Below, piece after piece: positions 1 through 64,000 of a stretch of DNA of 64,000 nucleotides. A program made the position numbers and the translations under genes. The stretch lies in NCBI GenBank assembly GCA_016716365.1, contig JADJWM010000017.1, positions 258,401 through 322,400 on the forward strand. The letters run 5' to 3'. Position 1 is the first letter of the stretch, and each line of letters starts with the position of its first letter. The stretch is from Chloracidobacterium sp. GTDB lineage: Bacteria > Acidobacteriota > Blastocatellia > Pyrinomonadales > Pyrinomonadaceae. Below the pieces are notes generated by a model. The model did not search any database and was not told the DNA's origin. It was given only the letters and a program-made list of their open reading frames with translations.

Positions 1-2037
1 GAGCTAGAAAACGCGCGCGTGTTCAATTTCTCCGAAGCCCTACGCAAGATAGCGGGCGTCAACGTGCGCGATGAGGAAGGTTTCGGATTGAGGCCGAATA
101 TCGGGATCCGCGGGGCCAACCCGACCCGCTCGACAAAGGTGCTGTTGCTCGAAGATGGCCTTCCGCTCTCGTACGCCCCGTACGGCGACAATTCGTCGTA
201 TTACCACCCGCCGGTCGAGCGTTACAAATCGATCGAGGTGCTCAAAGGCTCCGGGCAGATCGCGTACGGCCCCCAGACGATCGCGGGGGTGGTCAATTAC
301 ATCACCCCGAACCCGCCGCAAAAGCCGAGCGTTGATATTTTGCTGGAGGGCGGAAGCCGCTCGTTCTTCAACGGCGGGGCGGGTTTCGGCGGCACATTCG
401 GGAGGTTGGGGACTCTTCTGAATTTCAATCACAAACGCGGTGACGGATCGCGCGAGAACACGAACTTCAAGCTGTTCGATCTTGCCTCGAAGGCGACGTT
501 TGATTTCAACGCCCGCAACTCGCTCACCGCGAAGTTCACGTTCTTCCGCGAGGATTCCAACCTCACTTACACGGGAGCGACCGAGGCGGAGTTCGCCGCG
601 GATCCGAGGGGCAATATATTCAAGAACGATTTCTTTTACGGGCGGCGATATGGGTTCTCTCTCCAGCACGCGGCCGTGCTCTCGTCTCGGATCAGCCTCA
701 CGACGAATTTCTACTCCAATTACTTCTCGCGCGATTGGTGGCGGCAGACGTCGAATTCCGGCGAGCGCCCTTTCAGGCTCTTCCGCCCATCGGACCCGAC
801 CAACCCAATCAGCGACGTCGATTGTTTGAGCCTTGCGGACCTCAATACGACCTGCGGGAACAGGGGCAACTTGCGGGACTACCTGACCATCGGAGTGGAG
901 CCGCGGCTGAACTTCAACTTCAACCTCGGGGCCGTCCGTAACGAAACGAACATCGGCTTCCGGATCCATCGGGAGGATCAGGATCGGCTTGGGAAATATG
1001 GGGACCTGCCGACCTCGCGGGACGGGCGGCTGATCGAGCAGAACGAGAGAAAGGCTCTAGTCTACTCCGGTTTCTTCCAGCACCGGTTCATTTGGAAAGA
1101 TTTCGCGTTCACGCCCGGGATCAGGATCGAAAACATCAATTATGAGCGGTCAAATTTGCTTTTCAACGGCGGCGCCGGCGTTACCGGCGAAACTTCTTTG
1201 ACCGAGGTTATCCCGGGTTTCGGCGTGGCCTATTCGGGTCTGAAGAACACCACTATATTCGCGGGCGTCCACCGCGGTTTCGCCCCGCCGCGGGTCGAGG
1301 ATGTCGTGACGGACGCGGGGGGCGTGCGGGATCTCGATTCCGAATTGAGCTGGAACTACGAGTTTGGGGCACGCTCACGGCCTTTCCGCGGCGTCGATCT
1401 GACGGCCACGTTTTTCCGGAACGATTACGAAAACCAGATCGTCGCGGCGTCGATCGCGAGCGGCACCCAGTTCACCAACGGCGGGCAAACGCTGCAGCAG
1501 GGGATCGAGCTGACCGGCTCGATCGACAGCGGAACCGTTTTCACGTCATCGCACAACTTTTACGTTCGCACCGCCTATTCCTATCTTCCGCTCGCGGAAT
1601 TCAGGGGCGACAGGCTGAGCACCGTTACTTCGGCGAGCGTCCTCAACCAGTACTGCCCGGCCGAGCGGCGTTTCTCCCCGACGGGCTGCATCATCACCGG
1701 GAACCGACTCCCGTACGCTCCGGAGACACTGGTCACGACAAGCTTCGGCTATTCCCACCAGCGCGGGATCGACGCATTTATCGAAAATGTGTTCGTCGGA
1801 AGGCAGTTCGGCGATGATCTGAACGCCGTCAACCCCACGCCGAACGGGCAAATCGGAGTCATCCCGTCGCAGACCTACTGGAACGCAACGGCCAACTACA
1901 AGATTGAAAAATGGCATTCGACGTTTTTCGTTACCGCGAAGAACATCTTCGACCGGACGTTAATCGTCGACCGTTCGAGAGGCGTCCTCCCTTCCCAGCC
2001 CCGGCTCATCCACGCTGGCGTGAAAGTGAATTTCTAA
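1..2037 (+). CDS. TonB-dependent receptor (5' partial, frame open from nt 1)
   Basis: Plug-like N-terminus (RPNIGIRGANP, LLEDGLPL, SIEVLKGSG). Long beta-barrel-like sequence. C-terminal ...GVKVNF aromatic terminus typical of TonB-dependent receptors. Confidence 0.85.
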   Translation, partial: ELENARVFNFSEALRKIAGVNVRDEEGFGLRPNIGIRGANPTRSTKVLLLEDGLPLSYAPYGDNSSYYHPPVERYKSIEVLKGSGQIAYGPQTIAGVVNYITPNPPQKPSVDILLEGGSRSFFNGGAGFGGTFGRLGTLLNFNHKRGDGSRENTNFKLFDLASKATFDFNARNSLTAKFTFFREDSNLTYTGATEAEFAADPRGNIFKNDFFYGRRYGFSLQHAAVLSSRISLTTNFYSNYFSRDWWRQTSNSGERPFRLFRPSDPTNPISDVDCLSLADLNTTCGNRGNLRDYLTIGVEPRLNFNFNLGAVRNETNIGFRIHREDQDRLGKYGDLPTSRDGRLIEQNERKALVYSGFFQHRFIWKDFAFTPGIRIENINYERSNLLFNGGAGVTGETSLTEVIPGFGVAYSGLKNTTIFAGVHRGFAPPRVEDVVTDAGGVRDLDSELSWNYEFGARSRPFRGVDLTATFFRNDYENQIVAASIASGTQFTNGGQTLQQGIELTGSIDSGTVFTSSHNFYVRTAYSYLPLAEFRGDRLSTVTSASVLNQYCPAERRFSPTGCIITGNRLPYAPETLVTTSFGYSHQRGIDAFIENVFVGRQFGDDLNAVNPTPNGQIGVIPSQTYWNATANYKIEKWHSTFFVTAKNIFDRTLIVDRSRGVLPSQPRLIHAGVKVNF

Positions 2038-2135
2038 GACGGCCACCCGGGGACGTTCCGCGTTACACGCGCCGAATCCGGTCGGCCGTCACTCGGCTCG
2101 AACGCTCTGTTGCCTCACCCCGATTTCGTTGGCTT

Positions 2136-2161
2136 TCGGCAGAATGAATGCCGAGTTTTTG
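2136..2161 (+). terminator. Rho-independent terminator after the receptor gene
   Basis: Stem TCGGCA / TGCCGA with 7-nt loop GAATGAA, followed by GTTTTTG. Confidence 0.5.
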
Positions 2162-2304
2162 TCCTGCTTCCTACCGACTTTCTACCAGTCAGAAGTGGTG
2201 GAACCTGACATTTGTCAACAAAAAAGTCATGTTTCACCGCCCCACAATCCCGCAAGCAAATAAGCTGTTGGCAGTCTGTTGACTCGCTGAGGGAGAACGT
2301 CCGG

Positions 2305-3435
2305 ATGATCAATAGCGTCGGGTACAGAAGGGTTTCGAAGAACCGCCCGTGCTCGATCTGCGGAAAACCGGATTGGTGCAGCACCACGGCGACGGAAACG
2401 ATCTCGTTCTGCGCCCGGTCCACCACGAACGCGGACCGGATCAGCCCTCACGGATGGGGAGTTTTCTACGATCACGATCCCGGTTTGCAGTTCGCGCGCC
2501 CGTTCCGCCCCATCCCTGCCCGAAAAAAGTTCGCTCATTCACCCGCTTTGGCTCCGCCCGAGATAAGGGATCGGGTCTACCGCAAGCTGATCGAACTCTC
2601 CCCCGCGTCGTCGAGTGACAAGATAGTGTGCGGACGCGGTGGGCTACGCGACAGGGGCGTTCTCGATCATGCGAATTACGGAAGTTTTCCAAAGACGGTC
2701 CGAGGTCGGGACGCTTTGGTCGGGAAGCTGGTCCAAGCGTTCGCGGGGGATCGAGCGCTGTTTCCTCTCTCGTTTTCCGGAGTGCCGGGGTTCTGGAGGG
2801 ATGAAGATGGTGAGACACGTCTTGGGAGCAGGAAGGATTCGGTTGAAGATCTTATGCTGATCCCATTCATTGGGTTCGACGGTCGCATCCGAGCGTGCCA
2901 GATCCGATTCATGAAGTTCGTTAGCAACAGGTCGGGGCGGTACATCTGGCTCTCATCCTCCAACGAGCAGACCGGGTGCGGTTCCGGGGCGCCACTGCAT
3001 CACGCCTGCCCGCATTCGGCGTCGAACGAACCGGTACTGGTCACCGAAGGAGCGCTAAAGGCGGCAACCGCACAGAGGTTCCTCATCGATAGATACGTCG
3101 TCGGCAACAGCGGCGTGGCCACCTCCCACCGCGAGATCATTGGGACCGCGCGCGGGCGACCGCTCGAGATCGCGTTCGATCTCGACAGCTTTACCAACCC
3201 GCACGTCGCAAGAGCGTTAGCCGCTTTGGTGCGACTCCGCTATTCGGATCAAGCGTCCTTTGGATACGGCGATGGCGTCCGGATCGTCGTGTGGGATGGT
3301 TCCATGAAGGGTATCGACGAAGCACTGTTGGCGCAAGTCCCTCTGTTACACCTCAGCGTGCCCGAGTGGCTTAAACGCCTCAGCCCGAAATGCCTCGGCG
3401 AAGCGACGCGGCAACTGGCACCGCTCACGCAATAA
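2305..3435 (+). CDS. Zinc-finger plus Toprim-like (DUF3854-like) primase-related protein
   Basis: N-terminal CSICGKPDWC...FCAR cysteine cluster. C-terminal VLVTEGALKA (Toprim Glu) and IAFDLDSF (DxD). Start moved from 2212 to the ATG at 2305, which is preceded by GAGGGAGA. Confidence 0.5.
   Translation: MINSVGYRRVSKNRPCSICGKPDWCSTTATETISFCARSTTNADRISPHGWGVFYDHDPGLQFARPFRPIPARKKFAHSPALAPPEIRDRVYRKLIELSPASSSDKIVCGRGGLRDRGVLDHANYGSFPKTVRGRDALVGKLVQAFAGDRALFPLSFSGVPGFWRDEDGETRLGSRKDSVEDLMLIPFIGFDGRIRACQIRFMKFVSNRSGRYIWLSSSNEQTGCGSGAPLHHACPHSASNEPVLVTEGALKAATAQRFLIDRYVVGNSGVATSHREIIGTARGRPLEIAFDLDSFTNPHVARALAALVRLRYSDQASFGYGDGVRIVVWDGSMKGIDEALLAQVPLLHLSVPEWLKRLSPKCLGEATRQLAPLTQ
3416..3431 (+). promoter_or_regulatory. 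Candidate sigma54 -24/-12 promoter upstream of the methyltransferase-helicase pair
   Basis: TGGCAC-CGCTCAC-GCA: GG and GC are separated by exactly 10 nt as in the TGGCACG-N4-TTGCW consensus. The TT of the -12 element is absent. It lies 26 nt upstream of the 3457 start. Confidence 0.25.
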
Positions 3436-3456
3436 AATTAGCGGCTGGCAGTCGGG

Positions 3457-4458
3457 GTGATGAGGCCATTGATCGAACTAGCACACATCCCTTTCTCCCT
3501 GGTCGAACAGGTCGCAACGATTATCGAAATGGGGACGCCGATCAACAACCGCGAATTGCTCGCCCTATGCATTGGGAGCGGGATTGACGGATTCGCGATC
3601 GATCCACATCTGTGCCACGAAGTTGCGGAGACCGCACTGAACTTTCTCATTCAGGCGAAGTACGGCAAAGAACTACTTCGCGCGACCGACCCGTCCACCG
3701 CCTGCTCCGGCATCCTCAAACCTCTGTACAAGAGACTGCCGACGCAGTCTTGGCGGAGTGCCGCACAGGTCACATACCAGCAATTTTCGACGCCCGCCCC
3801 GATCGCATATCTGGCTTCGTACCTGCTGAATCTGCACGCGGACGACGTCGTGCTCGAACCATCATGCGGCACGGGCAGTCTTGCGGTCTGGGCACGGGCG
3901 GCCGATGCGACCGTGTTGACGAACGAGATGGACGCGCGGCGCCGAGCGCTTGGGAGACTTCTCGACTTCGATCCGACCGGGCACGACGCGGAGTTCATAG
4001 ACGACCTCCTGCCCGAGAGCGCTGCGCCGAACGTGGTGATGGCGAACCCGCCGTTTTCGTCGAGCGGCGGGCGGGTGAAGGAGAACTGGAGCAGATTCGG
4101 ATTCCGCCACGTCGAATCTGCACTTCGGCGACTCGCGCACGGCGGCAGATTCGCGGTCATTCTGGGCGAAAGCGGAGCACCCCGAACCCAAGCGGGACGG
4201 GTCTTCTGGGACTCGCTCCTCCCCGATGTTCGGGTGACCGGAGCGATTGGTTTGCCCGGCCGGGAATACTACCGCAACGGCACCACGGTCGGCGTGACTT
4301 TGATCCTCGGCCGCAAGCTGACGCCCGATGAGCGAGAGTCCGAGGCGGTGGTGGGCGATATTGCCAATATTACTGCTTCATCCGTCGAGGACGCTTTCGA
4401 TCGGGGACTCGCGGCGGGGTTGCGTTTCAGCCCTCTACCCAAATCCATAAACAAATAG
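3457..4458 (+). CDS. N6-adenine DNA methyltransferase (class I SAM-dependent)
   Basis: Motif I VLEPSCGTGSLA. Motif IV NPPF at 4045-4056. Its stop directly abuts the start of the helicase gene. Confidence 0.8.
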   Translation: MMRPLIELAHIPFSLVEQVATIIEMGTPINNRELLALCIGSGIDGFAIDPHLCHEVAETALNFLIQAKYGKELLRATDPSTACSGILKPLYKRLPTQSWRSAAQVTYQQFSTPAPIAYLASYLLNLHADDVVLEPSCGTGSLAVWARAADATVLTNEMDARRRALGRLLDFDPTGHDAEFIDDLLPESAAPNVVMANPPFSSSGGRVKENWSRFGFRHVESALRRLAHGGRFAVILGESGAPRTQAGRVFWDSLLPDVRVTGAIGLPGREYYRNGTTVGVTLILGRKLTPDERESEAVVGDIANITASSVEDAFDRGLAAGLRFSPLPKSINK

Positions 4459-7400
4459 ATGTTATCCACTCACGACGAAATGACGGTGGGCACAGATGCG
4501 CCTATTTTTGCCTCGCCGGCCGCGGTGACCTCCACCGATGAGGACGCGCCGGACGCGACGGCTCAGACGCTCGCATATTCCCCGCATCACATCGTTGGCG
4601 GCTCTCCGCACCCGGGAGTCATCGTGGAGACGCCCGGCCTCGCGAATGTCGAGCCCCCGCCGATTCGCTACCGCCCGCATCTGCCGAAGGAATTGTCCGA
4701 TAGCGGACGGCTCTCCGCGATGCAGCTCGAAAGGATCATCTACGCGGGCCAGGCGCACGAGCAACGACTCGCCGACGGCTCCCGAGCAGGCATCAGCATC
4801 GGCGACGGAACCGGGACGGGGAAAACGGCGACATTGGCCGGTGTGATCCTGGATAACTGGTTCCAGTGGAGACGCAGAGCTGTCTGGTTCTCGGTGAAGG
4901 CGGACCTAATCGAAGCTGTGTCGGCCGAGTTCGCGAGACTCGGGCTCGTGCCGCCGATAAGGTCGATAAACGATTTCCCGACCGACGACGAGATCTCCTT
5001 CGGCGACGGGATCGTCTTCTGCACCTACCGTTCTTTGATCGCGCGTTCGAAATCGGGCGGTCGCCGGATCGACCAGATCACACGCTGGCTCGGGAGCGAC
5101 GGGGTCGTGATCTTCGACGAGGGGCACAAAGCGAAGTACGCATTCGCGGACGATCGCGGCAAATCGACCCAAACGGGAGCGGCCGTGCTGGAGGTTCAGG
5201 AGCCGACGCGCTTCCCCGATGTAAGAGTCGTTTATTCCTCCGCCACCTCCGCCGGCGAGGTCCGCCACCTCGCATACATGTCGAGGCTGGGCCTCTGGGG
5301 CGAGGGGACCAATTTCCCGCTAGGGTTCGAGCAATTCGCCGAGGAGATCGAATCGGGCGGCGTGGGCGCTTTGGAGATGGTCTGCCGCGATCTGAAAGCG
5401 ATGGGCCGGTACCTTTGCGGGAACCTGAGCATGGGAACCGATCCGGAATCCGGTCTCGCCGTCGAGTTCCGCGAGGTGACCCACTGGCTCACCCCAGCGC
5501 AGCGGCGGATGTACGACAACATGGCGCAGGGGTGGCAAGAAGTCTTTCGGAACATCCACCGGGCTCTCGATCTTACGAATTCCGGCAAGGCAACACGCAG
5601 CCAGGCCGTCAACCAATTCTGGGCGGAACATCAAAGGTGCTTCAGGAATCTAATCACCGCGTTCAAGGTGCCAATCCTGATCCGCGAGATCGAGGACGCC
5701 TTGGGCCGAAAGGAGTCCGTGGTCGTCTCCATCACCGGAACCGGCGAGAGTCAGACGAAAAAACAGATCGAGCGGGCGGCCGACCAGGAAGAGGCGATCG
5801 ACGGCCTCGACTTCAGCCCGCGCGAGACGCTGACCCGGCTCGTCGCGAACTGCTTCCCGACCGCATGCTTTCAGGAGCGCACGAACCCGTACAGCGGAAC
5901 CATCGAATTCATTCCCGTTCTCGATCCGGATGGCAACCAGGTCGAGAGCCGAGCAGCCTTGCAGATGAGGGCCGAGCTACTAGACAAACTCTCCGTTCTC
6001 GAAGTTCCGGAGCACCCGCTCGATCAGCTGGTCAATTACTTCGGGGTCGAGAATGTGGCGGAGATGACGGGGCGAAAGAAACGTCTGATCCGCACAGCTT
6101 CGGGCACGCTTGAATATCGGCCCCGCCAACTTGCAGGCGTTCCGTCGAAGCTTGTCAACCTGCACGAGAAGAACGCGTTCCAGAACGGCGACAAGCGCAT
6201 CGCGATCATGTCGGAGGTCGCCTCGACGGGCGATAGCCTCCACGCCGGGCATCATGTTGGCAACAAGCAAAGGCGTCTCCACATCGCCGCGGAGCTGAAA
6301 TGGTCCGCCGACAAGCAGATCCAGGACTTCGGGCGCACCCATCGCACCGGGCAGGTCGCGCCGCCGGTATATCTGCTGGTGTTCACGGAACTCGGCGGCG
6401 AGAAACGATTCTCCGCGACCATCGCCCGCAGGCTCGGCAATATGGGGGCCCTCACCAAAGGGGACCGGCGTGCGGAGAAGGCGGGCAATCTCGATAAGTA
6501 CAACCTCGAATCGAAGGAGGGCCGTTCCGCTCTGAATGTCGTCCTTTCGAGCATCATGCGGGGGAGCGAGATCGGCGGCATCGAAGATCCTAAGCAGGCG
6601 CTGCGCGATATGGGACTTGTAAAGGTGGTGGATGGTGTGGAGCAGGTTCCCGAAGGCGAAAGGACGAACATCCCGCGATTTCTAAACCGTCTACTTTCGC
6701 TCGAAGTTGACCGGCAGAATGCGCTGTTCGATCACTTCTACGAGACATTTCTCGAAACGCTCGAATATCTGAAACAGAAGGGAAAACTGGACGACGGGAT
6801 GGAAGACCTGAAGGCCGCGTCCGTCGAGATCGCCGAACCTCCACAAGTGCTTCACTCCGATGTGCTCACTTCCGCGAAGACGGTCTACTATAAGCTCAAC
6901 CTGAAAGTGGCAACGAAACCTGCAAGATATTTGGAATTATCCGAAAGCGGGGTTCATCAGTTCTTTCAGGATCGGCGTGACGGCTCGTTCGTTGCGGTCC
7001 GTCGAACACTATCGCACACCGATCCGGAGACCGGGGAAAGATATCAGATGTTCTCTATCTCGAAGCCGATAGGCCGGAATCTCTCGTACGTCCGCGAGAG
7101 CGAATTGAATCAGAAATACCGCATCGTCCCAAAAGCGAAGGCGGAGAAATGGTGGCTACAAGAGGAAGCAAAGATCCCTCCGTATGAACACAAAGCGGTT
7201 CACCTTCTCAGCGGGGCACTTCTCCCGATATGGAAATACCTGAAAACTCTAAGCAAGGATGCTCTCGATATCGTTCGGACGACAACGGATGACGGCACCA
7301 GACTCGTCGGCGTTAAGATTTCCGAAGACCGTTTGCGCGATCTGTTTCGTCATTTCGGGTTGCGGTCCGACATTCCGTCCACGGCCCCCGAAGTGCTCAG

Positions 7401-7788
7401 GCTGGTCGACTTTGAAAACAACACCGTACAGCTCGACGGCGATATCCGAATCAAAACGTCCCGATTCCAGGGGCGTCTGCTTACCGAGATCTGCCCTTCG
7501 ACCTTTGAACAGATCCGCGAACTTCGAGGAATGGGTCTGGTCAATATCGTACAAAGTGGAAAACAGCGGTTTTTCCTTCCTGAACGATCCCCGGATGCTT
7601 ACCTCGAGCCGATCCTGGCACTCTACTCACCCAAATCCACCGACATCGATTTTCTGCCGGAGTTGGCAACCGAGTTTCGACCTGTTGAAGCGTCCGAGCC
7701 GATAGAACTCCCCGGATGGTTGGTCGAGCCTGTTCAAACGGAGATGATGAGTCTCAAAATATCAGAGGATACGCTGTTCGCGAGTTAA
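4459..7788 (+). CDS. Strawberry-notch-like SF2 helicase (large ICE/plasmid-type helicase)
   Basis: Walker A GDGTGTGKT (4801-4827). DEGH box (5116-5127). Helicase C region with HRTGQ. 1109 aa. Size and organisation match bacterial Sno homologues, which are usually fused to a methylase. Confidence 0.8.
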   Translation: MLSTHDEMTVGTDAPIFASPAAVTSTDEDAPDATAQTLAYSPHHIVGGSPHPGVIVETPGLANVEPPPIRYRPHLPKELSDSGRLSAMQLERIIYAGQAHEQRLADGSRAGISIGDGTGTGKTATLAGVILDNWFQWRRRAVWFSVKADLIEAVSAEFARLGLVPPIRSINDFPTDDEISFGDGIVFCTYRSLIARSKSGGRRIDQITRWLGSDGVVIFDEGHKAKYAFADDRGKSTQTGAAVLEVQEPTRFPDVRVVYSSATSAGEVRHLAYMSRLGLWGEGTNFPLGFEQFAEEIESGGVGALEMVCRDLKAMGRYLCGNLSMGTDPESGLAVEFREVTHWLTPAQRRMYDNMAQGWQEVFRNIHRALDLTNSGKATRSQAVNQFWAEHQRCFRNLITAFKVPILIREIEDALGRKESVVVSITGTGESQTKKQIERAADQEEAIDGLDFSPRETLTRLVANCFPTACFQERTNPYSGTIEFIPVLDPDGNQVESRAALQMRAELLDKLSVLEVPEHPLDQLVNYFGVENVAEMTGRKKRLIRTASGTLEYRPRQLAGVPSKLVNLHEKNAFQNGDKRIAIMSEVASTGDSLHAGHHVGNKQRRLHIAAELKWSADKQIQDFGRTHRTGQVAPPVYLLVFTELGGEKRFSATIARRLGNMGALTKGDRRAEKAGNLDKYNLESKEGRSALNVVLSSIMRGSEIGGIEDPKQALRDMGLVKVVDGVEQVPEGERTNIPRFLNRLLSLEVDRQNALFDHFYETFLETLEYLKQKGKLDDGMEDLKAASVEIAEPPQVLHSDVLTSAKTVYYKLNLKVATKPARYLELSESGVHQFFQDRRDGSFVAVRRTLSHTDPETGERYQMFSISKPIGRNLSYVRESELNQKYRIVPKAKAEKWWLQEEAKIPPYEHKAVHLLSGALLPIWKYLKTLSKDALDIVRTTTDDGTRLVGVKISEDRLRDLFRHFGLRSDIPSTAPEVLRLVDFENNTVQLDGDIRIKTSRFQGRLLTEICPSTFEQIRELRGMGLVNIVQSGKQRFFLPERSPDAYLEPILALYSPKSTDIDFLPELATEFRPVEASEPIELPGWLVEPVQTEMMSLKISEDTLFAS

Positions 7789-7984
7789 CAATTGAAAGTG
7801 GTCAAACACCGTATTCTTAAAAAATTGGTCTTAAAAAAGTAACTTCCGGGTCTTATGCGGGTTTTTAGTTATGTAGGTTGAATAGCGACAGGTGATTCAG
7901 ACGCATCCGGCACGGAAGGTCCGCGGGGATCAGAACGGTTTGCTCGAATGAACCTCTCGTCGACTCCATCAGAAAATCCGCCTT

Positions 7985-9073
7985 ATGAACAACCAAATTA
8001 ATGTCACGACCGTCGACACAGTATCGTTGATTCTAGAGGAGAAGATAGCGTTATACGCCCGGGTGCCTCATTACGTGCTTATAACCGGCGAGCGGGGGAC
8101 CGGCAAGACGACGATCGCCCGGCAGCTGCACGAGCAAAGCCCCAGATCGAAGCGGGAGTTCGTGAGCGTCAATTGTGCAAGCTTCACATCCGAGCTGCTG
8201 GAATCGGAGCTGTTCGGTTATGAGAAAGGAGCCTTCACAGGAGCAGCATCGGCGAAGGCCGGCCTGTTCGAGACGTCCGCGGGTGGGACCCTGTTCCTTG
8301 ACGAGATCGGCGATCTCACGCTGGGCCTCCAAGCGAAACTCCTTAAGGCGGTTGAAGAAAAACGCATCCGCCGGGTCGGCGGCACGTTCGAACGGGAGAT
8401 CGACGTCCGCATCGTGGCCGCCACATCCCGAAATCTGAAGGAGATGGTGAGACATGGGGCGTTTCGTCCCGATCTTTTCGACCGCCTCAACATACTGCAA
8501 CTCGAGACGATCCCGCTTCGGTTCCAGAGGGAACGGATTCGCGAGCTTTTCGTCAAGGAGATGGAAAGGCAGTCCGAGACGGTTGGCCGAACCTTGCCGT
8601 TTGAGATCGATGATGCGGCGGTGGAAGCTGTGCAATCACTCGAATGGAGAGGCAATTACCGTGAACTAAAGAACTTTGCCGTGCGGCTCGCCGTCGAAGC
8701 GATGGACGAAACCGCGATCACGGCCGAACTCGTCATTCAAATGGCTCGAGACGGTTGGGCAGGCGAGACGACAATTTGCTCTGCCAGCGAAGCTCGCTCC
8801 TCCGACATTTGGCACGAGCCTCGGCACACGAAGCAAAGCCTCGTGATGGTCACCTTTGATGCCGAAACCGATGACCTCGATACCGTGTACGTGAAGGCCG
8901 CGGCGACATTCATCGAGCATGCGTTGAAACAAAGCAACGGTAATCTTCGTCGTGCCGCTCGTTCCATGAACACCACGCATTCGACGCTTTCACGGATCCT
9001 CAAAAAGAACAACGAAAGGAAGGCTCGCATCGACGTGAGCTCAAACGGCCTTACTCTTTCGGCGGCGGCGTGA
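7985..9073 (+). CDS. Sigma54-dependent transcriptional activator (bEBP) lacking an N-terminal sensory domain
   Basis: Walker A GERGTGKT about 35 aa from the N-terminus. GAFTGA loop (8228-8245). Walker B LFLDEIGD. FRPDLFDRL. C-terminal Fis-type HTH NGNLRRAARSMNTTHSTLSRILKK. Confidence 0.9.
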   Translation: MNNQINVTTVDTVSLILEEKIALYARVPHYVLITGERGTGKTTIARQLHEQSPRSKREFVSVNCASFTSELLESELFGYEKGAFTGAASAKAGLFETSAGGTLFLDEIGDLTLGLQAKLLKAVEEKRIRRVGGTFEREIDVRIVAATSRNLKEMVRHGAFRPDLFDRLNILQLETIPLRFQRERIRELFVKEMERQSETVGRTLPFEIDDAAVEAVQSLEWRGNYRELKNFAVRLAVEAMDETAITAELVIQMARDGWAGETTICSASEARSSDIWHEPRHTKQSLVMVTFDAETDDLDTVYVKAAATFIEHALKQSNGNLRRAARSMNTTHSTLSRILKKNNERKARIDVSSNGLTLSAAA

Positions 9074-9343
9074 GCTGCTGGATATTCTTCTGGAATCCGT
9101 CGCTAAGCTCTCAGCTCAGTTTCATCCCTGGCGATCCAACACTAAGCCGTTCCTCGATCGGATTCGAACTCGAAGAAGTGTCGCTCGAAACCGCGAGTCG
9201 TAGTTCCCTCCTTTCAACTCCCATTTGAGCAATCTGCCCGATCCGGGCTTCCACCCTCAGCAGACACCCGTTTTCCCTCGCCTTCCGTGCGGAGATAGCG
9301 GACGAAATGAGCGGAAGACAGCGGTGTGGAAGGAGAGGAAAGC

Positions 9344-10474
9344 ATGGACATTCTGAACAGCGGCTCGTTCGTCACGCTCGACAATCGCGAAAAGATCGAT
9401 CAGCTCATCTACACCGCCCGGGAACTCGCGACCGAGGTGAGTCGCGCGGAAGGCTTCCAGAACGGCGGGCAGACCAATCATCAATTAGGACTCGAGATGT
9501 GGAAGGGGGCTGAGTACATGTGCAGGTCCCACGAGGAAGCAAACATCCGGAACCTATTTCTTAGCAAATTCCTCGAACGACTTCGCGAGATCGAAAAGGA
9601 AAGAGGTGCCCAGACCAAGTCGGTCGTCGCTACGCCGGATAGTAGTGCATTTATTCCGGTTCCGAAGACCGAGCCCGTTTCAACACAAACGCCTGCGATA
9701 ACGCAGGCGAGGCCGGAGCAGTCGCCACCTAACGAGGCCAGGGATGAGTACCTGGGAGTGCTTTCCGGTGAGGATGCCGAGAACAAGCGACCATCCTACG
9801 CCGACGAGTGCGTGCCGGAATGCGAAGCGGATATCGAGGCGATCGTGGACAGGCTCGATAATGAAAGTGCCGCCCCGGATGACAATCACCGATCCGGAGA
9901 GATCGGCACCCTCGCAGTGCAACCGGAGACAGGGGCAGTCTCCGAAGTTGGTGCCATCGAAACGGCGGCGGACCGTTCCGAATCCGTCGAACGAGGCGGC
10001 TCAAACGATGTCCCTGACGAAGAAGCCCGTCCCGACCTGACAGAACCCGTTGAGCCGGAGTCGATCCCGTCGATCGTTCTGGCCGAAAAAGAGCCGTACA
10101 ACCTCGACGCGTGCACCATCACTGCCGTCATCCAAGTGCTTCCGGAAGAGTCCGGGATACGCAAATGTGTTGTCAGCCTGCGAACCCACGATTTCGCGCC
10201 GGTGGTCACGGTCAGCGAGGGCGACGCCGGGGCGATCCTCCCGCACGTATCCGCCGCGTTGAACGACGCCTTGGCAAGATACCGGATCGATCTGCCCGCG
10301 AAAGCGGCCGACAAACTGAAGAAGCAAAAGCCCGCCGCCAAGAAACAAACTAAGTCAGGCGCGAAGCCGGCGAACGCAGCAACGGTTCCGTCCAATGCGC
10401 CAACCACGGTCGCCGCCTCTCCCGCCCCGAATCCCGAAACGGATCAAGGCCAGCGGGGGCTGTTCGCGTCCTGA
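9344..10474 (+). CDS. Hypothetical acidic low-complexity protein with Lys/Ala/Pro-rich tail (possibly PRTRC protein E-like)
   Basis: ATG at 9344 preceded by AGGAGAGG. Structured N-terminus, long D/E/P-rich middle, C-terminal KKQKPAAKKQTKSGAKPANA... tail. First gene of the coupled operon. Confidence 0.5.
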   Translation: MDILNSGSFVTLDNREKIDQLIYTARELATEVSRAEGFQNGGQTNHQLGLEMWKGAEYMCRSHEEANIRNLFLSKFLERLREIEKERGAQTKSVVATPDSSAFIPVPKTEPVSTQTPAITQARPEQSPPNEARDEYLGVLSGEDAENKRPSYADECVPECEADIEAIVDRLDNESAAPDDNHRSGEIGTLAVQPETGAVSEVGAIETAADRSESVERGGSNDVPDEEARPDLTEPVEPESIPSIVLAEKEPYNLDACTITAVIQVLPEESGIRKCVVSLRTHDFAPVVTVSEGDAGAILPHVSAALNDALARYRIDLPAKAADKLKKQKPAAKKQTKSGAKPANAATVPSNAPTTVAASPAPNPETDQGQRGLFAS

Positions 10475-10504
10475 ACCTACGCAAGAGTCCCAGGAGAATC
10501 GAAT

Positions 10505-10762
10505 ATGGAACAGAAGAAAGGAACACCGGCTTCTGAAGCGGCCGCCAGCGTGGAGCGCGTCACGGAGCCGAAGGCGACGATCAAGATCGAAGGGCAGGAG
10601 TTCGAGCTGGACGCCGCGTTGGCACAGGAGGACAAGACCTTGAAGGTCGTCCTCCAGCCGCACTTCGCCTCGGTCGAGAACGCGAACATCACGCGCGAGG
10701 TGAAGGAGGGGAAACTTACGGTCACGATCGTCAAGCGTGCCCAGCATAAGGGGGCTCGGTGA
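10505..10762 (+). CDS. Small protein, candidate ubiquitin-like (beta-grasp) modifier / PRTRC protein C-like
   Basis: 85 aa with AGGAGA RBS. The last ~60 aa alternate beta-like and helix-like segments (TIKIEGQEFELD..., KLTVTIVKR). GTGA overlap with the next gene. Sits in an operon with E2-like, JAB and E1-like genes. Confidence 0.45.
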   Translation: MEQKKGTPASEAAASVERVTEPKATIKIEGQEFELDAALAQEDKTLKVVLQPHFASVENANITREVKEGKLTVTIVKRAQHKGAR

Positions 10763-11001
10763 ACCTCGAAACCCCGCTCGATCTATTGATCGGCGAGACG
10801 GAACGAGTGAACCCGGCGATCCTCCTGGCCGAGGAGTTCATGCGAAGAGACGCCGCCGACCTTCTCAGCGCGGATGAGATAGATCGGGCGGCGGAGGTCC
10901 TGAACGACGGCCGGGCGGAGATCGAGACGATCAGGCGTCAGATCGCGGCCTTCGCGAGATCATCCCCGAGTGCGTCGAGCCGGACCCCGATAGGATTCTA
11001 G
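10759..11001 (+). CDS. Hypothetical protein (same frame as the next ORF, separated by one TAG)
   Basis: GTG start overlapping the previous stop. Ends at TAG 10999-11001. The following ORF starts at 11005 in the identical frame. Confidence 0.4.
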   Translation: MNLETPLDLLIGETERVNPAILLAEEFMRRDAADLLSADEIDRAAEVLNDGRAEIETIRRQIAAFARSSPSASSRTPIGF

Positions 11002-11004
11002 CCA

Positions 11005-11832
11005 GTGAGTGTACAGTTCAAGTCACCAAGTTCGAGCGAACGTGGGTTCGGCGAGCGGCTTTCGAGATCGCTCGAGTACCTAAGCTTCAAAGCCCGAAGT
11101 CACAACGCTATCGCGTCTTACGAACTTGTCGAACGAGTTCTCTCCGAGCAGCGAAAGTACGTGATGTATCGAGAGATGTTCCCGGCGGAGTGGAAGCGAT
11201 CAAGGGCAAGTCTGTACCGGCGCGGGTATTACACGAGGTACAGCGAGCGTGTGAACGAACTGTTCAATCTGGTCAATGAAAATTGTTTTCCGTTGCTGGA
11301 GTTCGCCTACGACGATCCGGAGAACGAGTTCGAGAAGTTCGCGATCCCGCCGATGAACGTCGATCTGTGCTGCGAGGAAATCTACTTCGAGAATCTGAAG
11401 GTCAGTTACGCCGCCGCGTTGATCTTTTGCGTCCCCGACGAGGCGTGGGACTTCCTGAACCATCGATTCAACTTGTCGAGAAGCGATTTTCCGGAAATAG
11501 TTGCCGATCCCCACCCGAACGTATGGGACGGAAAGAACGGCTGGCTGCTCGGGGAACTCTTGCGATTGGTCGATCACTCCACGGGCAATCCGTGGCTCGA
11601 CAGCAACTACTGCCAAACGGCCGATTGGTACGACTGGGACCGGGAAACGATCGCGGGGCTCACCGCCGAGTATGAAGCCGCCAACGAGGTCTTCGAAAAG
11701 CTTAACGTGCTCGACGAGATGATCGAGGTCGATCCGGGAAAGATGCTGCGGGCACTGATCGACTTCTGGAACACGGGCAAGCATCCGGGATTGGTGTTGC
11801 CATCGCCGCCCGCATCGGAGAACCATCTATGA
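11005..11832 (+). CDS. Hypothetical protein (with 10759-11001, possibly PRTRC protein F-like)
   Basis: 275-aa ORF with coding-like composition. ATGA overlap with the downstream ERF gene. Confidence 0.55.
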   Translation: MSVQFKSPSSSERGFGERLSRSLEYLSFKARSHNAIASYELVERVLSEQRKYVMYREMFPAEWKRSRASLYRRGYYTRYSERVNELFNLVNENCFPLLEFAYDDPENEFEKFAIPPMNVDLCCEEIYFENLKVSYAAALIFCVPDEAWDFLNHRFNLSRSDFPEIVADPHPNVWDGKNGWLLGELLRLVDHSTGNPWLDSNYCQTADWYDWDRETIAGLTAEYEAANEVFEKLNVLDEMIEVDPGKMLRALIDFWNTGKHPGLVLPSPPASENHL

Positions 11833-12326
11833 ACAAGAGCGAAAGCATCGCCAATCTCGCGAAATCCCTCGCCCTGGTGCAGGCGAATCTGGCACCGGCG
11901 AAGCGCGACTCCACCAACCCGTTCTTCAACTCGACGTACGCCGATCTCACCTCGGTGTGGGGGAGCTGTCGCGAACTCCTGGCTAAACACGGGCTCAGCG
12001 TGATCCAGGGTAACAGCATCGGGGCGAACAACACGGTCATCGTCGAGACGATCCTCGCTCATGAGTCGGGCCAGTGGATCCAAAGCGAGCTGTGCATGCC
12101 GCTCGCGAAGAACGATCCGCAGGGGGTCGGTTCGGCGATCACGTACGGCAGGCGTTACGGCTTGGCGGCGATTGTCGGGATAGTCGCCGACGACGATGAC
12201 GACGGGAACGCGGCATCGCTCAAGAGCGGCAACGGCCATGTCCAGCCCCCGACGAAGAACCAGCAACCGTCGTACCGCCGCCGTCCCGTCGGCCAGCCCG
12301 CGAACGGGTCCGTCCAGGTCAGTTGA
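11829..12326 (+). CDS. ERF-family single-strand annealing protein
   Basis: N-terminal IANLAKSLALVQANLAPAKRDSTNPFFNSTYADLTSVWGSCRELLAKHGLSVIQ matches the ERF-superfamily core pattern. Acidic DDDDD tail. Confidence 0.7.
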   Translation: MNKSESIANLAKSLALVQANLAPAKRDSTNPFFNSTYADLTSVWGSCRELLAKHGLSVIQGNSIGANNTVIVETILAHESGQWIQSELCMPLAKNDPQGVGSAITYGRRYGLAAIVGIVADDDDDGNAASLKSGNGHVQPPTKNQQPSYRRRPVGQPANGSVQVS

Positions 12327-12338
12327 CCGAAATCCGTC

Positions 12339-13016
12339 ATGCGAAATCACAAAGTCCCGCCGGATGCGGAAGCCGCCCTCTACTTCCTCCCCGGCCAGTA
12401 CTTATTCGAAGCGTTCCGTGAGAACGGACACGGGCTGAAGGCGTTGTCCAGCGTGCAGGTGACGAGGGCGTTTCGCGATCTTCAGACCGATACCGGGTGG
12501 ATAGATCGGAGAATATTAAGGTATCGCGAAGCGACGGACGGAATCGCGATTCTCTCGTTTCTTCCAGCAGGCTCGCGAACGATCACGGTGGCGTTTCCGA
12601 ACGACCGTGTCGAGGCGCTGACCCTGCCGCTCCCGACCTTGATCCTCCTCGGGAAGGGGAAAGACTACTATCTTTGGGCGGCCGGAACTTCGAAGGTGAC
12701 CCGGAGCACACGACTCGCCGTCGCTCCGTTGCCGAACATCGGCTCAGGGAAGATCTGCTTCGGGAAAAACGAGGTGCCGGAGACACATCCGTCCGCGCTT
12801 ACCACCATCTGGAAGCTCATTTTCGACGCGCCGTTCAACGGCGACCATTCGGCGGGGCGGTGCCAAACGGAGGACGACGTTCGCGACCTGCTCGCGAAGT
12901 TGGCCGCTGACAAAGTGAAGAAGTTTCCAACGCCGCAATTAATCATGTCGTCGAGCACCGTCGAGGACGCGTGGGAAAGCATAGTCGAACGTACCCGATA
13001 CGACAGTCGGTTTTAG
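12339..13016 (+). CDS. E2 (UBC)-like protein / PRTRC protein B-like
   Basis: LPNIGSGKICFG (12729-12764) resembles the eukaryotic E2 HPNI-x3-G-x-IC active-site motif. Candidate catalytic Cys codon at 12756-12758. Lies immediately upstream of the JAB and E1-like genes. Confidence 0.6.
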   Translation: MRNHKVPPDAEAALYFLPGQYLFEAFRENGHGLKALSSVQVTRAFRDLQTDTGWIDRRILRYREATDGIAILSFLPAGSRTITVAFPNDRVEALTLPLPTLILLGKGKDYYLWAAGTSKVTRSTRLAVAPLPNIGSGKICFGKNEVPETHPSALTTIWKLIFDAPFNGDHSAGRCQTEDDVRDLLAKLAADKVKKFPTPQLIMSSSTVEDAWESIVERTRYDSRF

Positions 13017-13029
13017 CACCGATTTTCTT

Positions 13030-13689
13030 ATGTCATCGAACCTCTTCGTTCCACCAAAACTTGTGGGGCATCGCATCGCTGCGTCTGAAAATGACCCGAT
13101 CGAAGCCGCGTTGTACGAATACCTTCTGGCCGGAAACGGGTTGTTCGTTCGGGCTAGACGCCGGGAGTTCGCCGTGTCGTTACCGGTCTGCACCCGGAAG
13201 ATCGTCGGACTCACGAACCAAACAGTGGGAATCTGGTGGACAACAAGGACGAAGATACGCGCGTCGTTGTGGAGCGAGATCTTGCAGCACAGTCAGAAAA
13301 CGCATACTTCGTCTTGTTTCAAGGAAGAAGTCTACCTGATCTATTGGGATAGACTTCTCGGCGCTTGGCGGTGGCGGGCTTCGGGCCGCGACAGCAATTG
13401 GGCATCGACGATCGCGGACGACAGCTTGCCCGAGTACGTGGAGTGCTGCATCGAACTGCACACCCACCCGCCCGGGGCTTTGAGCTTCAGCGCGGCAGAC
13501 GACCGCGACGAACTCGGAAAGTTCCGCATCTTCGCGATCCTCATCGATGTCCACGATAAGCCAAAGATACGGTTCCGCTGCGGCGTCTACGAACATCTTG
13601 TCCCGATCCCCGCCGCATGGGTCAGCGAGATGCCGGACGGCATCGTCGACCTCAACGAGATCGAGGCGCTTGTGGAGATGTTGTCGTGA
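13030..13689 (+). CDS. JAB/MPN (JAMM) metalloprotease / PRTRC protein A-like
   Basis: Exact JAMM motif H-T-H-PPGALSF-S-AA-D (HxHx7Sx2D) at 13459-13500. Confidence 0.8.
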   Translation: MSSNLFVPPKLVGHRIAASENDPIEAALYEYLLAGNGLFVRARRREFAVSLPVCTRKIVGLTNQTVGIWWTTRTKIRASLWSEILQHSQKTHTSSCFKEEVYLIYWDRLLGAWRWRASGRDSNWASTIADDSLPEYVECCIELHTHPPGALSFSAADDRDELGKFRIFAILIDVHDKPKIRFRCGVYEHLVPIPAAWVSEMPDGIVDLNEIEALVEMLS

Positions 13690-14534
13690 ACCGGATAGAT
13701 CTCAGCTTCGCGAACGCGGGCGTCGTGATGCCCAAAGAACATAACAAACTCCGGATCATACAGGTCGGTGCGGGCGGAACGGGATCGTTCGCGGCACTCG
13801 CCATCGCCCGGTTCCTGTACGAGCTGAAAGAGTCGGGAAAGGCAGCCGAAATGCTCATCATCGATCCGGATGTGGTCGAGGCCGGAAATATACCCCGAAG
13901 CAATTTCTGCGCTGCGGAGATAGGGAGTTTCAAGGCCCAGACTCTAGCGACTCGCATCGCGCTCGCGTGGGGGCTGGAATGCGGCTACGCGAACGAGAGA
14001 TTCGACGCCGAGGCGCATCTGAAGCAATCGTCGGGCGACTACCGCAACCTCACTGTGATCGTCGGTTGCGTGGACAACCACCTCGCGAGGCGCGAGATGC
14101 ACCTGGCCGTCGAAAAGCATCAGGGCTATAGATCGGACGACGCGCCGAACATCTGGTGGATCGACGGCGGTAACGGGAGATTCTCCGGGCAGGTACTTAT
14201 CGGCTCGAACGCGAAGCCGATGAAAGCCGTGAAGCTCTTCGTTGGTTCCAGCATCTGCCGATCCCTGCCCGCTCCGTCATTAGTTCATCCGGAGCTGCTG
14301 ACGGACTTGGAAAAAGCGACTAGGCCGATCACCCAAGTCTCGTGCCCGGACCGCGTTCGACTCGGAGAGCAGAGCCTGAATGTGAATCAGCGGGTCGCGG
14401 TCGAGATCGGCGAGATGCTCTCGGCAATGTTCCTTACACGAAATCTCCGACGCTTCGCGACCTACTTCGATCTCGAGACGGGGACGAGCCGTTCACTCTA
14501 CTGCACTCCGGATCAGATCGAATCAGCGACCTGA
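13686..14534 (+). CDS. ThiF/MoeB-type E1-like adenylating enzyme (PRTRC ThiF-like)
   Basis: Rossmann loop GAGGTG (13767-13784). IIDPDVVEAGNIPRSNF corresponds to DxDxVxxSNLxRQ. Also GCVDN. GTG at 13686 overlaps the JAB stop (GTGA). An alternative ATG lies at 13728. The track start at 13617 overlaps the JAB gene by 73 nt. Confidence 0.85.
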   Translation: MNRIDLSFANAGVVMPKEHNKLRIIQVGAGGTGSFAALAIARFLYELKESGKAAEMLIIDPDVVEAGNIPRSNFCAAEIGSFKAQTLATRIALAWGLECGYANERFDAEAHLKQSSGDYRNLTVIVGCVDNHLARREMHLAVEKHQGYRSDDAPNIWWIDGGNGRFSGQVLIGSNAKPMKAVKLFVGSSICRSLPAPSLVHPELLTDLEKATRPITQVSCPDRVRLGEQSLNVNQRVAVEIGEMLSAMFLTRNLRRFATYFDLETGTSRSLYCTPDQIESAT

Positions 14535-14549
14535 AGGAAGCGATAAGTT

Positions 14550-14879
14550 ATGTCGAGGCTTCTCACCGAAGAGCTTAGTAGATCTCTACCAAAACTGCGT
14601 GCTCAGGAGAGGTCGGAGGACCCAATCGTTCACGCGATCTTCTTCTTTCCATTGAGCGATTGGAAATGGTTCGTGACGGAAGGGGAACGGAACGGGAACG
14701 ATGTGACTTTTTTCGGCTATGTGGAAGGCTTTGAGGCCGAACTGGGCCATTTTACTTTAAGCGAACTCGGAGGCGTGGATATCGACGGGTTCAAGATCGA
14801 ACGCGTTGAGGATTTCGAGCCAGCACCGTTGCAACACTGCCTCGAACTCCACTCTGGCAGATCGAGAACAAGCGGTTGA
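14550..14879 (+). CDS. DUF2958 domain protein
   Basis: EDPIVHAIFFFPLSDWKWFVTEGERNGNDVTFFGYVEGFEAELGHFTLSEL matches the DUF2958 pattern common on conjugative elements. Confidence 0.7.
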   Translation: MSRLLTEELSRSLPKLRAQERSEDPIVHAIFFFPLSDWKWFVTEGERNGNDVTFFGYVEGFEAELGHFTLSELGGVDIDGFKIERVEDFEPAPLQHCLELHSGRSRTSG

Positions 14880-15226
14880 CGGAAGAGGCACATGGAACGT
14901 CAGCAATCAACAATTCAGGCGAATGGGCATCCGTCCATTCCGCCGACAAACTCGCTCGCGTCGTCGGTTCTGCGGAACATATTCGGACGTGGCTCACAAG
15001 AAATATCGGAAGAGCGATCCGATCACCAACGCGCCCCGGAGGACTGCGGGCGGGGGAAACAAACCGGCGCCGCAATGTCTGATTCACCAGCTTCAGCAAT
15101 GGCGAGGAATGCTATTGACCGCCTTTCCGCACGAAAGAGAGAGCAGCCGTCCGGCTTGGGATCGGCATCGACGAGGTTGAATCGCTGCCGTTCGATCTTT
15201 CGAGACTTGAGAGCGAAGGGATCTTC

Positions 15227-16321
15227 ATGAACATCGACTGCCGCGGATTCGGCTGTCTCGTCAGGCAGTTGGAGTGGAAGGCGCTTGGCGTAAAGCTGCC
15301 GGAAGATGCGGCCGTGCGGGTCAGCCCACCACGCGCCGGGTTGCTCCCTGATGTCTATCGAAACAAGCTGATGCGCGGCGCGGCTCAGGCACACCACGCG
15401 CTGAACCGATATAGTTTCCGGTTTACGCTCTGCGAAACGGTCTGGGGGACAAGCGAGTACAAGTGGATCCCTTGGGGTGCGTTCGAGCAGTTCGAGACGG
15501 AATATCTGAAAGCGAACGAAACGCTTGCGGCGGCGAAGGCGGAGACGCTTGGGAATTACGACGACATCCTAACCGTCCTGCAAGATAGTTTCTACAAACT
15601 CGCGGAAGACTCGGCGGACCGGTTCCAGGCGACCACGAGCGAGCCTTTCGACCGGGCCGAGTTCATCAATGCGGTCGCGGCCCAGGCGATCGGGATGGTG
15701 CCGACTCCGGCGATGATCAGAGACGGTCTGACGATTGAGATGAGGCCCAAGGTGGTAATCCTGGGTTCGGAGGTGGCCGCCGAACAGAAATTGACGCGCG
15801 AATTAAGACTCGAGGCAACGCGGGCGGAAACGGAGACCCGTGCCGTCGAGATCGAAGCGAAGACCAGGAACAACATCGAGCGGCTGAAAGTGGCCGGCTT
15901 TGAGGAAGACCAGCGCCGCGAGCGAGAGGTCAAGGAACGAATACGCGATATGAAGATCGAGGCGGCCCGCCGCGAGGCGGAGGAGGCGGTCTCGCCGATC
16001 AAGGAAGGTCTGGCCCAGATCGCCGCGAGGATATGCGAAGCGGCGCAGGAGATGTCCGTGCGGCTGAAAGATGCGAACTTCGTACCGGGCAGCCTCGCGA
16101 AACGGGCCCGCCAGATGTGCGAATGGTACAGCCTCATGAACTTCACGGGTGATGACTCTCTCGAAGACGTGCTCGCCAAATTGCAGGACGCCGCCGGCCG
16201 CGAAGCCAAGCAGCGCTCCCCGGAAGAGATGCGGGACGCCCTCAACGATGTCCTGCGTGCGACCACCGTTCAGTCCAGAAAACTCCTCGACGAAGACCGA
16301 CTATCAGCCCTCGAACTCTGA
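15227..16321 (+). CDS. Hypothetical protein with E/R-rich coiled-coil centre
   Basis: 364-aa ORF. Central EATRAETETRAVEIEAKTRNNIERLKVAGFEEDQRREREVKERIRDMKIEAARREAEE segment. No recognised catalytic motif. Confidence 0.55.
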   Translation: MNIDCRGFGCLVRQLEWKALGVKLPEDAAVRVSPPRAGLLPDVYRNKLMRGAAQAHHALNRYSFRFTLCETVWGTSEYKWIPWGAFEQFETEYLKANETLAAAKAETLGNYDDILTVLQDSFYKLAEDSADRFQATTSEPFDRAEFINAVAAQAIGMVPTPAMIRDGLTIEMRPKVVILGSEVAAEQKLTRELRLEATRAETETRAVEIEAKTRNNIERLKVAGFEEDQRREREVKERIRDMKIEAARREAEEAVSPIKEGLAQIAARICEAAQEMSVRLKDANFVPGSLAKRARQMCEWYSLMNFTGDDSLEDVLAKLQDAAGREAKQRSPEEMRDALNDVLRATTVQSRKLLDEDRLSALEL

Positions 16322-16376
16322 TTTCGGCCGTCGAGCGTGCGACCCACGATCGAAAAAATCGACAAACCAAACGAAC

Positions 16377-17996
16377 ATGACGACTACCGAACCGGACGCC
16401 AGGAGCGTCGATAGATTCCTGCGCGAACTCGACGTGCGGATAAGAGCCCGCTACCCCTTGATAGCCATCAACACATACGAGGAGGATCGGGTTCGCGAAG
16501 CTCTGATCGATCTCGTATTTCAGGAGCGGCATAAGGAGAAACCGCTGTACATCTGGAGCCGGCCCGCGGGCCTGCAGAAAGTGTTCGATCCGAAGGAGGG
16601 CATCCTTCAGAACCCAGTATCGGTCGGCGACACGGAGGACCCGGAGGGCGTTCTGGGTTTCATCTCGGAACAGAAGACGGGGCTCTTCTTGCTGTGCGAC
16701 TATGCCCCCTACATCTCCCCGTACGGTCAGGAAGATCCGTTACTGGTTCGCCGACTTCGAGAGATCGCCTGGAAGCTGAAATCCACCAAAGCGACGGTAC
16801 TGTTCGTCGCCCCGAACTTTCCCGACCTGAAGACGCTGGAAAAGGAAATAACGCAGATCGACCTCGAACTACCGAAGGAGGGCGAGATCGAGGAGTCGAT
16901 CGAGCTGCAGCTTGAGAATCTTCGATCGAGCGGGCTGGCCATCGATCTCGAGAAAGAGACGCAGGGCGCTTTGCTTCAGTCTCTCCTCGGGCTTACCGCC
17001 GGGGAGATCAGCAACGTGATCGCGAAGGCCGTGATCAGCTGCAACGGCCTCAATCGGGAATCGATCAACGTCATCCTCGAAGAGAAGAAGAACGTGATCC
17101 GCGGCAGCGGCTCGCTGACCTATGTCCATCCAGAGCCCGCGAGCAATCTCGGCGGTTATCGAGCTTTGCGATCGATTCTTGAGCGTGCCGCGTACACCTT
17201 CAGCCCGCGAGCGAAGGCCCGGCACGTCGAACCGTGCAAGGGAATACTGCTTGTCGGATTGCCCGGATGCGGAAAAGATCTTTGCAAGCGGGTCGCATCG
17301 TCGATCACCAACCGCGCCCTGCTAGATCTCGATTTCGGGTCGATCATGGGCGAGGGGGGCGGCGTCATCGGCTCGTCGGCGATGTCTATCAAGCGGGCCC
17401 TGTCGATCGCGGGGACGATCAAGGGGATCCTCGGAATCAGTGAATTCGAGAAAGCGGTCTCCGGGATGAAGTCGTCGAACAAGACCGACGGTGGTGAAAC
17501 GGCCCGGACGATCTCCTACCTGCTCAACTGGATGCAGGACAACAAGGACGTGCTCGTGTTCGCGACCGCAAACGACGTTCGCGAACTCGAATCGGAGCAG
17601 TTCCGCATCGGCCGGTTCTCTTACATCCACTTCGTCGATCTCCCTGACATGGAGGATCGGTCCGAGATCTTCAAGGTTCATTTGAAGAAACGCGAACTGG
17701 TTCCCGAACAGTTCGACCTCGAAAAGCTCGTCGATAAGAGCAAGGACTTCTCCGGAGCGGAGATCGAAGCGGCGGTGAAGGACGGCGTGCTGGAAGCTTT
17801 TATCGACGGCGACCGCCCGGCGGAAACGCGGGACATCCTCAAGGCGGTCGAGGGCATAACGCCGACCGCCCAGATGATGAGCGAGAAGATCGAGGAGATC
17901 CGCAAATGGGCTCGCAACAATATCAAAGGAGCGGCGGGCAGGACCGGCAGTCAAGCAATTGGCGGCAATCGCGGCGACCGGGTCTACGAATTTTGA
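16377..17996 (+). CDS. AAA+ ATPase (classic AAA clade) with atypical Walker A and B residues
   Basis: GLPGCGKD (17256-17279), ILGISE (17427-17444), sensor-1 FATAN, FRIGRFS, and a C-terminal lid (FSGAEIEAAVKDG). ATG at 16377 is chosen because the track start at 16149 overlaps the upstream gene by 173 nt. Confidence 0.85.
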   Translation: MTTTEPDARSVDRFLRELDVRIRARYPLIAINTYEEDRVREALIDLVFQERHKEKPLYIWSRPAGLQKVFDPKEGILQNPVSVGDTEDPEGVLGFISEQKTGLFLLCDYAPYISPYGQEDPLLVRRLREIAWKLKSTKATVLFVAPNFPDLKTLEKEITQIDLELPKEGEIEESIELQLENLRSSGLAIDLEKETQGALLQSLLGLTAGEISNVIAKAVISCNGLNRESINVILEEKKNVIRGSGSLTYVHPEPASNLGGYRALRSILERAAYTFSPRAKARHVEPCKGILLVGLPGCGKDLCKRVASSITNRALLDLDFGSIMGEGGGVIGSSAMSIKRALSIAGTIKGILGISEFEKAVSGMKSSNKTDGGETARTISYLLNWMQDNKDVLVFATANDVRELESEQFRIGRFSYIHFVDLPDMEDRSEIFKVHLKKRELVPEQFDLEKLVDKSKDFSGAEIEAAVKDGVLEAFIDGDRPAETRDILKAVEGITPTAQMMSEKIEEIRKWARNNIKGAAGRTGSQAIGGNRGDRVYEF

Positions 17997-18015
17997 GGAC
18001 GGTGTTCAAGAGGTT

Positions 18016-18414
18016 ATGAGCAAGTACATGTCATTCGAATCGCAGTCGTTTGCGAACGGCGAGCTGCTGCTCGAAGCCCTGTCGGAATTAGGATTCGCGA
18101 CCGTCGTGCAGGGTAAGGACCTGCCCTTGGACGGTTGGGACAAGCGAGCGGGGCGGACCGCCGACATCATCATTCGCCGGCGGGACGTCAAGGCTCACAA
18201 CCTTCTCGCGGACGTCGGCTTTCAGAGAACGTCGTCGGGCTACATCGCCGTGATCGACGACATGGATCTCGATCATCGCCTGGGCCGCGACTTCGTCGTG
18301 CGTTTGCAGAATCAATATCACGAAGCCGCGGCCCGGAAGATGGCGAAAAAGCTCGGCGGAACCTTGGTCAAGGAGCGGATCGGGAAAACCGTGAAGATCC
18401 GGGTCAGATTTTGA
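18016..18414 (+). CDS. DUF1257 domain protein
   Basis: MSKYMSFESQSF..GELLLEALSELGF....VGFQRTSSGYIAVIDD resembles the DUF1257 pattern. ATG at 18016 preceded by AAGAGG. Confidence 0.6.
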   Translation: MSKYMSFESQSFANGELLLEALSELGFATVVQGKDLPLDGWDKRAGRTADIIIRRRDVKAHNLLADVGFQRTSSGYIAVIDDMDLDHRLGRDFVVRLQNQYHEAAARKMAKKLGGTLVKERIGKTVKIRVRF

Positions 18415-18427
18415 AGGAGCGCTACCT

Positions 18428-18622
18428 ATGGCTGAAATCGAATTCACCATCGACACCGAGACGGGGAGTTGCGAAACGAAGATCAACGGCATCCAAGGGT
18501 CATCCTGCGAGAAGACTGCCCGCCAATTAAGGGAGGTTCTCGGGACCCCGACGACGGATCGGAAGACGGCGGAGTATCACGTCACACCTGCGGTGCGGAG
18601 GCGAGTGGGCCCCCGTGAATAA
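18428..18622 (+). CDS. DUF2997 domain small protein
   Basis: MAEIEFTIDTETGSCETKINGIQGSSCEKTARQLREVLG resembles the DUF2997 pattern with two Cys. RBS GAAGGAG. Confidence 0.6.
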   Translation: MAEIEFTIDTETGSCETKINGIQGSSCEKTARQLREVLGTPTTDRKTAEYHVTPAVRRRVGPRE

Positions 18623-19292
18623 CGAAGTGGTGTTCGTGCTGGAGCCGGACGCGGGACGCGTCACCGTCGAGATCTCGCAGGCTTCCGGGCAGGCGGCGAA
18701 CGATCTCGCACAAGATCTGGGTAGACGCGTAGACCTGAACTGCGCGAAGCCGGCCAGTGACACGAGATACTTGCCCGTTCTACAGCCTCACCCCGCGACC
18801 GAAGACGAATCGAAAACGGACCCTTTCTCGATCTGGCTGTACCGGCTTTACCATAACTCGGTCGTCGACGGTCCCGGCCGCCGCAGCGTCATACAGACCG
18901 CGGGATGCTCGATCCGCTGCAGGCAATGCTTCGTGCCTCAGACCCATGACCGGAAAAACGGTGCGTTAGTCCCGCTCTCGTCAATATTGAAGGAGATCAT
19001 CTCCTATGGCGCAGACCACGACGGTGTAACCATCCTCGGCGGCGAGCCGTTCGACCAACCGGAACCCGTCGCCGAACTCGTGTCGAGGTTGAAGGACCGA
19101 GGGATCCATATAACGGTTTACTCCGGATACACCATCGAGCAACTAATCGAGCGACGGGCTTCGAGTGTCGACTACATCCTCACCCATATCGACCTGCTCA
19201 TCGATGGTCCGTTCATCGGCAGCATGCGTGATGGAGCGGGCGAGTATCGAGGGTCGCGGAATCAGCGAATCGTTGGGCTGACCAATCAATAA
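18615..19292 (+). CDS. NrdG/PflA-like radical SAM activating-enzyme family protein with ~75-aa N-terminal extension
   Basis: VVDGPGRRSVIQTAGCSIRCRQCFVPQTH with CX3CX2C at 18906-18929. GVTILGGEPF. GTG start overlaps the DUF2997 gene by 8 nt. Confidence 0.8.
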   Translation: MNNEVVFVLEPDAGRVTVEISQASGQAANDLAQDLGRRVDLNCAKPASDTRYLPVLQPHPATEDESKTDPFSIWLYRLYHNSVVDGPGRRSVIQTAGCSIRCRQCFVPQTHDRKNGALVPLSSILKEIISYGADHDGVTILGGEPFDQPEPVAELVSRLKDRGIHITVYSGYTIEQLIERRASSVDYILTHIDLLIDGPFIGSMRDGAGEYRGSRNQRIVGLTNQ

Positions 19293-19387
19293 TACCGTTG
19301 AGCAGGTGATTGATCGGCGCGAATACGTTCCGGTGGTGCAAAAACGCTCAATCAACCCCCCAAGATTCCGACCTACACCACGGTCGA

Positions 19388-19642
19388 TTATCTACTCGCC
19401 TGATTGCTACCGATTGTTCTTCGAGATCTCTGGGCGTTGCGATCCTCGTACTCCATGATGTCCAGGAGCCGATAACGAGCCTGATTGCCGATCTTGAACG
19501 CCTTCAAGTGCCGGGGGTTGGATTTGGGTAGGGCCCGAAGACGCTGGAACCTCTTGGCGATCGCGGTTTGCGTTCCGATGAGTTTCCAGCGCTCGGCCAG
19601 TTGAAGATTGTCGAGGACTTCTTGGTTCATAATTTCTTCCAC
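19388..19642 (-). CDS. Excisionase/AlpA-like HTH protein (tentative)
   Basis: LQLAERWKLIGTQTAIAKRF...HLKAFKIGNQARYRLLDIMEYE resembles MerR-type excisionase HTH domains. Position next to the tRNA-flanked island end. Confidence 0.35.
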   Translation of the reverse strand: MEEIMNQEVLDNLQLAERWKLIGTQTAIAKRFQRLRALPKSNPRHLKAFKIGNQARYRLLDIMEYEDRNAQRSRRTIGSNQASR

Positions 19643-19835
19643 TCACTCTCCAAGTTCCCCTTCGCAAGAGCCGTGCCTCGTGAGACCTGGCGATCATGGC
19701 CAAGTCATCCGTTGTTCCGTTCAACCTCTCCGTCCGTATCCCAGCGACCTCCAAAGCAGTACTTGCATCGATGCCGATGCTCGTAGGTTGGGTAGACCCA
19801 TGGCAATCTACCCGAAAATCTACCCAAAACAGCAA
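19643..19835 (-). pseudogene. Possible C-terminal remnant of a tyrosine recombinase
   Basis: ALEVAGIRTERLNGTTDDLAMIARSH loosely parallels the integrase C-terminal [28 protein letters not shown]. The His and Tyr positions are not conserved and no N-terminal part exists. Confidence 0.2.
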
Positions 19836-19840
19836 AACGG

Positions 19841-19866
19841 CAACAAAAACGGGCTAAATTTAGCCC
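19841..19866 (-). terminator. Rho-independent terminator downstream of tRNA-Leu
   Basis: Perfect 16-nt palindrome GGGCTAAATTTAGCCC (19851-19866), followed on the minus strand by GTTTTTGTTG. Confidence 0.5.
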
Positions 19867-19922
19867 GTAAAATGATGCCGAATAACGGCGGCAAGTTGTT
19901 GTAACAAAAGGGGTTGAAAAGT

Positions 19923-20009
19923 TGGTGCGGACGAGAAGAATCGAACTTCCACTGCCTTGCGGCAACAGGCTTCTGAGACCTGCGCGTCTACCAGTTCCGC
20001 CACGTCCGC
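19923..20009 (-). tRNA. tRNA-Leu (anticodon CAG)
   Basis: Hand-folded cloverleaf: acceptor GCGGACG/CGTCCGC, anticodon stem CAGGT/GCCTG with loop CTCAGAA, long variable arm, T-loop TTCGATT, discriminator A, encoded CCA. Confidence 0.9.
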
Positions 20010-20084
20010 ATCGTAAGGCGAACCTAGAGGATACTAATTCAACCTGGGAAATTCAAGAACTCCGGCTTCCATGGTTCCGACAGC

Positions 20085-20822
20085 TTGAATGTGGTCCACA
20101 CCATTCGTTCTGCTATATTTAAGACGGTGCGATCGCTTCGAGCAAATTTAACAAAGATCCAAAAGAGGATCGCCGCCGCGGCAGAGCGTGCCGAACGCGA
20201 TCCGGGCGGGATCACGCTGGTCGCCGTGACCAAAACTCACCCGGCTTCAGTCATCAAGGCTGCGATCAAGGCCGGGATCACCACTTTTGGGGAGAACAAG
20301 GTACAGGAGGCAGAGGCTAAGATCAGCGAGGTTGGGCGGGACAAGGCCGAATGGCACCTGATCGGCCACCTGCAAAAGAACAAGGCACGCAAGGCTGCCG
20401 TGCTCTTTGACGTGATCCACTCGCTCGATTCACCTGAGCTTGCCCACCGGCTGGAACGAATGTGCGAGGAGGAGGGCCGCGAAACGCTGTCGGTGCTCGT
20501 GCAAGTCGACCTGGCCGGCGAGAAAACAAAATCGGGGATCGTTGAGACGCAGCTTCCGTTGCTCGTCGAGGTTTTGAAACGATGCAGCCGACTTCGATTT
20601 GACGGCCTGATGGTCATGCCGCCGTTGTTTGAAGATCCGGAAGAAACTCGACCGTATTTTGTGCGGTTAAGAAACATCCGCGACCGGCTTCGCGACGAAG
20701 GCGCTTTTTCCGGCGGGGCCGGCCACCTTTCAATGGGGATGAGCCACGATCTGGAGGTCGCGGTCGAAGAAGGTTCGACCATTGTCCGTGTCGGCACAGC
20801 AATATTCGGCGGTCGTAGCTGA
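20085..20822 (+). CDS. yggS: YggS-family pyridoxal-phosphate homeostasis protein
   Basis: VAVTKTHP, FGENKVQEA and WHLIGHLQKNKARK motifs. TTG start at 20085 is uncertain. Confidence 0.9.
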   Translation: MNVVHTIRSAIFKTVRSLRANLTKIQKRIAAAAERAERDPGGITLVAVTKTHPASVIKAAIKAGITTFGENKVQEAEAKISEVGRDKAEWHLIGHLQKNKARKAAVLFDVIHSLDSPELAHRLERMCEEEGRETLSVLVQVDLAGEKTKSGIVETQLPLLVEVLKRCSRLRFDGLMVMPPLFEDPEETRPYFVRLRNIRDRLRDEGAFSGGAGHLSMGMSHDLEVAVEEGSTIVRVGTAIFGGRS

Positions 20823-20864
20823 CCGGCCCTTTGTGGCCGGCTGCCTCGGTCTCGGCTCTTAAGT

Positions 20865-21458
20865 ATGCTAACTGTTACGGTATATCCGATCGTTTGGATA
20901 ATTCTTTGGTCGGCGTTCCTGGTCCTGCTGGCCCTTTTCATCCTTCGCCTCATATTCAATTACTCAGACCCTAATCCGTTCGGCACCGTCGGGCGTTTCG
21001 GGTTTCGAATACGCCGTGCGTCCGAGCGATTCGTGTATCCGTCCGCCCGGCTGCTCGCGAATTTTGGGGTCGATGTCCGGCTGGCACCACTGGTGTCGAT
21101 GTTCGTCGCCCTCGTCCTGACATATTTCCTAAGCCAGATAATCGGAAATACGTTTTTCGTCATCGACGGCCTGACGGCCGGGGTGGCGACGGGAAATCCT
21201 AAGATGTTTATAGGGTTCGTGCTGTACGGCCTGCTCAGCGTCCTGGTCCTATTCATTTTTATTCGATTTATCTCGTCCTGGTTCGTGTTCGCTCGAAATA
21301 CTTTTCTTGCCTTCGTCAAACGAGTCACTGATCCGATCATGCTGCCCGTACAGCGACTTATCCCGCCGATAGGGATGTTCGATATCTCTGCGATGATCGT
21401 TCTGTTGGTTATCATGTTCCTTCAGTCGATCGTGCTTAATGTTTTCGTCGGGCGTTGA
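20865..21458 (+). CDS. yggT: YggT-family membrane protein
   Basis: Multi-TM protein with VTDPIMLPVQRLIPPIGMFDIS. Follows yggS. Confidence 0.8.
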   Translation: MLTVTVYPIVWIILWSAFLVLLALFILRLIFNYSDPNPFGTVGRFGFRIRRASERFVYPSARLLANFGVDVRLAPLVSMFVALVLTYFLSQIIGNTFFVIDGLTAGVATGNPKMFIGFVLYGLLSVLVLFIFIRFISSWFVFARNTFLAFVKRVTDPIMLPVQRLIPPIGMFDISAMIVLLVIMFLQSIVLNVFVGR

Positions 21459-21480
21459 TGCGGCCGCGAGGGGGTTCAAA

Positions 21481-21771
21481 ATGGTCCGGATCACTGAGAC
21501 CGAAGAAGGGATCGTTTTCAGCGTAAGGGTCGTGCCGCGAGCATCGAGGTCGGAGATCGTCGGCGAGCAGGCGGAAGGGGCGGTGAAGGTGAGGATCGCT
21601 TCACCGCCGGTCGAAGGGGCTGCAAATGCGGAGCTGGTAAGGCTTTTCGCCAAGACCTTCGGCGTGGCGAAAAGCGATGTTGAGATCCTTTCGGGTCAGG
21701 CTTCTAAGGCCAAACGGATACGAATAGCCGGCGTAACGGCTGAACGATTTCGAAACGAGATCGGCCTTTAG
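21481..21771 (+). CDS. yggU: DUF167 (YggU) family protein
   Basis: VRVVPRASRSEIVG....VKVRIASPPVEGAANAELVRLFAKTFGV..SDVEILSGQASKAKRIRI. Confidence 0.85.
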   Translation: MVRITETEEGIVFSVRVVPRASRSEIVGEQAEGAVKVRIASPPVEGAANAELVRLFAKTFGVAKSDVEILSGQASKAKRIRIAGVTAERFRNEIGL

Positions 21772-22155
21772 GGCCGTCACCGCCGGCCTGTCGCCCGACC
21801 ACTACCGCCGCAAGACCGGTAAGTGCAGCGGCGATCGAGAATTCAAGGATGATAAGCAATACGAACGGCACCGGGCGTACCTCGATCGTCCTTTTCAGCA
21901 AGATCATATCTGCCGTGAACGCAAGCGCGGCGAGACAAAGAACACTCTTATCCCTTTTCATACACCTAACATTTGGCCTCATTGCCGTGAACTTTGCTTG
22001 TCCGGGATGTTAACTGCGTATAAATTTCTCGAATTTGTCCGCGGGAAAAACGGCGTGATATATTTGCAGTTTCGACCGAACAGGCGGAAACACAACCATC
22101 AGGTAGTGTGCCCCTAACGCGTCAAAATCTCGAACAGCTCAAGGACGATTAATCG

Positions 22156-22896
22156 ATGTCAGGACACTCCAAGTGGCACACAATTAAACATAAAAAAGGC
22201 GCTCTCGACGCAAAGCGCGGCAAGATCTTTACGAAGCTTATCAAGGAGATCACGGTTGCGGCCCGTACGGGCGGCAGCGGTGATGTCGATTCAAACGCAC
22301 GGCTTCGAAAAGCTGTTACCGACGCCAAGGCGCAGAACATGCCTAACGACACCATTGACCGCGCGATAAAACGCGGTACCGGCGAACTCGAGGGCGTCAA
22401 CTATGATGAGATAACCTACGAAGGCTACGGCCCAAATGGCGTCGCGGTCCTGATCGAAACGATGACCGATAACCGAAACCGTACCGTCGCCGAACTTCGA
22501 CACATCTTTTCAAAAAACGGCGGAAATCTGGGTGAGGCCGGTTCCGTAGCCTGGATGTTCGACAAAAAGGGCTATATCGTCGTGGATAAAGCCGCCAAAA
22601 GCGAAGACGAGCTTTTCGAGATCGCCGTTGGTTCCGGTGCCGAAGATATGCAGGATGAGGGCGAGGTTTTTGAGATATTTACGGCGCCGGAGAACTTCGA
22701 AGCAGTCAACGAAGCCGTCAGATCTGCAGGGATCGAACCTCAGGCCGCGGAAGTATCGATGGTCCCGCAAAACTACATTAAGCTCGAAGGCAGTGACGCA
22801 AGGACCATGATGAAACTTTACGACGCTCTCGACGACAACGACGACGTCCAAAAGGTCTATGCGAATTTTGATATAGACGAGAGCGAGATGGAGTAA
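22156..22896 (+). CDS. yebC: YebC/PmpR-family transcriptional regulator
   Basis: [32 protein letters not shown] and full-length conservation. Confidence 0.95.
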
Positions 22897-22935
22897 GGAC
22901 CCGTGACGGTTCTCCCCGATCTACTCAGTTATCGG

Positions 22936-24255
22936 TCATTTCGCTTTCGTGTTGCTCAGGAACAAGTTCAAATGGGCTCTTGTGAGCGCCTCACCGCGGA
23001 ATACGACGGCATCTATCTCCCGGGTGTTCGCAATGTTGTCGAGCGGATCTTTTGTCAGGATGATGAAATCGGCGATCTTACCCGTTTCGATCGAACCCAG
23101 TTCATTCTCACGGCCGTAGAACGTCGCGGATGCAAGCGTTGCCGATCTAAGAGCCTCCGCCGGTGTCAGCCCAACCTCGCTAACAAGCAAACCCAACTCA
23201 TCGTGCAGTGCCAGACCAGGGACTACAAAGGGGGCCCCGGTGTCGCTCCCCGGAAGAACGGTTATTCCGGCCTGGTGGAATTCACCTATCTCTTTGTGCG
23301 CGGTCGCGATGGCATCCCGCCAGCCTTGCGAACCGCGATTCTGTTTTTTGTGGGTTTCTATAGTCTTTTCCCAATGATCGAGCAATTCCTGAGGAAGATT
23401 GAATTGGATCCCCTCTTTGTACTTTGCAAGTTTCTGTTCGATATCCGCGGCAGATCGGGTGAAGGGCTCCCATGCGACGAATGTCGGAACGACCGCGGCC
23501 TTTGCCTTTTTGAATTCGTCGAAAAGCGATTGTTTCTGTTCGGCTGTTAACTTAGAAAGGGGGTAAGGATAGAATGCATGCTCGAAGGTGAGTTGGCCGG
23601 CCCGCAACGCTGTAGCAGGGGTCAACGGCTCGGGCGCATGCCCGACCAGCACAAGTTTGTATTTTTTCGCTGCGGCGGCTATGGCAAGATAGGTTTCTTC
23701 ATCTTTGTGCGTCCTCAACTTAATACAGTCCATTCCCGCGGCCGCAACACGGGCGACAGTCTTGTCCGCGTCCTCCGGACCTGCGACCACCCAGTGGTCC
23801 TTGCGCTCTTCCCCACTCGATTCAAACATAGGTCCACAGGCCTGTACTATGCGCGGCCCGTAGAACTTGCCGTAGGCAATGCGTTTACGCCAGTCGACGA
23901 TCTTGGCTGGTTCAGTGCCCATGTCGCGGACGGACGTTATTCCGTAAGCAAGGAAGATCCCCGCACTGGCCTCAGTTAGCCTTGCCGCGTGGACATGATT
24001 ATCGAACAGGCCGGGTATCGCGAATTTGCCGGTCCCATTGATGACCGTCTTTGCACCCCCGCGGTAGCTTCCGGCAGGAAGAATTTGAGTGATCTTCGTT
24101 CCCGAAACGACAATGTCACGATGCGGCGCGAAGGTCCCGCTCGCGGCGTCAAAAACGCTTATGTCCTTCACCAGAACGTCGACCTTTTGTTGGCCGATCG
24201 TTCCGGCTACACAGATCAGGACCGCAAGAGTCACCAAGGGTATTTGCACTTTCAT
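22936..24255 (-). CDS. Secreted amidohydrolase-family metallohydrolase
   Basis: Signal peptide MKVQIPLVTLAVLICVAG. HxH (NHVHAA). ATG at 24255 has the best spacing to AGGAGA. Confidence 0.8.
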   Translation of the reverse strand: MKVQIPLVTLAVLICVAGTIGQQKVDVLVKDISVFDAASGTFAPHRDIVVSGTKITQILPAGSYRGGAKTVINGTGKFAIPGLFDNHVHAARLTEASAGIFLAYGITSVRDMGTEPAKIVDWRKRIAYGKFYGPRIVQACGPMFESSGEERKDHWVVAGPEDADKTVARVAAAGMDCIKLRTHKDEETYLAIAAAAKKYKLVLVGHAPEPLTPATALRAGQLTFEHAFYPYPLSKLTAEQKQSLFDEFKKAKAAVVPTFVAWEPFTRSAADIEQKLAKYKEGIQFNLPQELLDHWEKTIETHKKQNRGSQGWRDAIATAHKEIGEFHQAGITVLPGSDTGAPFVVPGLALHDELGLLVSEVGLTPAEALRSATLASATFYGRENELGSIETGKIADFIILTKDPLDNIANTREIDAVVFRGEALTRAHLNLFLSNTKAK

Positions 24256-24396
24256 ATTCATTTCTCCTGGCTGCAAAGCGGTATAAAAGCGTGGCTCGAA
24301 GCCCGGCAACTTCACGCCCGTGGCCGGCGATATCATCGATCGCCGGTAATTTGCAGAATACAGGATACGGGTCAATTGTCGGGCGGTCTTGGATGA

Positions 24397-25230
24397 TCAA
24401 TGCTTTTTTGTGCAGAAGTTGCGTGAAACTCCTGCAAACCGGTATTCGGAAGGAGTCATCCCGACGTGACGTTTGAAAATATTTGTAAACTGGCTCTGAT
24501 CGTAGAATCCAGAAGAAGCTGAGATCACAGACAAAGGCTTGTCGGAGTGGAGCAATTCCTGCCTTGCAAACTCCAATCGAAGCTGCCGAATATACGTTCC
24601 GACAGGGCAACCATAATGACGGCGAAATTCGCGAGCTAAGTGCGCTGAGTGGACCCCAACAGCTTCTGCAAGAGCCGAGAGCCCAAATGGACTCGAGAAT
24701 CGGTCATGTATAAGATCGCGGGCCGTCGTTAGCCATCGCGGAGGGACCCGCGATTCTCTCGATGAAACACGCGCGGTCGTCGATACCAGTTCCATTATCA
24801 GGCCCTCGACGACCAGTGATGAGAACGGGTCGGACAAGTGGAGCTCGTCACGGATCCTTATGGCGATTCCGGTAAGTCTCGGATTCCTAATGTGTTCGGG
24901 CTTCTCTAAAAGGCCCGAGACCGGCCGAAAAGTGTCAATTCTACACGGAGGAAACTCGATGATCAGAGAATGGGCGCCACCCGGGCCGTATACATCTGCG
25001 TGGTGTTCGCCGGGCGGCTTTATAAGCAGGCTCCCAGGGCCGCTCTCCTGAGGCCGTTTGCCGATCGTTTCCCTGAAAGAACCAGCAAAAGTAACGTTTA
25101 TGTTAGCGTGCTTGTGTTCATGTCGACCCAGCACAAGCGAAGGGCGATGACGCGTTTCGGTGACTATGAACCCTCCCGTTTCCATCCGGGCTAATTGTGT
25201 GCCGGACGATATAGAATCCCACTTATTCAT
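24397..25230 (-). CDS. AraC-family transcriptional regulator
   Basis: C-terminal double HTH (LAREFRRHYGCPVGTYIRQLRLEFARQEL...SGFYDQSQFTNIFKRHVGMTPSEYR). Confidence 0.85.
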   Translation of the reverse strand: MNKWDSISSGTQLARMETGGFIVTETRHRPSLVLGRHEHKHANINVTFAGSFRETIGKRPQESGPGSLLIKPPGEHHADVYGPGGAHSLIIEFPPCRIDTFRPVSGLLEKPEHIRNPRLTGIAIRIRDELHLSDPFSSLVVEGLIMELVSTTARVSSRESRVPPRWLTTARDLIHDRFSSPFGLSALAEAVGVHSAHLAREFRRHYGCPVGTYIRQLRLEFARQELLHSDKPLSVISASSGFYDQSQFTNIFKRHVGMTPSEYRFAGVSRNFCTKKH

Positions 25231-25370
25231 TTGATTCGGCCTTGTTTGATGAACCGACCCACACCAACGTTGCAAACAGCAGGCCGGCAAGACTGCGGAT
25301 CACTCGTCTATTCATCGAGATTCAGACGGCCCATCCGAAATTCGTAATAGATGATACCAGTTTATGATGA

Positions 25371-25745
25371 TTAGTCCCCGATCAATTGCCCGTAAACGAT
25401 CCGATGCCCGTCCGGCGTGACGACGCAGAATTCGCGGATGTCCCAGGGCTTGTCCTCGATCGATGAGATCACTTTGGCGCCGCGTTCGGTGAATTCGGCA
25501 TATACCTCATCGACATTTTCGACCAGTACGTGGGCAAAGTACGAATGGTCGCCGGTCTCGCGAGCCCAAAGGGCATCGCTGCACTCGCCCAGCATCACCT
25601 TGAATTCGCCGAACGAAAGCAATTCCCATCCGGGGGCGGTAAAATCGAGATCGAACCCCAATTTTTCTTTAAAATAGGCTGCACTTACCGCAAGGTCCTT
25701 AACGGCAAGTACGTGGCGTGTATGGACAACGTGTCGAACTGTCAT
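25371..25745 (-). CDS. VOC/glyoxalase-bleomycin resistance family protein
   Basis: 124-aa VOC-like fold pattern (AYFKEKLGF...VTPDGHRIVYGQ). Confidence 0.75.
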   Translation of the reverse strand: MTVRHVVHTRHVLAVKDLAVSAAYFKEKLGFDLDFTAPGWELLSFGEFKVMLGECSDALWARETGDHSYFAHVLVENVDEVYAEFTERGAKVISSIEDKPWDIREFCVVTPDGHRIVYGQLIGD

Positions 25746-25792
25746 AAATATTCACGGCCCTTAATTTTCTTTCCACCGCGGACTTAGACCGC

Positions 25793-26956
25793 TCAATCGC
25801 CCGTGGCCTGCCGGAACCTCGCCTCGACCTCCGCAATGAATTTGTGGGTCTCGGGATCGTCCGAGGCGGATGACGCTTTGCGTGCCTGTTCGAACCACTT
25901 ACGGGCGAGCTCCAGGTCGTTTTTGTCGAGTGCGAATATTGTTAGCCACGCAGCGGCCTCGGCGACACCCTCACCCAAACCGCCGGGACCAATCTTTACA
26001 TACCTATCGTGCGCTTCTTCCCAGAGCTTCGCCGATTCATCGCGCTTTCCCAACCTATTCTTTACGACTGCCGGATAACGGACCGCGTTCGCATAATCAA
26101 GGGTCTCGTCGGTCGCATGCTGACGATATAACGCGAGCGCTTCGTCGTACATTCGCTCTGCATCCTCAAGCCGCCCGGCATACTCATGGTTGATCCCGAT
26201 GTGCCGCTTTACCCAGGCCTCGTCTAACGGAAGTCCGAGTTCACAATAAAGTGAGGCCGCACGCTCGTAAGCGTCGTTCGAGCCGGTCCTCATAAATGGC
26301 AGTCTTCTCAGCAAGCCGCCAAGTGCCTTCAACGATGCGGCCAAAGCCGCTTTGCTGTCCGACGCCTCGGCATTGGCGACTTCGGTCCGGGCCGCTTCGA
26401 TCTTCTCCTCCAGACCAGCAAGATGTTGGAGCATGTCACCGATCTTCCGCTTCGTATCGGGATCAGGAACATTCTGTTCTTTCCACCATTTGTTATAGCC
26501 GGGATCGACCACGGCCCCGGCCTCTATCAGAGCCTTTACTATTGCAGGGTGTCCGGGCGAATGTTCGTGTAACGCCGACCACATCGCCTGCCCGAATAGC
26601 GTGCCGCCGTACATATTCTCGACCTCTAGCGGTATATTCCGGTCCAGGAGCATCCTGACGGTCTCGAAATGGCCGCCGCTGACGGAGTAGTGCGGGCCGG
26701 AGAGCCCGGTCTTCATCCCGGCGTACGGATCGACCCCGTTGTCGAGCAGGTATTCGGCGGTCTCCGTCCGGCCGAGCATGCAGGCACAGGACAACGCTTC
26801 CGCAAGCAGGTCGGGCACCTGCTCGAATCTGCCTTCGTCATGCCAGTCGACAATCTGACGATCGAAACCGTCAGGGCCGCCAAGAAGTTCCTGAAGCGAG
26901 GTAAAATTGCCCTCGTCCAGATCCCGGAGTGTTTCGGTCCAAGCGTCACTCGTCAT
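25793..26956 (-). CDS. Ankyrin-repeat plus TPR-like protein
   Basis: Ankyrin-like repeats (TAEYLLDNGVDPYAG..., HFETVRMLLDRNIPLE). C-terminal TPR-like helical repeats. Confidence 0.65.
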   Translation of the reverse strand: MTSDAWTETLRDLDEGNFTSLQELLGGPDGFDRQIVDWHDEGRFEQVPDLLAEALSCACMLGRTETAEYLLDNGVDPYAGMKTGLSGPHYSVSGGHFETVRMLLDRNIPLEVENMYGGTLFGQAMWSALHEHSPGHPAIVKALIEAGAVVDPGYNKWWKEQNVPDPDTKRKIGDMLQHLAGLEEKIEAARTEVANAEASDSKAALAASLKALGGLLRRLPFMRTGSNDAYERAASLYCELGLPLDEAWVKRHIGINHEYAGRLEDAERMYDEALALYRQHATDETLDYANAVRYPAVVKNRLGKRDESAKLWEEAHDRYVKIGPGGLGEGVAEAAAWLTIFALDKNDLELARKWFEQARKASSASDDPETHKFIAEVEARFRQATGD

Positions 26957-27350
26957 CGATACTCCGTTGAAAACAAAGGTTGTAGCCGTCCGGGTCGGTC
27001 ACGGAAAGCTGCCGCATTCCATAGGACGTATTGAACGGCGCCTTTGGAGTCAAACCTTTCGAGGTCAGGTAGTTGTATACGGCATCCGGGTCGCCGCCGA
27101 AAAACAACGAGGTATCGCTATGCCATCGGACGCGCTCGGGCGGGCATTCGGGCGGCACGTGCCCGGGCTCGTACTGGTCGTTGAGCATCAGGTTGATGCC
27201 GTCGCGACCGATCCAGACCCAGCTAGCGTCATCGCCACCACCCGAATCCATTTGAACCTCAAAACCAAGCAGGTCGCGATAGAATGCAAGCGATCGCCGC
27301 ATACTGAAAACCTGGATCAGCGGCGTCATGCCGTCGATGCTTATCGTCAT
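26946..27350 (-). CDS. VOC/glyoxalase family protein
   Basis: 134-aa VOC-like (SLAFYRDLLGFEV...VTDPDGYNLCFQ). Confidence 0.75.
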   Translation of the reverse strand: MTISIDGMTPLIQVFSMRRSLAFYRDLLGFEVQMDSGGGDDASWVWIGRDGINLMLNDQYEPGHVPPECPPERVRWHSDTSLFFGGDPDAVYNYLTSKGLTPKAPFNTSYGMRQLSVTDPDGYNLCFQRSIDDE

Positions 27351-27404
27351 AGGCCGGTCCTCCCTTTTGGTCGAATACGCCGGACCTGTATGTAAGGTTC
27401 CAGA

Positions 27405-29000
27405 TCATCGAGCTGCCGCCAGCGAAAAGAGCATATCGACGTAGAACTTCTCGGTGTCGGCCAGGCCCGCGACCTTTGAACCGGACTTTGGCTCGATGAC
27501 CATGTATTCGTTGGGCGCGTGGGCACCGGAACCGTGGCCCAACCCGCCGGCGACGAGCGGCAGTTTGAGCGTGTCGGTAAAAACGTAGTATGGCGCGCTA
27601 CCGGCAAGCCGCGGTGCCACACTCGGCGTGAATCCGTACTTGCGGTACGTTCCGATCATCGAACGAACAAGCGGAGCCTCGACCGACGTTTGGGCCGGCG
27701 GATACCCGCTGATCTTTCGAATTATGATGTCCGAGAATCCATGCTTGTCCAGATGTGCGCGGATGAGCCGGAGGGCCTCGTCAGGTGTCTGGTTTGGGAC
27801 CAGCCGGGAATCGATCTTTGCCGTCGCGATATGCGGAAGGATCGTCTTGACGCCCGGGCCGGTATATCCGCTCCACATCCCGTTTATGTTCAGCGTCGTG
27901 TCGAAAAGATACCGCATTATCGTGTCGCGTCCGGTCAGGCCGTCCACCCAGCGGTCGACGCCCAGCCCCTGCCGCATCATTGCCTCGCGGGTCGCCCACG
28001 ACGACATCATTCCGTTAACAAGCCGCTCCTCTTCCTGTGACGGTTTGCGGATCGGGGAATAGTAGCCGTCCACCATGATCGTGTTTCCGTCGGGCGAGGT
28101 CAGCGAAGCGAGTGCCTGTGTCAACCGCCAGGCGGGCGAGTCCGTGATCGCCTTGAGCGAGCCGTGAACCTCAGCGGTCTTAGGGCCGCCGCGTTCGTTT
28201 CCCCGGGCCTCGAGCTCAAAATAGACGATGCCTTTTACGCCCAGCGTCATCCCAACGGAGCCATCGCCTCCCTGGCCGTTCATCGGGAAAAGTACGCCGC
28301 TTGCCGTCTTCAGACGGTCTTTGAATTTTTCGATCAGTTCGGGGTAATGCGGCGAACCGAGTTCCTCTTCGCCTTCCGCCAACACCATCAGGTTAACCGG
28401 CATCCCCTCGCCGCTCTTGATGATCGCCTCGACGGCGTTAAGGAACGCCCGCTCGGGGCCCTTTTGATTTGTGGCCCCGCGGGCCATCAACACCTTGCCA
28501 AGGGGATGATCGACGATGGCGCCGTCGAAAGCCGACACATTCCAGCCGGTCGGCTCGACGGGCTGCACGTCGTACATCATATAAACGGCGAGCGTTTTAG
28601 CGGCACCCGCATCGTAGTATCCCCAAACTCCCGGATGTCCGGTCGTCGGGACAACTTCGGCCTCCTTAAACCCGAGAGCCTTCAGGTCGTCGCGCAGCAT
28701 CGCGGCCATTTGCTGCACGCCGTCGTTCTGAGCGCTGATCGACCGCTGGCGGACCCACCTCTGAAGATTCGCCGTGTGCGCCGCAAGGTTTGCGTCGATG
28801 TATGCGTAGGCTTTTGAATGACTTCCGCTATATGCAGGAACCGCGGCCGCGTCGAAACTTTCCGAAGTGGTCTGCGGAAAGCTGGGCCGCCGCCCGGCGT
28901 TCTGGGCGGTCAGTGTCGAATTCAGTGAGGCGAATACAAGGACGCTTGCCGCGATGAAAACAGCAAATCCTTTACGGTTCTTACGGGTGCAAAGAGTCAT
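27405..29000 (-). CDS. Secreted M20-family metallopeptidase/dipeptidase
   Basis: Signal peptide. M20 hallmarks (GRGATNQKGP-like ARGATNQKGPE, EGEEELGSP). Confidence 0.85.
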   Translation of the reverse strand: MTLCTRKNRKGFAVFIAASVLVFASLNSTLTAQNAGRRPSFPQTTSESFDAAAVPAYSGSHSKAYAYIDANLAAHTANLQRWVRQRSISAQNDGVQQMAAMLRDDLKALGFKEAEVVPTTGHPGVWGYYDAGAAKTLAVYMMYDVQPVEPTGWNVSAFDGAIVDHPLGKVLMARGATNQKGPERAFLNAVEAIIKSGEGMPVNLMVLAEGEEELGSPHYPELIEKFKDRLKTASGVLFPMNGQGGDGSVGMTLGVKGIVYFELEARGNERGGPKTAEVHGSLKAITDSPAWRLTQALASLTSPDGNTIMVDGYYSPIRKPSQEEERLVNGMMSSWATREAMMRQGLGVDRWVDGLTGRDTIMRYLFDTTLNINGMWSGYTGPGVKTILPHIATAKIDSRLVPNQTPDEALRLIRAHLDKHGFSDIIIRKISGYPPAQTSVEAPLVRSMIGTYRKYGFTPSVAPRLAGSAPYYVFTDTLKLPLVAGGLGHGSGAHAPNEYMVIEPKSGSKVAGLADTEKFYVDMLFSLAAAR

Positions 29001-29090
29001 TTCAGGTTCTCCCGGTCAAAAAAGGTTTGTCGGATATTTTATCGTCTCTTGCTGCAACCAACGCCACAGCTTCCGCGTCCGGCGGCGCAT

Positions 29091-29861
29091 TCATCGGACG
29101 GTCACGGACAACGTGAAGCGAGACGGATCGCTGCAGTTGTTCGTTACGTAAAGAAAGCTGTCGCCCTGACGCGTCGCAAAGCCGGTGCTCGATCCGCCTC
29201 CGCGGAACGTGACGCACCCGCCGGGCGAACTAACGCTTGCCGAGAGATACTGCCCGTTCAGCGTGCGAAGGACAAAACTCCGCTGCCTGGCGACAGTGCT
29301 CGAAACGGTGTGGCCGACGCTTCCGCGCCGGAATGTAATGCGTGTCGTGCCGGGATCGTTGAAGCGGGGTGGCGGCCGGGGTGTCGCCGGCGGCCTCTGC
29401 TTTTCTTCTTCCAGGCGTCGGCGTTCTTCCTCAAGCCGTTTTCGCTCGCGATCAAGCTCGTCCTGCTGGCGCTTCAGATCATCTGCATTAATATCCGTAT
29501 TCGACGCGATGGTCGGGGACGGGCTCGGCAACGGGGTTGCCGTCGAGACGGGCGTAGGCGTAACGCTCGCCAGATTCGAACCGTTGTTATTGTTCGTGTT
29601 CGAAGCGGTCGGCACTGGCCAAAATACCCAGGCCGCAATTCCGGCAAGCACGAGAAAGCCGAAGAACAATACGGCCAACACCGCAAGCACTTTCAACCAT
29701 AGACCGCTGCCTGTCTGTGAGGCGGTTGCGGAGCGGTCCCCCGATCTAACTACTGTGGGCCGGTCCTGATCCTCAAGAAGCCCGATCAAGGGCGTCCCGT
29801 CCGACAAGCAAAAGCTCAGGTCGTCCGTATAGACGTGACTGCATTGCGGGCACCGTTTCAT
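29091..29861 (-). CDS. Zinc-ribbon membrane-anchored protein with charged coiled coil
   Basis: MKRCPQCSHVY...FCLSDG zinc ribbon. One TM (LKVLAVLAVLFFGFLVLAGIAAWVFW). RQQDELDRERKRLEEERRRLEEEKQ. Confidence 0.6.
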   Translation of the reverse strand: MKRCPQCSHVYTDDLSFCLSDGTPLIGLLEDQDRPTVVRSGDRSATASQTGSGLWLKVLAVLAVLFFGFLVLAGIAAWVFWPVPTASNTNNNNGSNLASVTPTPVSTATPLPSPSPTIASNTDINADDLKRQQDELDRERKRLEEERRRLEEEKQRPPATPRPPPRFNDPGTTRITFRRGSVGHTVSSTVARQRSFVLRTLNGQYLSASVSSPGGCVTFRGGGSSTGFATRQGDSFLYVTNNCSDPSRFTLSVTVR

Positions 29862-29968
29862 AGCGGCTCGGGCGGCGACAGAAAAAGAATTTGCCGGTAA
29901 TCTTACTACCTATCGCGAAGAATGTCGCGTGGACACCTGGCCGGATCGAGGTTAACGGGCGGAAAAGG

Positions 29969-31120
29969 TCAGCTTGTATAAAGCGGGATCGAAAAGGTGA
30001 AGGCGGCACCTTTCCCTATGCCTTCGCTTTCGGCACGCACGGAGCCGCCGTGCATTTCGACAATACTCTGTACGATAGCCAATCCGAGGCCAAGCCCCCC
30101 TTTTCGGTTTGTCGTATCGGTGTGGGCCTGTTTATAACGGTCAAAGACATGGGGCAAGAAATCAGGGCCGATGCCTTCGCCCGAATCCCTGACGGTTACG
30201 TGTCCAAAACCGTTATCGACGGCCAATTCGACGGTGATCGAACCCCCGTCAGGCGTGAACTTCAAGGCATTTGCCAGCAAATTGTTGAGGACCTGCTGGA
30301 TCCGAATTGGATCGACAAAGACCTTTGCAGGTTCCTGAGATATCCGCGAATCGATGGTGATCGACCTCTCGTCCGCAGTGGGCCTGATTGCGTCGATCGG
30401 CGGTTTTACCACTTCAGCAAATCCAACCGGGACCTTTGAGAGCCGCAGCGTGCCATTAACGATGCGGGTGACATCCAGGAGGTCCTCGACGAATTTGGTC
30501 TGCATCACGGCGCTCCGTTCGATGGCATCGACTGCTTTCTCAAAGACCTCATCATTGTTCCTGATGCTTCGCAGGAGCCGGGCCCAGCCAAGCATCACAT
30601 TCAGCGGTGTTCTGAGTTCGTGCGAAAGAACGGCGAGAAACTCATCCTTTGCCCGGTTGGCTTCTTCGGCGATCCGTCGCGCCTCCAGTTCACGGGAATA
30701 CTGAAGACGCTCTTCTTCGGCCCGTCGATGCTGGATAGCGTATCGGATCGACCTCTCAAGATCGGGGGCCTGGAGCCGCCCTTTGACGAGATAGTCGGCC
30801 GCTCCGGCCCTCAGGGCCATCTCGTCGATCTCGCGGTCGCCCTGCCCCGTGAGGATTATCATCGGGCACGAATAACCGGCCGAACGCAGTTCGCCGATCA
30901 AGTCCAGGCCGTTCTTCTCACCGAGCCGATAGTCGATCAGGCAGACATCGAACTCTCCGCAACCGGCCCGATCGACGGCCTCGTCGAAGGTCCGCACCCA
31001 CGTGATCTCATAGCGCCCCCGAGATATCTCATCAAACAAACCGCGGGCGAGGACATAATCGTCCTCGTCATCCTCGACCATCAGGACGCGGGTTTTGCCA
31101 TTGGTCCCTATTTCATTCAT
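29969..31120 (-). CDS. Hybrid response-regulator/histidine kinase (REC-HisKA-HATPase)
   Basis: N-terminal REC (VLMVEDDEDD...DVCLIDYRL). H-box SHELRTPLN. G-box GGLGLGLAIV. ATG at 31120 avoids overlap with the upstream gene. Confidence 0.85.
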   Translation of the reverse strand: MNEIGTNGKTRVLMVEDDEDDYVLARGLFDEISRGRYEITWVRTFDEAVDRAGCGEFDVCLIDYRLGEKNGLDLIGELRSAGYSCPMIILTGQGDREIDEMALRAGAADYLVKGRLQAPDLERSIRYAIQHRRAEEERLQYSRELEARRIAEEANRAKDEFLAVLSHELRTPLNVMLGWARLLRSIRNNDEVFEKAVDAIERSAVMQTKFVEDLLDVTRIVNGTLRLSKVPVGFAEVVKPPIDAIRPTADERSITIDSRISQEPAKVFVDPIRIQQVLNNLLANALKFTPDGGSITVELAVDNGFGHVTVRDSGEGIGPDFLPHVFDRYKQAHTDTTNRKGGLGLGLAIVQSIVEMHGGSVRAESEGIGKGAAFTFSIPLYTS

Positions 31121-31133
31121 TGATCGCAAGGCC

Positions 31134-31577
31134 CTAGTCCGGCAGTTCGACAAACTCGACCCAATAGTCGCCTATCGTCTTCATCAGCTCAACAAGTCGG
31201 TCAAAGGTCACCGGCTTCGTTATAAAGGAATTGGCACCCAGCTCGTAGCTTCTGTATATGTCCTCTTCGGCCTTTGAAGTGGTCATCACGACTATCGGGA
31301 TCCGGCGCAGCTCCGGATAGGCCTTTATCTCCTTAAGGGCTTCCCGACCGTCCTTCTTCGGCATGTTCAGATCGAGGAGGATCAGTCCCGGTTTTGGCGA
31401 TGCGCCTTCGGCAGCGAAGCGGCCGCGATGCAGAAGATAATCCAGCAATTCCTCACCGTCCTCGACGAATCGCAGGTCATTCACCACCCGGCTTTCCTCG
31501 AGGGCCTCTTTTGTCATCATCCTGTCGTCGGCATCGTCGTCCGCCATCAGGATAACGACTGGTTTCTTATTAGTCAT
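31134..31577 (-). CDS. Single-domain response regulator
   Basis: VVILMADDDADD...LILLDLNMPKKDG...TTSKAEED. ATGA overlap with the upstream kinase stop. Confidence 0.9.
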   Translation of the reverse strand: MTNKKPVVILMADDDADDRMMTKEALEESRVVNDLRFVEDGEELLDYLLHRGRFAAEGASPKPGLILLDLNMPKKDGREALKEIKAYPELRRIPIVVMTTSKAEEDIYRSYELGANSFITKPVTFDRLVELMKTIGDYWVEFVELPD

Positions 31578-33031
31578 TCGACATCTCCGTTCGTGTCCGG
31601 ACCCTGCTTTAACGGCAGAGTTACAATAAACGTGGCGCCCGCCTCCGGGCGGCTTTCTGCGGTGATCGACCCACCATGACGTTCGACTATCTTGCGGCAA
31701 ACAGCCAGTCCGATGCCGGTGCCGGCATACGAATTTCGCCCATGCAGTCTTTGGAACGGGGTGAAGATACGGTCCAGATACTTCTCATCGAATCCGATAC
31801 CGTTATCTTTTACCCTTACGATACCCAGTTCGCGGACATTCTTGCCTTGTGAACTTCGGCTGAAGGAAATTTCCACCGCCGGGGCTTGGCCGGGCTTGTG
31901 AAACTTGAGAGCGTTGCCGATCAGGTTCTGAAACAATTGTCGCATCTGGACCGGGTCGGCATCAAGGGTAGGAAGTTCGCCGAACTCGACCCGGCCCCCG
32001 CTTTCCTGAAGAGAGATCTCGAGGTCTCCGACGACATCGTTGACGATCTCGTTGAGGTCGGTCGGCTCGAAGGGCTGCGCTTTCGTGGTCACGCGAGAGA
32101 ACGTGAGCAGGTCATTGATCAGGGTGTGCATGCGGGCGGCCGCTTGCTTCATCCTTTCGATATAGTCGCCGGCCTCTTCCGGGAGGCTTGCCGCGTGCTT
32201 GGTCTTGAGGCGGTCGCTGAATGCCTGGATCTTCCGAAGCGGCTCCTGCAGGTCATGAGAAGCGACGTAGGCGAAATCCTGAAGCTCCCGATTGCTCCGT
32301 TCGAGTTCGGTATTCAGATCCGCGAGCTCGAGCGTACGTTCCTTTACCCGTTCCTCGAGCTTGTCGTGGGCCTGCTGGAGGAGTTCGGCCGCTCGTTTGC
32401 GCTCGGCGAGATCGCGAATGAAAAGGTAATAGACCAATCCAAGAAGGCCGAGAACGAGGGCATTCGCGGCAACAAAAGTAAGAACGGCGTTTTGGGCGCT
32501 TTGCCGCGACTCTTCCGTTCGGATCGAAAGCAGGCGTTCTTCTTCGGAGTTGATCTCAGCGGCGAGCCGCCGCACCTCGGCCATCTGCAGCTGGCCGCGG
32601 CCGAACAAACCCGAGCGCATCACGGTTTCGACGTCGCCAACACTTCGTATCTCTATGACGCGAGACAATGTATCCAATCGTTGAAGGCTTACCTGTTCAA
32701 GAGCAGCGGCCCGTTGCGCCTGGGTGGGATTGTCGGAAGTGAGTTCTACCAAGCGGGCATTCTGCTCGCTCCGTTGTTTGCGAGCCGAATCGAAGGATTC
32801 TATGAATCTTTGCTCACCCGAAACAATGTAACCGCGCTGGGCCGATTCAGCCTCGGTCAGGTGATAAATGGCGGAGCCGATTGTTTCGATCACCTGCATC
32901 GTGTGAACAACTTTAGAGTTGTTCTCGACGAGTTTTTCGGTCGCCTGAAAGGAGACCGCCGCATTGACGATCAGCAAGATTATCGCGACCGCGAACGCCG
33001 CGGCGAGACGCTTTCCGATCATTGAGGCCAT
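31574..33031 (-). CDS. CHASE3-domain sensor histidine kinase
   Basis: CHASE3-like N-terminus (VHTMQVIETIGS...AESAQRGYIVSGEQRFIESF). TM segment. H-box SHDLQEPLRK. HATPase GTGIGLAVC. Confidence 0.85.
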   Translation of the reverse strand: MASMIGKRLAAAFAVAIILLIVNAAVSFQATEKLVENNSKVVHTMQVIETIGSAIYHLTEAESAQRGYIVSGEQRFIESFDSARKQRSEQNARLVELTSDNPTQAQRAAALEQVSLQRLDTLSRVIEIRSVGDVETVMRSGLFGRGQLQMAEVRRLAAEINSEEERLLSIRTEESRQSAQNAVLTFVAANALVLGLLGLVYYLFIRDLAERKRAAELLQQAHDKLEERVKERTLELADLNTELERSNRELQDFAYVASHDLQEPLRKIQAFSDRLKTKHAASLPEEAGDYIERMKQAAARMHTLINDLLTFSRVTTKAQPFEPTDLNEIVNDVVGDLEISLQESGGRVEFGELPTLDADPVQMRQLFQNLIGNALKFHKPGQAPAVEISFSRSSQGKNVRELGIVRVKDNGIGFDEKYLDRIFTPFQRLHGRNSYAGTGIGLAVCRKIVERHGGSITAESRPEAGATFIVTLPLKQGPDTNGDVE

Positions 33032-33111
33032 GACGGTATTCTGTCAGAACGCGAATGATTTCGCCAGAAGTGCCAAGTCGGCGCCGTCCAATTTATGGGA
33101 GCACGGACGCT

Positions 33112-34008
33112 TTAATTGGTCAATCGGCCCAGGCCCGAACCATCGGCTGAAATAACGAAGATAGTGCTCGGCCCTTCACCGTCGGCTGCAAAAACGATCC
33201 GGCGGCCGTCCGGTGACCATACGCCTCCGCGCTCGATTGTTTTGGTGTTCGTGAGCCGCCGGACATTTCGGCCGTCCGCGTCCATCACATAAAGATCGGA
33301 ATTGCCGTTTCGGTCGGAAACGAAAGAGACCCGCTTGTTGTCAGGGGACCAGAACGCTGCGTTGTCATTCGCATCACTGGCATGAAGATGTTTCGCGTCA
33401 GTGCCGTCAGTTTTCATCGTATAAAGCTGGTTCTTCCCTGAGCGGTCCGAGTAGAAAAGTAGCCGTTTCCCGTCACGCGACCAGTTCGGCACCTGGTCTT
33501 CAGACTTGCCGTCCGTGATAACGCGGATATTGCCGCCATTGGAGTCCATCACCGCGATCAGCCACTTTGTGCCATCGTCAAAATCGTTGCTCTTTCGCCA
33601 CATAAAGGCGATCTTCTTCTCGTCAGGCGAATAGCCCGGCACACCCGCAAACCCCTTGAGCGTCGTAAGTTGGGTCACGTCCGACCCGTCCGAATCCATC
33701 ACGTAGATGTTGGTATCTTCGCCGTTCGCCCGCGGGGATTGAAAGAGGATCCTCTTTCCGTCCCGCGAAAAATAAGGATGTGCGTCGCGGCCTTTTGAAT
33801 TCGTCAAACGTCGCTGATCGGAACCGTCGGCATTCATTACATATATTTCCGGATCGCCATCACGGTCCGAGGTGAATGCGATCTGCTTCCCGTCATGCGA
33901 CCACTGAGGGAACATGTTATTGGAAGGCTTTGCCTGTCCGCCCACGCCGGTGGCCAATATAAGCAAAATAGATATAGGAGCCCAACGCGGAACCATCGTT
34001 AGATGCAT
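33112..34008 (-). CDS. TolB-like PD40 beta-propeller repeat protein (secreted)
   Basis: Repeated FxSDRDG..(E/D)IYVM(N/D)ADGS...RLT units. ATG at 34008 avoids overlap with the upstream gene. Confidence 0.85.
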   Translation of the reverse strand: MHLTMVPRWAPISILLILATGVGGQAKPSNNMFPQWSHDGKQIAFTSDRDGDPEIYVMNADGSDQRRLTNSKGRDAHPYFSRDGKRILFQSPRANGEDTNIYVMDSDGSDVTQLTTLKGFAGVPGYSPDEKKIAFMWRKSNDFDDGTKWLIAVMDSNGGNIRVITDGKSEDQVPNWSRDGKRLLFYSDRSGKNQLYTMKTDGTDAKHLHASDANDNAAFWSPDNKRVSFVSDRNGNSDLYVMDADGRNVRRLTNTKTIERGGVWSPDGRRIVFAADGEGPSTIFVISADGSGLGRLTN

Positions 34009-34021
34009 ACAAGAGCTTTGT

Positions 34022-34294
34022 TTATTTAACCCCGAAACGTAGTGCCGCACGCTGTTTTGCCCGTGCCGCTTCGACGCCGCGGTCGCGGACCGGTGCGGCT
34101 GTTACGAGGGTGTTGAGCATTTCCTGGGCCGCGGCAGCGACTCGCTCGACCGCGAGATAGAAAGCCTCTTCGTTCGCCTTGGAAGGCTTGTTCATTCCCG
34201 AAAGCTTGCGGACAAACTGAAGCGATGATGCTTCGACCTCGTCTGTCGTTGCGGGCGGGTCGAAATTGAAGAGCGTTTTTATGTTTCTGCACAT
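34022..34294 (-). CDS. DUF2277 domain protein
   Basis: MCRNIKTLFNFDPPATTDEVEASSLQFVRKLSG matches the DUF2277 N-terminal signature. Confidence 0.75.
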   Translation of the reverse strand: MCRNIKTLFNFDPPATTDEVEASSLQFVRKLSGMNKPSKANEEAFYLAVERVAAAAQEMLNTLVTAAPVRDRGVEAARAKQRAALRFGVK

Positions 34295-34305
34295 AGTTGC
34301 GTACG

Positions 34306-35844
34306 TTACTTGGTTGCCGTTAAATTACCTCCCGCCGCGCGAAGGCCTTCATTTGAAATGCGGCGATTAGGATAACGTTTCAGCGCGTTGCGGAAGGCCC
34401 AGGCCGCCTCATCTTTGCGTCCCGCTTCAAGAAGCAGTTCGCCGGCGAGTTCCCATGCGGGCTTCGGCACCGCGGGCGGGCCGTATTCGAAAACCAGCTT
34501 GTCTTCGGCCTCGGCTGCCTCGATCGCCTTCTTTATGCCGCCCTCGCGGTCACCTTCAGCGAAAAGGATCGCGGCGTTCAGGATCTGTTCCATCACGCCC
34601 ATCGCGTTAAGCTCGGTCTGCGAGACCGTTGAGTATCTCGAAACCACGCCTGAGCTGTCCGTCCGTGCGGTTTTACCGGCACTGCGTTCCCGAAGGGCGG
34701 CGAGGCTTTTGCGGGCGGAAGCGAGGTCCTTTCGGCGCACGTACTCCAGCCCTATCGCCAGGTCGTGCCCGGCATAGACGCCGAGCATAGTGATCCCGGT
34801 CCCATCCACCGGTTCGACCAGCGAAGCCGGGCCCTTGCCGCGAGTCTCGACAAGCAACGTCGCACGGCACATCGCGAGATGCGTCCGGGCGTTGGGCGAC
34901 GGGTTCTTTTTCATGTCTTCTTCCAGGATCGCAAGCAGCTTATAGGCCTCGTCGTCGCGGCCCAACTGCGGAAAGGCGTGCACCAGCCAGTGGAGCGGGT
35001 GGTAGCCACCAGAGCCCGCATCCCGTGCCGTTTTCATCGAATCGATGTTCGCTTTGATCGAATCCTCCCACATGCCCAGGGCAAAAAAGATATGCGACGG
35101 CATGTGCTGGGCGTGAGACGCACTTCGCGCGACCGTACCGTAGATGCGCGCAGCACGCAGCCCCAAAGGTGCGTGAGTCGGATCGTCGTAGGCGTGGATC
35201 AGATAATGAAGCGCGCCGGGGTGTCTCGGGTTCTTTTCGTAGATCGTCTCGGCGATCGCTGCCGCACGCATATAATTTTCGGTATTGCGGACCGTTCCGG
35301 TCAGTCCGAGTATCGATAACGAGTAGAATGCACGAGCTTCTACATCGTCCGGAAAACGCTTTGTCAGCACGGCCAACGCGTCCGAATATTTCCGCGCCAC
35401 CTCTTGCTGCGTACCTTCGACAAAAAGCTGTTCGACCGCGTCGAAGTAAAGCTTTTCTCGTTCGGTCGGCGCCTTGGACCGCCTTTCAGCCGGCGTCGGG
35501 GCCAACCGTGCAAGGGCTTCAAGGCCCGCCTGCCGGTTCTGCTCGCCCCAGATACGGTGGTCATGCGTCATCGCCTCGCCCCAGTATGCCATCGCGAAAT
35601 CCGGTGCGAGCCTTGATGCCTCTTGAAACGATCGCCGTGCACGCCCGTATTCGAAACTGTGCAGCAGCAAAACGCCCTCGATAAAATGCTTCTGCGCCTC
35701 CGCGGGACCCGACGTTGGGAAATTTCCCTCGCCAAGGTCGATCTTCCCCGAAGCCGATTCGCTTCCGTGAGAGGCATGGCCCTGGGCCGACAAACTAACG
35801 GCCGCGGCAAGGACAATCGCAAACACCGATATCAGTTTAGTCAT
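34306..35844 (-). CDS. Secreted TPR-like helical repeat protein
   Basis: Signal peptide MTKLISVFAIVLAAAVSLSAQ after a GGGAGA RBS. Helical repeats throughout. Confidence 0.65.
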   Translation of the reverse strand: MTKLISVFAIVLAAAVSLSAQGHASHGSESASGKIDLGEGNFPTSGPAEAQKHFIEGVLLLHSFEYGRARRSFQEASRLAPDFAMAYWGEAMTHDHRIWGEQNRQAGLEALARLAPTPAERRSKAPTEREKLYFDAVEQLFVEGTQQEVARKYSDALAVLTKRFPDDVEARAFYSLSILGLTGTVRNTENYMRAAAIAETIYEKNPRHPGALHYLIHAYDDPTHAPLGLRAARIYGTVARSASHAQHMPSHIFFALGMWEDSIKANIDSMKTARDAGSGGYHPLHWLVHAFPQLGRDDEAYKLLAILEEDMKKNPSPNARTHLAMCRATLLVETRGKGPASLVEPVDGTGITMLGVYAGHDLAIGLEYVRRKDLASARKSLAALRERSAGKTARTDSSGVVSRYSTVSQTELNAMGVMEQILNAAILFAEGDREGGIKKAIEAAEAEDKLVFEYGPPAVPKPAWELAGELLLEAGRKDEAAWAFRNALKRYPNRRISNEGLRAAGGNLTATK

Positions 35845-35951
35845 AGCTTTCTCCCTAAACGCCGGCTGGCCGAACAGGATATGTCGAGTGTCCAAGATTG
35901 TAGCGCAGTTTTGCGGCGGCAGGTCGAGCGTCGGCTTTTTCCGATCTCCGG

Positions 35952-36623
35952 TCAGATGATCTTCGCGGCCCAGTCGGCGGCTACGCGGGCCATTTCATCG
36001 AATACGTCCTCGGTCGACGTCCTTGTTCGCTTGAGGATCTTGTAGCTGTGGTTCGCAGTGTCGATCGTGTGAAGTTTCGCCCGTCGTCCGAGTTGTTTGA
36101 TCGCCGGTTTGAGAAGGTCGAGCGTCGCAAGTTCGTCGCGTGTTCCCGAAAGGAACAGCATCGGTACCTTTATCTTTGAGAGATGCTCGGCGCGTTTCGT
36201 GTCCGGCCGGCCGGGAAGATGCAGAGGGAACGAGAAAAGCACCAGCCCCTTAACGTTCTCGAGCGACTCCTCGCTCTGGGCGGTGGTCGTCATCCGTCCG
36301 CCGAACGAGTGCCCGCCGGCAAGAAGCGGAAGATCGGGTACGGCCTTCGATGCGGCCCTGACGGCATTTCGGATCGTCTCGATGCAGATCGCCGCCGAAT
36401 TTCTCGCCGTGCCGTGCTCTGAATACGGAAAGTTATAGCGAAAGGTCGCGATCCCGCTCTTTGCCAAGGCTTCCGCGATCGCTGCGATCGTCGGGTGCCG
36501 CATGTTCGTGCTCGCCCCGTGCCCGAGCACCAACAAATGCGTTGCCGCTTCCGGCCGCATCAGCAATGCCGACACTTTGCCCTTTTCCTTCGATGCCTCG
36601 AATTTGAGCTCGACCGTTCTCAT
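35952..36623 (-). CDS. Alpha/beta hydrolase (dienelactone hydrolase/KANL3-like)
   Basis: Nucleophile elbow GGHSFGG. About 220 aa from the ATG at 36623. The track start at 36725 is also possible. Confidence 0.7.
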   Translation of the reverse strand: MRTVELKFEASKEKGKVSALLMRPEAATHLLVLGHGASTNMRHPTIAAIAEALAKSGIATFRYNFPYSEHGTARNSAAICIETIRNAVRAASKAVPDLPLLAGGHSFGGRMTTTAQSEESLENVKGLVLFSFPLHLPGRPDTKRAEHLSKIKVPMLFLSGTRDELATLDLLKPAIKQLGRRAKLHTIDTANHSYKILKRTRTSTEDVFDEMARVAADWAAKII

Positions 36624-36761
36624 AACTTTGACCGGGGTTATCGCCGATCCGCAAAGAGCATCGGCCGATCGCTGCATCTTCCACAAGCGTATCCGAGCCA
36701 CCCATCCATGCAAAATCGACATCACATAGTCGTTCTATTTCCGGTGAGAGGTAAATCTGAA

Positions 36762-37277
36762 ATGAAAAATTTGGCGATCGTGAATACTTGCTCCGTGATA
36801 CTCGTCTTGTCGACGGCGGCGTTTGCCCAAGGGTTTTCGGAAATCCCGAATCCCGCGATAGATATGCCCGGTTATCTCAAGCTAGCCGGCGAAGCCGCGA
36901 AACACCGTGAAACGCGACGTGTTACCGAGGATGAGTTTATCCGGATGAGCCGCGATTCCCGGACCGTTATCCTCGACGCGCGCAGTACTGAAAAATTCAA
37001 TGAATTGCATATCAAGGGAGCTGTGAATCTGAGCTTTCCCGATATCACCATCGAGAGCCTTGGCCGCCTGTTCCCTGACAAGAACACGCGGATCCTTATC
37101 TACTGCAACAATAATTTCGAGAATGCCGAGGATCCCTTCCCGAAGAAGATGGCACCGGCATCTTTGAATATCTCGACCTATATCTCGCTTTACACCTACG
37201 GCTACCGAAACGTTTACGAACTCGGGCCGCTTGTGGATATCGGCAAGACGAAACTTGAAATGGTTTCCTCGAATTAG
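36762..37277 (+). CDS. Secreted rhodanese-domain protein
   Basis: Signal peptide MKNLAIVNTCSVILVLSTAAFAQ. VILDARSTEKFNELHIKGAVNL...ILIYCNNN active-site loop. Confidence 0.85.
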   Translation: MKNLAIVNTCSVILVLSTAAFAQGFSEIPNPAIDMPGYLKLAGEAAKHRETRRVTEDEFIRMSRDSRTVILDARSTEKFNELHIKGAVNLSFPDITIESLGRLFPDKNTRILIYCNNNFENAEDPFPKKMAPASLNISTYISLYTYGYRNVYELGPLVDIGKTKLEMVSSN

Positions 37278-37422
37278 GCAGGACCGTTTCGAAATTCCGA
37301 TCCCCGGTCATTGCCACGCCGCCGAATTCTCACGCAGCAAGTTCTCACCGGCTGTCCCGCGTCGAATTCGGCCACCGAGCATCGATCCTGCGGCAGCCGA
37401 AAAACCTAAAACCTGTATCGGA

Positions 37423-38754
37423 TCATCGGAGTCGTTTTACGAGCCAGTCGGCAACGATCTTTAGCACATCCTCACGGATCATCACCGGCGGAGGAAGTTT
37501 CGAATAATTGCCCGCAAAACCATCCGCATCCTCGACAAAAAGATGGTTCAGGCCGGGAAGTATTTTCGCCGTCACGTCCTTGTTTCCGCCTTCCTTAAAT
37601 GCCTTTTCCTGCAGAGGGACCTGTTCAGCCACGGCTTGCTTGTCATTCTCGCCGGTAAGGATCAGAACAGGCGTTTTGACCTTACGCATGGTTGCTGCCG
37701 GATCGTATTCGATGAAATATTTCATCCACGGATCAGCGTCCATCATGCCTTGGATACGTTCCGGTATCTTGGCGGTCAGCTCTGCACGCTTCTCGGGCGT
37801 AAGAGAGGTGTCGTGATCGTAAAGGTTCTTGATCTGAAATGCCAGCGCGCTTCGGGCCGGATCGGCAACACCGGCAAGCAGCACGATGGCTTTCAGGTCA
37901 GGTTCCTTGACGGCGACCATCGGCGTTATCAAGGCTCCTTCGCTGTGGCCGAGCACGCCAAGCCTTTTAGCGTCGATCTCAGTCCGCGTGCGCAAATAGG
38001 CCAGCCCTGCGCGGATATCTTCGGCGAAGTCGGCGCTGGTCGAACCCTTGAACGTTCCGCCAGACTCGCCGGTGCCGCGGTCATCCATTCGCAGCACGGC
38101 GATGCCGCGACGCGAGAGAGCATCTGCGATCTGCCGAAACGGCTTGTATCCTTTTAGCCCCAATTCGCCGTCACGATTTTGCCTTCCCGAACCCGTCACC
38201 GTCACTATGGCAGCGACACGCTTTGACTTGCTGACGGCTTTGGGCAGCGTCAGAGTCCCTGCGAGCGTGTGTCCCATCGGCGTCGTTACGGATACATCTT
38301 CCGCCGTATACGGGGCGTCCGCCGGGGCTGAATAGTCGGGTTTTGGGGTCGGGGAAGGTGTCGGCTTCGGTTTCGGCTCATCAGTTTTCTCGCTCCGTGT
38401 GAAGACCAGCGGTATAACCTGACCGCCCTGATTGAATTTTCCGGCTATCTCCGTGCGATCCTTGTTCAGGCTTCCTTCGTAAACTATCCCTGCGCTCTTT
38501 ATCTCAAACCGAACGTCGTCGCCCGTGACCGTGAACGTGTCGATCGGGATGGTCGCACCCTGGTCGACGCTCTCAAATTTCCCTGCATACGCCCCTATGT
38601 CCGACTTTGTTACGGTCACAACGATCCGCAGCTTCGCCGCACCCGCGTCGAGCACACCGTTCCATTTACCTTCCGGCCCTTTCACTTCCGCTTGGCCGAC
38701 GATCTGAAACGCCAGGCAGAGAAGACAGACTAATACCAACAATTTGTTTTTCAT
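37423..38754 (-). CDS. Secreted alpha/beta hydrolase (S9-like)
   Basis: Signal peptide. GHSEG nucleophile elbow. C-terminal catalytic-domain pattern. Confidence 0.8.
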   Translation of the reverse strand: MKNKLLVLVCLLCLAFQIVGQAEVKGPEGKWNGVLDAGAAKLRIVVTVTKSDIGAYAGKFESVDQGATIPIDTFTVTGDDVRFEIKSAGIVYEGSLNKDRTEIAGKFNQGGQVIPLVFTRSEKTDEPKPKPTPSPTPKPDYSAPADAPYTAEDVSVTTPMGHTLAGTLTLPKAVSKSKRVAAIVTVTGSGRQNRDGELGLKGYKPFRQIADALSRRGIAVLRMDDRGTGESGGTFKGSTSADFAEDIRAGLAYLRTRTEIDAKRLGVLGHSEGALITPMVAVKEPDLKAIVLLAGVADPARSALAFQIKNLYDHDTSLTPEKRAELTAKIPERIQGMMDADPWMKYFIEYDPAATMRKVKTPVLILTGENDKQAVAEQVPLQEKAFKEGGNKDVTAKILPGLNHLFVEDADGFAGNYSKLPPPVMIREDVLKIVADWLVKRLR

Positions 38755-38809
38755 GATCTGTTTTAGGTCCCTACAAAAGACCGGTGAACTTGGTTTCACA
38801 AGCCATCCA

Positions 38810-40150
38810 CTAGGGCTTAGGCGGAAAGTTCTTTCTTAACCCCTGCCAAACATCGGAATATTCATGCTGCAGTTCGGCGCAGTCCATGGCGAACTTCGTC
38901 GGGCGGATGATGTAACGCGACTCGAACATGAACGCGAGCGTGCCTTCAAGCTTTTGCGGTTTCAGATCGGCGTTCGATGCCTTCTCGAATGCGTCGAGGT
39001 CCGGGCCGTGAGCGGACATCTGATTGTGGAGCGAACCGCCGCCGGGAACAAATCCTTCCTCCTTGGCGTCGTACTGGCCGTAGATCAGCCCCATGTACTC
39101 GCTCATTGTATTGCGGTGGTACCACGGCGGGCGGAAGGTGTCTTCGCCGACGAGCCAGCGGTCCGGGAAGATCACGAAATCGCAATTCGCCACGCCCGCT
39201 TCGCCCGATGGGGATGTCAACACCGTGAAGATCGACGGATCCGGATGATCGAACGAGATAGAGCCGATCGTGTTGAACCTCCGCAGATCGTACTTGTACG
39301 GAGCGTAGTTGCCGTGCCAGGCGACGACATCGAGCGGCGAATGATCGATCTCGCAGGACCAAAGATTTCCACCGAACTTCGCCACCTGCTCGAATTTACC
39401 GTCGAGGTCCTCGTACCATGCAACCGGCGTCTCGAAGTCCCGAGGATTTGCCAATCCATTCGCCCCGATCGGTCCCAGGTCCGGAAGCCTGAACTGCGCC
39501 CCGTAGTTCTCGCAGATGTATCCCCGAGCCGCTCTGTCAGTACCACCTGCCGTAGCGGGTGGCGATTTCTCGCCAAGCGACACGCGAAACTTCAACCCCC
39601 TCGGAATACAGCACACCTCACCGGGTGAGACCTCGATCACGCCAAGCTCTGTGTAGATGGTGAGCGACCCCATCTCTGGCACGATCAGCATCTCGCCGTC
39701 GGCGTTGTAGAAATATCGGCCCTCCCTATCGGCGTTGCACGCGTAGATATGGATGCCGATGCCCGCTTGCGAGAACACGTCGCCGTTTCCGGCGATCGTC
39801 GTGATACCGTCGATGAAATCCGTTGGCTCCGAGGGCAGCGGCAGCGGATCCCAGCGAAGCTGATTTGGCGTAACGTCTTCGAGATCAGGTTTGCTCAGCC
39901 AGCGGCCATTGTCGATCCGATCGAACGGCTTGTGCATCACGCTCGGGCGAATGCGGTATGTCCACGTACGTTTGTTATGAACGCGCGGAACCGTAAACGC
40001 CGTGCCCGAAAACTGCTCGGCATAAAGCCCAAGCGGGGCCTTCTGCGGCGAATTTCGCCCGACCGGCAACGCCCCGGCGACCACTTCAGTTGCGAACTCA
40101 TTGCCGAAGCCAGTGTTATATTTCAGATCCATTTCGAAGAAGTTTGCCAC
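38810..40150 (-). CDS. hmgA: Homogentisate 1,2-dioxygenase
   Basis: [26 protein letters not shown] and full-length similarity pattern. Confidence 0.95.
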
Positions 40151-40194
40151 GAATCGGACGAATTACACGATAAGAGGCCGAATAAAATTCGTGG

Positions 40195-40638
40195 CTAAGT
40201 ATCTAAACGCATTTTACAACTGTCGATGCCCGGGCCGTGTCCATCGGGCGTGTGTTCGACCGTTCGGAAGCCTCGTTTCAAATAGAATCCCTCGGTATGC
40301 TGCGAGGTGTTCAGAACGATCGGGACGCCCGGCCATTTTTCGCGGCTTCGATCCATCCGGAAAAGCGTCATTTCTTTCCCAAGACCCGTTCCGATCAGAT
40401 CATTGCGGACCATTCCCCAGCAAAGCGAGACAGTGTTGTCTTCGTTCAAGGCGATCCCGCCTGCACCGACAACCTCGCCGTCGACTTCGACAACGTAATA
40501 ATCTTCGGCCCGGGTATCGCGCAAAAAGTCGTACAGGCCCTGTTCCTCTTCGGGCCCAAAATACTTTGGAATATTCGAGCGAAACACGGCGATCACCGCG
40601 TCCAGGTCAGCGTCGGCAAAGGGTCGAATTCGTGACAT
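40195..40638 (-). CDS. GNAT-family N-acetyltransferase
   Basis: 147 aa with VVGAGGIAL...GTGLGKEM...GFYLKRGF motifs. Confidence 0.8.
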   Translation of the reverse strand: MSRIRPFADADLDAVIAVFRSNIPKYFGPEEEQGLYDFLRDTRAEDYYVVEVDGEVVGAGGIALNEDNTVSLCWGMVRNDLIGTGLGKEMTLFRMDRSREKWPGVPIVLNTSQHTEGFYLKRGFRTVEHTPDGHGPGIDSCKMRLDT

Positions 40639-40663
40639 TCGTGCAATTCGCGGCCATCAATTC

Positions 40664-41869
40664 TTACAAATTCCCCCGCCGCCGCTGCTCTTCTTCGATC
40701 GAGACGAACAGAGCCTTGAAGTTGCCCTTGCCGAATCCCTTGCAGCCTTTGCGCTGCAGGATCTCGTAAAAGACGGTTGGGCGGTCTTCGACCGGCTTTG
40801 TGAAGATCTGCAGCAGGTAGCCTTCGTCGTCGCGGTCTACCAGGATGCCCAGGCGTTTGAGGTCTTCGATGCTTTCATCTATCGCGCCGACGCGGTCGAT
40901 CACTTCTTCGTAGTAAGTATCGGGCACGCGCAGGAACTCGACGCCGTTCTCCTGAAGCTTCGCGACCGTGTGGCGGATGTCCTTGCAGAGCAGGGCGACG
41001 TGTTGTGCGCCTGCGGAGCGGTAGAAATCGATGTATTCCTGGATCTGTGATTTTCCGCCCTTGCCTTCGGCGGGTTCGTTGATCGGAAATTTGATGTTGT
41101 GCCCGCCGTCGCTCATCACTATGGACATAAGGGCAGAGTACTCGGTGGAGATGTCCTTATCGTCGAACGTGATGTAGCGCTCAAAACCCATCACATCCCG
41201 ATAGAAATCGCACCAGTAATTCATCTTGCCGAGTTCGACATTGCCCACGATGTGATCGACCAGCTGTATGCCGACCTCCTCGCCAGCGACCTCCTGGGCC
41301 GTGAAACCGGGCAGAAACGGGCCCCAATACGCATACTTCTCTTCCGTTTGCGGAGCCGTGCCGGCACCGCCCGACGAGCTCTTGCTCGGACTGCCGACCT
41401 TTGCATAGGAAAGGAACGAGTGGATCGTGTCGCCGTACGTCGCGATCGACGCGTGCCGGACCATACCGTTGTCGTCGCCGTGATCGTGCGGCTCCTCGAC
41501 GGGCCGTGCTCCACGCTTCACAGCTTCGTGGAATGCGTGGTCCGCATCCTCAACCTGGAACGCGATGTCGTGCACGCCGTCGCCGTGCTGCTTTATGTGT
41601 TCGGAACCCGGATGCTCAGGCGATAGAGGTGTGGTCAGGATGAAATTGACACGATTCTGCCGCATCACATAACTCGTCGTCTCGCGATTGCCCGTCTCCA
41701 GCCCCATATAAGCCGCCCGCGAAAACCCGAACGCCTTCCGATAATAAAACTCCGCCTGCTTTGCATTGCCGACGTAAAATTCCACGTGGTGAATTTTCTT
41801 CAATCCAAGCGGATTCTGTATGGCCGTTTTCGTTTCGGTCCTTGTTTCTGTGATCATGATTTTCTTCAA
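40664..41869 (-). CDS. hppD: 4-hydroxyphenylpyruvate dioxygenase
   Basis: Two VOC modules. C-terminal [35 protein letters not shown]. Confidence 0.95.
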
Positions 41870-41871
41870 TC

Positions 41872-43056
41872 CTATTTGGTCGGTTTCCAGATGACCTTGC
41901 CGGTTTTGTCGATGTAGCCATATTCAGCTTCTCGGAAATTTTTGAAAACATCCTCACCGCCTTTTTGTACCCAGGCCAATCCGTTTTTGAAGCCATTTAC
42001 CATTGCGTACTCTGACGGATACGAAAAAGAGAGAAGAATTCTTCCTGACGTATCAATGAAGCCGAATCCATTCTTTTGAAAGCCGAAGTTTGTGTTGGTG
42101 ATCACTAAAGCGAGACCGGCCGAAAAATTCTCTGCGGTACTGAATTGCGGTTCGATCACGAAATTGCCCAGACGATCGATATAACCGTTATAGGTGTAGT
42201 CTTTCTCACCCTTGACTCCAACAGCGGCCAAGCCTTCCGAGAAGGCAGCCGCATTCTCAGTTTTTTTGGAAAGTTTTATCTTGATCTTGCCGGTTCTATC
42301 GATGTAACTCCACCGTTCTGGCGTATCATTGTTCTTCGACTCGCCAGAATCATCCATGGTGATCACATTCCCACCCTTCTTTACCGCCGCAAGGCCTTCG
42401 CTGAATCCGCCAGCCCAAGTAAAAGCGGGTGCGATCACAAAAGTGCCGGTTCGGTCGATGTAGCCCCATTTGTTTTTCACTCGGACATTCGCGAGGCCCT
42501 CTGAGAATGGCATTGCGCTGTCGAACGTGATCGGGACTATGAGTTTCCCCGTTCTATCGATATACCCGTATTTCCCATTTTCGTGAACGGTTGCCAAGCC
42601 CTCGGAAAAGTCACCTGCATCCCTATACTTTGCTTCAATAACCAATTTCCCGGACTTATCGATGAAGCCGGTCTTGTGGCTACCACTGTTGTGCATTCCG
42701 AACTCACCGAATCCTACTGCGGCCAAGCCTTCAGAAAAATCTCTGGCCATCGGATACTGCGGCTCTACAACAACTTTGCCCGAAGTATCAATGTATCCTT
42801 CTTTATAGCCGTCTTCGTCTGAGGCAACCACTGCAAGGCCTTCTGAAAAATTGTTCGCTCGAGCCCATTTCGGTTGAATTACGATCTTGCCGGTTCGATC
42901 TATATACCCTCGCTTGTTATCGACGATCACCACAAACAAGTCGTCGCCATCGACTGCCTGCGCAAATGCGGGTATAAGCCCAAGGAGAAATATCGTGCTG
43001 AACGCAATCAAAAACAGTCCGTTTCGGAATCTCACTAATTCGAACTTCTCAAACAT
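41872..43056 (-). CDS. WG-repeat (KWG) protein, secreted
   Basis: Many GYID(R/T)(T/S)GK...FSEGLA repeats. ATG at 43056 avoids overlap with the toxin gene. Confidence 0.85.
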
Positions 43057-43057
43057 T

Positions 43058-43411
43058 TCAGAAACTCTTTCGTACTCGGACGGCTTCCCTAGAAATCGTC
43101 GTAAACGCTGATTCAAGTTCCTCGCCCCGCGACGAGATCACGTTCAGAACGATCTCGATCCGCTCACTCAACGGCAATTCGTAGAGTCTCAAAAAGATGA
43201 CTCCTCGTGATTCAAAGCCGTGCCGAACTACCATTTCGCCGAAGTCTTTGTCATTCGTTATTACGACAGCGTTTTCCCGAACTGCGCGACGCAGAACCTC
43301 GTGGTCGGAGATGCCGGCGTCATACTCATCAAGGAATATGACCTCATGTCCAGCCGCACGAAGCTTCTCGACAAACTCCGGCTCGAAATTTTCATCCGCG
43401 AGCAACTTCAC
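43058..43411 (-). CDS. DUF5615 PIN-like putative toxin
   Basis: MKLLADENFEPEFVEKLRAAGHEV...VITNDKDFGE. ATGA overlap with the upstream DUF433 gene. Confidence 0.75.
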   Translation of the reverse strand: MKLLADENFEPEFVEKLRAAGHEVIFLDEYDAGISDHEVLRRAVRENAVVITNDKDFGEMVVRHGFESRGVIFLRLYELPLSERIEIVLNVISSRGEELESAFTTISREAVRVRKSF

Positions 43412-43659
43412 GCCGCTTCCCTAGCGATCGGAAATACAAAACTCGCGTCCAGCGATCTAGCCGCATATGCGATACAAGCAAGTATCTGCTCACGATGAAG
43501 TCGAGGATGCTGCGCGAGAATTTCTTCGACCGACTCGCCCGCCGCAAGTTTTTCGAGAATCATCTCAACTTTGATTCGGGTCCCCTTAATCACTGGTTTC
43601 CCGACCATTATTTTCGGGTTGATTTCAATGAGTTCTTCCATAGCCTCAGGATACCTCAT
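43408..43659 (-). CDS. DUF433 putative antitoxin
   Basis: GKPVIKGTRIKVEMILEKLAAGESVEEILAQHPRL. Confidence 0.8.
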   Translation of the reverse strand: MRYPEAMEELIEINPKIMVGKPVIKGTRIKVEMILEKLAAGESVEEILAQHPRLHREQILACIAYAARSLDASFVFPIAREAA

Positions 43660-43662
43660 CCG

Positions 43663-44601
<939 letters not shown>

Positions 44602-44805
44602 GGCAGATAGCTGGTTATCCGGGAATAAACAATTGTAATGGATGCAAACGATTTTCTGAATGGGAATCGTTAGTTATTGACGCGGTTCTGCTTTACAATT
44701 TAAGTTTCTTTGATTCAATTGCTTAATAGCATTGGATGGCATTCCTTGCAGCCGGGTCGGATTGACCTGCCGCGACGGGTTTCCGACGCGGCAAATTATC
44801 GAAGA

Positions 44806-45240
44806 ATGATCGACGAGATAGACAGGAATATCTTAAGGGAAGTGCAGGTAGACGCACGGATAAGTTATGCCGAACTCGGCCGCCGGGTCGGGTTGACGAC
44901 ACCGGCGGTGATCGAGCGGGTGCGAAAGCTTGAGGACGCCGGCATCATCACGGGCTATCGAGCGGAGATCGATACTTCGAAGGTTGGCCTGCCGATCACG
45001 GCGTTCGTCCGGATGAGTATCACTGGAGTCGATTACAGCCACATTATCGAAGTGGCTCAGCAGTCGAACGAGGTGCTCGAATGCCACCGAGGTACCGGCG
45101 GGGATTCATTCATAATGAAGGTCGCCGTCGCTTCGGTCGAGCATCTTCAGGAGGTGATCGACCGGCTCACTCCCTACGGCATCACGACGACGACGATAGT
45201 CCTATCATCGCCGGTGAAGCGAAGGATCCTCAATTTTTGA
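44806..45240 (+). CDS. Lrp/AsnC-family transcriptional regulator
   Basis: IDEIDRNILREVQVDARISYAELGRRVGLTTPAVIERVRKLEDAGII plus a C-terminal RAM domain. Divergent from phhA. Confidence 0.9.
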   Translation: MIDEIDRNILREVQVDARISYAELGRRVGLTTPAVIERVRKLEDAGIITGYRAEIDTSKVGLPITAFVRMSITGVDYSHIIEVAQQSNEVLECHRGTGGDSFIMKVAVASVEHLQEVIDRLTPYGITTTTIVLSSPVKRRILNF

Positions 45241-45381
45241 ACGGTACCGAAGGCAAAATTGGTGGAATTGGCGGGTTTTCCACAATATATAGTATCGGAC
45301 TAGAATCTTGCGATCGACCGATCTGCGGGCAATGACGGCCGTCCGGATCCCTGTTCTATTTGCGTTTCCAAGGATCAATTT

Positions 45382-45894
45382 ATGACGGACGAAACCAAAC
45401 TAAGTTCCTACGGAGAGAAAGAGATAGGGATCTTTTTCAATCCGTGGAAACCTGAGGCCGACCCGCAGAGATCTGTAATGGATCTTTATCGCCGGGCTGT
45501 GTGGTACAAGGCGAATCCTCGTTCCGAGGAATATATGCGGACATTGTTTCGCGAACGTTCGCCCGACGGCATTTTCCTTGACGCCCAAAAGGACGAAAAA
45601 TGGGACGCGCACCTGGCGTCGTCCGATTCGGTCGTTTTGCTTTATCCCGATTCGATCGGTATCGGCTTCGAAGAGATCGAATCAAAAGTTGCCGGCAGCA
45701 AACAAAAGTGGGCGACCGTGCGTGTCCTCAACGGGCGGCGCCGCACATTCGTATTGAACGGAAAAACTCGGCGACAGCTTCGATTACGACGTGTGATCGA
45801 GCAAACGATGCTGGGTGAGGCACTTTTTTCAATCGGGTTCCTCGCAGTAACGCCTTTTTTCGTGATCTCCGATCTGCTGCGAGGTAAGAAATGA
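45382..45894 (+). CDS. Hypothetical protein with C-terminal TM helix
   Basis: 170-aa ORF. ATGA overlap with the downstream methyltransferase. Confidence 0.5.
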   Translation: MTDETKLSSYGEKEIGIFFNPWKPEADPQRSVMDLYRRAVWYKANPRSEEYMRTLFRERSPDGIFLDAQKDEKWDAHLASSDSVVLLYPDSIGIGFEEIESKVAGSKQKWATVRVLNGRRRTFVLNGKTRRQLRLRRVIEQTMLGEALFSIGFLAVTPFFVISDLLRGKK

Positions 45895-46765
45895 GCGAAC
45901 ACGAGAGAGTCGACCAAGTTCAGGAGTGGTGGGCGTCGAACCCGATGACCTATGGAAGCGTTCACGGACGGCTCGATTATGCTGACGGTGAGTACCAACT
46001 TGGGAGCCTTGAATTTTTTGACCGCGTTGACCGTGAATTTTATAGCTGGACCAAACAGATGCACTCCGAACGGCCCTTTGACCGGTTGTTCCCCTATAAA
46101 AAGTATGCGAACCAAGGCCGTGTTCTCGAGGTCGGCTGCGGCTTGGGAACGATGGCGATGAATTGGGCCAAGAATGGAGCGAATGTAACTGCGGTCGACC
46201 TGAATAACACCTCCGTTGAACAGACAACCAGACGATTTGAGCTTCACAAACTGAACGGCGAAGTTCGGATAGCCGACGCGCGAAACCTTCCTTTCGAAGA
46301 CGGGACTTTTGATTACGGCTACTCGTGGGGTGTCTTGCACCATTCACCGGACCTGCGTGGATCGATCGATGAACTAATTCGAGTAGTAAAACCGGGGGGC
46401 GGATTCGGGATCATGCTGTACAACCGGAACTCGATATTATACCGATACATTATCCAGTATATTGAGGGCTTTTTGCATTACGAAAACCGTTTCCTTGGCC
46501 CCTGGAACTAGCGAGCCGGTATGGTGACGGCGATCGCGATGAGGGCAATCCGCACACCTGGCCGATCACCAGCACGGAGGCCCACGAAATGCTCGACCGG
46601 CACAGCAAAGACACCGAGGTCAGGCGGTTCGGAAACGATCTCGACGGGAATCTTCGTTTCATGCTGCCTTTTGTCGCCAAATACCTGCCGTTGTCGGTCT
46701 ATAAATCGTGGGGCAGGCGTTACGGCTGGGGCCTTTGGATCACTGGCACCAAATCCCCGGCCTAG
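45891..46765 (+). pseudogene. Class I SAM-dependent methyltransferase with an apparent frame break (or sequencing error)
   Basis: Motif I VLEVGCGLGTMA. Frame A ends ...ENRFLGPWN* at 46509-46511. The frame starting one nt earlier is open from 46466 and reads ...LELASRYGDGDRDEGNPHTWPITSTEAHEML... to TAG 46763-46765. Confidence 0.55.
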
Positions 46766-46793
46766 GCCGGAAACAGATCAACGCACACAGGTC

Positions 46794-47180
46794 TTATTTA
46801 AGCCTCTCCAAAACACCTTTTCGCTTTACGATGTTCTTATGATCCCATTTGATCATTTTTGACTTCTTTACCCAGCGTTTGAGGTCTTTTGCGCTTATCT
46901 GGTCCACGGCAGTGTAAGTTATCGAGGCGTCTTTGAATTTGCCGGTTCCTGAGTTCGATAGATCTTCGTTAAAACTCGCACCGCTCCAGAACATAAGCCG
47001 GATACCCGCCTTTAGCTTGCTATAACCGACGATCGGATTGCCGTAAAAAAAGACCGGATGCCGGTGCCAGATCTTGCTTTCGGCCTCGGACAATCCGCGG
47101 CTGATCTCGGCGGCAAGCAGGACCCGATCGCCCTGGACCACGACGACCCCGACGCCGGGGATGTCCGGCAGCTTCGCCAT
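46794..47180 (-). CDS. Chimeric DUF1801-like ORF (5' end derived from a copy of the serine hydrolase gene)
   Basis: Residues 3-24 (KLPDIPGVGVVVVQGDRVLLA) equal residues of the 47220-48749 product. The rest is paralogous to the 49826-50230 product (AEISRGL.EAESKIWHRHPV...). Confidence 0.6.
   Translation of the reverse strand: MAKLPDIPGVGVVVVQGDRVLLAAEISRGLSEAESKIWHRHPVFFYGNPIVGYSKLKAGIRLMFWSGASFNEDLSNSGTGKFKDASITYTAVDQISAKDLKRWVKKSKMIKWDHKNIVKRKGVLERLK
47112..47178. repeat. Direct repeat copy A (~67 bp)
   Basis: AGCAGGACCCGATCGCCCTG.AC.ACGACGACCCCGACGCCGGGGATGTCCGGCAG... repeated exactly 1440 bp away with about 7 mismatches. Confidence 0.85.
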
Positions 47181-47219
47181 CGTCGCCGGTCAAACGCTGT
47201 CTGATCGAGGTCTGAACCT

Positions 47220-48749
47220 TCAGCTCTTTCTTTTGAACACGGCGCCCAGGTAAGTCAGGGATTCGACCTTTTCATCGGCACCGAGCGCGAACTTTATGAC
47301 CTCGCCCGTGCCGGGGATCAGCTCCACACGGATCGTTTCTTTATCTGTAAACGCGGTCGCCGTGCATTTCATATTGCCAAGGCTGACGATCAGGTCCTTT
47401 CCGTCGCTGGCGACCTTCATTGTTCCGAACAGGTCATTCTCAAAGATGCCTGCGTATTCCGCTGACGGTTTGGTCAACTGCCACGGCCGCTTGGCCCTTT
47501 CGGCAAATCCGTCCATGAAACGCTTCTTGCCATTTTCGAATGACGTGGAAAGGTCCTCCAGCCGCTTAGCGTACTCGCCGTCGACATTGGCACCGGTCAA
47601 TAAACTATCGTAAGCGTAGGTGGCGATCAGGTCGGCCGCCATCCCGCCGGCCGCTCCGTCGTTGACCAGGACCGCGACGCCGACCTTTCGATCGGGCAAA
47701 AACGACACGTGAGCACGATAGCCCGGGAAGCCGCCGTGATGATAGATGACCTTTTCGTCTTTGTACTTGCCGATCTGCCAACCCAGGCCGTATTCGCCAT
47801 TGCCCGAGAAAGGCGGAGCATCGCGAGTGGTCGTCGTGTAACCCTTGTGAACAGCCCGGATGATCTCGGCCGGAATTACCTGCTTGCCGTCGAGCCTGCC
47901 GTCGTTCATGTTCATCAACAGCCAGCGCCCGATGTCGGACGCGCTCGTGAACATCCCGCCGGCTGACTGCATATTGCTGTCGGTCTTTGGTAGAGGAGAA
48001 CGCGTGCTGCGGCCGGTGATCGGGTCGATTATATACGGGGCCGCGACGCTCCATTTCTTCGACTTCGCCCGCGAGATATAAGCGGTCGTATGCTTCATTT
48101 TTAGCGGGTCGAAGATCCGTTCCTGCAAAAGGTCCTGCCAGCGTTTATTGAGGTGGTCCTGAAGGAGCACTGCATAGATGTTATAGCCAAGGTTCGTATA
48201 AGAGTACTTACCATACGCGCCGTCGTTGAACGATGTCCCATCGGCAAACACCTTTGCCATGTCCTTGGGGTCACTCTGCCCTGAATATGCCATCCGAAAG
48301 CCCAGCGCGCTGTTCCTCAGGCCGCTGGTGTGAATAAGCAGGTCGCGGATCGTGACCTGGTCCGGGACGGACTGCTTCATGCTAAAACCCGAAGTGTATT
48401 TCGATACCGGATCTTCGAGCTTGATCTTACCTTCGCGATCCAAAAGTGCCGCCGCTAGCCCTGTGAAGGATTTGGTCGAAGACGCAATGTAAAACATCGT
48501 ATCGGCATCGGCTTTTGTGCCCGCCTCGCGGTCGGCCATGCCATAACCGCGGGCTAGCAGGACCCGATCGCCCTGAACAACGACGACCCCGACGCCGGGG
48601 ATGTCCGGCAGTTTGGTCAAAATGTCGCGGACGAACGCGTCGAGGTCCGTTGTGAACTGCGGCTCCGATCGTCCGCCCGTTGTCTGCCCGAACGCAACGG
48701 CCGAATTCAGAAGGAAGGCAATGAGCGCAAGCGTATAGACCTTTCTCAT
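47220..48749 (-). CDS. Secreted serine hydrolase / beta-lactamase-family (class C-like) protein
   Basis: Signal peptide. SxxK (ASSTKSF), YTN, HHGG motifs. Confidence 0.9.
   Translation of the reverse strand: MRKVYTLALIAFLLNSAVAFGQTTGGRSEPQFTTDLDAFVRDILTKLPDIPGVGVVVVQGDRVLLARGYGMADREAGTKADADTMFYIASSTKSFTGLAAALLDREGKIKLEDPVSKYTSGFSMKQSVPDQVTIRDLLIHTSGLRNSALGFRMAYSGQSDPKDMAKVFADGTSFNDGAYGKYSYTNLGYNIYAVLLQDHLNKRWQDLLQERIFDPLKMKHTTAYISRAKSKKWSVAAPYIIDPITGRSTRSPLPKTDSNMQSAGGMFTSASDIGRWLLMNMNDGRLDGKQVIPAEIIRAVHKGYTTTTRDAPPFSGNGEYGLGWQIGKYKDEKVIYHHGGFPGYRAHVSFLPDRKVGVAVLVNDGAAGGMAADLIATYAYDSLLTGANVDGEYAKRLEDLSTSFENGKKRFMDGFAERAKRPWQLTKPSAEYAGIFENDLFGTMKVASDGKDLIVSLGNMKCTATAFTDKETIRVELIPGTGEVIKFALGADEKVESLTYLGAVFKRKS
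48552..48618. repeat. Direct repeat copy B (~67 bp, inside the serine hydrolase gene)
   Basis: See copy A. Confidence 0.85.
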
Positions 48750-48859
48750 ATCACACTCCGAATGTTGGATTTTCTTTTGCGAATCGGATACGCCTGCCGA
48801 ATGCCGAATGTTCCGCGAAACCCGCGGGGTTACGTTCGCATTGTAGACCGGACCAGGGG

Positions 48860-49663
48860 CTATTTTTCGACCTGTTCGGCCTTTAGTCGGTACTCGTCAG
48901 CTTTTGATCTGTTGCCGGCAAGCGAATGCACCTCGCTAATGTACCGGTAAAATCGGGCGAGGTCCTTGTGCCCGGGACCGAGCTGGGCGACCTTATTGAC
49001 AAGGGCCTTTTCGAAATACTCAAGCGACAGTTTGTATTCCTTTTTGTCGCGATAGGCATTACCGAGGCCTCGATACGATTCAACTATCTCGGGCCCTTTT
49101 TCACCGAACACCTTCGCCCTGATCTCCATCGCCAATTTGTGGGCCTCAATGGCTGTGTCGTAGTCCTTGTTTCGCAGGTGAACGTTACCGATATTGCCGT
49201 AGCTTGTGGCGACATTAGAGTCGAACTTGCCCAGCTTGGCGAGCCGAATTTCGAGAGCCTTCTTATGAGAGGCCAGCGATCTTTCATACTCGCCTTCCGC
49301 CGAGTACACAACGCCAAGCGCGAGAAAGGTCGAGGCAACGGTCAGGTCATTGGGCCCGAGCGAATCAAGCCCTGCCTTCAGGGCTTTGTCGAGATAGGTT
49401 CGAGCTTTTTCGTACTTATCCTGCCTTGTCAGGATGACGCCGATCTGGTTGTAAGAGTATACAAACCGCTCAATATTGCCGGAGTTCTCAAAGCCCTGGG
49501 CCGCCTTTTCGTAATTAGCGATCGCATCGTCCTGTTTCGCTTTCTTGTAGAGGTCGTCTGCCGCCTTCAGGTAATCGTTTGCGCTCGGCCCGTTCTGTGC
49601 GGAGGCAAGGGTACCCATCGAAAACAGAAACACCGCAAAGAGGGTGATGTTCTTTAGCTTCAT
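48860..49663 (-). CDS. Secreted tetratricopeptide-repeat protein
   Basis: Signal peptide. Serial 42-aa TPR-like units (A.SY..IG.VY....Y..A...). Confidence 0.85.
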   Translation of the reverse strand: MKLKNITLFAVFLFSMGTLASAQNGPSANDYLKAADDLYKKAKQDDAIANYEKAAQGFENSGNIERFVYSYNQIGVILTRQDKYEKARTYLDKALKAGLDSLGPNDLTVASTFLALGVVYSAEGEYERSLASHKKALEIRLAKLGKFDSNVATSYGNIGNVHLRNKDYDTAIEAHKLAMEIRAKVFGEKGPEIVESYRGLGNAYRDKKEYKLSLEYFEKALVNKVAQLGPGHKDLARFYRYISEVHSLAGNRSKADEYRLKAEQVEK

Positions 49664-49825
49664 GACCTGATCCTCCAGTGCACGCTGCTAGGTACGCGGG
49701 TTTAGGAGAATTGGTTTCTGAAAGCGACGGCGGTGGTGACGCGATCGGCGTTCCTCATCATCAGTTGGGATCCGTTCATTTGCCGCCTGAGAAAGGATAC
49801 GAATGGCGTTTGGGCGATAGGAGGT

Positions 49826-50230
49826 CTATTTCAGCCGTTCGAGAACGCCCTTCCGCTTCATAATGTTTTTGTAGTCCCACTGGATATCGCGGGCCTTTTC
49901 GAGCCAGCGGGCGAGGTCTTTCTTTTTGATCTTTTCGGCCGCGGTGTAGGTGGCGGATGCGTCCTTGAACTTGCCGGTGCCCGGTATCAGCATCTCCTCA
50001 TCAAAACTCGCACCGCTCCAGAACATCAGCCGGATGCCTGCCTTCAGCTTGCTGTAGCCGACGATCGGATTGCCGTCCAGAAACCAGACCGGGTGCCGGT
50101 GCCAGATCTTGCTCTCGGCCTCGGGCAGGCCGCGGCTGATCTCGGCGGCAAGCCGGTCGCAGATCGCCGTATCCTCTGGGGTCAGGCCTTCGTTATAGGC
50201 CTTGATATCCGGATGGTATTTTCCGCTCAT
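49826..50230 (-). CDS. DUF1801 domain protein (intact paralogue)
   Basis: ICDRLAAEISRGLPEAESKIWHRHPVWFLDGNPIVGYSKLKAGIRLMFWSG. Confidence 0.75.
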   Translation of the reverse strand: MSGKYHPDIKAYNEGLTPEDTAICDRLAAEISRGLPEAESKIWHRHPVWFLDGNPIVGYSKLKAGIRLMFWSGASFDEEMLIPGTGKFKDASATYTAAEKIKKKDLARWLEKARDIQWDYKNIMKRKGVLERLK

Positions 50231-50664
50231 TTCGAGGATCTCTTTTTTCCTTTCGTCGCCGCCTGCTTCTCCGTCGTCTTGCCATCGAAGTCTTCGTCAT
50301 CCTTTTCCGCCTGCTCTTTGGTCTTGTGGATGATCCCGTCCTTGTGATGGGGCGGCGAGTAGATAGTGTAAAGTTTCAGCTCCGTATCTTCAGAGGTATT
50401 GACAACATTGTGCTTCGCTCCGGCCGGGATCACCACCGCGTCGCCGTCTTTTACCAGGTACTTATTCCCGTCGATGGTGACGCGGCCCGTGCCGCCCTCG
50501 AACCTCAGGAACTGATCGTTCTCAGGATGCGTCTCCGCCCCGATCTCTTCCTTCGGCTTAAGGCTCATCACGACTAGCTGGCTGTTCTTGCCCGTATAAA
50601 GCACCTTGCGGAAATTCTTGTTCTTAAGCGTGTCCTTTTCGATATTCGATTTGAATCCTTTCAT
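50227..50664 (-). CDS. Cupin-domain protein
   Basis: Cupin_2-like GAETHPENDQFLRFEGGTGRVTIDG....GDAVVIPAGAKHNV. Confidence 0.8.
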   Translation of the reverse strand: MKGFKSNIEKDTLKNKNFRKVLYTGKNSQLVVMSLKPKEEIGAETHPENDQFLRFEGGTGRVTIDGNKYLVKDGDAVVIPAGAKHNVVNTSEDTELKLYTIYSPPHHKDGIIHKTKEQAEKDDEDFDGKTTEKQAATKGKKRSSK

Positions 50665-50688
50665 GATTGTCTCCCTTGGTGTCGTTAC

Positions 50689-52305
50689 TTAGTTCCATGC
50701 GACCTGGCTTCGGAGGCGCATCACGGCACGGTCATGCCCGATGACCTCAAACACCGACAGCATCGAAGGGCCGACGGCGGTGCCGGTCAACAGCGTCCGG
50801 GCGCCGTTCATTATTACGCCGAGCTTGGTGCCTTTTTCTTCGGTGAAGGCTTTGACGACGGTCTCGATGTTTTCTTCGGTGTAGGCAAGCGATCTCGATC
50901 CGCCAAGAGGCACACTCCCTACCGGTCGTGTTTCCGCTTGGAATTCCGCCTCGAATCGATCGGCCAGCTCGGGCAGCCATTCGCGGAGCTCGGGGAACTT
51001 CGTCAGGTTCTTGGCGACGGCTGCGGGGTCGAAGTCGAAATCTTCGCTGAAGTAAGCCCGGCCCTGCGAAGAGAAATCATTCAGCGTGAAGAACCGCTGC
51101 CGGATCAGATCGACAGTGTGCAGGTACCATTCGTACGAACCGATCTCTCGAGGGAGAACCACCCCGTCCGCCGAGGCGGCGTCCACCCCTCCATCGTAAG
51201 GAGAGGTGCCTGCCTCGTCGTATTCTTCACGCCATAACTTGTTTGCCTTGAGTTCGGTCCGAACGTGAGGAAGAAGTTGTGCGAGCGGCATCGTGCGGAT
51301 GTACTCGGCGTTCATCCAGATCGCCTTGTCGTCGGTCCACTTTCGCGGGTCGTCTGGGTGAAAATTGAAGATCGCATTCGACCGGTGAATGCCGTCGAGC
51401 GAGAATTTCTCGATCAGCTCCTGCATCGAATAGATCTCTTTTTCCTCACCGGCGGACCAGCCCAATAGAGCAAGAAAATTCCTGAACGCCTCCGCCAGAA
51501 AACCCGCGTCGCGGTATGTCGTCATCGAAACGACCTCGCCATGCTTTCGTTTCGAGAGCTTGCCCTTGTTTGGGGCCATGATGAGCGGCAGATGGGCGAA
51601 TGTCGGCGGCGCCACGCCAAGCGCTTCATAGATGAGTATTTGCTTGTGGGTATTCGTCAGGTGGTCCTGCCCGCGGATAACGTGCGTTATCCCCATCTCG
51701 ATGTCGTCGCAAACGACCGCCAGATTGTAGAGCGGATGCCCGTCCGACCGCAGCAAGACAAGGTCTTCGGTATCGGCGTAATCGCGCTCCTGAATCCCGT
51801 AGACCTGGTCGTCGAATGCAGTTCGCCCGCTTTCGGGCACCTTCAGCCGTATCGCGAAGGGCTCACCGTTGGCGGCGCGTGTGTCGCTTTCGACGACCGA
51901 AAGTTCGCGGTACGGATTGTCCCGCATGTTCTTATCGGCCCCCTGCTCGCGTGCACGCTGCTTAATCGCCTCCTTCACGCTGCCGTCGCCCGCAGCCTCT
52001 TTCGGCGTAAAATCACGATAAGCCTTCCCCTCGGCCAGCAGCCGGTTTGCAGCTTCGCGATGCTTGTCGGCGTTGGCCGACTGGAAGACGATCTCCTCAT
52101 CCGGTGCAAAGCCCAGCCACGCGAGGCCGTCGATGATCGAGCGGGTCGATTCGTCGGTCGAACGAGCGAGGTCGGTGTCCTCTATGCGAAGAAGGAACTT
52201 GCCGCCAGTATTTCGGGCGAAAAGATAGTTAAACAGCGCGGTCCGGGCCGATCCGATATGAAGGTAACCCGTCGGCGAGGGCGCAAATCTGACTCTTACG
52301 GACAT
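50689..52305 (-). CDS. gltX: Glutamate--tRNA ligase
   Basis: RFAPSPTGYLHIGSARTALFNYLFAR (HIGH) and KLSKR (KMSKS). Confidence 0.95.
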   Translation of the reverse strand: MSVRVRFAPSPTGYLHIGSARTALFNYLFARNTGGKFLLRIEDTDLARSTDESTRSIIDGLAWLGFAPDEEIVFQSANADKHREAANRLLAEGKAYRDFTPKEAAGDGSVKEAIKQRAREQGADKNMRDNPYRELSVVESDTRAANGEPFAIRLKVPESGRTAFDDQVYGIQERDYADTEDLVLLRSDGHPLYNLAVVCDDIEMGITHVIRGQDHLTNTHKQILIYEALGVAPPTFAHLPLIMAPNKGKLSKRKHGEVVSMTTYRDAGFLAEAFRNFLALLGWSAGEEKEIYSMQELIEKFSLDGIHRSNAIFNFHPDDPRKWTDDKAIWMNAEYIRTMPLAQLLPHVRTELKANKLWREEYDEAGTSPYDGGVDAASADGVVLPREIGSYEWYLHTVDLIRQRFFTLNDFSSQGRAYFSEDFDFDPAAVAKNLTKFPELREWLPELADRFEAEFQAETRPVGSVPLGGSRSLAYTEENIETVVKAFTEEKGTKLGVIMNGARTLLTGTAVGPSMLSVFEVIGHDRAVMRLRSQVAWN

Positions 52306-52405
52306 AAAGGGAGATTTTAAATGCGGTCAGGAAAAATAGCTAATAGCTGCGTACGTACAACTATTAGCTTTGGGTTAAGACAACGGTCAACCACGGGGAT
52401 CAGGC

Positions 52406-52945
52406 TCACGCCGGCTCGGCGGGCAGAACCTCTCGCTTTCGCAGGAGAGCCGCACTAACCAGCGTTACGATCACGCCCACCGGCAGTATCTCCATCAGCG
52501 TCATTCCGAAGCGGACGAAGAAGTTATTGTAAAGTGCCATGAACTGCTCGCCCTCGGCACGGGCCTTATCAATGTCCGTTTCGGACGCGCCGTCCTGCTT
52601 CATCTTATCGAGATAATAGACCGTATATTTTTGGATGAATTCCTGGCCGAGCCCGGTCCGGTGATACACCTCCCAGGTGGCGGCGTAACAGACGGCGGAG
52701 ATCAGGCTGATCAGGATGCCGACCTGGACGCCTTTCAGGAAAGTGATCTGGCCTCCGTACGTATCGCGATAGGATTTGACGCCGAAAAAGACGAGCGACA
52801 GGGCGACGATCATCGTCGCATAGCCCCATGTTACCCCGCTGTCGAAGCTGATCGATCCATTCTTCACGAACGTGACCAGGATCCACATCAGGGCTCCGGC
52901 GATCACACCTGAGATCAGCCCGTAAACGATCACTACTCTTCGCAT
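52406..52945 (-). CDS. DUF4199-like membrane protein
   Basis: Four TM segments and a central amphipathic region typical of DUF4199. Confidence 0.65.
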   Translation of the reverse strand: MRRVVIVYGLISGVIAGALMWILVTFVKNGSISFDSGVTWGYATMIVALSLVFFGVKSYRDTYGGQITFLKGVQVGILISLISAVCYAATWEVYHRTGLGQEFIQKYTVYYLDKMKQDGASETDIDKARAEGEQFMALYNNFFVRFGMTLMEILPVGVIVTLVSAALLRKREVLPAEPA

Positions 52946-52961
52946 AGTTACCTCCGCTTTT

Positions 52962-53372
52962 CTAGGATCGGCCGCTCAGTTTCCACCCGAGCAAGGCCAT
53001 CGGAATATAGGCGATCAGAAGATCGACCGCAACGAACCACGCCGGCGCGGGTATCATTAACGCGGCGGCGACACCGCCAGAAAGAAATAGCACACCTATG
53101 ATCAACGCCAGCACCATCCTTCGGCTGACGCCTAAAAGCGAGGCGATCAACGCCCCGACCAAAGTCCCGGCAGCATGTGCAATAAACGGAAAGATGAAAT
53201 GTTTCGCCTCAAACAAGTGAGCTGAGGCCTTGATGCTCTCCGGGTCCATTGGGTTAACGCCCGCCGGCGCAGGTACCAGCATGCCACCCGCGACGACCAG
53301 GGCCATATTAGCGATACCGCCGGCGATCCACCCGGCGATAACAGCAAGAATGTTCCGCAAAATTGGATTCAT
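52962..53372 (-). CDS. Small integral membrane protein
   Basis: ATG at 53372 after AAGGAGA. Four hydrophobic helices. Confidence 0.55.
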   Translation of the reverse strand: MNPILRNILAVIAGWIAGGIANMALVVAGGMLVPAPAGVNPMDPESIKASAHLFEAKHFIFPFIAHAAGTLVGALIASLLGVSRRMVLALIIGVLFLSGGVAAALMIPAPAWFVAVDLLIAYIPMALLGWKLSGRS

Positions 53373-53494
53373 TTGTTCTCCTTGATTCGGTCTGAATTTT
53401 GAATTCGACGGAAATTCTACGCGAATCGGATCGAGGATGAACATCGGGCAAAAGTATGATTTTCGCCGATATCGGCCAAAATCGTACCAAAGTG

Positions 53495-53935
53495 CTAGGG
53501 AAGGAGGCCCAATTCTTTGGCTTTCTGTATCGCCTGAGTACGGCGGCTGGCGTCCAATTTTAGAAAAAGATTCGATGTATGTGTCTTGACGGTGCTGGTG
53601 GAAACGAAAAGGCGGTCGGCTATCTCCTGATTGGAAAGTCCTTCGGCTATCAATCCCAATACCTCAAACTCTCTTTTGGTGACCCCGCTCTTTTTTAGGG
53701 TAGCCTCGTCGGGTGGAAAAACGGGTGCGGCCGGCGGCGGATCGGGCAACGCCGGACGAGAGGTCAAACGACGACCCACCCAGATGCCGAGTCCGACAAA
53801 AACAAGAGCGACGACCCCAATGTAAATTTCCAGCGAGAGATCGCGTACAAAATAGCTGTATTCGACGAACTTTAAGAGCGCGATCAGGCCCGCCATCGCG
53901 ACGCCGTAAAGAATAATGCTTGTTCGAAGCCGCAT
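53495..53935 (-). CDS. Membrane-anchored LuxR-family HTH regulator
   Basis: Two N-terminal TM helices. C-terminal TKREFEVLGLIAEGLSNQEIADRLFVSTSTVKTHTSNLFLKL. Confidence 0.8.
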   Translation of the reverse strand: MRLRTSIILYGVAMAGLIALLKFVEYSYFVRDLSLEIYIGVVALVFVGLGIWVGRRLTSRPALPDPPPAAPVFPPDEATLKKSGVTKREFEVLGLIAEGLSNQEIADRLFVSTSTVKTHTSNLFLKLDASRRTQAIQKAKELGLLP

Positions 53936-54013
53936 TTGACCGGGGTGCCGGCGAGGAACGCCTTATAAACACGAAAAGCCATCAAACTCAAGATTTGACA
54001 GCTTCAATAATTA

Positions 54014-54104
54014 TGGCGGAGACGACAGGATTCGAACCTGTGAAGGGCTTTTGACCCTTAACGATTTAGCAAACCGCCGCTTTCAGCCGCTCAGCCACGT
54101 CTCC
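54014..54104 (-). tRNA. tRNA-Ser (anticodon GCU)
   Basis: Hand-folded: acceptor GGAGACG/CGTCTCC, anticodon loop TTGCTAA, long variable arm, T-arm ACAGG-TTCGAAT-CCTGT, discriminator G, encoded CCA. Confidence 0.9.
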
Positions 54105-54331
54105 TCACGCATCTTTTCGCCGCGGGCTGTATGCCTGTCGGCGAAGACCTTTTATTCTAGCCCAAGGGCAAACTTTGTCAAGTTCAACGCATCGAAACGG
54201 CTAAGCACAGGCGTCCTCGAAACGCTTGACAGTGTTGCATAATATCTGGAAAATAGGTGAGTTGTTCGAAAAGTCCCCACGTTTAAGGGCCTTTATTGAA
54301 ACAATTCGCTCAGCGTGATCCGCAGCAGGCA

Positions 54332-56080
54332 ATGTTCGAATTAAAGATCCGCAAAACTCTGACCGCCTCGACACTTTTGCTGGCCGTTTCGGTCTCCTCG
54401 GTTTCAGCGATCGAGCCGTCACCCGCGAAGCGCGAAGCAGTACCGGCCCCGGCTGCCTCCAATCTGGCGATCATCAAGGGCTTTGTAAAGGACCAAACGG
54501 GCAGCCCGATCGCGGATGCCACCGTCGCGATCTTTCGCGTCGGAACGACCAAGCTCCTTAAGCAGGTGCGTTCCTCGTCGGACGGAGCGTTCCTGGCCCG
54601 GATACTTCCCGGAAAATACACGGTCCTGGCGGTCGCTGAAGGATTTAACCCGGTCACACTCGCGGCGATCGATGTCGGCCGTGCAAGTCAGCTTAACTAC
54701 GGTTTCAAACTCGAGCGTGCGGGTTCGGGCAACACACTCCCCGAAAAGAAGCTCGACAGGAACAATCCTAAATGGATCATCCGCTCGGCCCAGACTAGCC
54801 GAAGCATTTATCAGAATTCCGAGGGCAAACTTCCGCCTGATGCGGATAAGCATGTCGAGATCAGTGTCGACGCCCCGGCTCTAGAGGAAGAACGCTTTGG
54901 CCGGCCGGCCCAGACCGTTGTCGAAACCTATTTTGCATCTTCAGAGCGAGGCCCGTATACCGGCATCAATGCCGCGACGGTGATCCCGCTGGCGGAGAAT
55001 ATCGAGGTCGTACTTGCAGGGCAAACAGGCCTTGGCCAGGCGCCGCAGCGTTTCGACACCCAGCTTAAGATCCGTCCTTCTGAGCTCCATCAGCTTCGGA
55101 TCAACACATCATTCGCAAACTTTGGCGGTCTGGAACTTCCCTCGGGAGAAAGGGGGTTGTCTCAGGTCTCGCTTCAGGCGACCGATGAATGGAACGTGCG
55201 CGAAGGATTGATCGTGGTTTTCGGCGTCGATTACTCGCGTTTCATAGGTGCGGGAAGCGACGACGTCCTCAGCCCGCGGCTCGGGCTGCAATACGACATC
55301 GACTCGAAGACGCGCTTCCGGACCGCGTTTACCTCGATGACCGAGGACCGCACTTGGAGCAAAGCGATCGAATTTGAGAATGCCCAGGTCCTCTTCCGCG
55401 AACCCGCCTCCGTCGAGGATATCGTCATCGATTCGGGCAAGCCTGTGATGAACCGCAGCCGCCGTCTCGAATTCGGCGTAGAGAGGATCCTGGATAACAG
55501 ATCGAGCGTTGAGGCCAACGTGTTCTTTGATTCGGTCTTCGGACGCGGCGTCGGGATCGCCGGGAAGCCCTTCGACGCCATCGACCAGTCTGCTTTTCAG
55601 GAGGTGGTCGGTCATCAGCAGGGAAATGCCCGCGGCCTGCGGCTGGTCTATTCAAGGCGGTTGAACGGTTTGTTTTCAGCGGCTGCCGGCTACAGTTTCG
55701 GTGTCGGCCAGAAGTTGTCCGCAGACGGCATTTCAAGTCCATCCGAGCTCTTTCAGGACGATGCATTCCAATCGTTCTTCGGCCAGTTCGACGCGGTGCT
55801 GAGGAGCGGTACCAGCGTCAAGACGGTCTTCAAGCTGTCGCCCCAGGCGACCGTTTTCGCGATCGATCCGTTCCAGGGGAGATTGGCGATCTATGACCCG
55901 AGCCTTAGCGTTCTTGTCACACAGAATCTGCCGACGCTTGGGCTCCCGTTCCATGCCGAAGCGGTGGTAGACGCCCGTAACCTTTTCGGCTTTTCAACCA
56001 CGGCCTCCGGTGAGGAAGGAACGGTCCGTTTGAATTCTCACGGCCGCACTTTGCGTGGCGGTATTTTGGTCCGGTTTTGA
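54332..56080 (+). CDS. CarboxypepD_reg-domain outer-membrane beta-barrel protein
   Basis: Signal peptide. IIKGFVKDQTGSPIADATVAIF. C-terminal ...GGILVRF aromatic terminus. Confidence 0.75.
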   Translation: MFELKIRKTLTASTLLLAVSVSSVSAIEPSPAKREAVPAPAASNLAIIKGFVKDQTGSPIADATVAIFRVGTTKLLKQVRSSSDGAFLARILPGKYTVLAVAEGFNPVTLAAIDVGRASQLNYGFKLERAGSGNTLPEKKLDRNNPKWIIRSAQTSRSIYQNSEGKLPPDADKHVEISVDAPALEEERFGRPAQTVVETYFASSERGPYTGINAATVIPLAENIEVVLAGQTGLGQAPQRFDTQLKIRPSELHQLRINTSFANFGGLELPSGERGLSQVSLQATDEWNVREGLIVVFGVDYSRFIGAGSDDVLSPRLGLQYDIDSKTRFRTAFTSMTEDRTWSKAIEFENAQVLFREPASVEDIVIDSGKPVMNRSRRLEFGVERILDNRSSVEANVFFDSVFGRGVGIAGKPFDAIDQSAFQEVVGHQQGNARGLRLVYSRRLNGLFSAAAGYSFGVGQKLSADGISSPSELFQDDAFQSFFGQFDAVLRSGTSVKTVFKLSPQATVFAIDPFQGRLAIYDPSLSVLVTQNLPTLGLPFHAEAVVDARNLFGFSTTASGEEGTVRLNSHGRTLRGGILVRF

Positions 56081-56334
56081 ACTTTTAACTTTAGACCCTG
56101 GTCGCCCCGTCAGGTGCAGCCGGCAATTCGATGCCGCCTTTTGTTTTCAAACCTTCTCCAAATTCTCGGATACTCAAGCAAAATTCTGAATTTTCGGGCT
56201 TCTTCGGGGTATTTCTACTTATGAAAACCCCGGTTTGGACACGATTATTCCAACGTTATTCGACCGGGGCGAACTCTGTTCTTAATGGAACAAGTATTGC
56301 CTAAAATTAAGGCGGAGAGGTTTGCCCGGCTTCC

Positions 56335-59292
56335 ATGAAAGCTAAAGTCCTCACAAGTTGGAGCTTGATCTGGCTGGTCTTGACCGTTTTGCTGGTCGCC
56401 GGCGGCACTCTGAATCTGCTCCAGAGGGCGACCGGCGAGCTGGTCCCGACCGACGGAGTATTGTGGGTCCAGCGGCCGGACGGGATTTATGCGGCCAAGG
56501 TTGCTAGCGGCATGGCCGCGGCCCGTCAGGGTATCTCTGTCGGCGACAAGCTCATCAACATCAGCCTCGATGGCGAGAACTTTGAAGAGGTTACTTCGGT
56601 CTCAGACATCCCGATGTACCTTGATGCCGCAGGTGTCGGCGGCAACCTTACCTACTTCTACCAGAAGCCGGCGTATTCATTCTCAAATAATTTCTACTAC
56701 GCCGACCTGAAGAATATCGACACGCTTCCACGGTGGTCGGCCTCGATAATCCTGTTGACCATCGTCGGGATAATTTGGCTCGGCGTCGGCGGTTTTGTGC
56801 TGTTCAAACAGGGTAGCCGGTCGCCGTTTGTTCTGCATTTCGCGACCATCTGTCTGGCGGCCTTCGTTTTTCATGTTTATCGTTCGCTGAATTCGGGACA
56901 GGATTTCGACCTGGCCGTGAGTCTGGTCGATGACATAGCTTTTGCGTTTTTTGCGCCTTTGTTCCTTCATTTTTGTTTTCGCTATCCGGTGCGGAGCGAG
57001 GTGCTTGACGCAGCCCCGTGGAAGACCTACGTGCTCTATGTCCCCGCGATCCTTTTGACGGCCGCCCTGCTGTTCTTTTCGCTTGGCCAGCTGCTGCCGA
57101 TACGATCGGCTGCGACCGGCATTCGCGAATTCAATTCCGCCTGGAACCTATTTCCGAACCTTAACCTTTCGCTGTTGATCCACTTCGTTTCGGGAGTGAC
57201 GGGCGGGGCGGTCATCCTGATCTGGAGGTTCCTTACCAGCCGCCAGACCATCGTCAGACAGCGCCTGAAGTGGGCCATGTGGGGAACGCTCGCTTCGGTG
57301 TTCCCGATACTTGTGTTTCAGATCGCCCGGCGTTTCCTTTATTTGCCCGAGGACACGCTGTCGACCGCCATCACAACGCTGCCTCTTGCGCTTATCCCCT
57401 TAAGTTTCGGCCACTCGGTCGTCCGTTACCGGCTGATGGACGTCGACGTCGTCGTTCGCCGTGCATTGGTCTATGCGATGACGACCGTCGCGATCGCGAT
57501 GATGATCGGTGCCGTTGCACTAGGTCTCGTATTTTTTGCCGTCGGCCAGGACCTGTCGCGGACCGAGATCACGCTGCGTGCCCTGATCGCGATCATTGCG
57601 ATGGCGGCCATCATCATGCTCAGCGAGCCGTTGAAGAATTTCCTGCAGGAGAGGGCGGACCGGTTCTTTTACGGCACCAGGTATGACCTGCGGCAGGGAC
57701 TTCTGGATTTTGGCCGAACGCTTTCGGCCACCACGGCGATGGAACCGCTGCTCGAATCCTTGTCTGCTCGGTTGAAAGAGGTACTGGACGTCGAGAAGGT
57801 CGCTATATTCGTCGAGGACGATTCTGCAGAGGGCGGTTACCGTATCGCCAGGTCTTCCGGCCTTGACGATGCATTCAAGATGCCTTTGGACTTCAAGCAG
57901 ATGATCCGTGAGAAGTCGGCCGAACGGGGAGTGGTCCGGGCGGATGAATTTGAACCGCTGGAGGCGGACACTTCCGAGGTGAACGGCAACGGCAAACATC
58001 CAGTCCGGCAGGAATTGCACTATTTCGTCCCCTGCGTGGTGCGTTCCAAAATGGTTGCCGTGATCGGCCTCGGCCGCGGACGTGACGGTTCGCTTCTGTC
58101 GTCCGAGGACCTGGACATCCTGAAGACCGTCTCCGGCTACATTGCCGTGGCGATCGAGAACAGCCGGCTTTACCAGGAACAGCGGGCACACACCGAAGAA
58201 CTTGCCCTGCTCAAGGAATTCAACGAGTCCATAGTCGAATCTGTAAACGTCGGCTTGCTGGCGGTCGATGAGGACGGCCGGATCAAACGATGCAATTCGA
58301 CGTTTGAGGAAATGATGGGCTTCAGCCGGGAAGAGGCGATCGGCAAAGCGGTCGATGACGTCTTTGAACCTGCGTTCGCCGCGAACCTCGGCAACATTCT
58401 CGGCAAGTCGAAATGGCATCTGACCGAGATCCGGAATGCTTACAAGCTGCACACCACCGACCGGAAGGGCCGTTCTCTGATCCTCAACGTGGCCGTTGCC
58501 CCGCTAAGGTCGGTCTCGAACTCGCAAACCGGTGCGATCGTCGTACTCGAGAATGTCTCGTCTCGCGTCAAACTTGAAGAGACGCTCCAGCAGAGCGAAA
58601 AACTTTCCAGCATCGGCCTTCTCGCGGCGGGTGTCGCTCACGAGGTGAATACGCCGCTGACCGGTGTGTCCAGCTATACGCAGATGCTTCTCGGGATGAT
58701 CCCGGACACCGATCCGAAGCATGAATTGCTAAAGAAAATGCAGCGTCAGACCGATCGCGCGTCGAACATCGTGGGAAACCTGCTGAATTTTTCACGCACA
58801 GGGAACGCGTTTGAGACTGCCGAGATCGACATCAACAAGTTGCTCGACGACACCCTTCAGCTGCTTGAACCCCAACTTCGAAGATCGAACATCCAGATCG
58901 TTAAGGAATACGCGGCGCCGCCGCCGCTTGTACTCGGAAACGGCGGGAAGCTTCAGCAAGTATTTACGAACCTGATCCTGAACGCCCGCGACGCGATGTT
59001 CGAAGGCGGCGTGATAACCCTGAGAACTTCGGTCGGCGTTTCCGATGAGGTGAACGTTGAGGTTCAGGACAATGGGGAAGGCATCCCCTCGGCGAACCTG
59101 AAGAAGATCTTCGATCCGTTCTTTACGACGAAGGGCGTCGGCAACGGCACAGGACTGGGCCTCGCGGTCACTTACGGCATTGTTCAGGAACACGGAGGCA
59201 CGATCGAGGTGCAAAGCGAAGCCGGCCAGGGTACGAACTTCAGTCTCGTGTTTCCGGCCCCTGCCAAGATCCGGAGGCGCGCCGTCAGCTGA
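56335..59292 (+). CDS. Multidomain sensor histidine kinase (PDZ-like, polytopic membrane, GAF, PAS, HisKA, HATPase)
   Basis: PDZ-like [27 protein letters not shown]. At least 8 hydrophobic helices. H-box [21 protein letters not shown]. Confidence 0.9.
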
Positions 59293-59294
59293 CC

Positions 59295-60560
59295 TCACGC
59301 ATCCCGCTCAGCTCGTCTCCTGAGAAATAACGAAGCTCCAAGTGCGATCATCATGATCCCCGATGCGGTCCAAAAGGTCCGATAGATCGTCATTTCATCC
59401 ACCCGGTCGAAAGCATTGTTTAGAAGAACACCGCCGATCATCGGCCCGACGGCACGCGCAAGGCTTGCGCCTGACTGGACGATCCCCAGCGACGTTCCCT
59501 GGTCTTCGTCGCTTGAGACCTTTGAAACAAGGCTCGTAAGCGACGGTGAAGCGAGGGCGTTTCCGAGCGAAAGCAGAATGCAAACGCCCAAAAGGGCCAA
59601 GAGCCCGCCCGAATCCGGGCCGATCATCGGTAATACGTACAGGCTGATGGCCATTGCGAGGCATCCGATCGGCGTCAACCGCGTCTCGCCAAATCGACGC
59701 GCAAGCCGAGCGAAGAGGAAACCCTGCCCGATGATCGCGACGATCCCCACAAAGGCAAACAAATAGCCGTTCTGCTCGGCGGTGTATCCATACCTGAAGC
59801 TTGTAAACAGCACGAAAGCATAGGTCATTATCGAGAAAGCCGTTACCAGGAAAAAGTAACTCACGTTGATCAGTGCGAACGTGCGGTCCGCGAAACGGTC
59901 GAGGAATGATCTCGCGTTGTCCGTGGCGCCGGGCTCTCCGTTCCCCGTCTTACGAACAAGCGATTCCGGGAGAAAGAAGTAAACCGCACCTGCGCTCGTC
60001 AGCGAAAAGCCGGCCGCGAAAAAGAAAGGGAGCTGGATGCTGAATTTGCTAAGGACACCGGCGATCGCCGGGCCCATAACGAACCCGAGGCCGAATGCCG
60101 CCCCGAAGAGGCCCATCCCCTTTGCCCGGTTCTCCCTGGTCGTAACGTCTGCGACGTAGGCCTGCGCGGCCGAAATGTTGGCCCCGGTGATGCCGCTTAC
60201 GATCCGGCCGATGAAGACCATCGCCAGCGAACCCGCGAGTCCGATTATCATATAGCCGGCCGCGCTCCCGATCAGACTCAGGAACAGAATTGGCCGTCGT
60301 CCATGCCGGTCTGAAAGCCGGCCGAGCAAGGGCGAAAAGAAGAACTGCATCCAGGAATAGACCGAAAGCAGAAGCCCTATCTCGAACGGCGTGGCGAGGA
60401 ACGGTGAGTACTCGGCATAAAGCGGAAGGATCGGGATGATCATCCCAAAGCCGACCAAGTCGATGAAGACGACCAGGAAGATCACCGCAAGAGGCGCCGT
60501 GAAGAACTTTTCCTTTCCGGGTACGCCTTCGCTGTCGGGTTTTTCTGTTTCAAGGGTCAT
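59295..60560 (-). CDS. MFS transporter (TCR/Tet-like)
   Basis: 12 TM. GRLSDRHGRRP motif A. Confidence 0.9.
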   Translation of the reverse strand: MTLETEKPDSEGVPGKEKFFTAPLAVIFLVVFIDLVGFGMIIPILPLYAEYSPFLATPFEIGLLLSVYSWMQFFFSPLLGRLSDRHGRRPILFLSLIGSAAGYMIIGLAGSLAMVFIGRIVSGITGANISAAQAYVADVTTRENRAKGMGLFGAAFGLGFVMGPAIAGVLSKFSIQLPFFFAAGFSLTSAGAVYFFLPESLVRKTGNGEPGATDNARSFLDRFADRTFALINVSYFFLVTAFSIMTYAFVLFTSFRYGYTAEQNGYLFAFVGIVAIIGQGFLFARLARRFGETRLTPIGCLAMAISLYVLPMIGPDSGGLLALLGVCILLSLGNALASPSLTSLVSKVSSDEDQGTSLGIVQSGASLARAVGPMIGGVLLNNAFDRVDEMTIYRTFWTASGIMMIALGASLFLRRRAERDA

Positions 60561-60648
60561 GCGGAGGGCCTTATCACGGCAAACGCTCCATCTATAGTAA
60601 GATATTCGAAGTTCAATCCTTATTCGTAGAGCGGAGTTTGCACTATAA

Positions 60649-62508
60649 ATGAAGTATATTCCTGTCGGTAAACTGGCTATCTTCCTTTTCTTATTATCGT
60701 TTCTGCCTATGCCACGAGAAGCTCACGGTCGGCCGCTGCCTTCGGAGAGAAAGTCGGCCAGGGCCGCGCAGAAGCAGGCGGCCCAACCCGAGATCGCTTA
60801 TACGGTCTCAATGGAGCGGCCGTGGACGCATCTGCTCGCGGTCGAAATGAAGCTGAAATGGACCGCAGCCCCCCAGCGGGTCGAGCTAAAGATGCCGGTG
60901 TGGACGCCGGGCAGCTATTTGATCCGCGAATACGCGCGCCACGTCCAGGGTTTCGGCGCAAAGGCGGGAGCGAACTCGCTCGCCTGGCGGAAGCTGAACA
61001 AGAACACCTGGGAGATCGACACCAAAGGTGCCCGCGAGGTTACGGTCACCTACAGCGTCTATTCCAACGAACTAACCGTTCGCACGAACGAGCTGAACGA
61101 CGAACACGCGTTCTGGAACAATGCCGCGCTCCTGCTTTTCCCAAAAGGTGGGCTCGGCCTGCCGTCGACAGTTACCGTTCGCCCCTATCAAAACTGGAAG
61201 GTGGCGACCGGGTTGCCGAAGGTCGCCGGAGCGGAAAATGTATTTCGAGCGCCCAATTTCGATATTCTCTACGATTCACCCTTTGAGGTAAGCGACTTTA
61301 ACGAAACGACCTTTGACGTTGCCGGCCGCCCGCATCGGATCGTGATCACAGGCGAGGGGAATTACGACCTCAAGCTGTTGGCAAGGGACATCACGAAGAT
61401 CGCCGAAGAGTGCCGCAAGATCTTTGGCGACATGCCTTTCGACGACTATACGATCATAGTCAACCTCCGCGGCGGAGGCGGCCTCGAGCACCTGAACTCT
61501 ACCGCGCTTCAGTGGAACCGGTTCGGATTCAAACCGCACTCGCGTTACGTCGATTTTCTGAATCTCGTTGCGCACGAATACTTCCATTTATGGAATGTGA
61601 AGAGGATCAGGCCCGATGCACTCGGCCCGTTCGATTACGAGAACGAGAACTATACAAAGCTGCTTTGGGTGGCTGAGGGCATGACCTCCTATTACGAGGG
61701 CATCCTTCTGCGGCGTGCCGGCCTTATCACCGATAGGGCTTTCCTTGACGGCAAAGCGTCGATGATCGGTCAACTGCAGGCGAGGCCGGGGCGGTTCGAA
61801 ACAAGCCTCGAAGACGCGAGTCTTGACGCCTGGATCAAGTATTACCGGCAGGACGCAAACTCCGTCAATAACCAGATCTCTTATTACGATAAGGGCGATC
61901 TTGTCAGCATGCTGCTCGACATAACGATCCGGACCGCCTCCAGCGGACAGCGTTCATTGGATGATGTCCTGCGGCTCCTTTACCGCGAATACGGGATGAA
62001 GGGCCGGAATTTTTCTCCCGCCGACTTTGAGGCGGCGGCGGAACAGGTCGCAGGCCGTCAACTCGATGACTTTTTCGAGAAGTATGTTCGGGGCGTTGCC
62101 GAGCTTGACTATGACGCGATCCTCAACGGGATAGGTTTGAAATTGAACGCGACCGAGCCGAATCGAAACCGGGCATATATCGGGGCGGACATGACGGAAG
62201 ACGGCGGCCGGTTGACCATACGAGCCGTACCTTCGGATACGCCCGCCTACGAGCAGGGCCTGAACGTCGGCGACCAGATCGTTGCGGTGGACGGTTATCG
62301 GGCGAGCCAGGTCTTCCTCCAATCCTATATCGGCGAAAAGAAACCGAACGAACGCGTTAAGTTGACGATCTTCAGGTTCGACCGGCTTCGCGAGGTCGAT
62401 TTTCTACTCGGCAGTAATCTGCGCAAAAGTTACCGGATCGTTCCGGTCGAAAAACCGTCGGAAACGCAGTCCCGCCTGTACAAGGACTACTTGAATGCTG
62501 ACCTTTGA
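60649..62508 (+). CDS. M61-family glycyl aminopeptidase with C-terminal PDZ
   Basis: HEYFHLWNVKRIRP zinc motif. PDZ-like GLNVGDQIVAVDG. Confidence 0.9.
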   Translation: MKYIPVGKLAIFLFLLSFLPMPREAHGRPLPSERKSARAAQKQAAQPEIAYTVSMERPWTHLLAVEMKLKWTAAPQRVELKMPVWTPGSYLIREYARHVQGFGAKAGANSLAWRKLNKNTWEIDTKGAREVTVTYSVYSNELTVRTNELNDEHAFWNNAALLLFPKGGLGLPSTVTVRPYQNWKVATGLPKVAGAENVFRAPNFDILYDSPFEVSDFNETTFDVAGRPHRIVITGEGNYDLKLLARDITKIAEECRKIFGDMPFDDYTIIVNLRGGGGLEHLNSTALQWNRFGFKPHSRYVDFLNLVAHEYFHLWNVKRIRPDALGPFDYENENYTKLLWVAEGMTSYYEGILLRRAGLITDRAFLDGKASMIGQLQARPGRFETSLEDASLDAWIKYYRQDANSVNNQISYYDKGDLVSMLLDITIRTASSGQRSLDDVLRLLYREYGMKGRNFSPADFEAAAEQVAGRQLDDFFEKYVRGVAELDYDAILNGIGLKLNATEPNRNRAYIGADMTEDGGRLTIRAVPSDTPAYEQGLNVGDQIVAVDGYRASQVFLQSYIGEKKPNERVKLTIFRFDRLREVDFLLGSNLRKSYRIVPVEKPSETQSRLYKDYLNADL

Positions 62509-63856
62509 CCTTAAGAAGCGATTCGGCTTCCGCTATCGAAACAAAGGGATCCGGCCGGCCGCGTTTGCGGTCATTGTGGCGATTTTTGCAGGTTGCGCGC
62601 CCGAGCCCGAGGTGCCCTCGGCCCCTGTGATCACCCGTTTGGCCGAGGTGCCGTCCGTCCGGCTCAACTTTCGCTACGAGGGGGACGTTCCGCCACCTTC
62701 GGACACGCAGGCTGAGAAGAACACCGAACGAAACGCGGCCGTCCAGGACGATTTCGACCGCAACCGCCCGCATGAGCAGCTTGAACGGACCCTCTTATCT
62801 CCGGACGGCAAACGTGTCCTTGCGGTGTATTCCCGGTTGGGCGATCAGCCGGCCGAGTTCCGGCTGGATATGTACTCCGCCGAAGGCCAACTGCTTACGA
62901 TCGTGACCGGCGACTCGATGGCGGTACATTTTCCCGACACCATCCGGTGGTCGCCCGATTCGGCCAATCTGGCTTTTGTGGCGATGACACGCGCAGCGGC
63001 ACAACCACAGGCCATGCAGACACCCGCCGAAGCTCCGCCGGCAACAACTCCGTCTGAAACGGAACCGGCGAATGCCAATGCCGAAACACCCGATCCCGAG
63101 GCGAATGCCGATAGCGGGCTGCCGACGGCCCCGACGCCGGCCCCGGCGGCAAATGTACTGACCTTTCGGACCGAACAGATCTATATCTGTAATTCCGACG
63201 GCGGCGGATTGAGGCCGGTGACACAGAACGAGGGGCTCATCTACTTTTACTATGTTTGGGCGCCTGACAGCTCGATGCTGGCCGCATTGGCCGCCACCAG
63301 CCGGGAATGGCAGTTCCTTGAATTCAAGGCCAACGAGAACAGCGAACAATTCGTTCCGATCGGCCGCCCGAGGGTGATCGAGAAGAACGGCCGCGAACGC
63401 AGGTTGGACGATGGGCTGACGGCGGTCCATCCGGTTTGGTCGCCTGATTCGGCCAAGGTCGCATGCGCTTTCGACAAACAGGTCCGCATTTACGATGCAG
63501 CCGGGGACAGTCCGACCCAGGCGGCGATCCCGCTTCGCAACTACCTTCTTCTTTCATCGCAGGCTTACGACCGCGCCCAACAGGCCGAGCTGAATGCCGC
63601 AAACGAAGCGACTCCCGCCGCCGATCAGACTAATTCAGCGAATGCGAACACGAATCCGGCCGCGCTGACACTTCCGGACGAGGCCAGTCTCGTGTCCTTT
63701 AACCCGATCATCCTTCTGAACTGGCCTTCGGATGACCTCCTTTATTTCCAGACGGCCTACCTGAAGCGAATGAAGAATGAGGCCGATAGCGTGATGAGCT
63801 TTCCGCGATGGCACCGGCTGATCTTGACGCCGCAGGCATCGCTGTTTACCAGGTGA
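62495..63856 (+). CDS. Lipoprotein with PD40/TolB-like repeats and low-complexity Pro/Ala/Thr linker
   Basis: Lipobox IFAGC. WSPDS repeats. Confidence 0.6.
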   Translation: MLTFDLKKRFGFRYRNKGIRPAAFAVIVAIFAGCAPEPEVPSAPVITRLAEVPSVRLNFRYEGDVPPPSDTQAEKNTERNAAVQDDFDRNRPHEQLERTLLSPDGKRVLAVYSRLGDQPAEFRLDMYSAEGQLLTIVTGDSMAVHFPDTIRWSPDSANLAFVAMTRAAAQPQAMQTPAEAPPATTPSETEPANANAETPDPEANADSGLPTAPTPAPAANVLTFRTEQIYICNSDGGGLRPVTQNEGLIYFYYVWAPDSSMLAALAATSREWQFLEFKANENSEQFVPIGRPRVIEKNGRERRLDDGLTAVHPVWSPDSAKVACAFDKQVRIYDAAGDSPTQAAIPLRNYLLLSSQAYDRAQQAELNAANEATPAADQTNSANANTNPAALTLPDEASLVSFNPIILLNWPSDDLLYFQTAYLKRMKNEADSVMSFPRWHRLILTPQASLFTR

Positions 63857-63860
63857 AGCT

Positions 63861-64000
63861 ATGAATTACGAAACGATCGCCGATATCTACACGGCGAATG
63901 ACAAGATCAGGGACCGTCTTCTCGCGTTGATCGATTCGCTGGACGAGGAAGAGGCGGCGGTGGTCCCGGACGGCGAGAACTGGTCGGCCGCGATGATCGT
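63861..64000 (+). CDS. DinB-family-like protein (3' partial)
   Basis: ATG at 63861, open to the window end. N-terminal helix pattern with ...ENWSAAMI resembles DinB_2 proteins. Confidence 0.35.
   Translation, partial: MNYETIADIYTANDKIRDRLLALIDSLDEEEAAVVPDGENWSAAMI

Follow-up and report, generated by a model that had tools for sequence, protein, structure and literature searches.

Among bacterial modules related to ubiquitin-like protein (Ubl) conjugation, Bil, CBASS Cap2 and Bub are able to act in immunity or stress response. A further operon class, "6d", was predicted computationally, cyanobacteria included, by Iyer, Burroughs and Aravind (2006) and was later renamed PRTRC; in the searched literature, we found no experimental study of any member of this PRTRC / 6d class. 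Here, we analysed a 64,000-nucleotide stretch of DNA from Chloracidobacterium sp. (hereafter, the window) that carries a complete Ubl/E2/JAB/E1 gene set, resembling the machinery of eukaryotic ubiquitin tagging. We consider it likely, with a probability of roughly 0.7, that the set is a functional Ubl-conjugation module belonging to the PRTRC / "operon type 6d" class and that it resides on a family of integrative islands in Pyrinomonadaceae-type Acidobacteria. The cassette is a diverged branch of class 6d/PRTRC that is shared with Nostocales plasmids, and a distinct, well-conserved variant of the class predicted in 2006; close homologues carry the JGI label "PRTRC genetic system protein B". 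An earlier note on this DNA had proposed a diverged, reduced PRTRC-like Ubl/E2/JAB/E1 cassette in an unusual, non-proteobacterial host. HMM, profile and fold evidence bears out the cassette, and the host is indeed non-proteobacterial but not unusual, as Pyrinomonadaceae-type MAGs commonly carry the cassette, in several copies. The host is a soil acidobacterium.

Layout of the cassette and its island

The features discussed below, with the evidence for each, are as follows:

2212..19630, plus strand: conserved island of ~17 kb (Pfam scans, tRNA scan, synteny)
7985..9073, plus strand: sigma-54-type AAA+ activator (Sigma54_activat, 9.7e-62)
9344..10474, plus strand: PRTRC-E-like protein, 376 aa (homology of C-terminal domain, C-terminal motif)
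10505..10762, plus strand: Ubl precursor, 85 aa (homologues, predicted fold, profile alignment)
10759..11001, plus strand: H80, 80-aa alpha-helical protein (fused to the Ubl C-terminus in Nostocales and most of the family)
11005..11832, plus strand: 275-aa all-alpha protein (159 homologues, AlphaFold2)
11829..12326, plus strand: ERF-family single-strand annealing protein (Pfam ERF, 1e-29)
12339..13016, plus strand: E2-like conjugating enzyme, 225 aa (Prok-E2_D and PRTRC_B matches)
13030..13689, plus strand: JAMM/JAB metallopeptidase, 219 aa (Prok-JAB and PRTRC_A matches)
13686..14534, plus strand: ThiF-type E1-like adenylating enzyme, 282 aa (PRTRC_ThiF match)
14550..14879, plus strand: DUF2958 protein (Pfam DUF2958, 4e-5; synteny)

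All eight cassette genes in the window are intact and closely packed. Translation placed the JAMM, E2-like and E1-loop motifs, as well as the three stop/start overlaps (GTGA at 10759, where the H80 start overlaps the Ubl stop, ATGA at 11829 and GTGA at 13686), exactly where the earlier note had read them; the remaining junctions measure 3-15 nt. Some ~65 acidobacterial and 9 cyanobacterial loci keep the genes in the same order, and the order E-C-F-B-A-ThiF, which the note had given for PRTRC, agrees with a canonical plasmid cassette. The note's "~350-aa region" consists of two genes, the H80 gene (80 aa) and the gene for the 275-aa protein. As the note had also said, and unlike canonical PRTRC, the cassette contains neither a ParB nor a ParM-like gene.

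The cassette is embedded in an island that runs from a DUF3854-like protein through an N6 methylase, a Strawberry-notch helicase and the sigma-54-type activator, and continues after the cassette with DUF2958, a 364-aa protein, an AAA ATPase, DUF1257, a DUF2997-like protein, a radical SAM enzyme and a minus-strand 80-aa ORF. Its left border is a TonB-receptor gene, its right border tRNA-Leu (19923-20009, minus strand). This synteny is kept in ~65 loci with differing right-hand flanks, and at least 16 Pyrinomonadaceae-type genomes hold 2-4 diverged island copies each. The DUF2958 gene follows the E1 gene in 53 acidobacterial loci. The activator, which has no receiver or sensor domain, lies immediately 5' of the cassette in most copies (41 loci conserve it 5' of the E-like gene); a search for a sigma-54 promoter consensus 5' of the cassette found none.

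The putative Ubl precursor and its three enzymes

The Ubl consists of a variable N-terminal tail and a 62-aa core, predicted as a beta-grasp, that closes in an invariant His-Lys-Gly83 (Gly83 codon, 10751-10753), followed by a two-residue tail, Ala-Arg, that is probably removed. With 611 homologues, the gene is real and strongly conserved. It encodes the best-conserved cassette protein (median identity 83% over 56 loci, versus 69% for the E2-like and 68% for the E1-like protein), and its core is nearly invariant, the tail being variable, among copies whose enzymes differ by 30-40%, which argues for purifying selection. The AlphaFold2 model (pLDDT 76) has beta-beta-alpha-beta-beta topology, and its top Foldseek matches are ubiquilin UBL domains, ubiquitin and protein G/L. 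The 85-aa protein, which the note had put forward as the Ubl, is thus predicted to be a beta-grasp protein, and its profile and that of PRTRC_C/Prok_Ub align over their full length (hhalign probability 94.3%, E = 1e-7).

Behind the invariant Lys-Gly, 27 different tails of 0-6 residues occur in 65 loci. The Ubl continues into a fused H80-like extension (41-140 residues) in all nine Nostocales loci and in 99 of 141 representative family members, and seven representatives stop at the last residue of the domain, six of them in Lys-Gly. The combination of an invariant Lys-Gly, a variable tail and fusion in relatives implies endoproteolytic maturation of the Ubl. In most family members, this Gly lies within a longer polypeptide, so it is conceivable that the beta-grasp serves as a fixed N-terminal domain and is never transferred as a tag. 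H80 itself has no match in Pfam or NCBIfam, and its C-terminal P-x-G-F is invariant in 58 acidobacterial copies.

For the E2-like, JAB, E1-like and ERF products, the HMM matches are much stronger than chance would give. The product of 12339-13016, which had been called E2-like, is a member of Pfam Prok-E2_D (4.8e-21; 75.7 bits, exceeding the gathering score) and also matches NCBIfam PRTRC_B at 2e-16, under the cut-off. Its candidate catalytic Cys140 (codon 12756-12758) lies inside the motif LPNIGSGKICFG, with LPNIGSGKIC as the translation of 12729-12758. P130, N133, G137, C140 and G142 are invariant in acidobacterial, cyanobacterial, Bacteroidota and canonical proteobacterial (PRTRC_B) members; no solved structure was detectable by sequence for this family. 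The JAB protein, with an N-terminal extension of ~110 aa, matches Prok-JAB at 4.8e-5 (23.7 bits, slightly below the gathering score of 25) and PRTRC_A at 2e-7 over residues 30-192. Positions 13459-13500 translate to HTHPPGALSFSAAD, which fits the JAMM pattern HxHx7Sx2D. All five residues of the predicted catalytic set (E99, H144, H146, S154 and D157; codons checked) are invariant as far as canonical PRTRC_A.

For the E1-like protein, a single small ThiF domain, the best NCBIfam match is PRTRC_ThiF (8.9e-36; 123 bits, against a cut-off of 144.75). The A, B and ThiF proteins all score under the curated NCBIfam PRTRC cut-offs. The predicted catalytic residues are invariant from Acidobacteria to canonical proteobacterial PRTRC cassettes. 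The translation from 13767 onward begins GAGGTGSFAALAIARF, with the GAGGTG loop at 13767-13784. This loop, D60, R71, K83, D130 and Cys220, among them the predicted ATP-binding and Mg residues, are invariant in seven diverse members, and conservation marks Cys220 (14343-14345) as the candidate catalytic cysteine. The start is most likely the GTG at 13686 (282 aa), as in relatives, rather than the upstream ATG at 13617.

From the sequence conservation observed behind each step, we infer the following course of conjugation. The 85-aa Ubl would be made as a precursor and cut by the JAB after the invariant Lys82-Gly83, which here would free Ala-Arg and in relatives would detach the 80-aa helical protein that is fused to the Ubl. 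The E1, a small ThiF-type enzyme that is probably homodimeric, would adenylate Gly83 and then hold the Ubl on Cys220 as a thioester, to be handed on to Cys140 of the E2-like protein. The E2 would move the Ubl onto lysines of target proteins, with the 275-aa and/or the E-like protein as a possible adaptor or substrate, and the same JAB would reverse the modification.

The E-like, 275-aa and ERF proteins

The E-like protein has, besides its N-terminal domain, a small alpha/beta domain and a low-complexity tail rich in K, A and P, and its extreme C-terminus carries Q-x-x-L-F (QRGLF, 10451-10465). It has no match in HMM searches (Pfam, NCBIfam), and its C-terminal domain is homologous to a 155-aa protein encoded 5' of the Ubl on Nostocales plasmids. 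Nearly all of ~55 complete acidobacterial copies end in Q-x-x-L-F-[AT]-[SAQ], two of them shifted by 1-2 residues, despite an overall identity of just 35-94% (median 45%), and all nine cyanobacterial copies end in NQLTLF. This C-terminus resembles a sliding-clamp-binding motif, which offers a new lead.

The 275-aa protein belongs to a fast-diverging family (159 homologues at 51-99% identity) whose invariant positions include Cys, His, Asp and Trp, as in the motif DHSTGNPWLD. It is modelled as entirely helical (AlphaFold2, pLDDT 77), and a PDB search with the model gave no fold match. Nostocales plasmids carry a homologue (24-26% identity) in the equal position. The note had set the region that contains this protein in the PRTRC F slot: the position matches, but homology to protein F is undetectable (no profile similarity to PRTRC_F/alpha-hel2; probability 0.2%), which sets the cassette apart from canonical PRTRC and by sequence makes the protein a positional analogue only. 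It is a candidate adaptor, E3-like factor or substrate. The ERF gene, which the note had placed in the cassette, is indeed present but is an accessory insertion in part of the clade: it sits between the 275-aa and E2 genes in 26 of ~63 acidobacterial loci and is absent from the others and from the cyanobacterial loci.

Proposed role on the element and rival readings

Judging from gene neighbourhood only, we favour, with less certainty than the module itself, a role in controlling replication, recombination or establishment proteins of the carrier element over a dedicated antiphage system. The neighbours are DNA-transaction genes: ERF, DUF2958, a methylase and a Strawberry-notch helicase in the window and in Acidobacteria; primase-polymerase, DnaN, DnaX, HolA and DNA polymerase on the Anabaena plasmid pANACY.02; and ParB and an SNF2 helicase beside the canonical plasmid cassette. 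The clamp-binding-like QxxLF C-terminus of the E-like protein also speaks for element control, as do an IMG/VR search, which found no relative, and the lack of any PADLOC match for the E2 and JAB proteins.

A Bil-like antiphage or anti-plasmid defence, in which the Ubl would be conjugated on infection to an invader protein (e.g., a tail or replication protein) and block its function, appears unlikely, even though Bil and CBASS Cap2/Cap3, the bacterial Ubl/E1/E2/JAB operons that have been studied by experiment, serve in immunity. The island AAA ATPase does match PADLOC IetA (4.5e-19) and the radical SAM enzyme weakly matches pVip, but the E1 obtains only weak CBASS E1-E2 matches and, as a single domain, differs from the IAD-AAD-CYS architecture of the Bil E1. 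AbiEii and Schlafen/AlbA_2 genes adjoin several island copies, yet these defence genes are variable and not part of the conserved unit. Moreover, the canonical and cyanobacterial cassettes sit in a plasmid replication/partition backbone, and the presence of 2-4 diverged copies in a genome, every one accompanied by the same element backbone, fits element maintenance better.

In the QbsD/QbsE and Mec+/CysO systems, a small ThiF-type E1 acts with a beta-grasp protein ending in Gly and with JAMM tail trimming. A sulfur carrier of the ThiS/MoaD/QbsE/CysO type would share these three traits: the E1 would adenylate and thiocarboxylate the small protein, the JAB would only trim the tail or release the product, and sulfur would pass to a metabolite or nucleic-acid modification, perhaps with the radical SAM enzyme, whose gene is conserved in the island. 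We regard this as very improbable. We know of no sulfur-carrier pathway that needs an E2-like protein, and here such a protein, its active-site Cys invariant, is never missing. The weak NCBIfam ThiF/MoeB matches of the E1 (4e-8 to 2.5e-3) are offset by its profile, which finds its best PDB matches in the E1s of NEDD8 and ubiquitin and in Cap2, with ThiF scoring lower (1e-9 for conjugating E1s versus 5e-5), and it has neither a rhodanese domain nor CxxC zinc motifs. In 74 related loci, the E1 gene adjoins E2 and JAB rather than Moa/Thi genes; the inspected loci were also without Cys, rhodanese or cysteine-desulfurase genes, and the cyanobacterial radical SAM gene is unlinked to the cassette.

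Finally, we give almost no credence to the idea of a dead island with the non-functional, decaying remains of a plasmid cassette: the copy in the window lacks an integrase, and other copies are truncated (L001, in which the Ubl gene is gone and only the final 90 codons remain of the 275-aa gene, and L039 and L026, with parts missing too) or have a helicase, activator or JAB gene that is split (L004, L023), but the eight window genes overlap or nearly abut, every predicted catalytic residue is intact and the near-invariant Ubl core indicates purifying selection.

Gene layout and class of the cassette

Between positions 9344 and 14534, we find eight tightly packed genes on the plus strand, followed by a DUF2958 gene:

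9344-10474, plus strand: E-like protein
10505-10762, plus strand: ubiquitin-like protein (Ubl), 85 aa
10759-11001, plus strand: 80-aa helical protein
11005-11832, plus strand: 275-aa protein
11829-12326, plus strand: ERF protein (ERF 1e-29)
12339-13016, plus strand: E2-like protein (Pfam Prok-E2_D 4.8e-21, above the gathering score; NCBIfam PRTRC_B 2e-16)
13030-13689, plus strand: JAB peptidase-like protein (Prok-JAB 4.8e-5; PRTRC_A 2e-7)
13686-14534, plus strand: E1-like protein (PRTRC_ThiF 8.9e-36)
14550-14879: DUF2958 protein

Three of the junctions are overlaps of stop and start, as the earlier note had described (GTGA at 10759, ATGA at 11829, and GTGA at 13686), and the others have a spacing of 3-15 nt. 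The region that the note had taken as one product of ~350 aa resolves into two genes, which encode the 80-aa and the 275-aa proteins.

For each of the three enzymes, we aligned the window protein with acidobacterial, cyanobacterial, Bacteroidota, and canonical proteobacterial PRTRC proteins. The E2-like motif LPNIGSGKIC is present at 12729-12758, and the family model favors the E2 assignment: The protein scores 75.7 bits against Prok-E2_D (threshold 25), and residues P130, N133, G137, Cys140, and G142 are invariant, with the putative catalytic Cys140 retained in all nine diverse members compared. No solved structure was detectable for the E2 by sequence in the PDB copy that we searched. The JAB carries the JAMM motif HTHPPGALSFSAAD at 13459-13500, and its full JAMM set (E99, H144, H146, S154, and D157) is present and invariant; its Prok-JAB score of 23.7 falls just under the gathering score of 25, and its match to solved structures is marginal. 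The JAB domain spans residues 112-182 and is preceded by an N-terminal region of ~110 aa that aligns with PRTRC_A. The E1 contains the GAGGTG loop at 13767, so that all three of the motifs read in the note are found in place; this loop is invariant, as are D60, N68, R71, K83, D130, and a single cysteine, Cys220. Among PDB entries, the E1 profile matched the NEDD8 E1 catalytic subunit (1e-9), Uba1 and UBA6 (~7e-8), and Cap2 (2e-7), with E. coli ThiF (5e-5) and BubCD (1.5e-3) ranking lower.

These genes correspond to operon type "6d" of Iyer, Burroughs and Aravind (2006), which is the PRTRC (ParB-related, ThiF-related) cassette and for which cyanobacterial members, including Anabaena species, were already listed (PMC1779556). 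The type was defined by a small Ub-like protein with a C-terminal Gly, an E2-like protein that lacks the His of HPN and has a conserved Cys, a JAB with an N-terminal alpha+beta extension, an E1-like protein, and a fast-diverging alpha-helical protein (PMC1779556). The island cassette reproduces this feature by feature, with a Gly-bearing Ubl, an E2 with LPN and C140, an N-extended JAB, an E1, and a helical protein; however, the conserved His that the 2006 paper notes downstream of the E2 Cys (PMC1779556) is not invariant in this branch. The gene order is likewise shared, from the E-like protein through Ubl (C), alpha-helical protein, E2-like protein (B), and N-extended JAB (A) to the ThiF-type E1, and so are the replacement of HPN by LPN next to an invariant Cys, the conserved terminal Gly of the Ubl, and carriage on putatively mobile DNA. 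The PRTRC order E-C-F-B-A-ThiF, which the note had given, is borne out by a Cupriavidus plasmid cassette that reads ParB-E-C-F-B-A-ThiF.

The best NCBIfam matches of the three enzymes all belong to the PRTRC set (TIGR03734-TIGR03742), PRTRC_B and PRTRC_A being the sole ones for E2 and JAB, but every score stays under its cut-off: 60 versus 131.45 bits for B (TIGR03737), 30.7 versus 101.8 bits for A (TIGR03735), and 123.4 versus 144.75 bits for ThiF (TIGR03736). The last of these matches, the best one for the E1, spans almost the full model and reaches 136.7 bits in the Anabaena relative. As the note had claimed, the ParB and ParM-like components are absent: Neither ParB (TIGR03734) nor the ParM-like protein D (TIGR03739) has a Pfam or NCBIfam match among the island proteins. 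The island cassette further differs from PRTRC in that its Ubl matches Prok_Ub/PRTRC_C only profile to profile and in having an additional 80-aa protein (which relatives carry as a fusion with the Ubl), an ERF gene inserted in part of the clade, and a further N-terminal domain in the E-like protein. Its carrier, a chromosomal island, lacks conjugation genes, and the cassette is linked there to an AAA-DUF1257-DUF2997-radical SAM module. The note had read the cassette as a divergent, reduced PRTRC-like conjugation system; this reading is supported, and none of the outcomes that the note had named as refuting it was seen. The strict NCBIfam tests for PRTRC fail on the three enzyme scores, on the missing ParB and ParM-like genes, and on protein F.

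Outside the Acidobacteria, the nearest relatives are cassettes on Nostocales plasmids such as pANACY.02 of Anabaena cylindrica PCC 7122, whose proteins are 35-43% (E1), ~30% (E2), ~33% (JAB), and ~40% (Ubl) identical to those of the window. E1 homologues occur on 424 plasmid records, and the closest among 72,556 plasmids are cyanobacterial (35-43% identity), compared with 22-30% for canonical PRTRC ThiF. The Nostocales cassettes have the same six-gene order, with homologues of the 275-aa protein and of the C-terminal domain of the E-like protein, but they lack ERF, their E-like protein has only 155 aa and terminates in a perfect QLTLF, their Ubl and 80-aa protein form one 144-aa polypeptide, and they reside on conjugative plasmids beside genes for a primase-polymerase, DnaN, DnaX, HolA, and a DNA polymerase. 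In pANACY.02, the cassette lies between the primase-polymerase gene and those of DnaN, DnaX, DNA polymerase, and HolA; the cyanobacterial plasmids have a DnaN gene of their own, located a few genes farther downstream. The island cassette is a new, well-delimited variant within a class that was predicted computationally in 2006 and for which we found no experiments in the literature searched.

The ubiquitin-like protein and the accessory proteins

The Ubl is the best-conserved protein of the cassette, with a median identity among copies of 83%; the corresponding medians are 71% (JAB), 69% (E2), 68% (E1), 55% (275-aa protein), and 45% (E-like protein). The alignment of its family, which comprises 611 homologues, shows a variable N-terminal tail, a near-invariant core of 62 residues ending in VKRAQHKG, and 0-8 variable residues past the Gly. 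The beta-grasp fold that the note had raised as a question is what the models predict: AlphaFold2 gives a confident beta-beta-alpha-beta-beta core (block pLDDT 84-90), for which Foldseek ranked ubiquilin UBL domains, ubiquitin, and the beta-grasp domains of protein G/L highest; the E-values are weak (best 0.026, probability 0.98), yet they all point to this one fold. At the level of sequence, similarity of the Ubl to ubiquitin was undetectable, and direct Pfam and NCBIfam searches gave no match even at E<=10. BLASTP against canonical PRTRC C returned a marginal match at the C terminus alone (E 0.022), whereas hhalign of the family profile against two PRTRC_C sequences gave a probability of 94.3% (E 1e-7), end to end and including the terminal Lys-Gly. 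Canonical PRTRC_C proteins themselves match Prok_Ub.

What follows the Lys-Gly varies widely. Across the 65 acidobacterial loci, the KG is invariant and is followed by 27 different tails of 0-6 residues, with the Ubl fused to the next gene in one copy, and in all nine Nostocales loci (9/9), the 144-aa Ubl/80-aa polypeptide runs straight through it (...KKAGTKG|LGD...ISGF). In a profile search that covered 1.84 billion representative proteins, 141 family members could be aligned; KG closes the Ubl domain in 135 of these, 99 carry an extension of 41-140 residues resembling the 80-aa protein, 11 are long fusions, and only 7 stop at the last domain residue (6 of them in Lys-Gly). Because variable tails and fusions follow the KG, we infer that the tag is normally made as a precursor that needs a peptidase to expose its Gly. 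Eukaryotic ubiquitin precursors (Ub-ribosomal protein fusions and polyubiquitin) are similar in their C-terminal extension or fusion, in release at a terminal Gly, and in the tag being the most conserved component; they differ in ending in Gly-Gly rather than Lys-Gly, and the putative maturing enzyme here is a JAMM peptidase from the same operon.

Among more distant Ubl relatives (P0391, P0395, P0508, P0447, and P0505), some continue beyond the KG into other domains. One such domain has weak similarity to ParB/sulfiredoxin in the PDB (E 0.07-0.1) and no Pfam or NCBIfam match; another fusion continues with DUF3102 and then the E-like C-terminal domain. These fused sequences hint at possible translational coupling between the tag and the "ParB-related" component of PRTRC. 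Separately, PADLOC gives the Ubl (10505-10762) a match at 7.7e-7 to its model "C3a152, type III-C specific", and a type III CRISPR-Cas locus adjoins the cassette of pANACY.02 (positions 1-7700 of locus L005). We do not take the match as a CRISPR function of the Ubl, since its simplest cause is the position of the cassette beside type III CRISPR on a cyanobacterial plasmid: The model was probably built from genes that merely neighbor CRISPR loci.

The E-like, Ubl, 80-aa, and 275-aa proteins yielded nothing useful against Pfam and NCBIfam at E<=10, and BLASTP of the cassette proteins against canonical PRTRC C, E, and F gave nothing beyond the marginal Ubl match. The 275-aa protein, with 159 fast-diverging homologues, is predicted to be all-alpha (pLDDT 77) and has invariant Cys, His, Asp, and Trp residues; Foldseek found no fold match for it in the PDB. 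We rejected its homology to PRTRC F (hhalign probability 0.2% against PRTRC_F/alpha-hel2, no HMM match), and it is a positional analogue only, sharing position and all-alpha character. The 80-aa helical protein ends in P-x-G-F at its extreme C terminus in every case, fused forms included (10990-11001 in the window; ~58 loci), and a C-terminal GF is found in 78 of 150 representative family members; this end may be a docking peptide. The E-like protein has no HMM match to PRTRC E (TIGR03741), with which it shares position, a small domain, a low-complexity tail, and a short hydrophobic C-terminal motif. Its C-terminal domain recurs in the 155-aa protein that precedes the Ubl in Nostocales. Identity among its copies is just 35-94%, and nearly all of them end in Q-x-x-L-F-[AT]-[SAQ], with QRGLF in the window (10451-10465); the Nostocales proteins terminate in NQLTLF (QLTLF at 9308-9322 of the pANACY.02 locus, and in eight other loci). 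This end appears to resemble the beta-sliding-clamp-binding motif, for which the consensus of Dalrymple et al. in 2001 is reportedly QL[SD]LF.

The island and its copies

A scan with one genome per species returned 74 related loci, 65 of them in MAGs of Acidobacteria and 8 in Nostocales. The source names of near-identical proteins, together with loci L009-L011, place the host of the window among Pyrinomonadaceae-type acidobacteria. The conserved order runs from a methylase, a Strawberry-notch helicase, and a sigma-54-type activator through the E-like, Ubl, 80-aa, and 275-aa proteins (and ERF) to E2, JAB, E1, DUF2958, and, farther on, a 364-aa protein, AAA, DUF1257, (DUF2997), and radical SAM. 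ERF is present in just 26 loci and is therefore an accessory insertion, and in one genome, the left arm of the island is wholly missing. At least 16 Pyrinomonadaceae-type MAGs contain 2-4 diverged copies of the whole ~17-kb island (related loci L013-L071; E2 identity 62-88%), in some cases with two copies on one contig (L021/L029 and L035/L040), which suggests a family of coexisting elements. The right-hand flank is tRNA-Leu with yggS/yggT in the window and in three related loci (L001, L010, and L011), and elsewhere, it is a tyrosine integrase (L029) or AbiEii/AbiEi, Schlafen, HNH-repeat, or IS1 genes. With its differing flanks, its 2-4 copies, and its tRNA or integrase neighbors, the island looks like a family of integrative, putatively mobile elements; the window itself has no integrase, and the left border shows no direct repeat of the tRNA-Leu 3' end (att) of >=14 nt. 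We rejected a phage origin: IMG/VR returned no relative, and on the phage side, there were only eight distant ThiF matches, mostly in large phage genomes.

A 6.99-Mb sequence labeled Leptolyngbya sp. 7M (CP070897.1, locus L001) carries an acidobacterial-type island with proteins 54-87% identical to those of the window, at the same tRNA-Leu/yggS/yggT site, 5'-truncated and without the Ubl; its organism label may not fit the sequence.

Several observations concern other parts of the island. Downstream of the cassette (16386-19292, plus strand) lie genes for an AAA ATPase, DUF1257, a DUF2997-like 64-aa ORF (18428-18622), and a Fer4_12 radical SAM enzyme, a module that accompanies the cassette in most acidobacterial loci long enough to show it. 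The AAA ATPase (PF00004 plus AAA_lid_3; PADLOC IetA 4.5e-19) is the most conserved island protein, with a median identity of 88%; as a classical-clade AAA unfoldase encoded beside a Ubl system, it might work on conjugates. An 80-aa ORF on the minus strand (19391-19630), which separates the radical SAM gene from tRNA-Leu, has no family match and is kept at the same place in L001 and L010; it may be an excisionase-like or regulatory island protein. The sigma-54-type activator (7985-9073, plus strand) consists of an AAA+ domain and a C-terminal HTH alone and lacks both receiver and sensor domains. It lies ahead of the cassette in 41 loci. No sigma-54 promoter consensus is seen upstream of the window's cassette: the 9073-9344 spacer has no such site, and matches across the whole stretch are below chance. 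Split or fused genes indicate decay or assembly errors in some copies: The Strawberry-notch helicase falls into two ORFs in L004 (1273-4608) and L023, L023 also has a split sigma-54 activator and a split JAB, and in L074 (8633-9625), JAB and E1 seem to be joined in a single 330-aa ORF.

Proposed pathway and role

The mechanism that the conserved residues favor most is a five-step cycle. The JAB would mature the Ubl after Gly83, the E1 would adenylate Gly83 and then bind it as a thioester at Cys220, the tag would be handed to Cys140 of the E2, and the E2 would join it to target lysines, with the 275-aa and/or E-like proteins perhaps serving as adaptors or substrates, until the JAB undoes the modification. 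Ubl conjugation in bacteria has drawn active research ever since protein conjugation was demonstrated for Bil, CBASS Cap2, and Bub, and to this field the branch offers clean predictions: a cleavage site at Lys-Gly, with either a variable tail or a fused protein behind it; a single candidate catalytic cysteine each in E1 and E2; and a mono-Gly remnant that trypsin would leave and that mass spectrometry could read.

Our preferred reading is that the cassette controls the replication, recombination, or establishment of its own carrier element, because its constant neighbors are DNA-transaction genes and the module sits in the element backbone in all three branches. If true, bacterial Ubl tagging would have a use distinct from immunity, and this would bear on the origin of ubiquitin signaling. 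A more specific proposal, which we regard as a long shot, is that the cassette is a bacterial counterpart of PCNA ubiquitylation/SUMOylation, in which the QxxLF end of the E-like protein docks on the beta clamp and the Ubl reversibly tags the clamp or element proteins. Docking would bring Ubl, E1, E2, and JAB to the replisome, the targets would be the clamp itself or replication and recombination proteins of the element (ERF, ParB-like, or primase), and the outcome would be that replication of the mobile element is licensed or limited, with the JAMM peptidase of the operon freeing the Ubl from its fusion precursors, as happens with ubiquitin in eukaryotes. The value of the branch lies in its sharp predictions, its natural Ubl fusion precursors, and the candidate clamp-binding tail, which points to the replisome as the site of action.

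Antiphage defense is the alternative to which we give some weight, unlikely as we consider it. The experimentally studied relatives of the cassette are Bil, CBASS Cap2/Cap3, and Bub. Bil (types I and II) also has separate Ubl, E2, JAB/JAMM, and E1 genes, and thioester chemistry on a catalytic Cys is expected in both systems. However, neither E2 nor JAB has a Bil-type or ISG15-like match in PADLOC, where the Ubl hits only the CRISPR-accessory model; the Bil E1 has an IAD-AAD-CYS architecture (an inactive and an active adenylation domain in tandem, followed by the abbreviation's Cys domain), whereas the island E1 is a single ThiF domain of 282 aa; and the genomic settings differ, as does the E2, which in the island has no sequence match to solved structures. 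Type II CBASS combines E1 and E2 activities with a JAB peptidase, and Cap2 is among the profile matches of the island E1, but Cap2, in which E2 and E1 are fused, conjugates the CD-NTase itself and lacks a separate Ubl, in contrast to the dedicated Ubl and separate enzymes of the island. Bub (6E/DUF6527) is likewise a bacterial module of Ubl, E1, E2, and peptidase, with weak profile links to Citrobacter BubCD (the E1 match at 1.5e-3 and a JAB match at 0.08); it uses Tyr/Ser oxyester intermediates, a DUF6527 serine protease, and fused proteins, whereas in the island, the cysteines of E1 and E2 are invariant and DUF6527 is absent. Sulfur transfer of the ThiS/MoaD type is highly improbable, since the E1 does not cluster with MoeB/ThiF (16-33 bits with ThiF/MoeB models versus cut-offs of 152-449), a clustering that would have refuted the note's reading, and no Thi/Moa/Cys or rhodanese genes lie near the cassette in the loci inspected.

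PRTRC-type and Bub-type systems can occur on one replicon: A 98-kb Bacteroidota plasmid from Tunicatimonas (locus L008, 15059-17259) contains a PRTRC-type cassette, seemingly without a separate JAB gene, as well as a Bub-type set that encodes DUF6527, ThiF, and multiubiquitin proteins.

Follow-up and report, generated by a model that had tools for sequence, protein, structure and literature searches.

Four adjacent genes on a mobile island, coding for a Ycf46-like AAA+ ATPase, a DUF1257 protein of the Ycf35 family, a DUF2997 protein and an activase-type radical SAM enzyme (rSAM), form a genuine, tightly coupled operon (Table 1). The AAA-DUF1257-DUF2997-rSAM arrangement occurs well above chance expectation, and no fewer than four bacterial phyla have the module on their mobile DNA. 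In the window, i.e. the whole 64-kb stretch of DNA that was analysed, the AAA and DUF1257 genes are separated by 19 nt, the DUF1257 and DUF2997 genes by 13 nt, and the DUF2997 and rSAM genes overlap by 8 nt. These values were read from the sequence and agree with the coordinates and spacing given for the four co-oriented genes in the preliminary description. Ribosome-binding sites of the AAGGAG and GAGG type were found ahead of the DUF2997 and DUF1257 genes, and a search of the + strand from 16377 to 19292 yielded no promoter-like or terminator-like site inside the cassette.

Table 1. Coordinates of the cassette, of the upstream backbone and of the island boundary in the window
Feature	Position	Strand	Length	Evidence
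Ubiquitin-like protein (UbL)	10505-10762	+		
p80	10759-11001	+		
p275	11005-11832	+		
ERF recombinase	11829-12326	+		
Prok-E2_D	12339-13016	+		
JAB protein	13030-13689	+		
ThiF/E1-like protein	13617-14534	+		
DUF2958	14550-14879	+		
Upstream co-linear backbone as a whole (context outside the four-gene core)	10505-14879	+		Pfam, NCBIfam
Homologue of a conserved ~460-480 aa protein (p460)	14892-16321	+		tblastn, 74% identity across two frames
AAA+ ATPase, Ycf46-like	16377-17996	+	539 aa	PF00004
DUF1257 (Ycf35 family)	18016-18414	+	132 aa	PF06868
DUF2997	18428-18622	+	64 aa	PF11211
Activase-type radical SAM (rSAM)	18615-19292	+	225 aa	Fer4_12, Radical_SAM
tRNA-Leu(CAG), right-hand island boundary	19923-20009	-		ARAGORN

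The family assignments proposed earlier for the four proteins are upheld, as all Pfam matches exceed the curated cut-offs. This includes the two small proteins, DUF1257 (PF06868 at 2.2e-07, 31.5 bits, cut-off 22.2) and DUF2997 (PF11211 at 2.6e-08, 34 bits, cut-off 24.1), the latter also matching phrog_23133 at 1e-06. The four genes are co-linear in dozens of other genomes. Their order is kept in 43 of the 46 related Pyrinomonadaceae/Blastocatellia loci with at least 2.35 kb of sequence upstream of the rSAM gene. In related loci the intergenic distances range from 11 to 30 nt between the AAA and DUF1257 genes and from 9 to 20 nt between the DUF1257 and DUF2997 genes, and the overlap of the DUF2997 and rSAM genes amounts to 8 nt (n=48) or 4 nt (n=12). 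The whole block is also retained in a relative with 46% GC, at protein identities of 37-65%.

The preliminary description had named the AAA, DUF1257 and DUF2997 genes as a conserved trio, notably of cyanobacteria, and regarded the rSAM as an addition on this island. The trio is indeed a genuine conserved set but reaches far beyond the cyanobacteria, and the rSAM, instead of being an addition, is a regular fourth component outside this phylum. From 26 plasmids carrying this AAA family 18 also have the rSAM, and the eight in which none was detected are all cyanobacterial. Modules with the rSAM occur in Acidobacteriota, Bacillota and Actinomycetota, and a Treponema plasmid carries the rSAM with the AAA alone. 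On plasmids of Paenibacillus, Bacillus, Rhodococcus and Arthrobacter the four families are found side by side or no more than 5 kb apart. They are contiguous on P. polymyxa pPPM1a, follow the order AAA, DUF1257-like gene, DUF2997, HhH-domain gene and rSAM in Rhodococcus, and have the rSAM 1.2-3.5 kb from the AAA gene on plasmids of Bacillus, Paenibacillus, Arthrobacter and Paenarthrobacter. In addition, the AAA family is found at full length in phages (phrog_8638, Corndog gp96) and in a streptococcal satellite, and together with DUF1257 and DUF2997 in jumbo-phage-like contigs. A related rSAM subfamily is found in proteobacterial operons next to a ClpB-like ATPase (AAA_2) which is unrelated to the present AAA, and these operons also encode PIN and Mokosh/Hhe-like proteins. 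The earlier statement that the four-gene cassette is not a described system was borne out, as nothing corresponding to it was found in Pfam, NCBIfam, PADLOC, PHROGs and the searched literature. The function of the cassette remains inferred because this literature holds no description of the system.

A known system which can be compared is the cyanobacterial and plastid ycf46 (slr0374) operon, whose slr0373 and slr0376 are presumably the DUF1257 and DUF2997 genes. It resembles the cassette in the position of the DUF1257 gene next to the AAA gene and in AAA homology that extends over the entire protein, N-terminal region included (L088, L094). Full-length alignment was likewise obtained with the DUF1257-neighbouring AAA proteins of L090, L092 and L093, and a query with the N-terminal region only retrieved the identical 26 plasmids. 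In contrast to the window protein, the cyanobacterial AAA has canonical Walker motifs, and its genes are chromosomal, stress-induced and tied to growth arrest, whereas the window copy is located on a mobile element. The rSAM was not seen in the cyanobacterial L088 and L094. Clustering of DUF2997 and DUF1257 genes in cyanobacteria has been described, with a ferredoxin (fed7) in place of the rSAM in some of the clusters (PMC4284462), and the function of the ycf46 stress operon has been stated as unknown (PMC7496141).

The AAA protein consists of a family-specific N-terminal region (residues 1 to about 270) and a classical-clade AAA domain with lid (280-500), matched by PF00004 at 4.5e-13 and by AAA_lid_3; phrog_8638 is matched over the full length at 1.9e-87. 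Judged from its family it would be a hexameric unfoldase or remodeller of the classical clade. The catalytic motifs are non-canonical, with GLPGCGKD at the Walker A position (nt 17256), ILGISEFEK at Walker B (nt 17427) and GRFSY (nt 17610), so that the window protein has neither the GKS/T of a canonical Walker A nor the DE of a canonical Walker B. GKD, SE and GRFSY are shared with L085, while all eight other homologues compared have canonical Walker motifs; ATPase activity is therefore not assured in this clade. The IetA models of PADLOC match the AAA domain at 2.9e-19. As this match is confined to residues 281-510 and no gene for the IetS serine protease is present here, an identification of the cassette as IetAS was rejected.

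In Acidobacteria the cassette forms the 3' end of a conserved backbone of about 10 kb which contains the UbL, E2, JAB and E1 genes and p460. The gene order of this backbone is identical in L001, L002, L085 and most genome loci. The protein p460, for which no family match was obtained, was located by tblastn with the homologues of L001, L002 and L005. Compared to L007, L008 and L062, a single nucleotide is deleted near 15136 in the window, which splits the gene into reading frames at 14892-15230 and 15227-16321. The protein has a coiled-coil-rich C-terminal half ending in LSALEL, is encoded ahead of the AAA gene in related elements and is present in 35 of the 39 loci for which sufficient upstream sequence was available. 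On the other side the island is bounded by the tRNA-Leu gene, in line with the mobile-island setting proposed before. Past this gene follow host genes, i.e. YggS-like, YggT and YebC, with a Pfam match for 20085-20822, and the same flank is found in L002. The upstream neighbours resemble the PRTRC system in their matches to PRTRC_ThiF, PRTRC_A, PRTRC_B, Prok-E2_D and Prok-JAB. However, the scores for ThiF (123.4 bits, cut-off 144.75), A (30.7, cut-off 101.8) and B (60, cut-off 131.45) all stay below the NCBIfam cut-offs, PRTRC C, D, E, F and ParB gave no matches, and UbL, p80, p275 and p382 are without matches. An assignment to PRTRC was rejected on account of the scores below cut-off and the missing ParB. 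A paper on bacterial ubiquitin-like operons with E1, E2 and JAB genes describes them as mobile, with a role that is unknown; the AAA, DUF1257, DUF2997 and rSAM genes go unmentioned there, with 0 occurrences each of the words 'radical' and 'AAA' (PMC1779556).

Under another reading the cassette would serve the UbL/E2/JAB/E1 system as its downstream arm, with the AAA+ protein extracting or unfolding UbL-tagged proteins in a Cdc48- or PAN-like manner and DUF1257, DUF2997 and rSAM as accessories. E1, E2 and JAB genes occur together within 10 kb upstream of the cassette in 29 of 35 Acidobacterial loci and also in the distant L085 copy, and the solved structures nearest to the AAA protein, over residues 278-500 only, are p97/Cdc48, VAT and PAN, a kinship also seen with NCBIfam. 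Furthermore, a C-terminal hydrophobic-acidic-hydrophobic motif, DRVYEF in the AAA protein of the window, is common to the AAA (70/70), p460 (52/52) and a WGR protein (12/12) and absent from 13 other families of the block, which hints at a docking pocket that members of the block share. Such an arm is nevertheless rather unlikely: the cassette lacks nearby E1, E2 and JAB genes in Paenibacillus, Rhodococcus and Bacillus, and likewise in the Acidobacterial L003/L004, L005 and L049, and the trio of cyanobacteria and phages is not accompanied by ubiquitin-like genes.

The preliminary description had considered a defence module, and the cassette might accordingly be a stand-alone anti-phage system carried as cargo. 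One copy, accompanied by p460 and an Slr1353_N protein but lacking E1, E2 and JAB, has a CBASS operon as its neighbour. There is also the similarity of the AAA domain to IetA, the AAA gene is near the cargo end of the streptococcal satellite, and the related rSAM/AAA_2 pairs are accompanied by the Mokosh/Hhe-like and PIN proteins mentioned above. Against this, the position of the cassette in the Acidobacterial backbone is fixed, while the recognised defence genes (AbiE, CBASS/CapP, SoFic) are variable cargo 3' of it. Homologues are carried by lytic or temperate phage genomes and large plasmids, and PADLOC has no model for DUF1257, DUF2997 or the full AAA. A stand-alone defence system is thus doubtful. 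As the cassette belongs to the backbone and the defence genes to the cargo, defence is no better supported than element establishment or counter-defence.

The two small proteins are probably obligate partners of the AAA+ protein, judging from their strict co-occurrence with it. DUF1257, with relatives in 131 representative clusters, is an alpha/beta protein in which L22, D66 and G68 are invariant in the family alignment, the latter two as part of a D-x-G-F motif. With its AlphaFold2 model (pLDDT 93.5) no significant match was obtained among PDB structures, the best having E 0.28, and there is one viral structural match with no name attached (TM 0.72). DUF2997, represented by 63 unique Acidobacterial sequences, folds as a beta-hairpin followed by a helix and keeps a Gly-x(1-2)-Cys motif (G24, C27) in a cross-phylum alignment. 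Both this motif and the D-x-G-F motif of DUF1257 are also kept without the rSAM, i.e. on the cyanobacterial plasmid L094 and in the phage-like L086, and are therefore not specifically targets of the rSAM.

The rSAM is matched by Fer4_12 (PF13353, 5e-28) and Radical_SAM (PF04055, 3.4e-10). A DUF2997-like module (residues 1 to about 55, nt 18615-18779) and a variable linker (56-72) precede an NrdG-sized core (76-225). Three features of glycyl-radical activases were found: the CX3CX2C cluster motif, present as CSIRCRQC (residues 98-105) at 18906-18929 as noted before, the GGE motif for SAM binding (GGEP at residue 142, starting at nt 19038), and DGxGxR. The latter reads DGPGRR (residues 85-90, nt 18867), is invariant in the rSAM family alignment and aligns to DGPGIR of the PFL-AE structures 3c8f and 8fo0 (8.8e-09), where it is a peptide-binding motif. 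The earlier label of a small activase-type enzyme is thus apt, and the NrdG and PflA activases, which share these motifs and the core size, are the best HMM and structure matches. These motifs point to a protein-directed activase which would abstract hydrogen from a protein and not from a small molecule. In contrast to NrdG and PflA, the rSAM scores below the equivalog cut-offs (PFLA 1.4e-19, 70.4 bits, cut-off 231.75), has no glycyl-radical partner nearby, carries an extra module and is constantly linked to the AAA+ protein. The N-terminal module of the Acidobacterial rSAM matches the DUF2997 profile with an hhalign probability of 93.9% (E 1.6e-07). In other phyla a C-terminal hairpin gives a weak match (51%, E 1.5e-04), so that the module is possibly C-terminal there. 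On the basis of this shared module it is suggested that the rSAM docks on the same partner as DUF2997, which offers a specific docking model in place of the earlier idea that DUF1257 or DUF2997 may be its substrate or adaptor. The AlphaFold model of the rSAM is of low confidence (pLDDT 40).

Alternatively, the rSAM could make a modified nucleotide or another small molecule in a viperin- or QueE-like manner, as an effector or signal directed against viruses or the host, with the AAA trio as regulator or sensor. Mobile-element and defence neighbourhoods would suit such a role, and weak matches exist to the pVip models of PADLOC (4.5e-06, 5e-09 for the Paenibacillus homologue), to viperin (4e-04) and to QueE (3e-08; phrog_2076 at 4.8e-09). 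This is improbable, however, as the matches to protein-directed activases are far stronger, DGPGRR is characteristic of glycyl-radical activases, the 150-residue core is smaller than viperin, and QueC, QueD, FolE, DpdA and kinase partners are absent from all inspected loci. Membership in either family was rejected, both scores being far below the cut-offs (viperin_w_prok 19.5 bits, cut-off 180; QueE at best 33.5 bits, cut-off 300). That the rSAM is a true NrdG or classical activase for a glycyl-radical partner of the host, providing the element with nucleotides or metabolism, with the AAA trio as an unrelated neighbour, is very improbable: its top family match is indeed NrdG (TIGR02491, 1.6e-29 end to end; phrog_626 'anaerobic ribonucleotide reductase small subunit', 1.7e-28), homologues are labelled NrdG in JGI and some GenBank records, and DUF1257 is found among nucleotide-metabolism genes in phage-like contigs, but the score of 102.8 bits is below the equivalog cut-off of 126.1, the loci that were annotated or inspected showed no NrdD, PflB or further glycyl-radical enzyme, the signature PS00850 has 0 matches in all reading frames of at least 50 aa in the window and the relaxed motif R[IVT]xG[FWY] is absent from the AAA, DUF1257 and DUF2997 families, the DUF2997-like module (a weak match outside Acidobacteria) is missing from nrdD-adjacent plasmid nrdG genes, with bona fide plasmid NrdGs covering 73-78% of the rSAM query, and the linkage to the AAA trio persists across phyla.

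In view of the kept gene order and translational coupling, the occurrence in other phyla and the recurrent pairing with AAA+ proteins, we tentatively prefer the explanation that the four genes constitute one conserved multi-protein module of mobile elements, with the rSAM tethered via its DUF2997-like module, which serves element-host conflict or establishment. The rSAM would cleave SAM to a 5'-deoxyadenosyl radical and take a hydrogen atom from a protein. Its DUF2997-like module may tether it to the surface bound by free DUF2997, on DUF1257 or the AAA ring, or else may pair with free DUF2997 itself. In this way radical chemistry could reach a protein that the AAA+ ATPase holds or threads, with either a client protein or the invariant DUF2997 Gly/Cys loop as candidate target. 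The module might serve the element in conflict with the host or in becoming established there, through counter-defence, defence or replication control, and in Acidobacteria it would do so beside, yet separably from, the ubiquitin-like conjugation set. A bolder version, which we regard as quite unlikely in its full extent, is a radical-based protein machine of a new kind, in which the tethered NrdG-like activase places a radical, or a modification derived from one, on the DUF2997 Gly/Cys loop or on clients presented by the AAA+ protein. Mobile elements would thereby inactivate or reprogram proteins of the host or of rivals, and the scheme would recur with the ClpB-like ATPase in the defence-like operons of proteobacteria.

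Radical SAM activases are known from anaerobic metabolism, where they serve large glycyl-radical enzymes as dedicated partners. In the cassette an enzyme of this type is tied to a putative AAA+ unfoldase and a pair of small uncharacterised proteins. The arrangement occurs in mostly aerobic soil bacteria from several phyla, on their plasmids and integrative elements and on phage-like contigs, which points to an unexplored way of using radicals on proteins. Ycf46, Ycf35/DUF1257 and DUF2997 are conserved in cyanobacteria and red-lineage plastids, and the cassette provides a first functional handle on these three long-standing unknowns, with Paenibacillus polymyxa M1 pPPM1a and the Bacillus plasmids offering tractable model hosts. 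This rSAM subfamily is repeatedly paired with AAA+ proteins, from two clades that are unrelated, which suggests that a general principle of design is at work in element-host conflicts.

The four genes of the cassette are co-oriented on the forward strand with the spacing claimed in the preliminary description, namely a gap of 19 nt between the AAA and DUF1257 genes, a gap of 13 nt between the DUF1257 and DUF2997 genes and an 8-nt overlap of the DUF2997 and rSAM genes, as borne out by the open reading frame listing and by reading of the junction sequences. Its four domain assignments held as well, each Pfam match exceeding the curated cut-off, and in the NrdG/PflA-like radical SAM protein (rSAM) the CX3CX2C motif was located where it had placed it (18906-18929), with GGEP from 19038. 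Shine-Dalgarno-like sequences precede both small genes, DUF1257 and DUF2997, and a search for promoter-like and terminator-like signals inside the cassette found none interrupting it.

Genes of the cassette and of the island 5' of it
Feature	Position	Strand	Basis or remark
DUF3854-like protein, N6-methyltransferase-like protein and 1109-aa Strawberry-notch-type helicase (AAA_34 plus Helicase_C_4)	2212-7788	+	left part of island
Sigma-54 activator (AAA plus HTH), without receiver domain	7985-9073	+	
Acidic 382-aa protein	between sigma-54 activator and ubiquitin-like gene	+	
Ubiquitin-like protein, 85 aa	10505-10762	+	C-terminus ...KRAQHKGAR
Two unknown-function proteins, then ERF recombinase	3' of ubiquitin-like gene	+	
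Prok-E2_D, JAB, ThiF/E1-like, then DUF2958, then p460-related protein	upstream of cassette	+	
AAA	16377-17996	+	ORF listing, junctions read directly; Pfam AAA 4.5e-13
DUF1257	18016-18414	+	ORF listing, junctions read directly; Pfam 2.2e-07
DUF2997	18428-18622	+	ORF listing, junctions read directly; Pfam 2.6e-08
rSAM	18615-19292	+	ORF listing; Pfam Fer4_12 5e-28, Radical_SAM 3.4e-10

The cassette is the final coding block before a tRNA-Leu(CAG) at 19923-20009, beyond which host genes follow. Neither an integrase nor att repeats were found when they were sought in 1-21000 to define the island ends. Upstream, the E1, JAB and E2 proteins match PRTRC models, all below NCBIfam cut-offs, and the ubiquitin-like/E2/JAB/E1 set (10505-14534) is PRTRC-related and without ParB. 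The homologue of p460, a conserved family of about 460 residues encoded before the AAA gene in related elements, lies at 14892-16321 and is broken into two reading frames by a single-base deletion near 15136 (CGAAA-GAGAG in the window versus CGAAAGGAGAG in the three close relatives L007, L008 and L062), the result of either a mutation that inactivates the gene or an error in the assembly. A near-consensus sigma-54 -24/-12 element, AGGCACGGCTCTTGC, was seen on the reverse strand at 19664-19678, 22 nt upstream of an 84-aa reading frame (19388-19642, reverse strand); both adjoin the tRNA, and a sigma-54 activator is also encoded on the island. A sigma-54 promoter scan of the window gave 42 matches against 48 expected, a total not above chance.

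The best 120 of 1984 rSAM homologues are 65-95% identical and align with the full length of the protein, N-terminal extension included; among these 120 the named sources are Pyrinomonadaceae/Blastocatellia except for one record of Leptolyngbya sp. 7M. A genome scan with the rSAM alignment, using one genome per GTDB species, yielded 79 loci, nearly all from Pyrinomonadaceae/Blastocatellia (three records have other or no taxon names), with two or more copies in several genomes. The Leptolyngbya record (CP070897.1, a 6.99-Mb genome) carries a Pyrinomonadaceae-type element at the same tRNA/YggS/YggT site; it may be misassigned, its flanking genes being Acidobacteria-like too. In a tblastn census, the order AAA-DUF1257-DUF2997-rSAM was found at 43 of the 46 loci with at least 2.35 kb of upstream sequence, and the protein of about 460 residues in 35 of 39. 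Spacing is kept across loci: the first gap measures 11-30 nt and the second 9-20 nt, and DUF2997 runs into rSAM by 8 nt in 48 loci and by 4 nt in 12. Some loci have an additional gene 5' of AAA, for either a 138-aa Slr1353_N protein or a 144-aa WGR protein. Even the distant copy L085 (46% GC) retains every part of the block, its proteins being 37-65% identical, and has two additional genes, one of 179 aa and one for a DnaN sliding clamp.

Two alternative readings of the cassette bear on these neighbourhoods. That it works as effector for the ubiquitin-like system is unlikely. In favour of this reading, E1, E2 and JAB genes lie within 10 kb at 29 of 35 loci in the census; against it, the block with the ubiquitin-like gene is missing from copies L003/L004, L049 and L005, the last of which adjoins a CBASS operon. 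The cassette is also improbable as a cargo defence system. The genes downstream of rSAM, which include AbiE, CapP/CBASS, SoFic and RmrA-type ones, vary between loci, and the cassette is therefore part of the conserved backbone, adjoining a cargo region.

The core of rSAM (residues 76-225) aligns with the full NrdG model (1.6e-29) and scores below the equivalog cut-off. The next-best models are PflA and other glycyl-radical activases, those of QueE and viperin being far weaker, and the protein aligns to PFL-AE structures across DGPG(I/R)R and the cluster motif. A glycyl-radical signature is absent from all window reading frames and from the cassette proteins, and the inspected loci showed neither an NrdD nor a PflB gene. 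This enzyme is an activase-type protein, and no canonical glycyl-radical partner was found among these reading frames and loci. That it acts as a small-molecule radical SAM enzyme is distinctly unlikely, and that it is a true NrdG is the weakest of the rival readings and highly improbable.

Another finding was that the N-terminal 55 residues of rSAM are highly conserved and homologous to DUF2997 (probability 93.9%, E 1.6e-07 over 38 columns); the profile-profile comparison alone was positive, BLASTP and Pfam giving no match. The activase-type enzyme hence bears a DUF2997-like module. This extension is missing in the rSAM homologues of Paenibacillus, Rhodococcus, Treponema and proteobacteria, which have a C-terminal xVxINxDGxxxxxGF segment resembling the DUF2997 hairpin (probability 51%, E 1.5e-04). 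Plasmid nrdG genes adjoining nrdD are without such a C-terminal extension. From these sequence comparisons the AAA-linked rSAM proteins appear to be a distinct subfamily marked by an extra DUF2997-like module. An AlphaFold2 model of rSAM from a 30-sequence alignment reached a pLDDT of just 40 and was rejected. A second, divergent rSAM type of about 37% identity was observed in L085 (9246-9947), L072 (9211-9897) and L079 (9923-10690). It has RVAGY or RIAGY directly before (D/E)GPGRR, a near-match to the glycyl-radical fingerprint; the window type reads LYRLY there. Next to the divergent type, L072-L076 also contain a fragment from the C-terminal end of the window-type protein, a pattern suggestive of tandem insertions that have decayed.

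The nearest relatives of the AAA domain are p97/Cdc48, VAT and PAN. The acidobacterial proteins have GKD instead of GKS/T in Walker A (17256), SE instead of DE in Walker B (17427) and GRFSY instead of GRFDE (17610), as well as a glycine-rich insertion at pore loop 1, and the homologues compared from all other phyla have canonical Walker and arginine-finger motifs. These changes may be a swap in which the Mg-coordinating residues compensate for each other, or may have cost the protein its ATPase activity. The N-terminal region matched a degenerate AAA domain weakly (hhalign probability 30%, E 5.5e-04). A C-terminus of the pattern hydrophobic-Glu/Asp-hydrophobic (e.g. DRVYEF, LSALEL and IDSLEF), seen at window 16377-17996 and 15227-16321 and across loci L001-L085, was found in 70/70 AAA, 52/52 p460 and 12/12 WGR proteins and in none of 13 other block families, suggesting a shared docking pocket. 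The HhH-domain protein of the Rhodococcus cassette also ends in RRLEF. The LxALEL-type motif had been considered as beta-clamp-binding because L085 encodes DnaN; this was dropped as unsupported, the penultimate residue being acidic.

AlphaFold2 modelled DUF1257 with confidence (pLDDT 93.5); a fold search with the model brought up no significant match among solved structures, and a sequence search of these gave nothing informative. Its invariant residues include D66 and G68. G68 is not supported as a radical site: lineages without rSAM conserve it too, the model puts it at the junction of a loop and a strand, and its surroundings do not fit RVxG[FWY]. In DUF2997 a Gly-x(1-2)-Cys motif is kept across phyla, including lineages without rSAM; the C-terminal glycine (RRVGxxE) was rejected as a radical site, as it is not conserved within the clade.

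Outside Acidobacteriota, AAA matches phrog_8638 over its full length (1.9e-87) and has relatives in cluster-O mycobacteriophages (Corndog gp96), a streptococcal satellite and many plasmids. On pPPM1a of Paenibacillus polymyxa M1, where the four proteins are WP_014600202 to WP_014600205, AAA and DUF1257 are contiguous with DUF2997 and with a protein annotated "4Fe-4S single cluster domain"; the Rhodococcus order is AAA, a DUF1257-like gene, DUF2997, an HhH-domain gene and rSAM; and in Bacillus licheniformis rSAM lies 3 kb upstream of AAA, DUF1257 and DUF2997, with a hypothetical gene on either side of DUF1257. Treponema succinifaciens pTRESU01 (L089, 6366-8521) has an rSAM-AAA pair inside a contractile-injection-system-like locus (VgrG/Pvc8, baseplate protein V), where no DUF1257 or DUF2997 was detected. 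When plasmids were cross-matched by three tblastn searches, with the AAA N-terminal region and the Paenibacillus-type and Bacillus-type rSAM, 18 of the 26 bearing this AAA family had rSAM within about 5 kb, the eight without detected rSAM all being cyanobacterial. Cyanobacterial locus L088 keeps AAA-DUF1257, and Pseudanabaena galeata pPg_01 (L094, 2577-8521) carries GrpE, Hsp70, DUF1257, an ATP-binding protein, a hypothetical gene, DUF2997 and AAA and no rSAM; the GrpE/Hsp70 neighbours are consistent with a protein-remodelling role. There are two jumbo-phage-like contigs, one in which replication and nucleotide genes surround DUF1257, DUF2997 and an AAA that contains an intein and another that has, within the stretch fetched, DUF1257 alone; an IMG/VR scan with rSAM returned no relatives. 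The four-gene module is conserved and translationally coupled, on mobile elements of several phyla.

A related rSAM subfamily stands directly 3' of a ClpB-like AAA_2 ATPase on plasmids of Polaromonas, Moellerella and Rhizobium, in operons which include a PIN protein and a Mokosh/Hhe/PDC-S37-like helicase-kinase-nuclease. These operons (L096, Polaromonas pPNAP02; L097, Rhizobium; L098, Moellerella) are conserved, with a hairpin-bearing rSAM and a giant helicase with kinase and REase domains, and look like an undescribed defence-type system. As rSAM proteins adjoin both the Ycf46-like AAA and the ClpB-like AAA_2, the partnership extends to two unrelated clades of AAA+ remodellers, in contexts typical of conflict systems.

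Among described systems the nearest is the cyanobacterial stress operon of ycf46 (slr0374), which goes with ycf35/DUF1257 and DUF2997; this operon has been tied to severe-stress growth arrest, and its function is stated to be unknown (PMC7496141). The 2006 survey of prokaryotic E1/E2/JAB operons (PMC1779556) leaves AAA or radical SAM partners unmentioned. The four-gene combination was not described in the literature searched (DUF1257, DUF2997, PRTRC, radical SAM/anti-phage/AAA), and none of the models in PADLOC, NCBIfam and PHROGs represents it, in agreement with the earlier opinion that this is not a described system. The cassette is rated as an undescribed kind of system, a conserved module without a described counterpart, and the finding is real and broader than originally thought. 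Its mechanism, radical chemistry included, is hypothetical: rSAM would dock via its DUF2997-like module onto an AAA/DUF1257/DUF2997 assembly and there act on a protein, and the module would serve the element in establishment or conflict.
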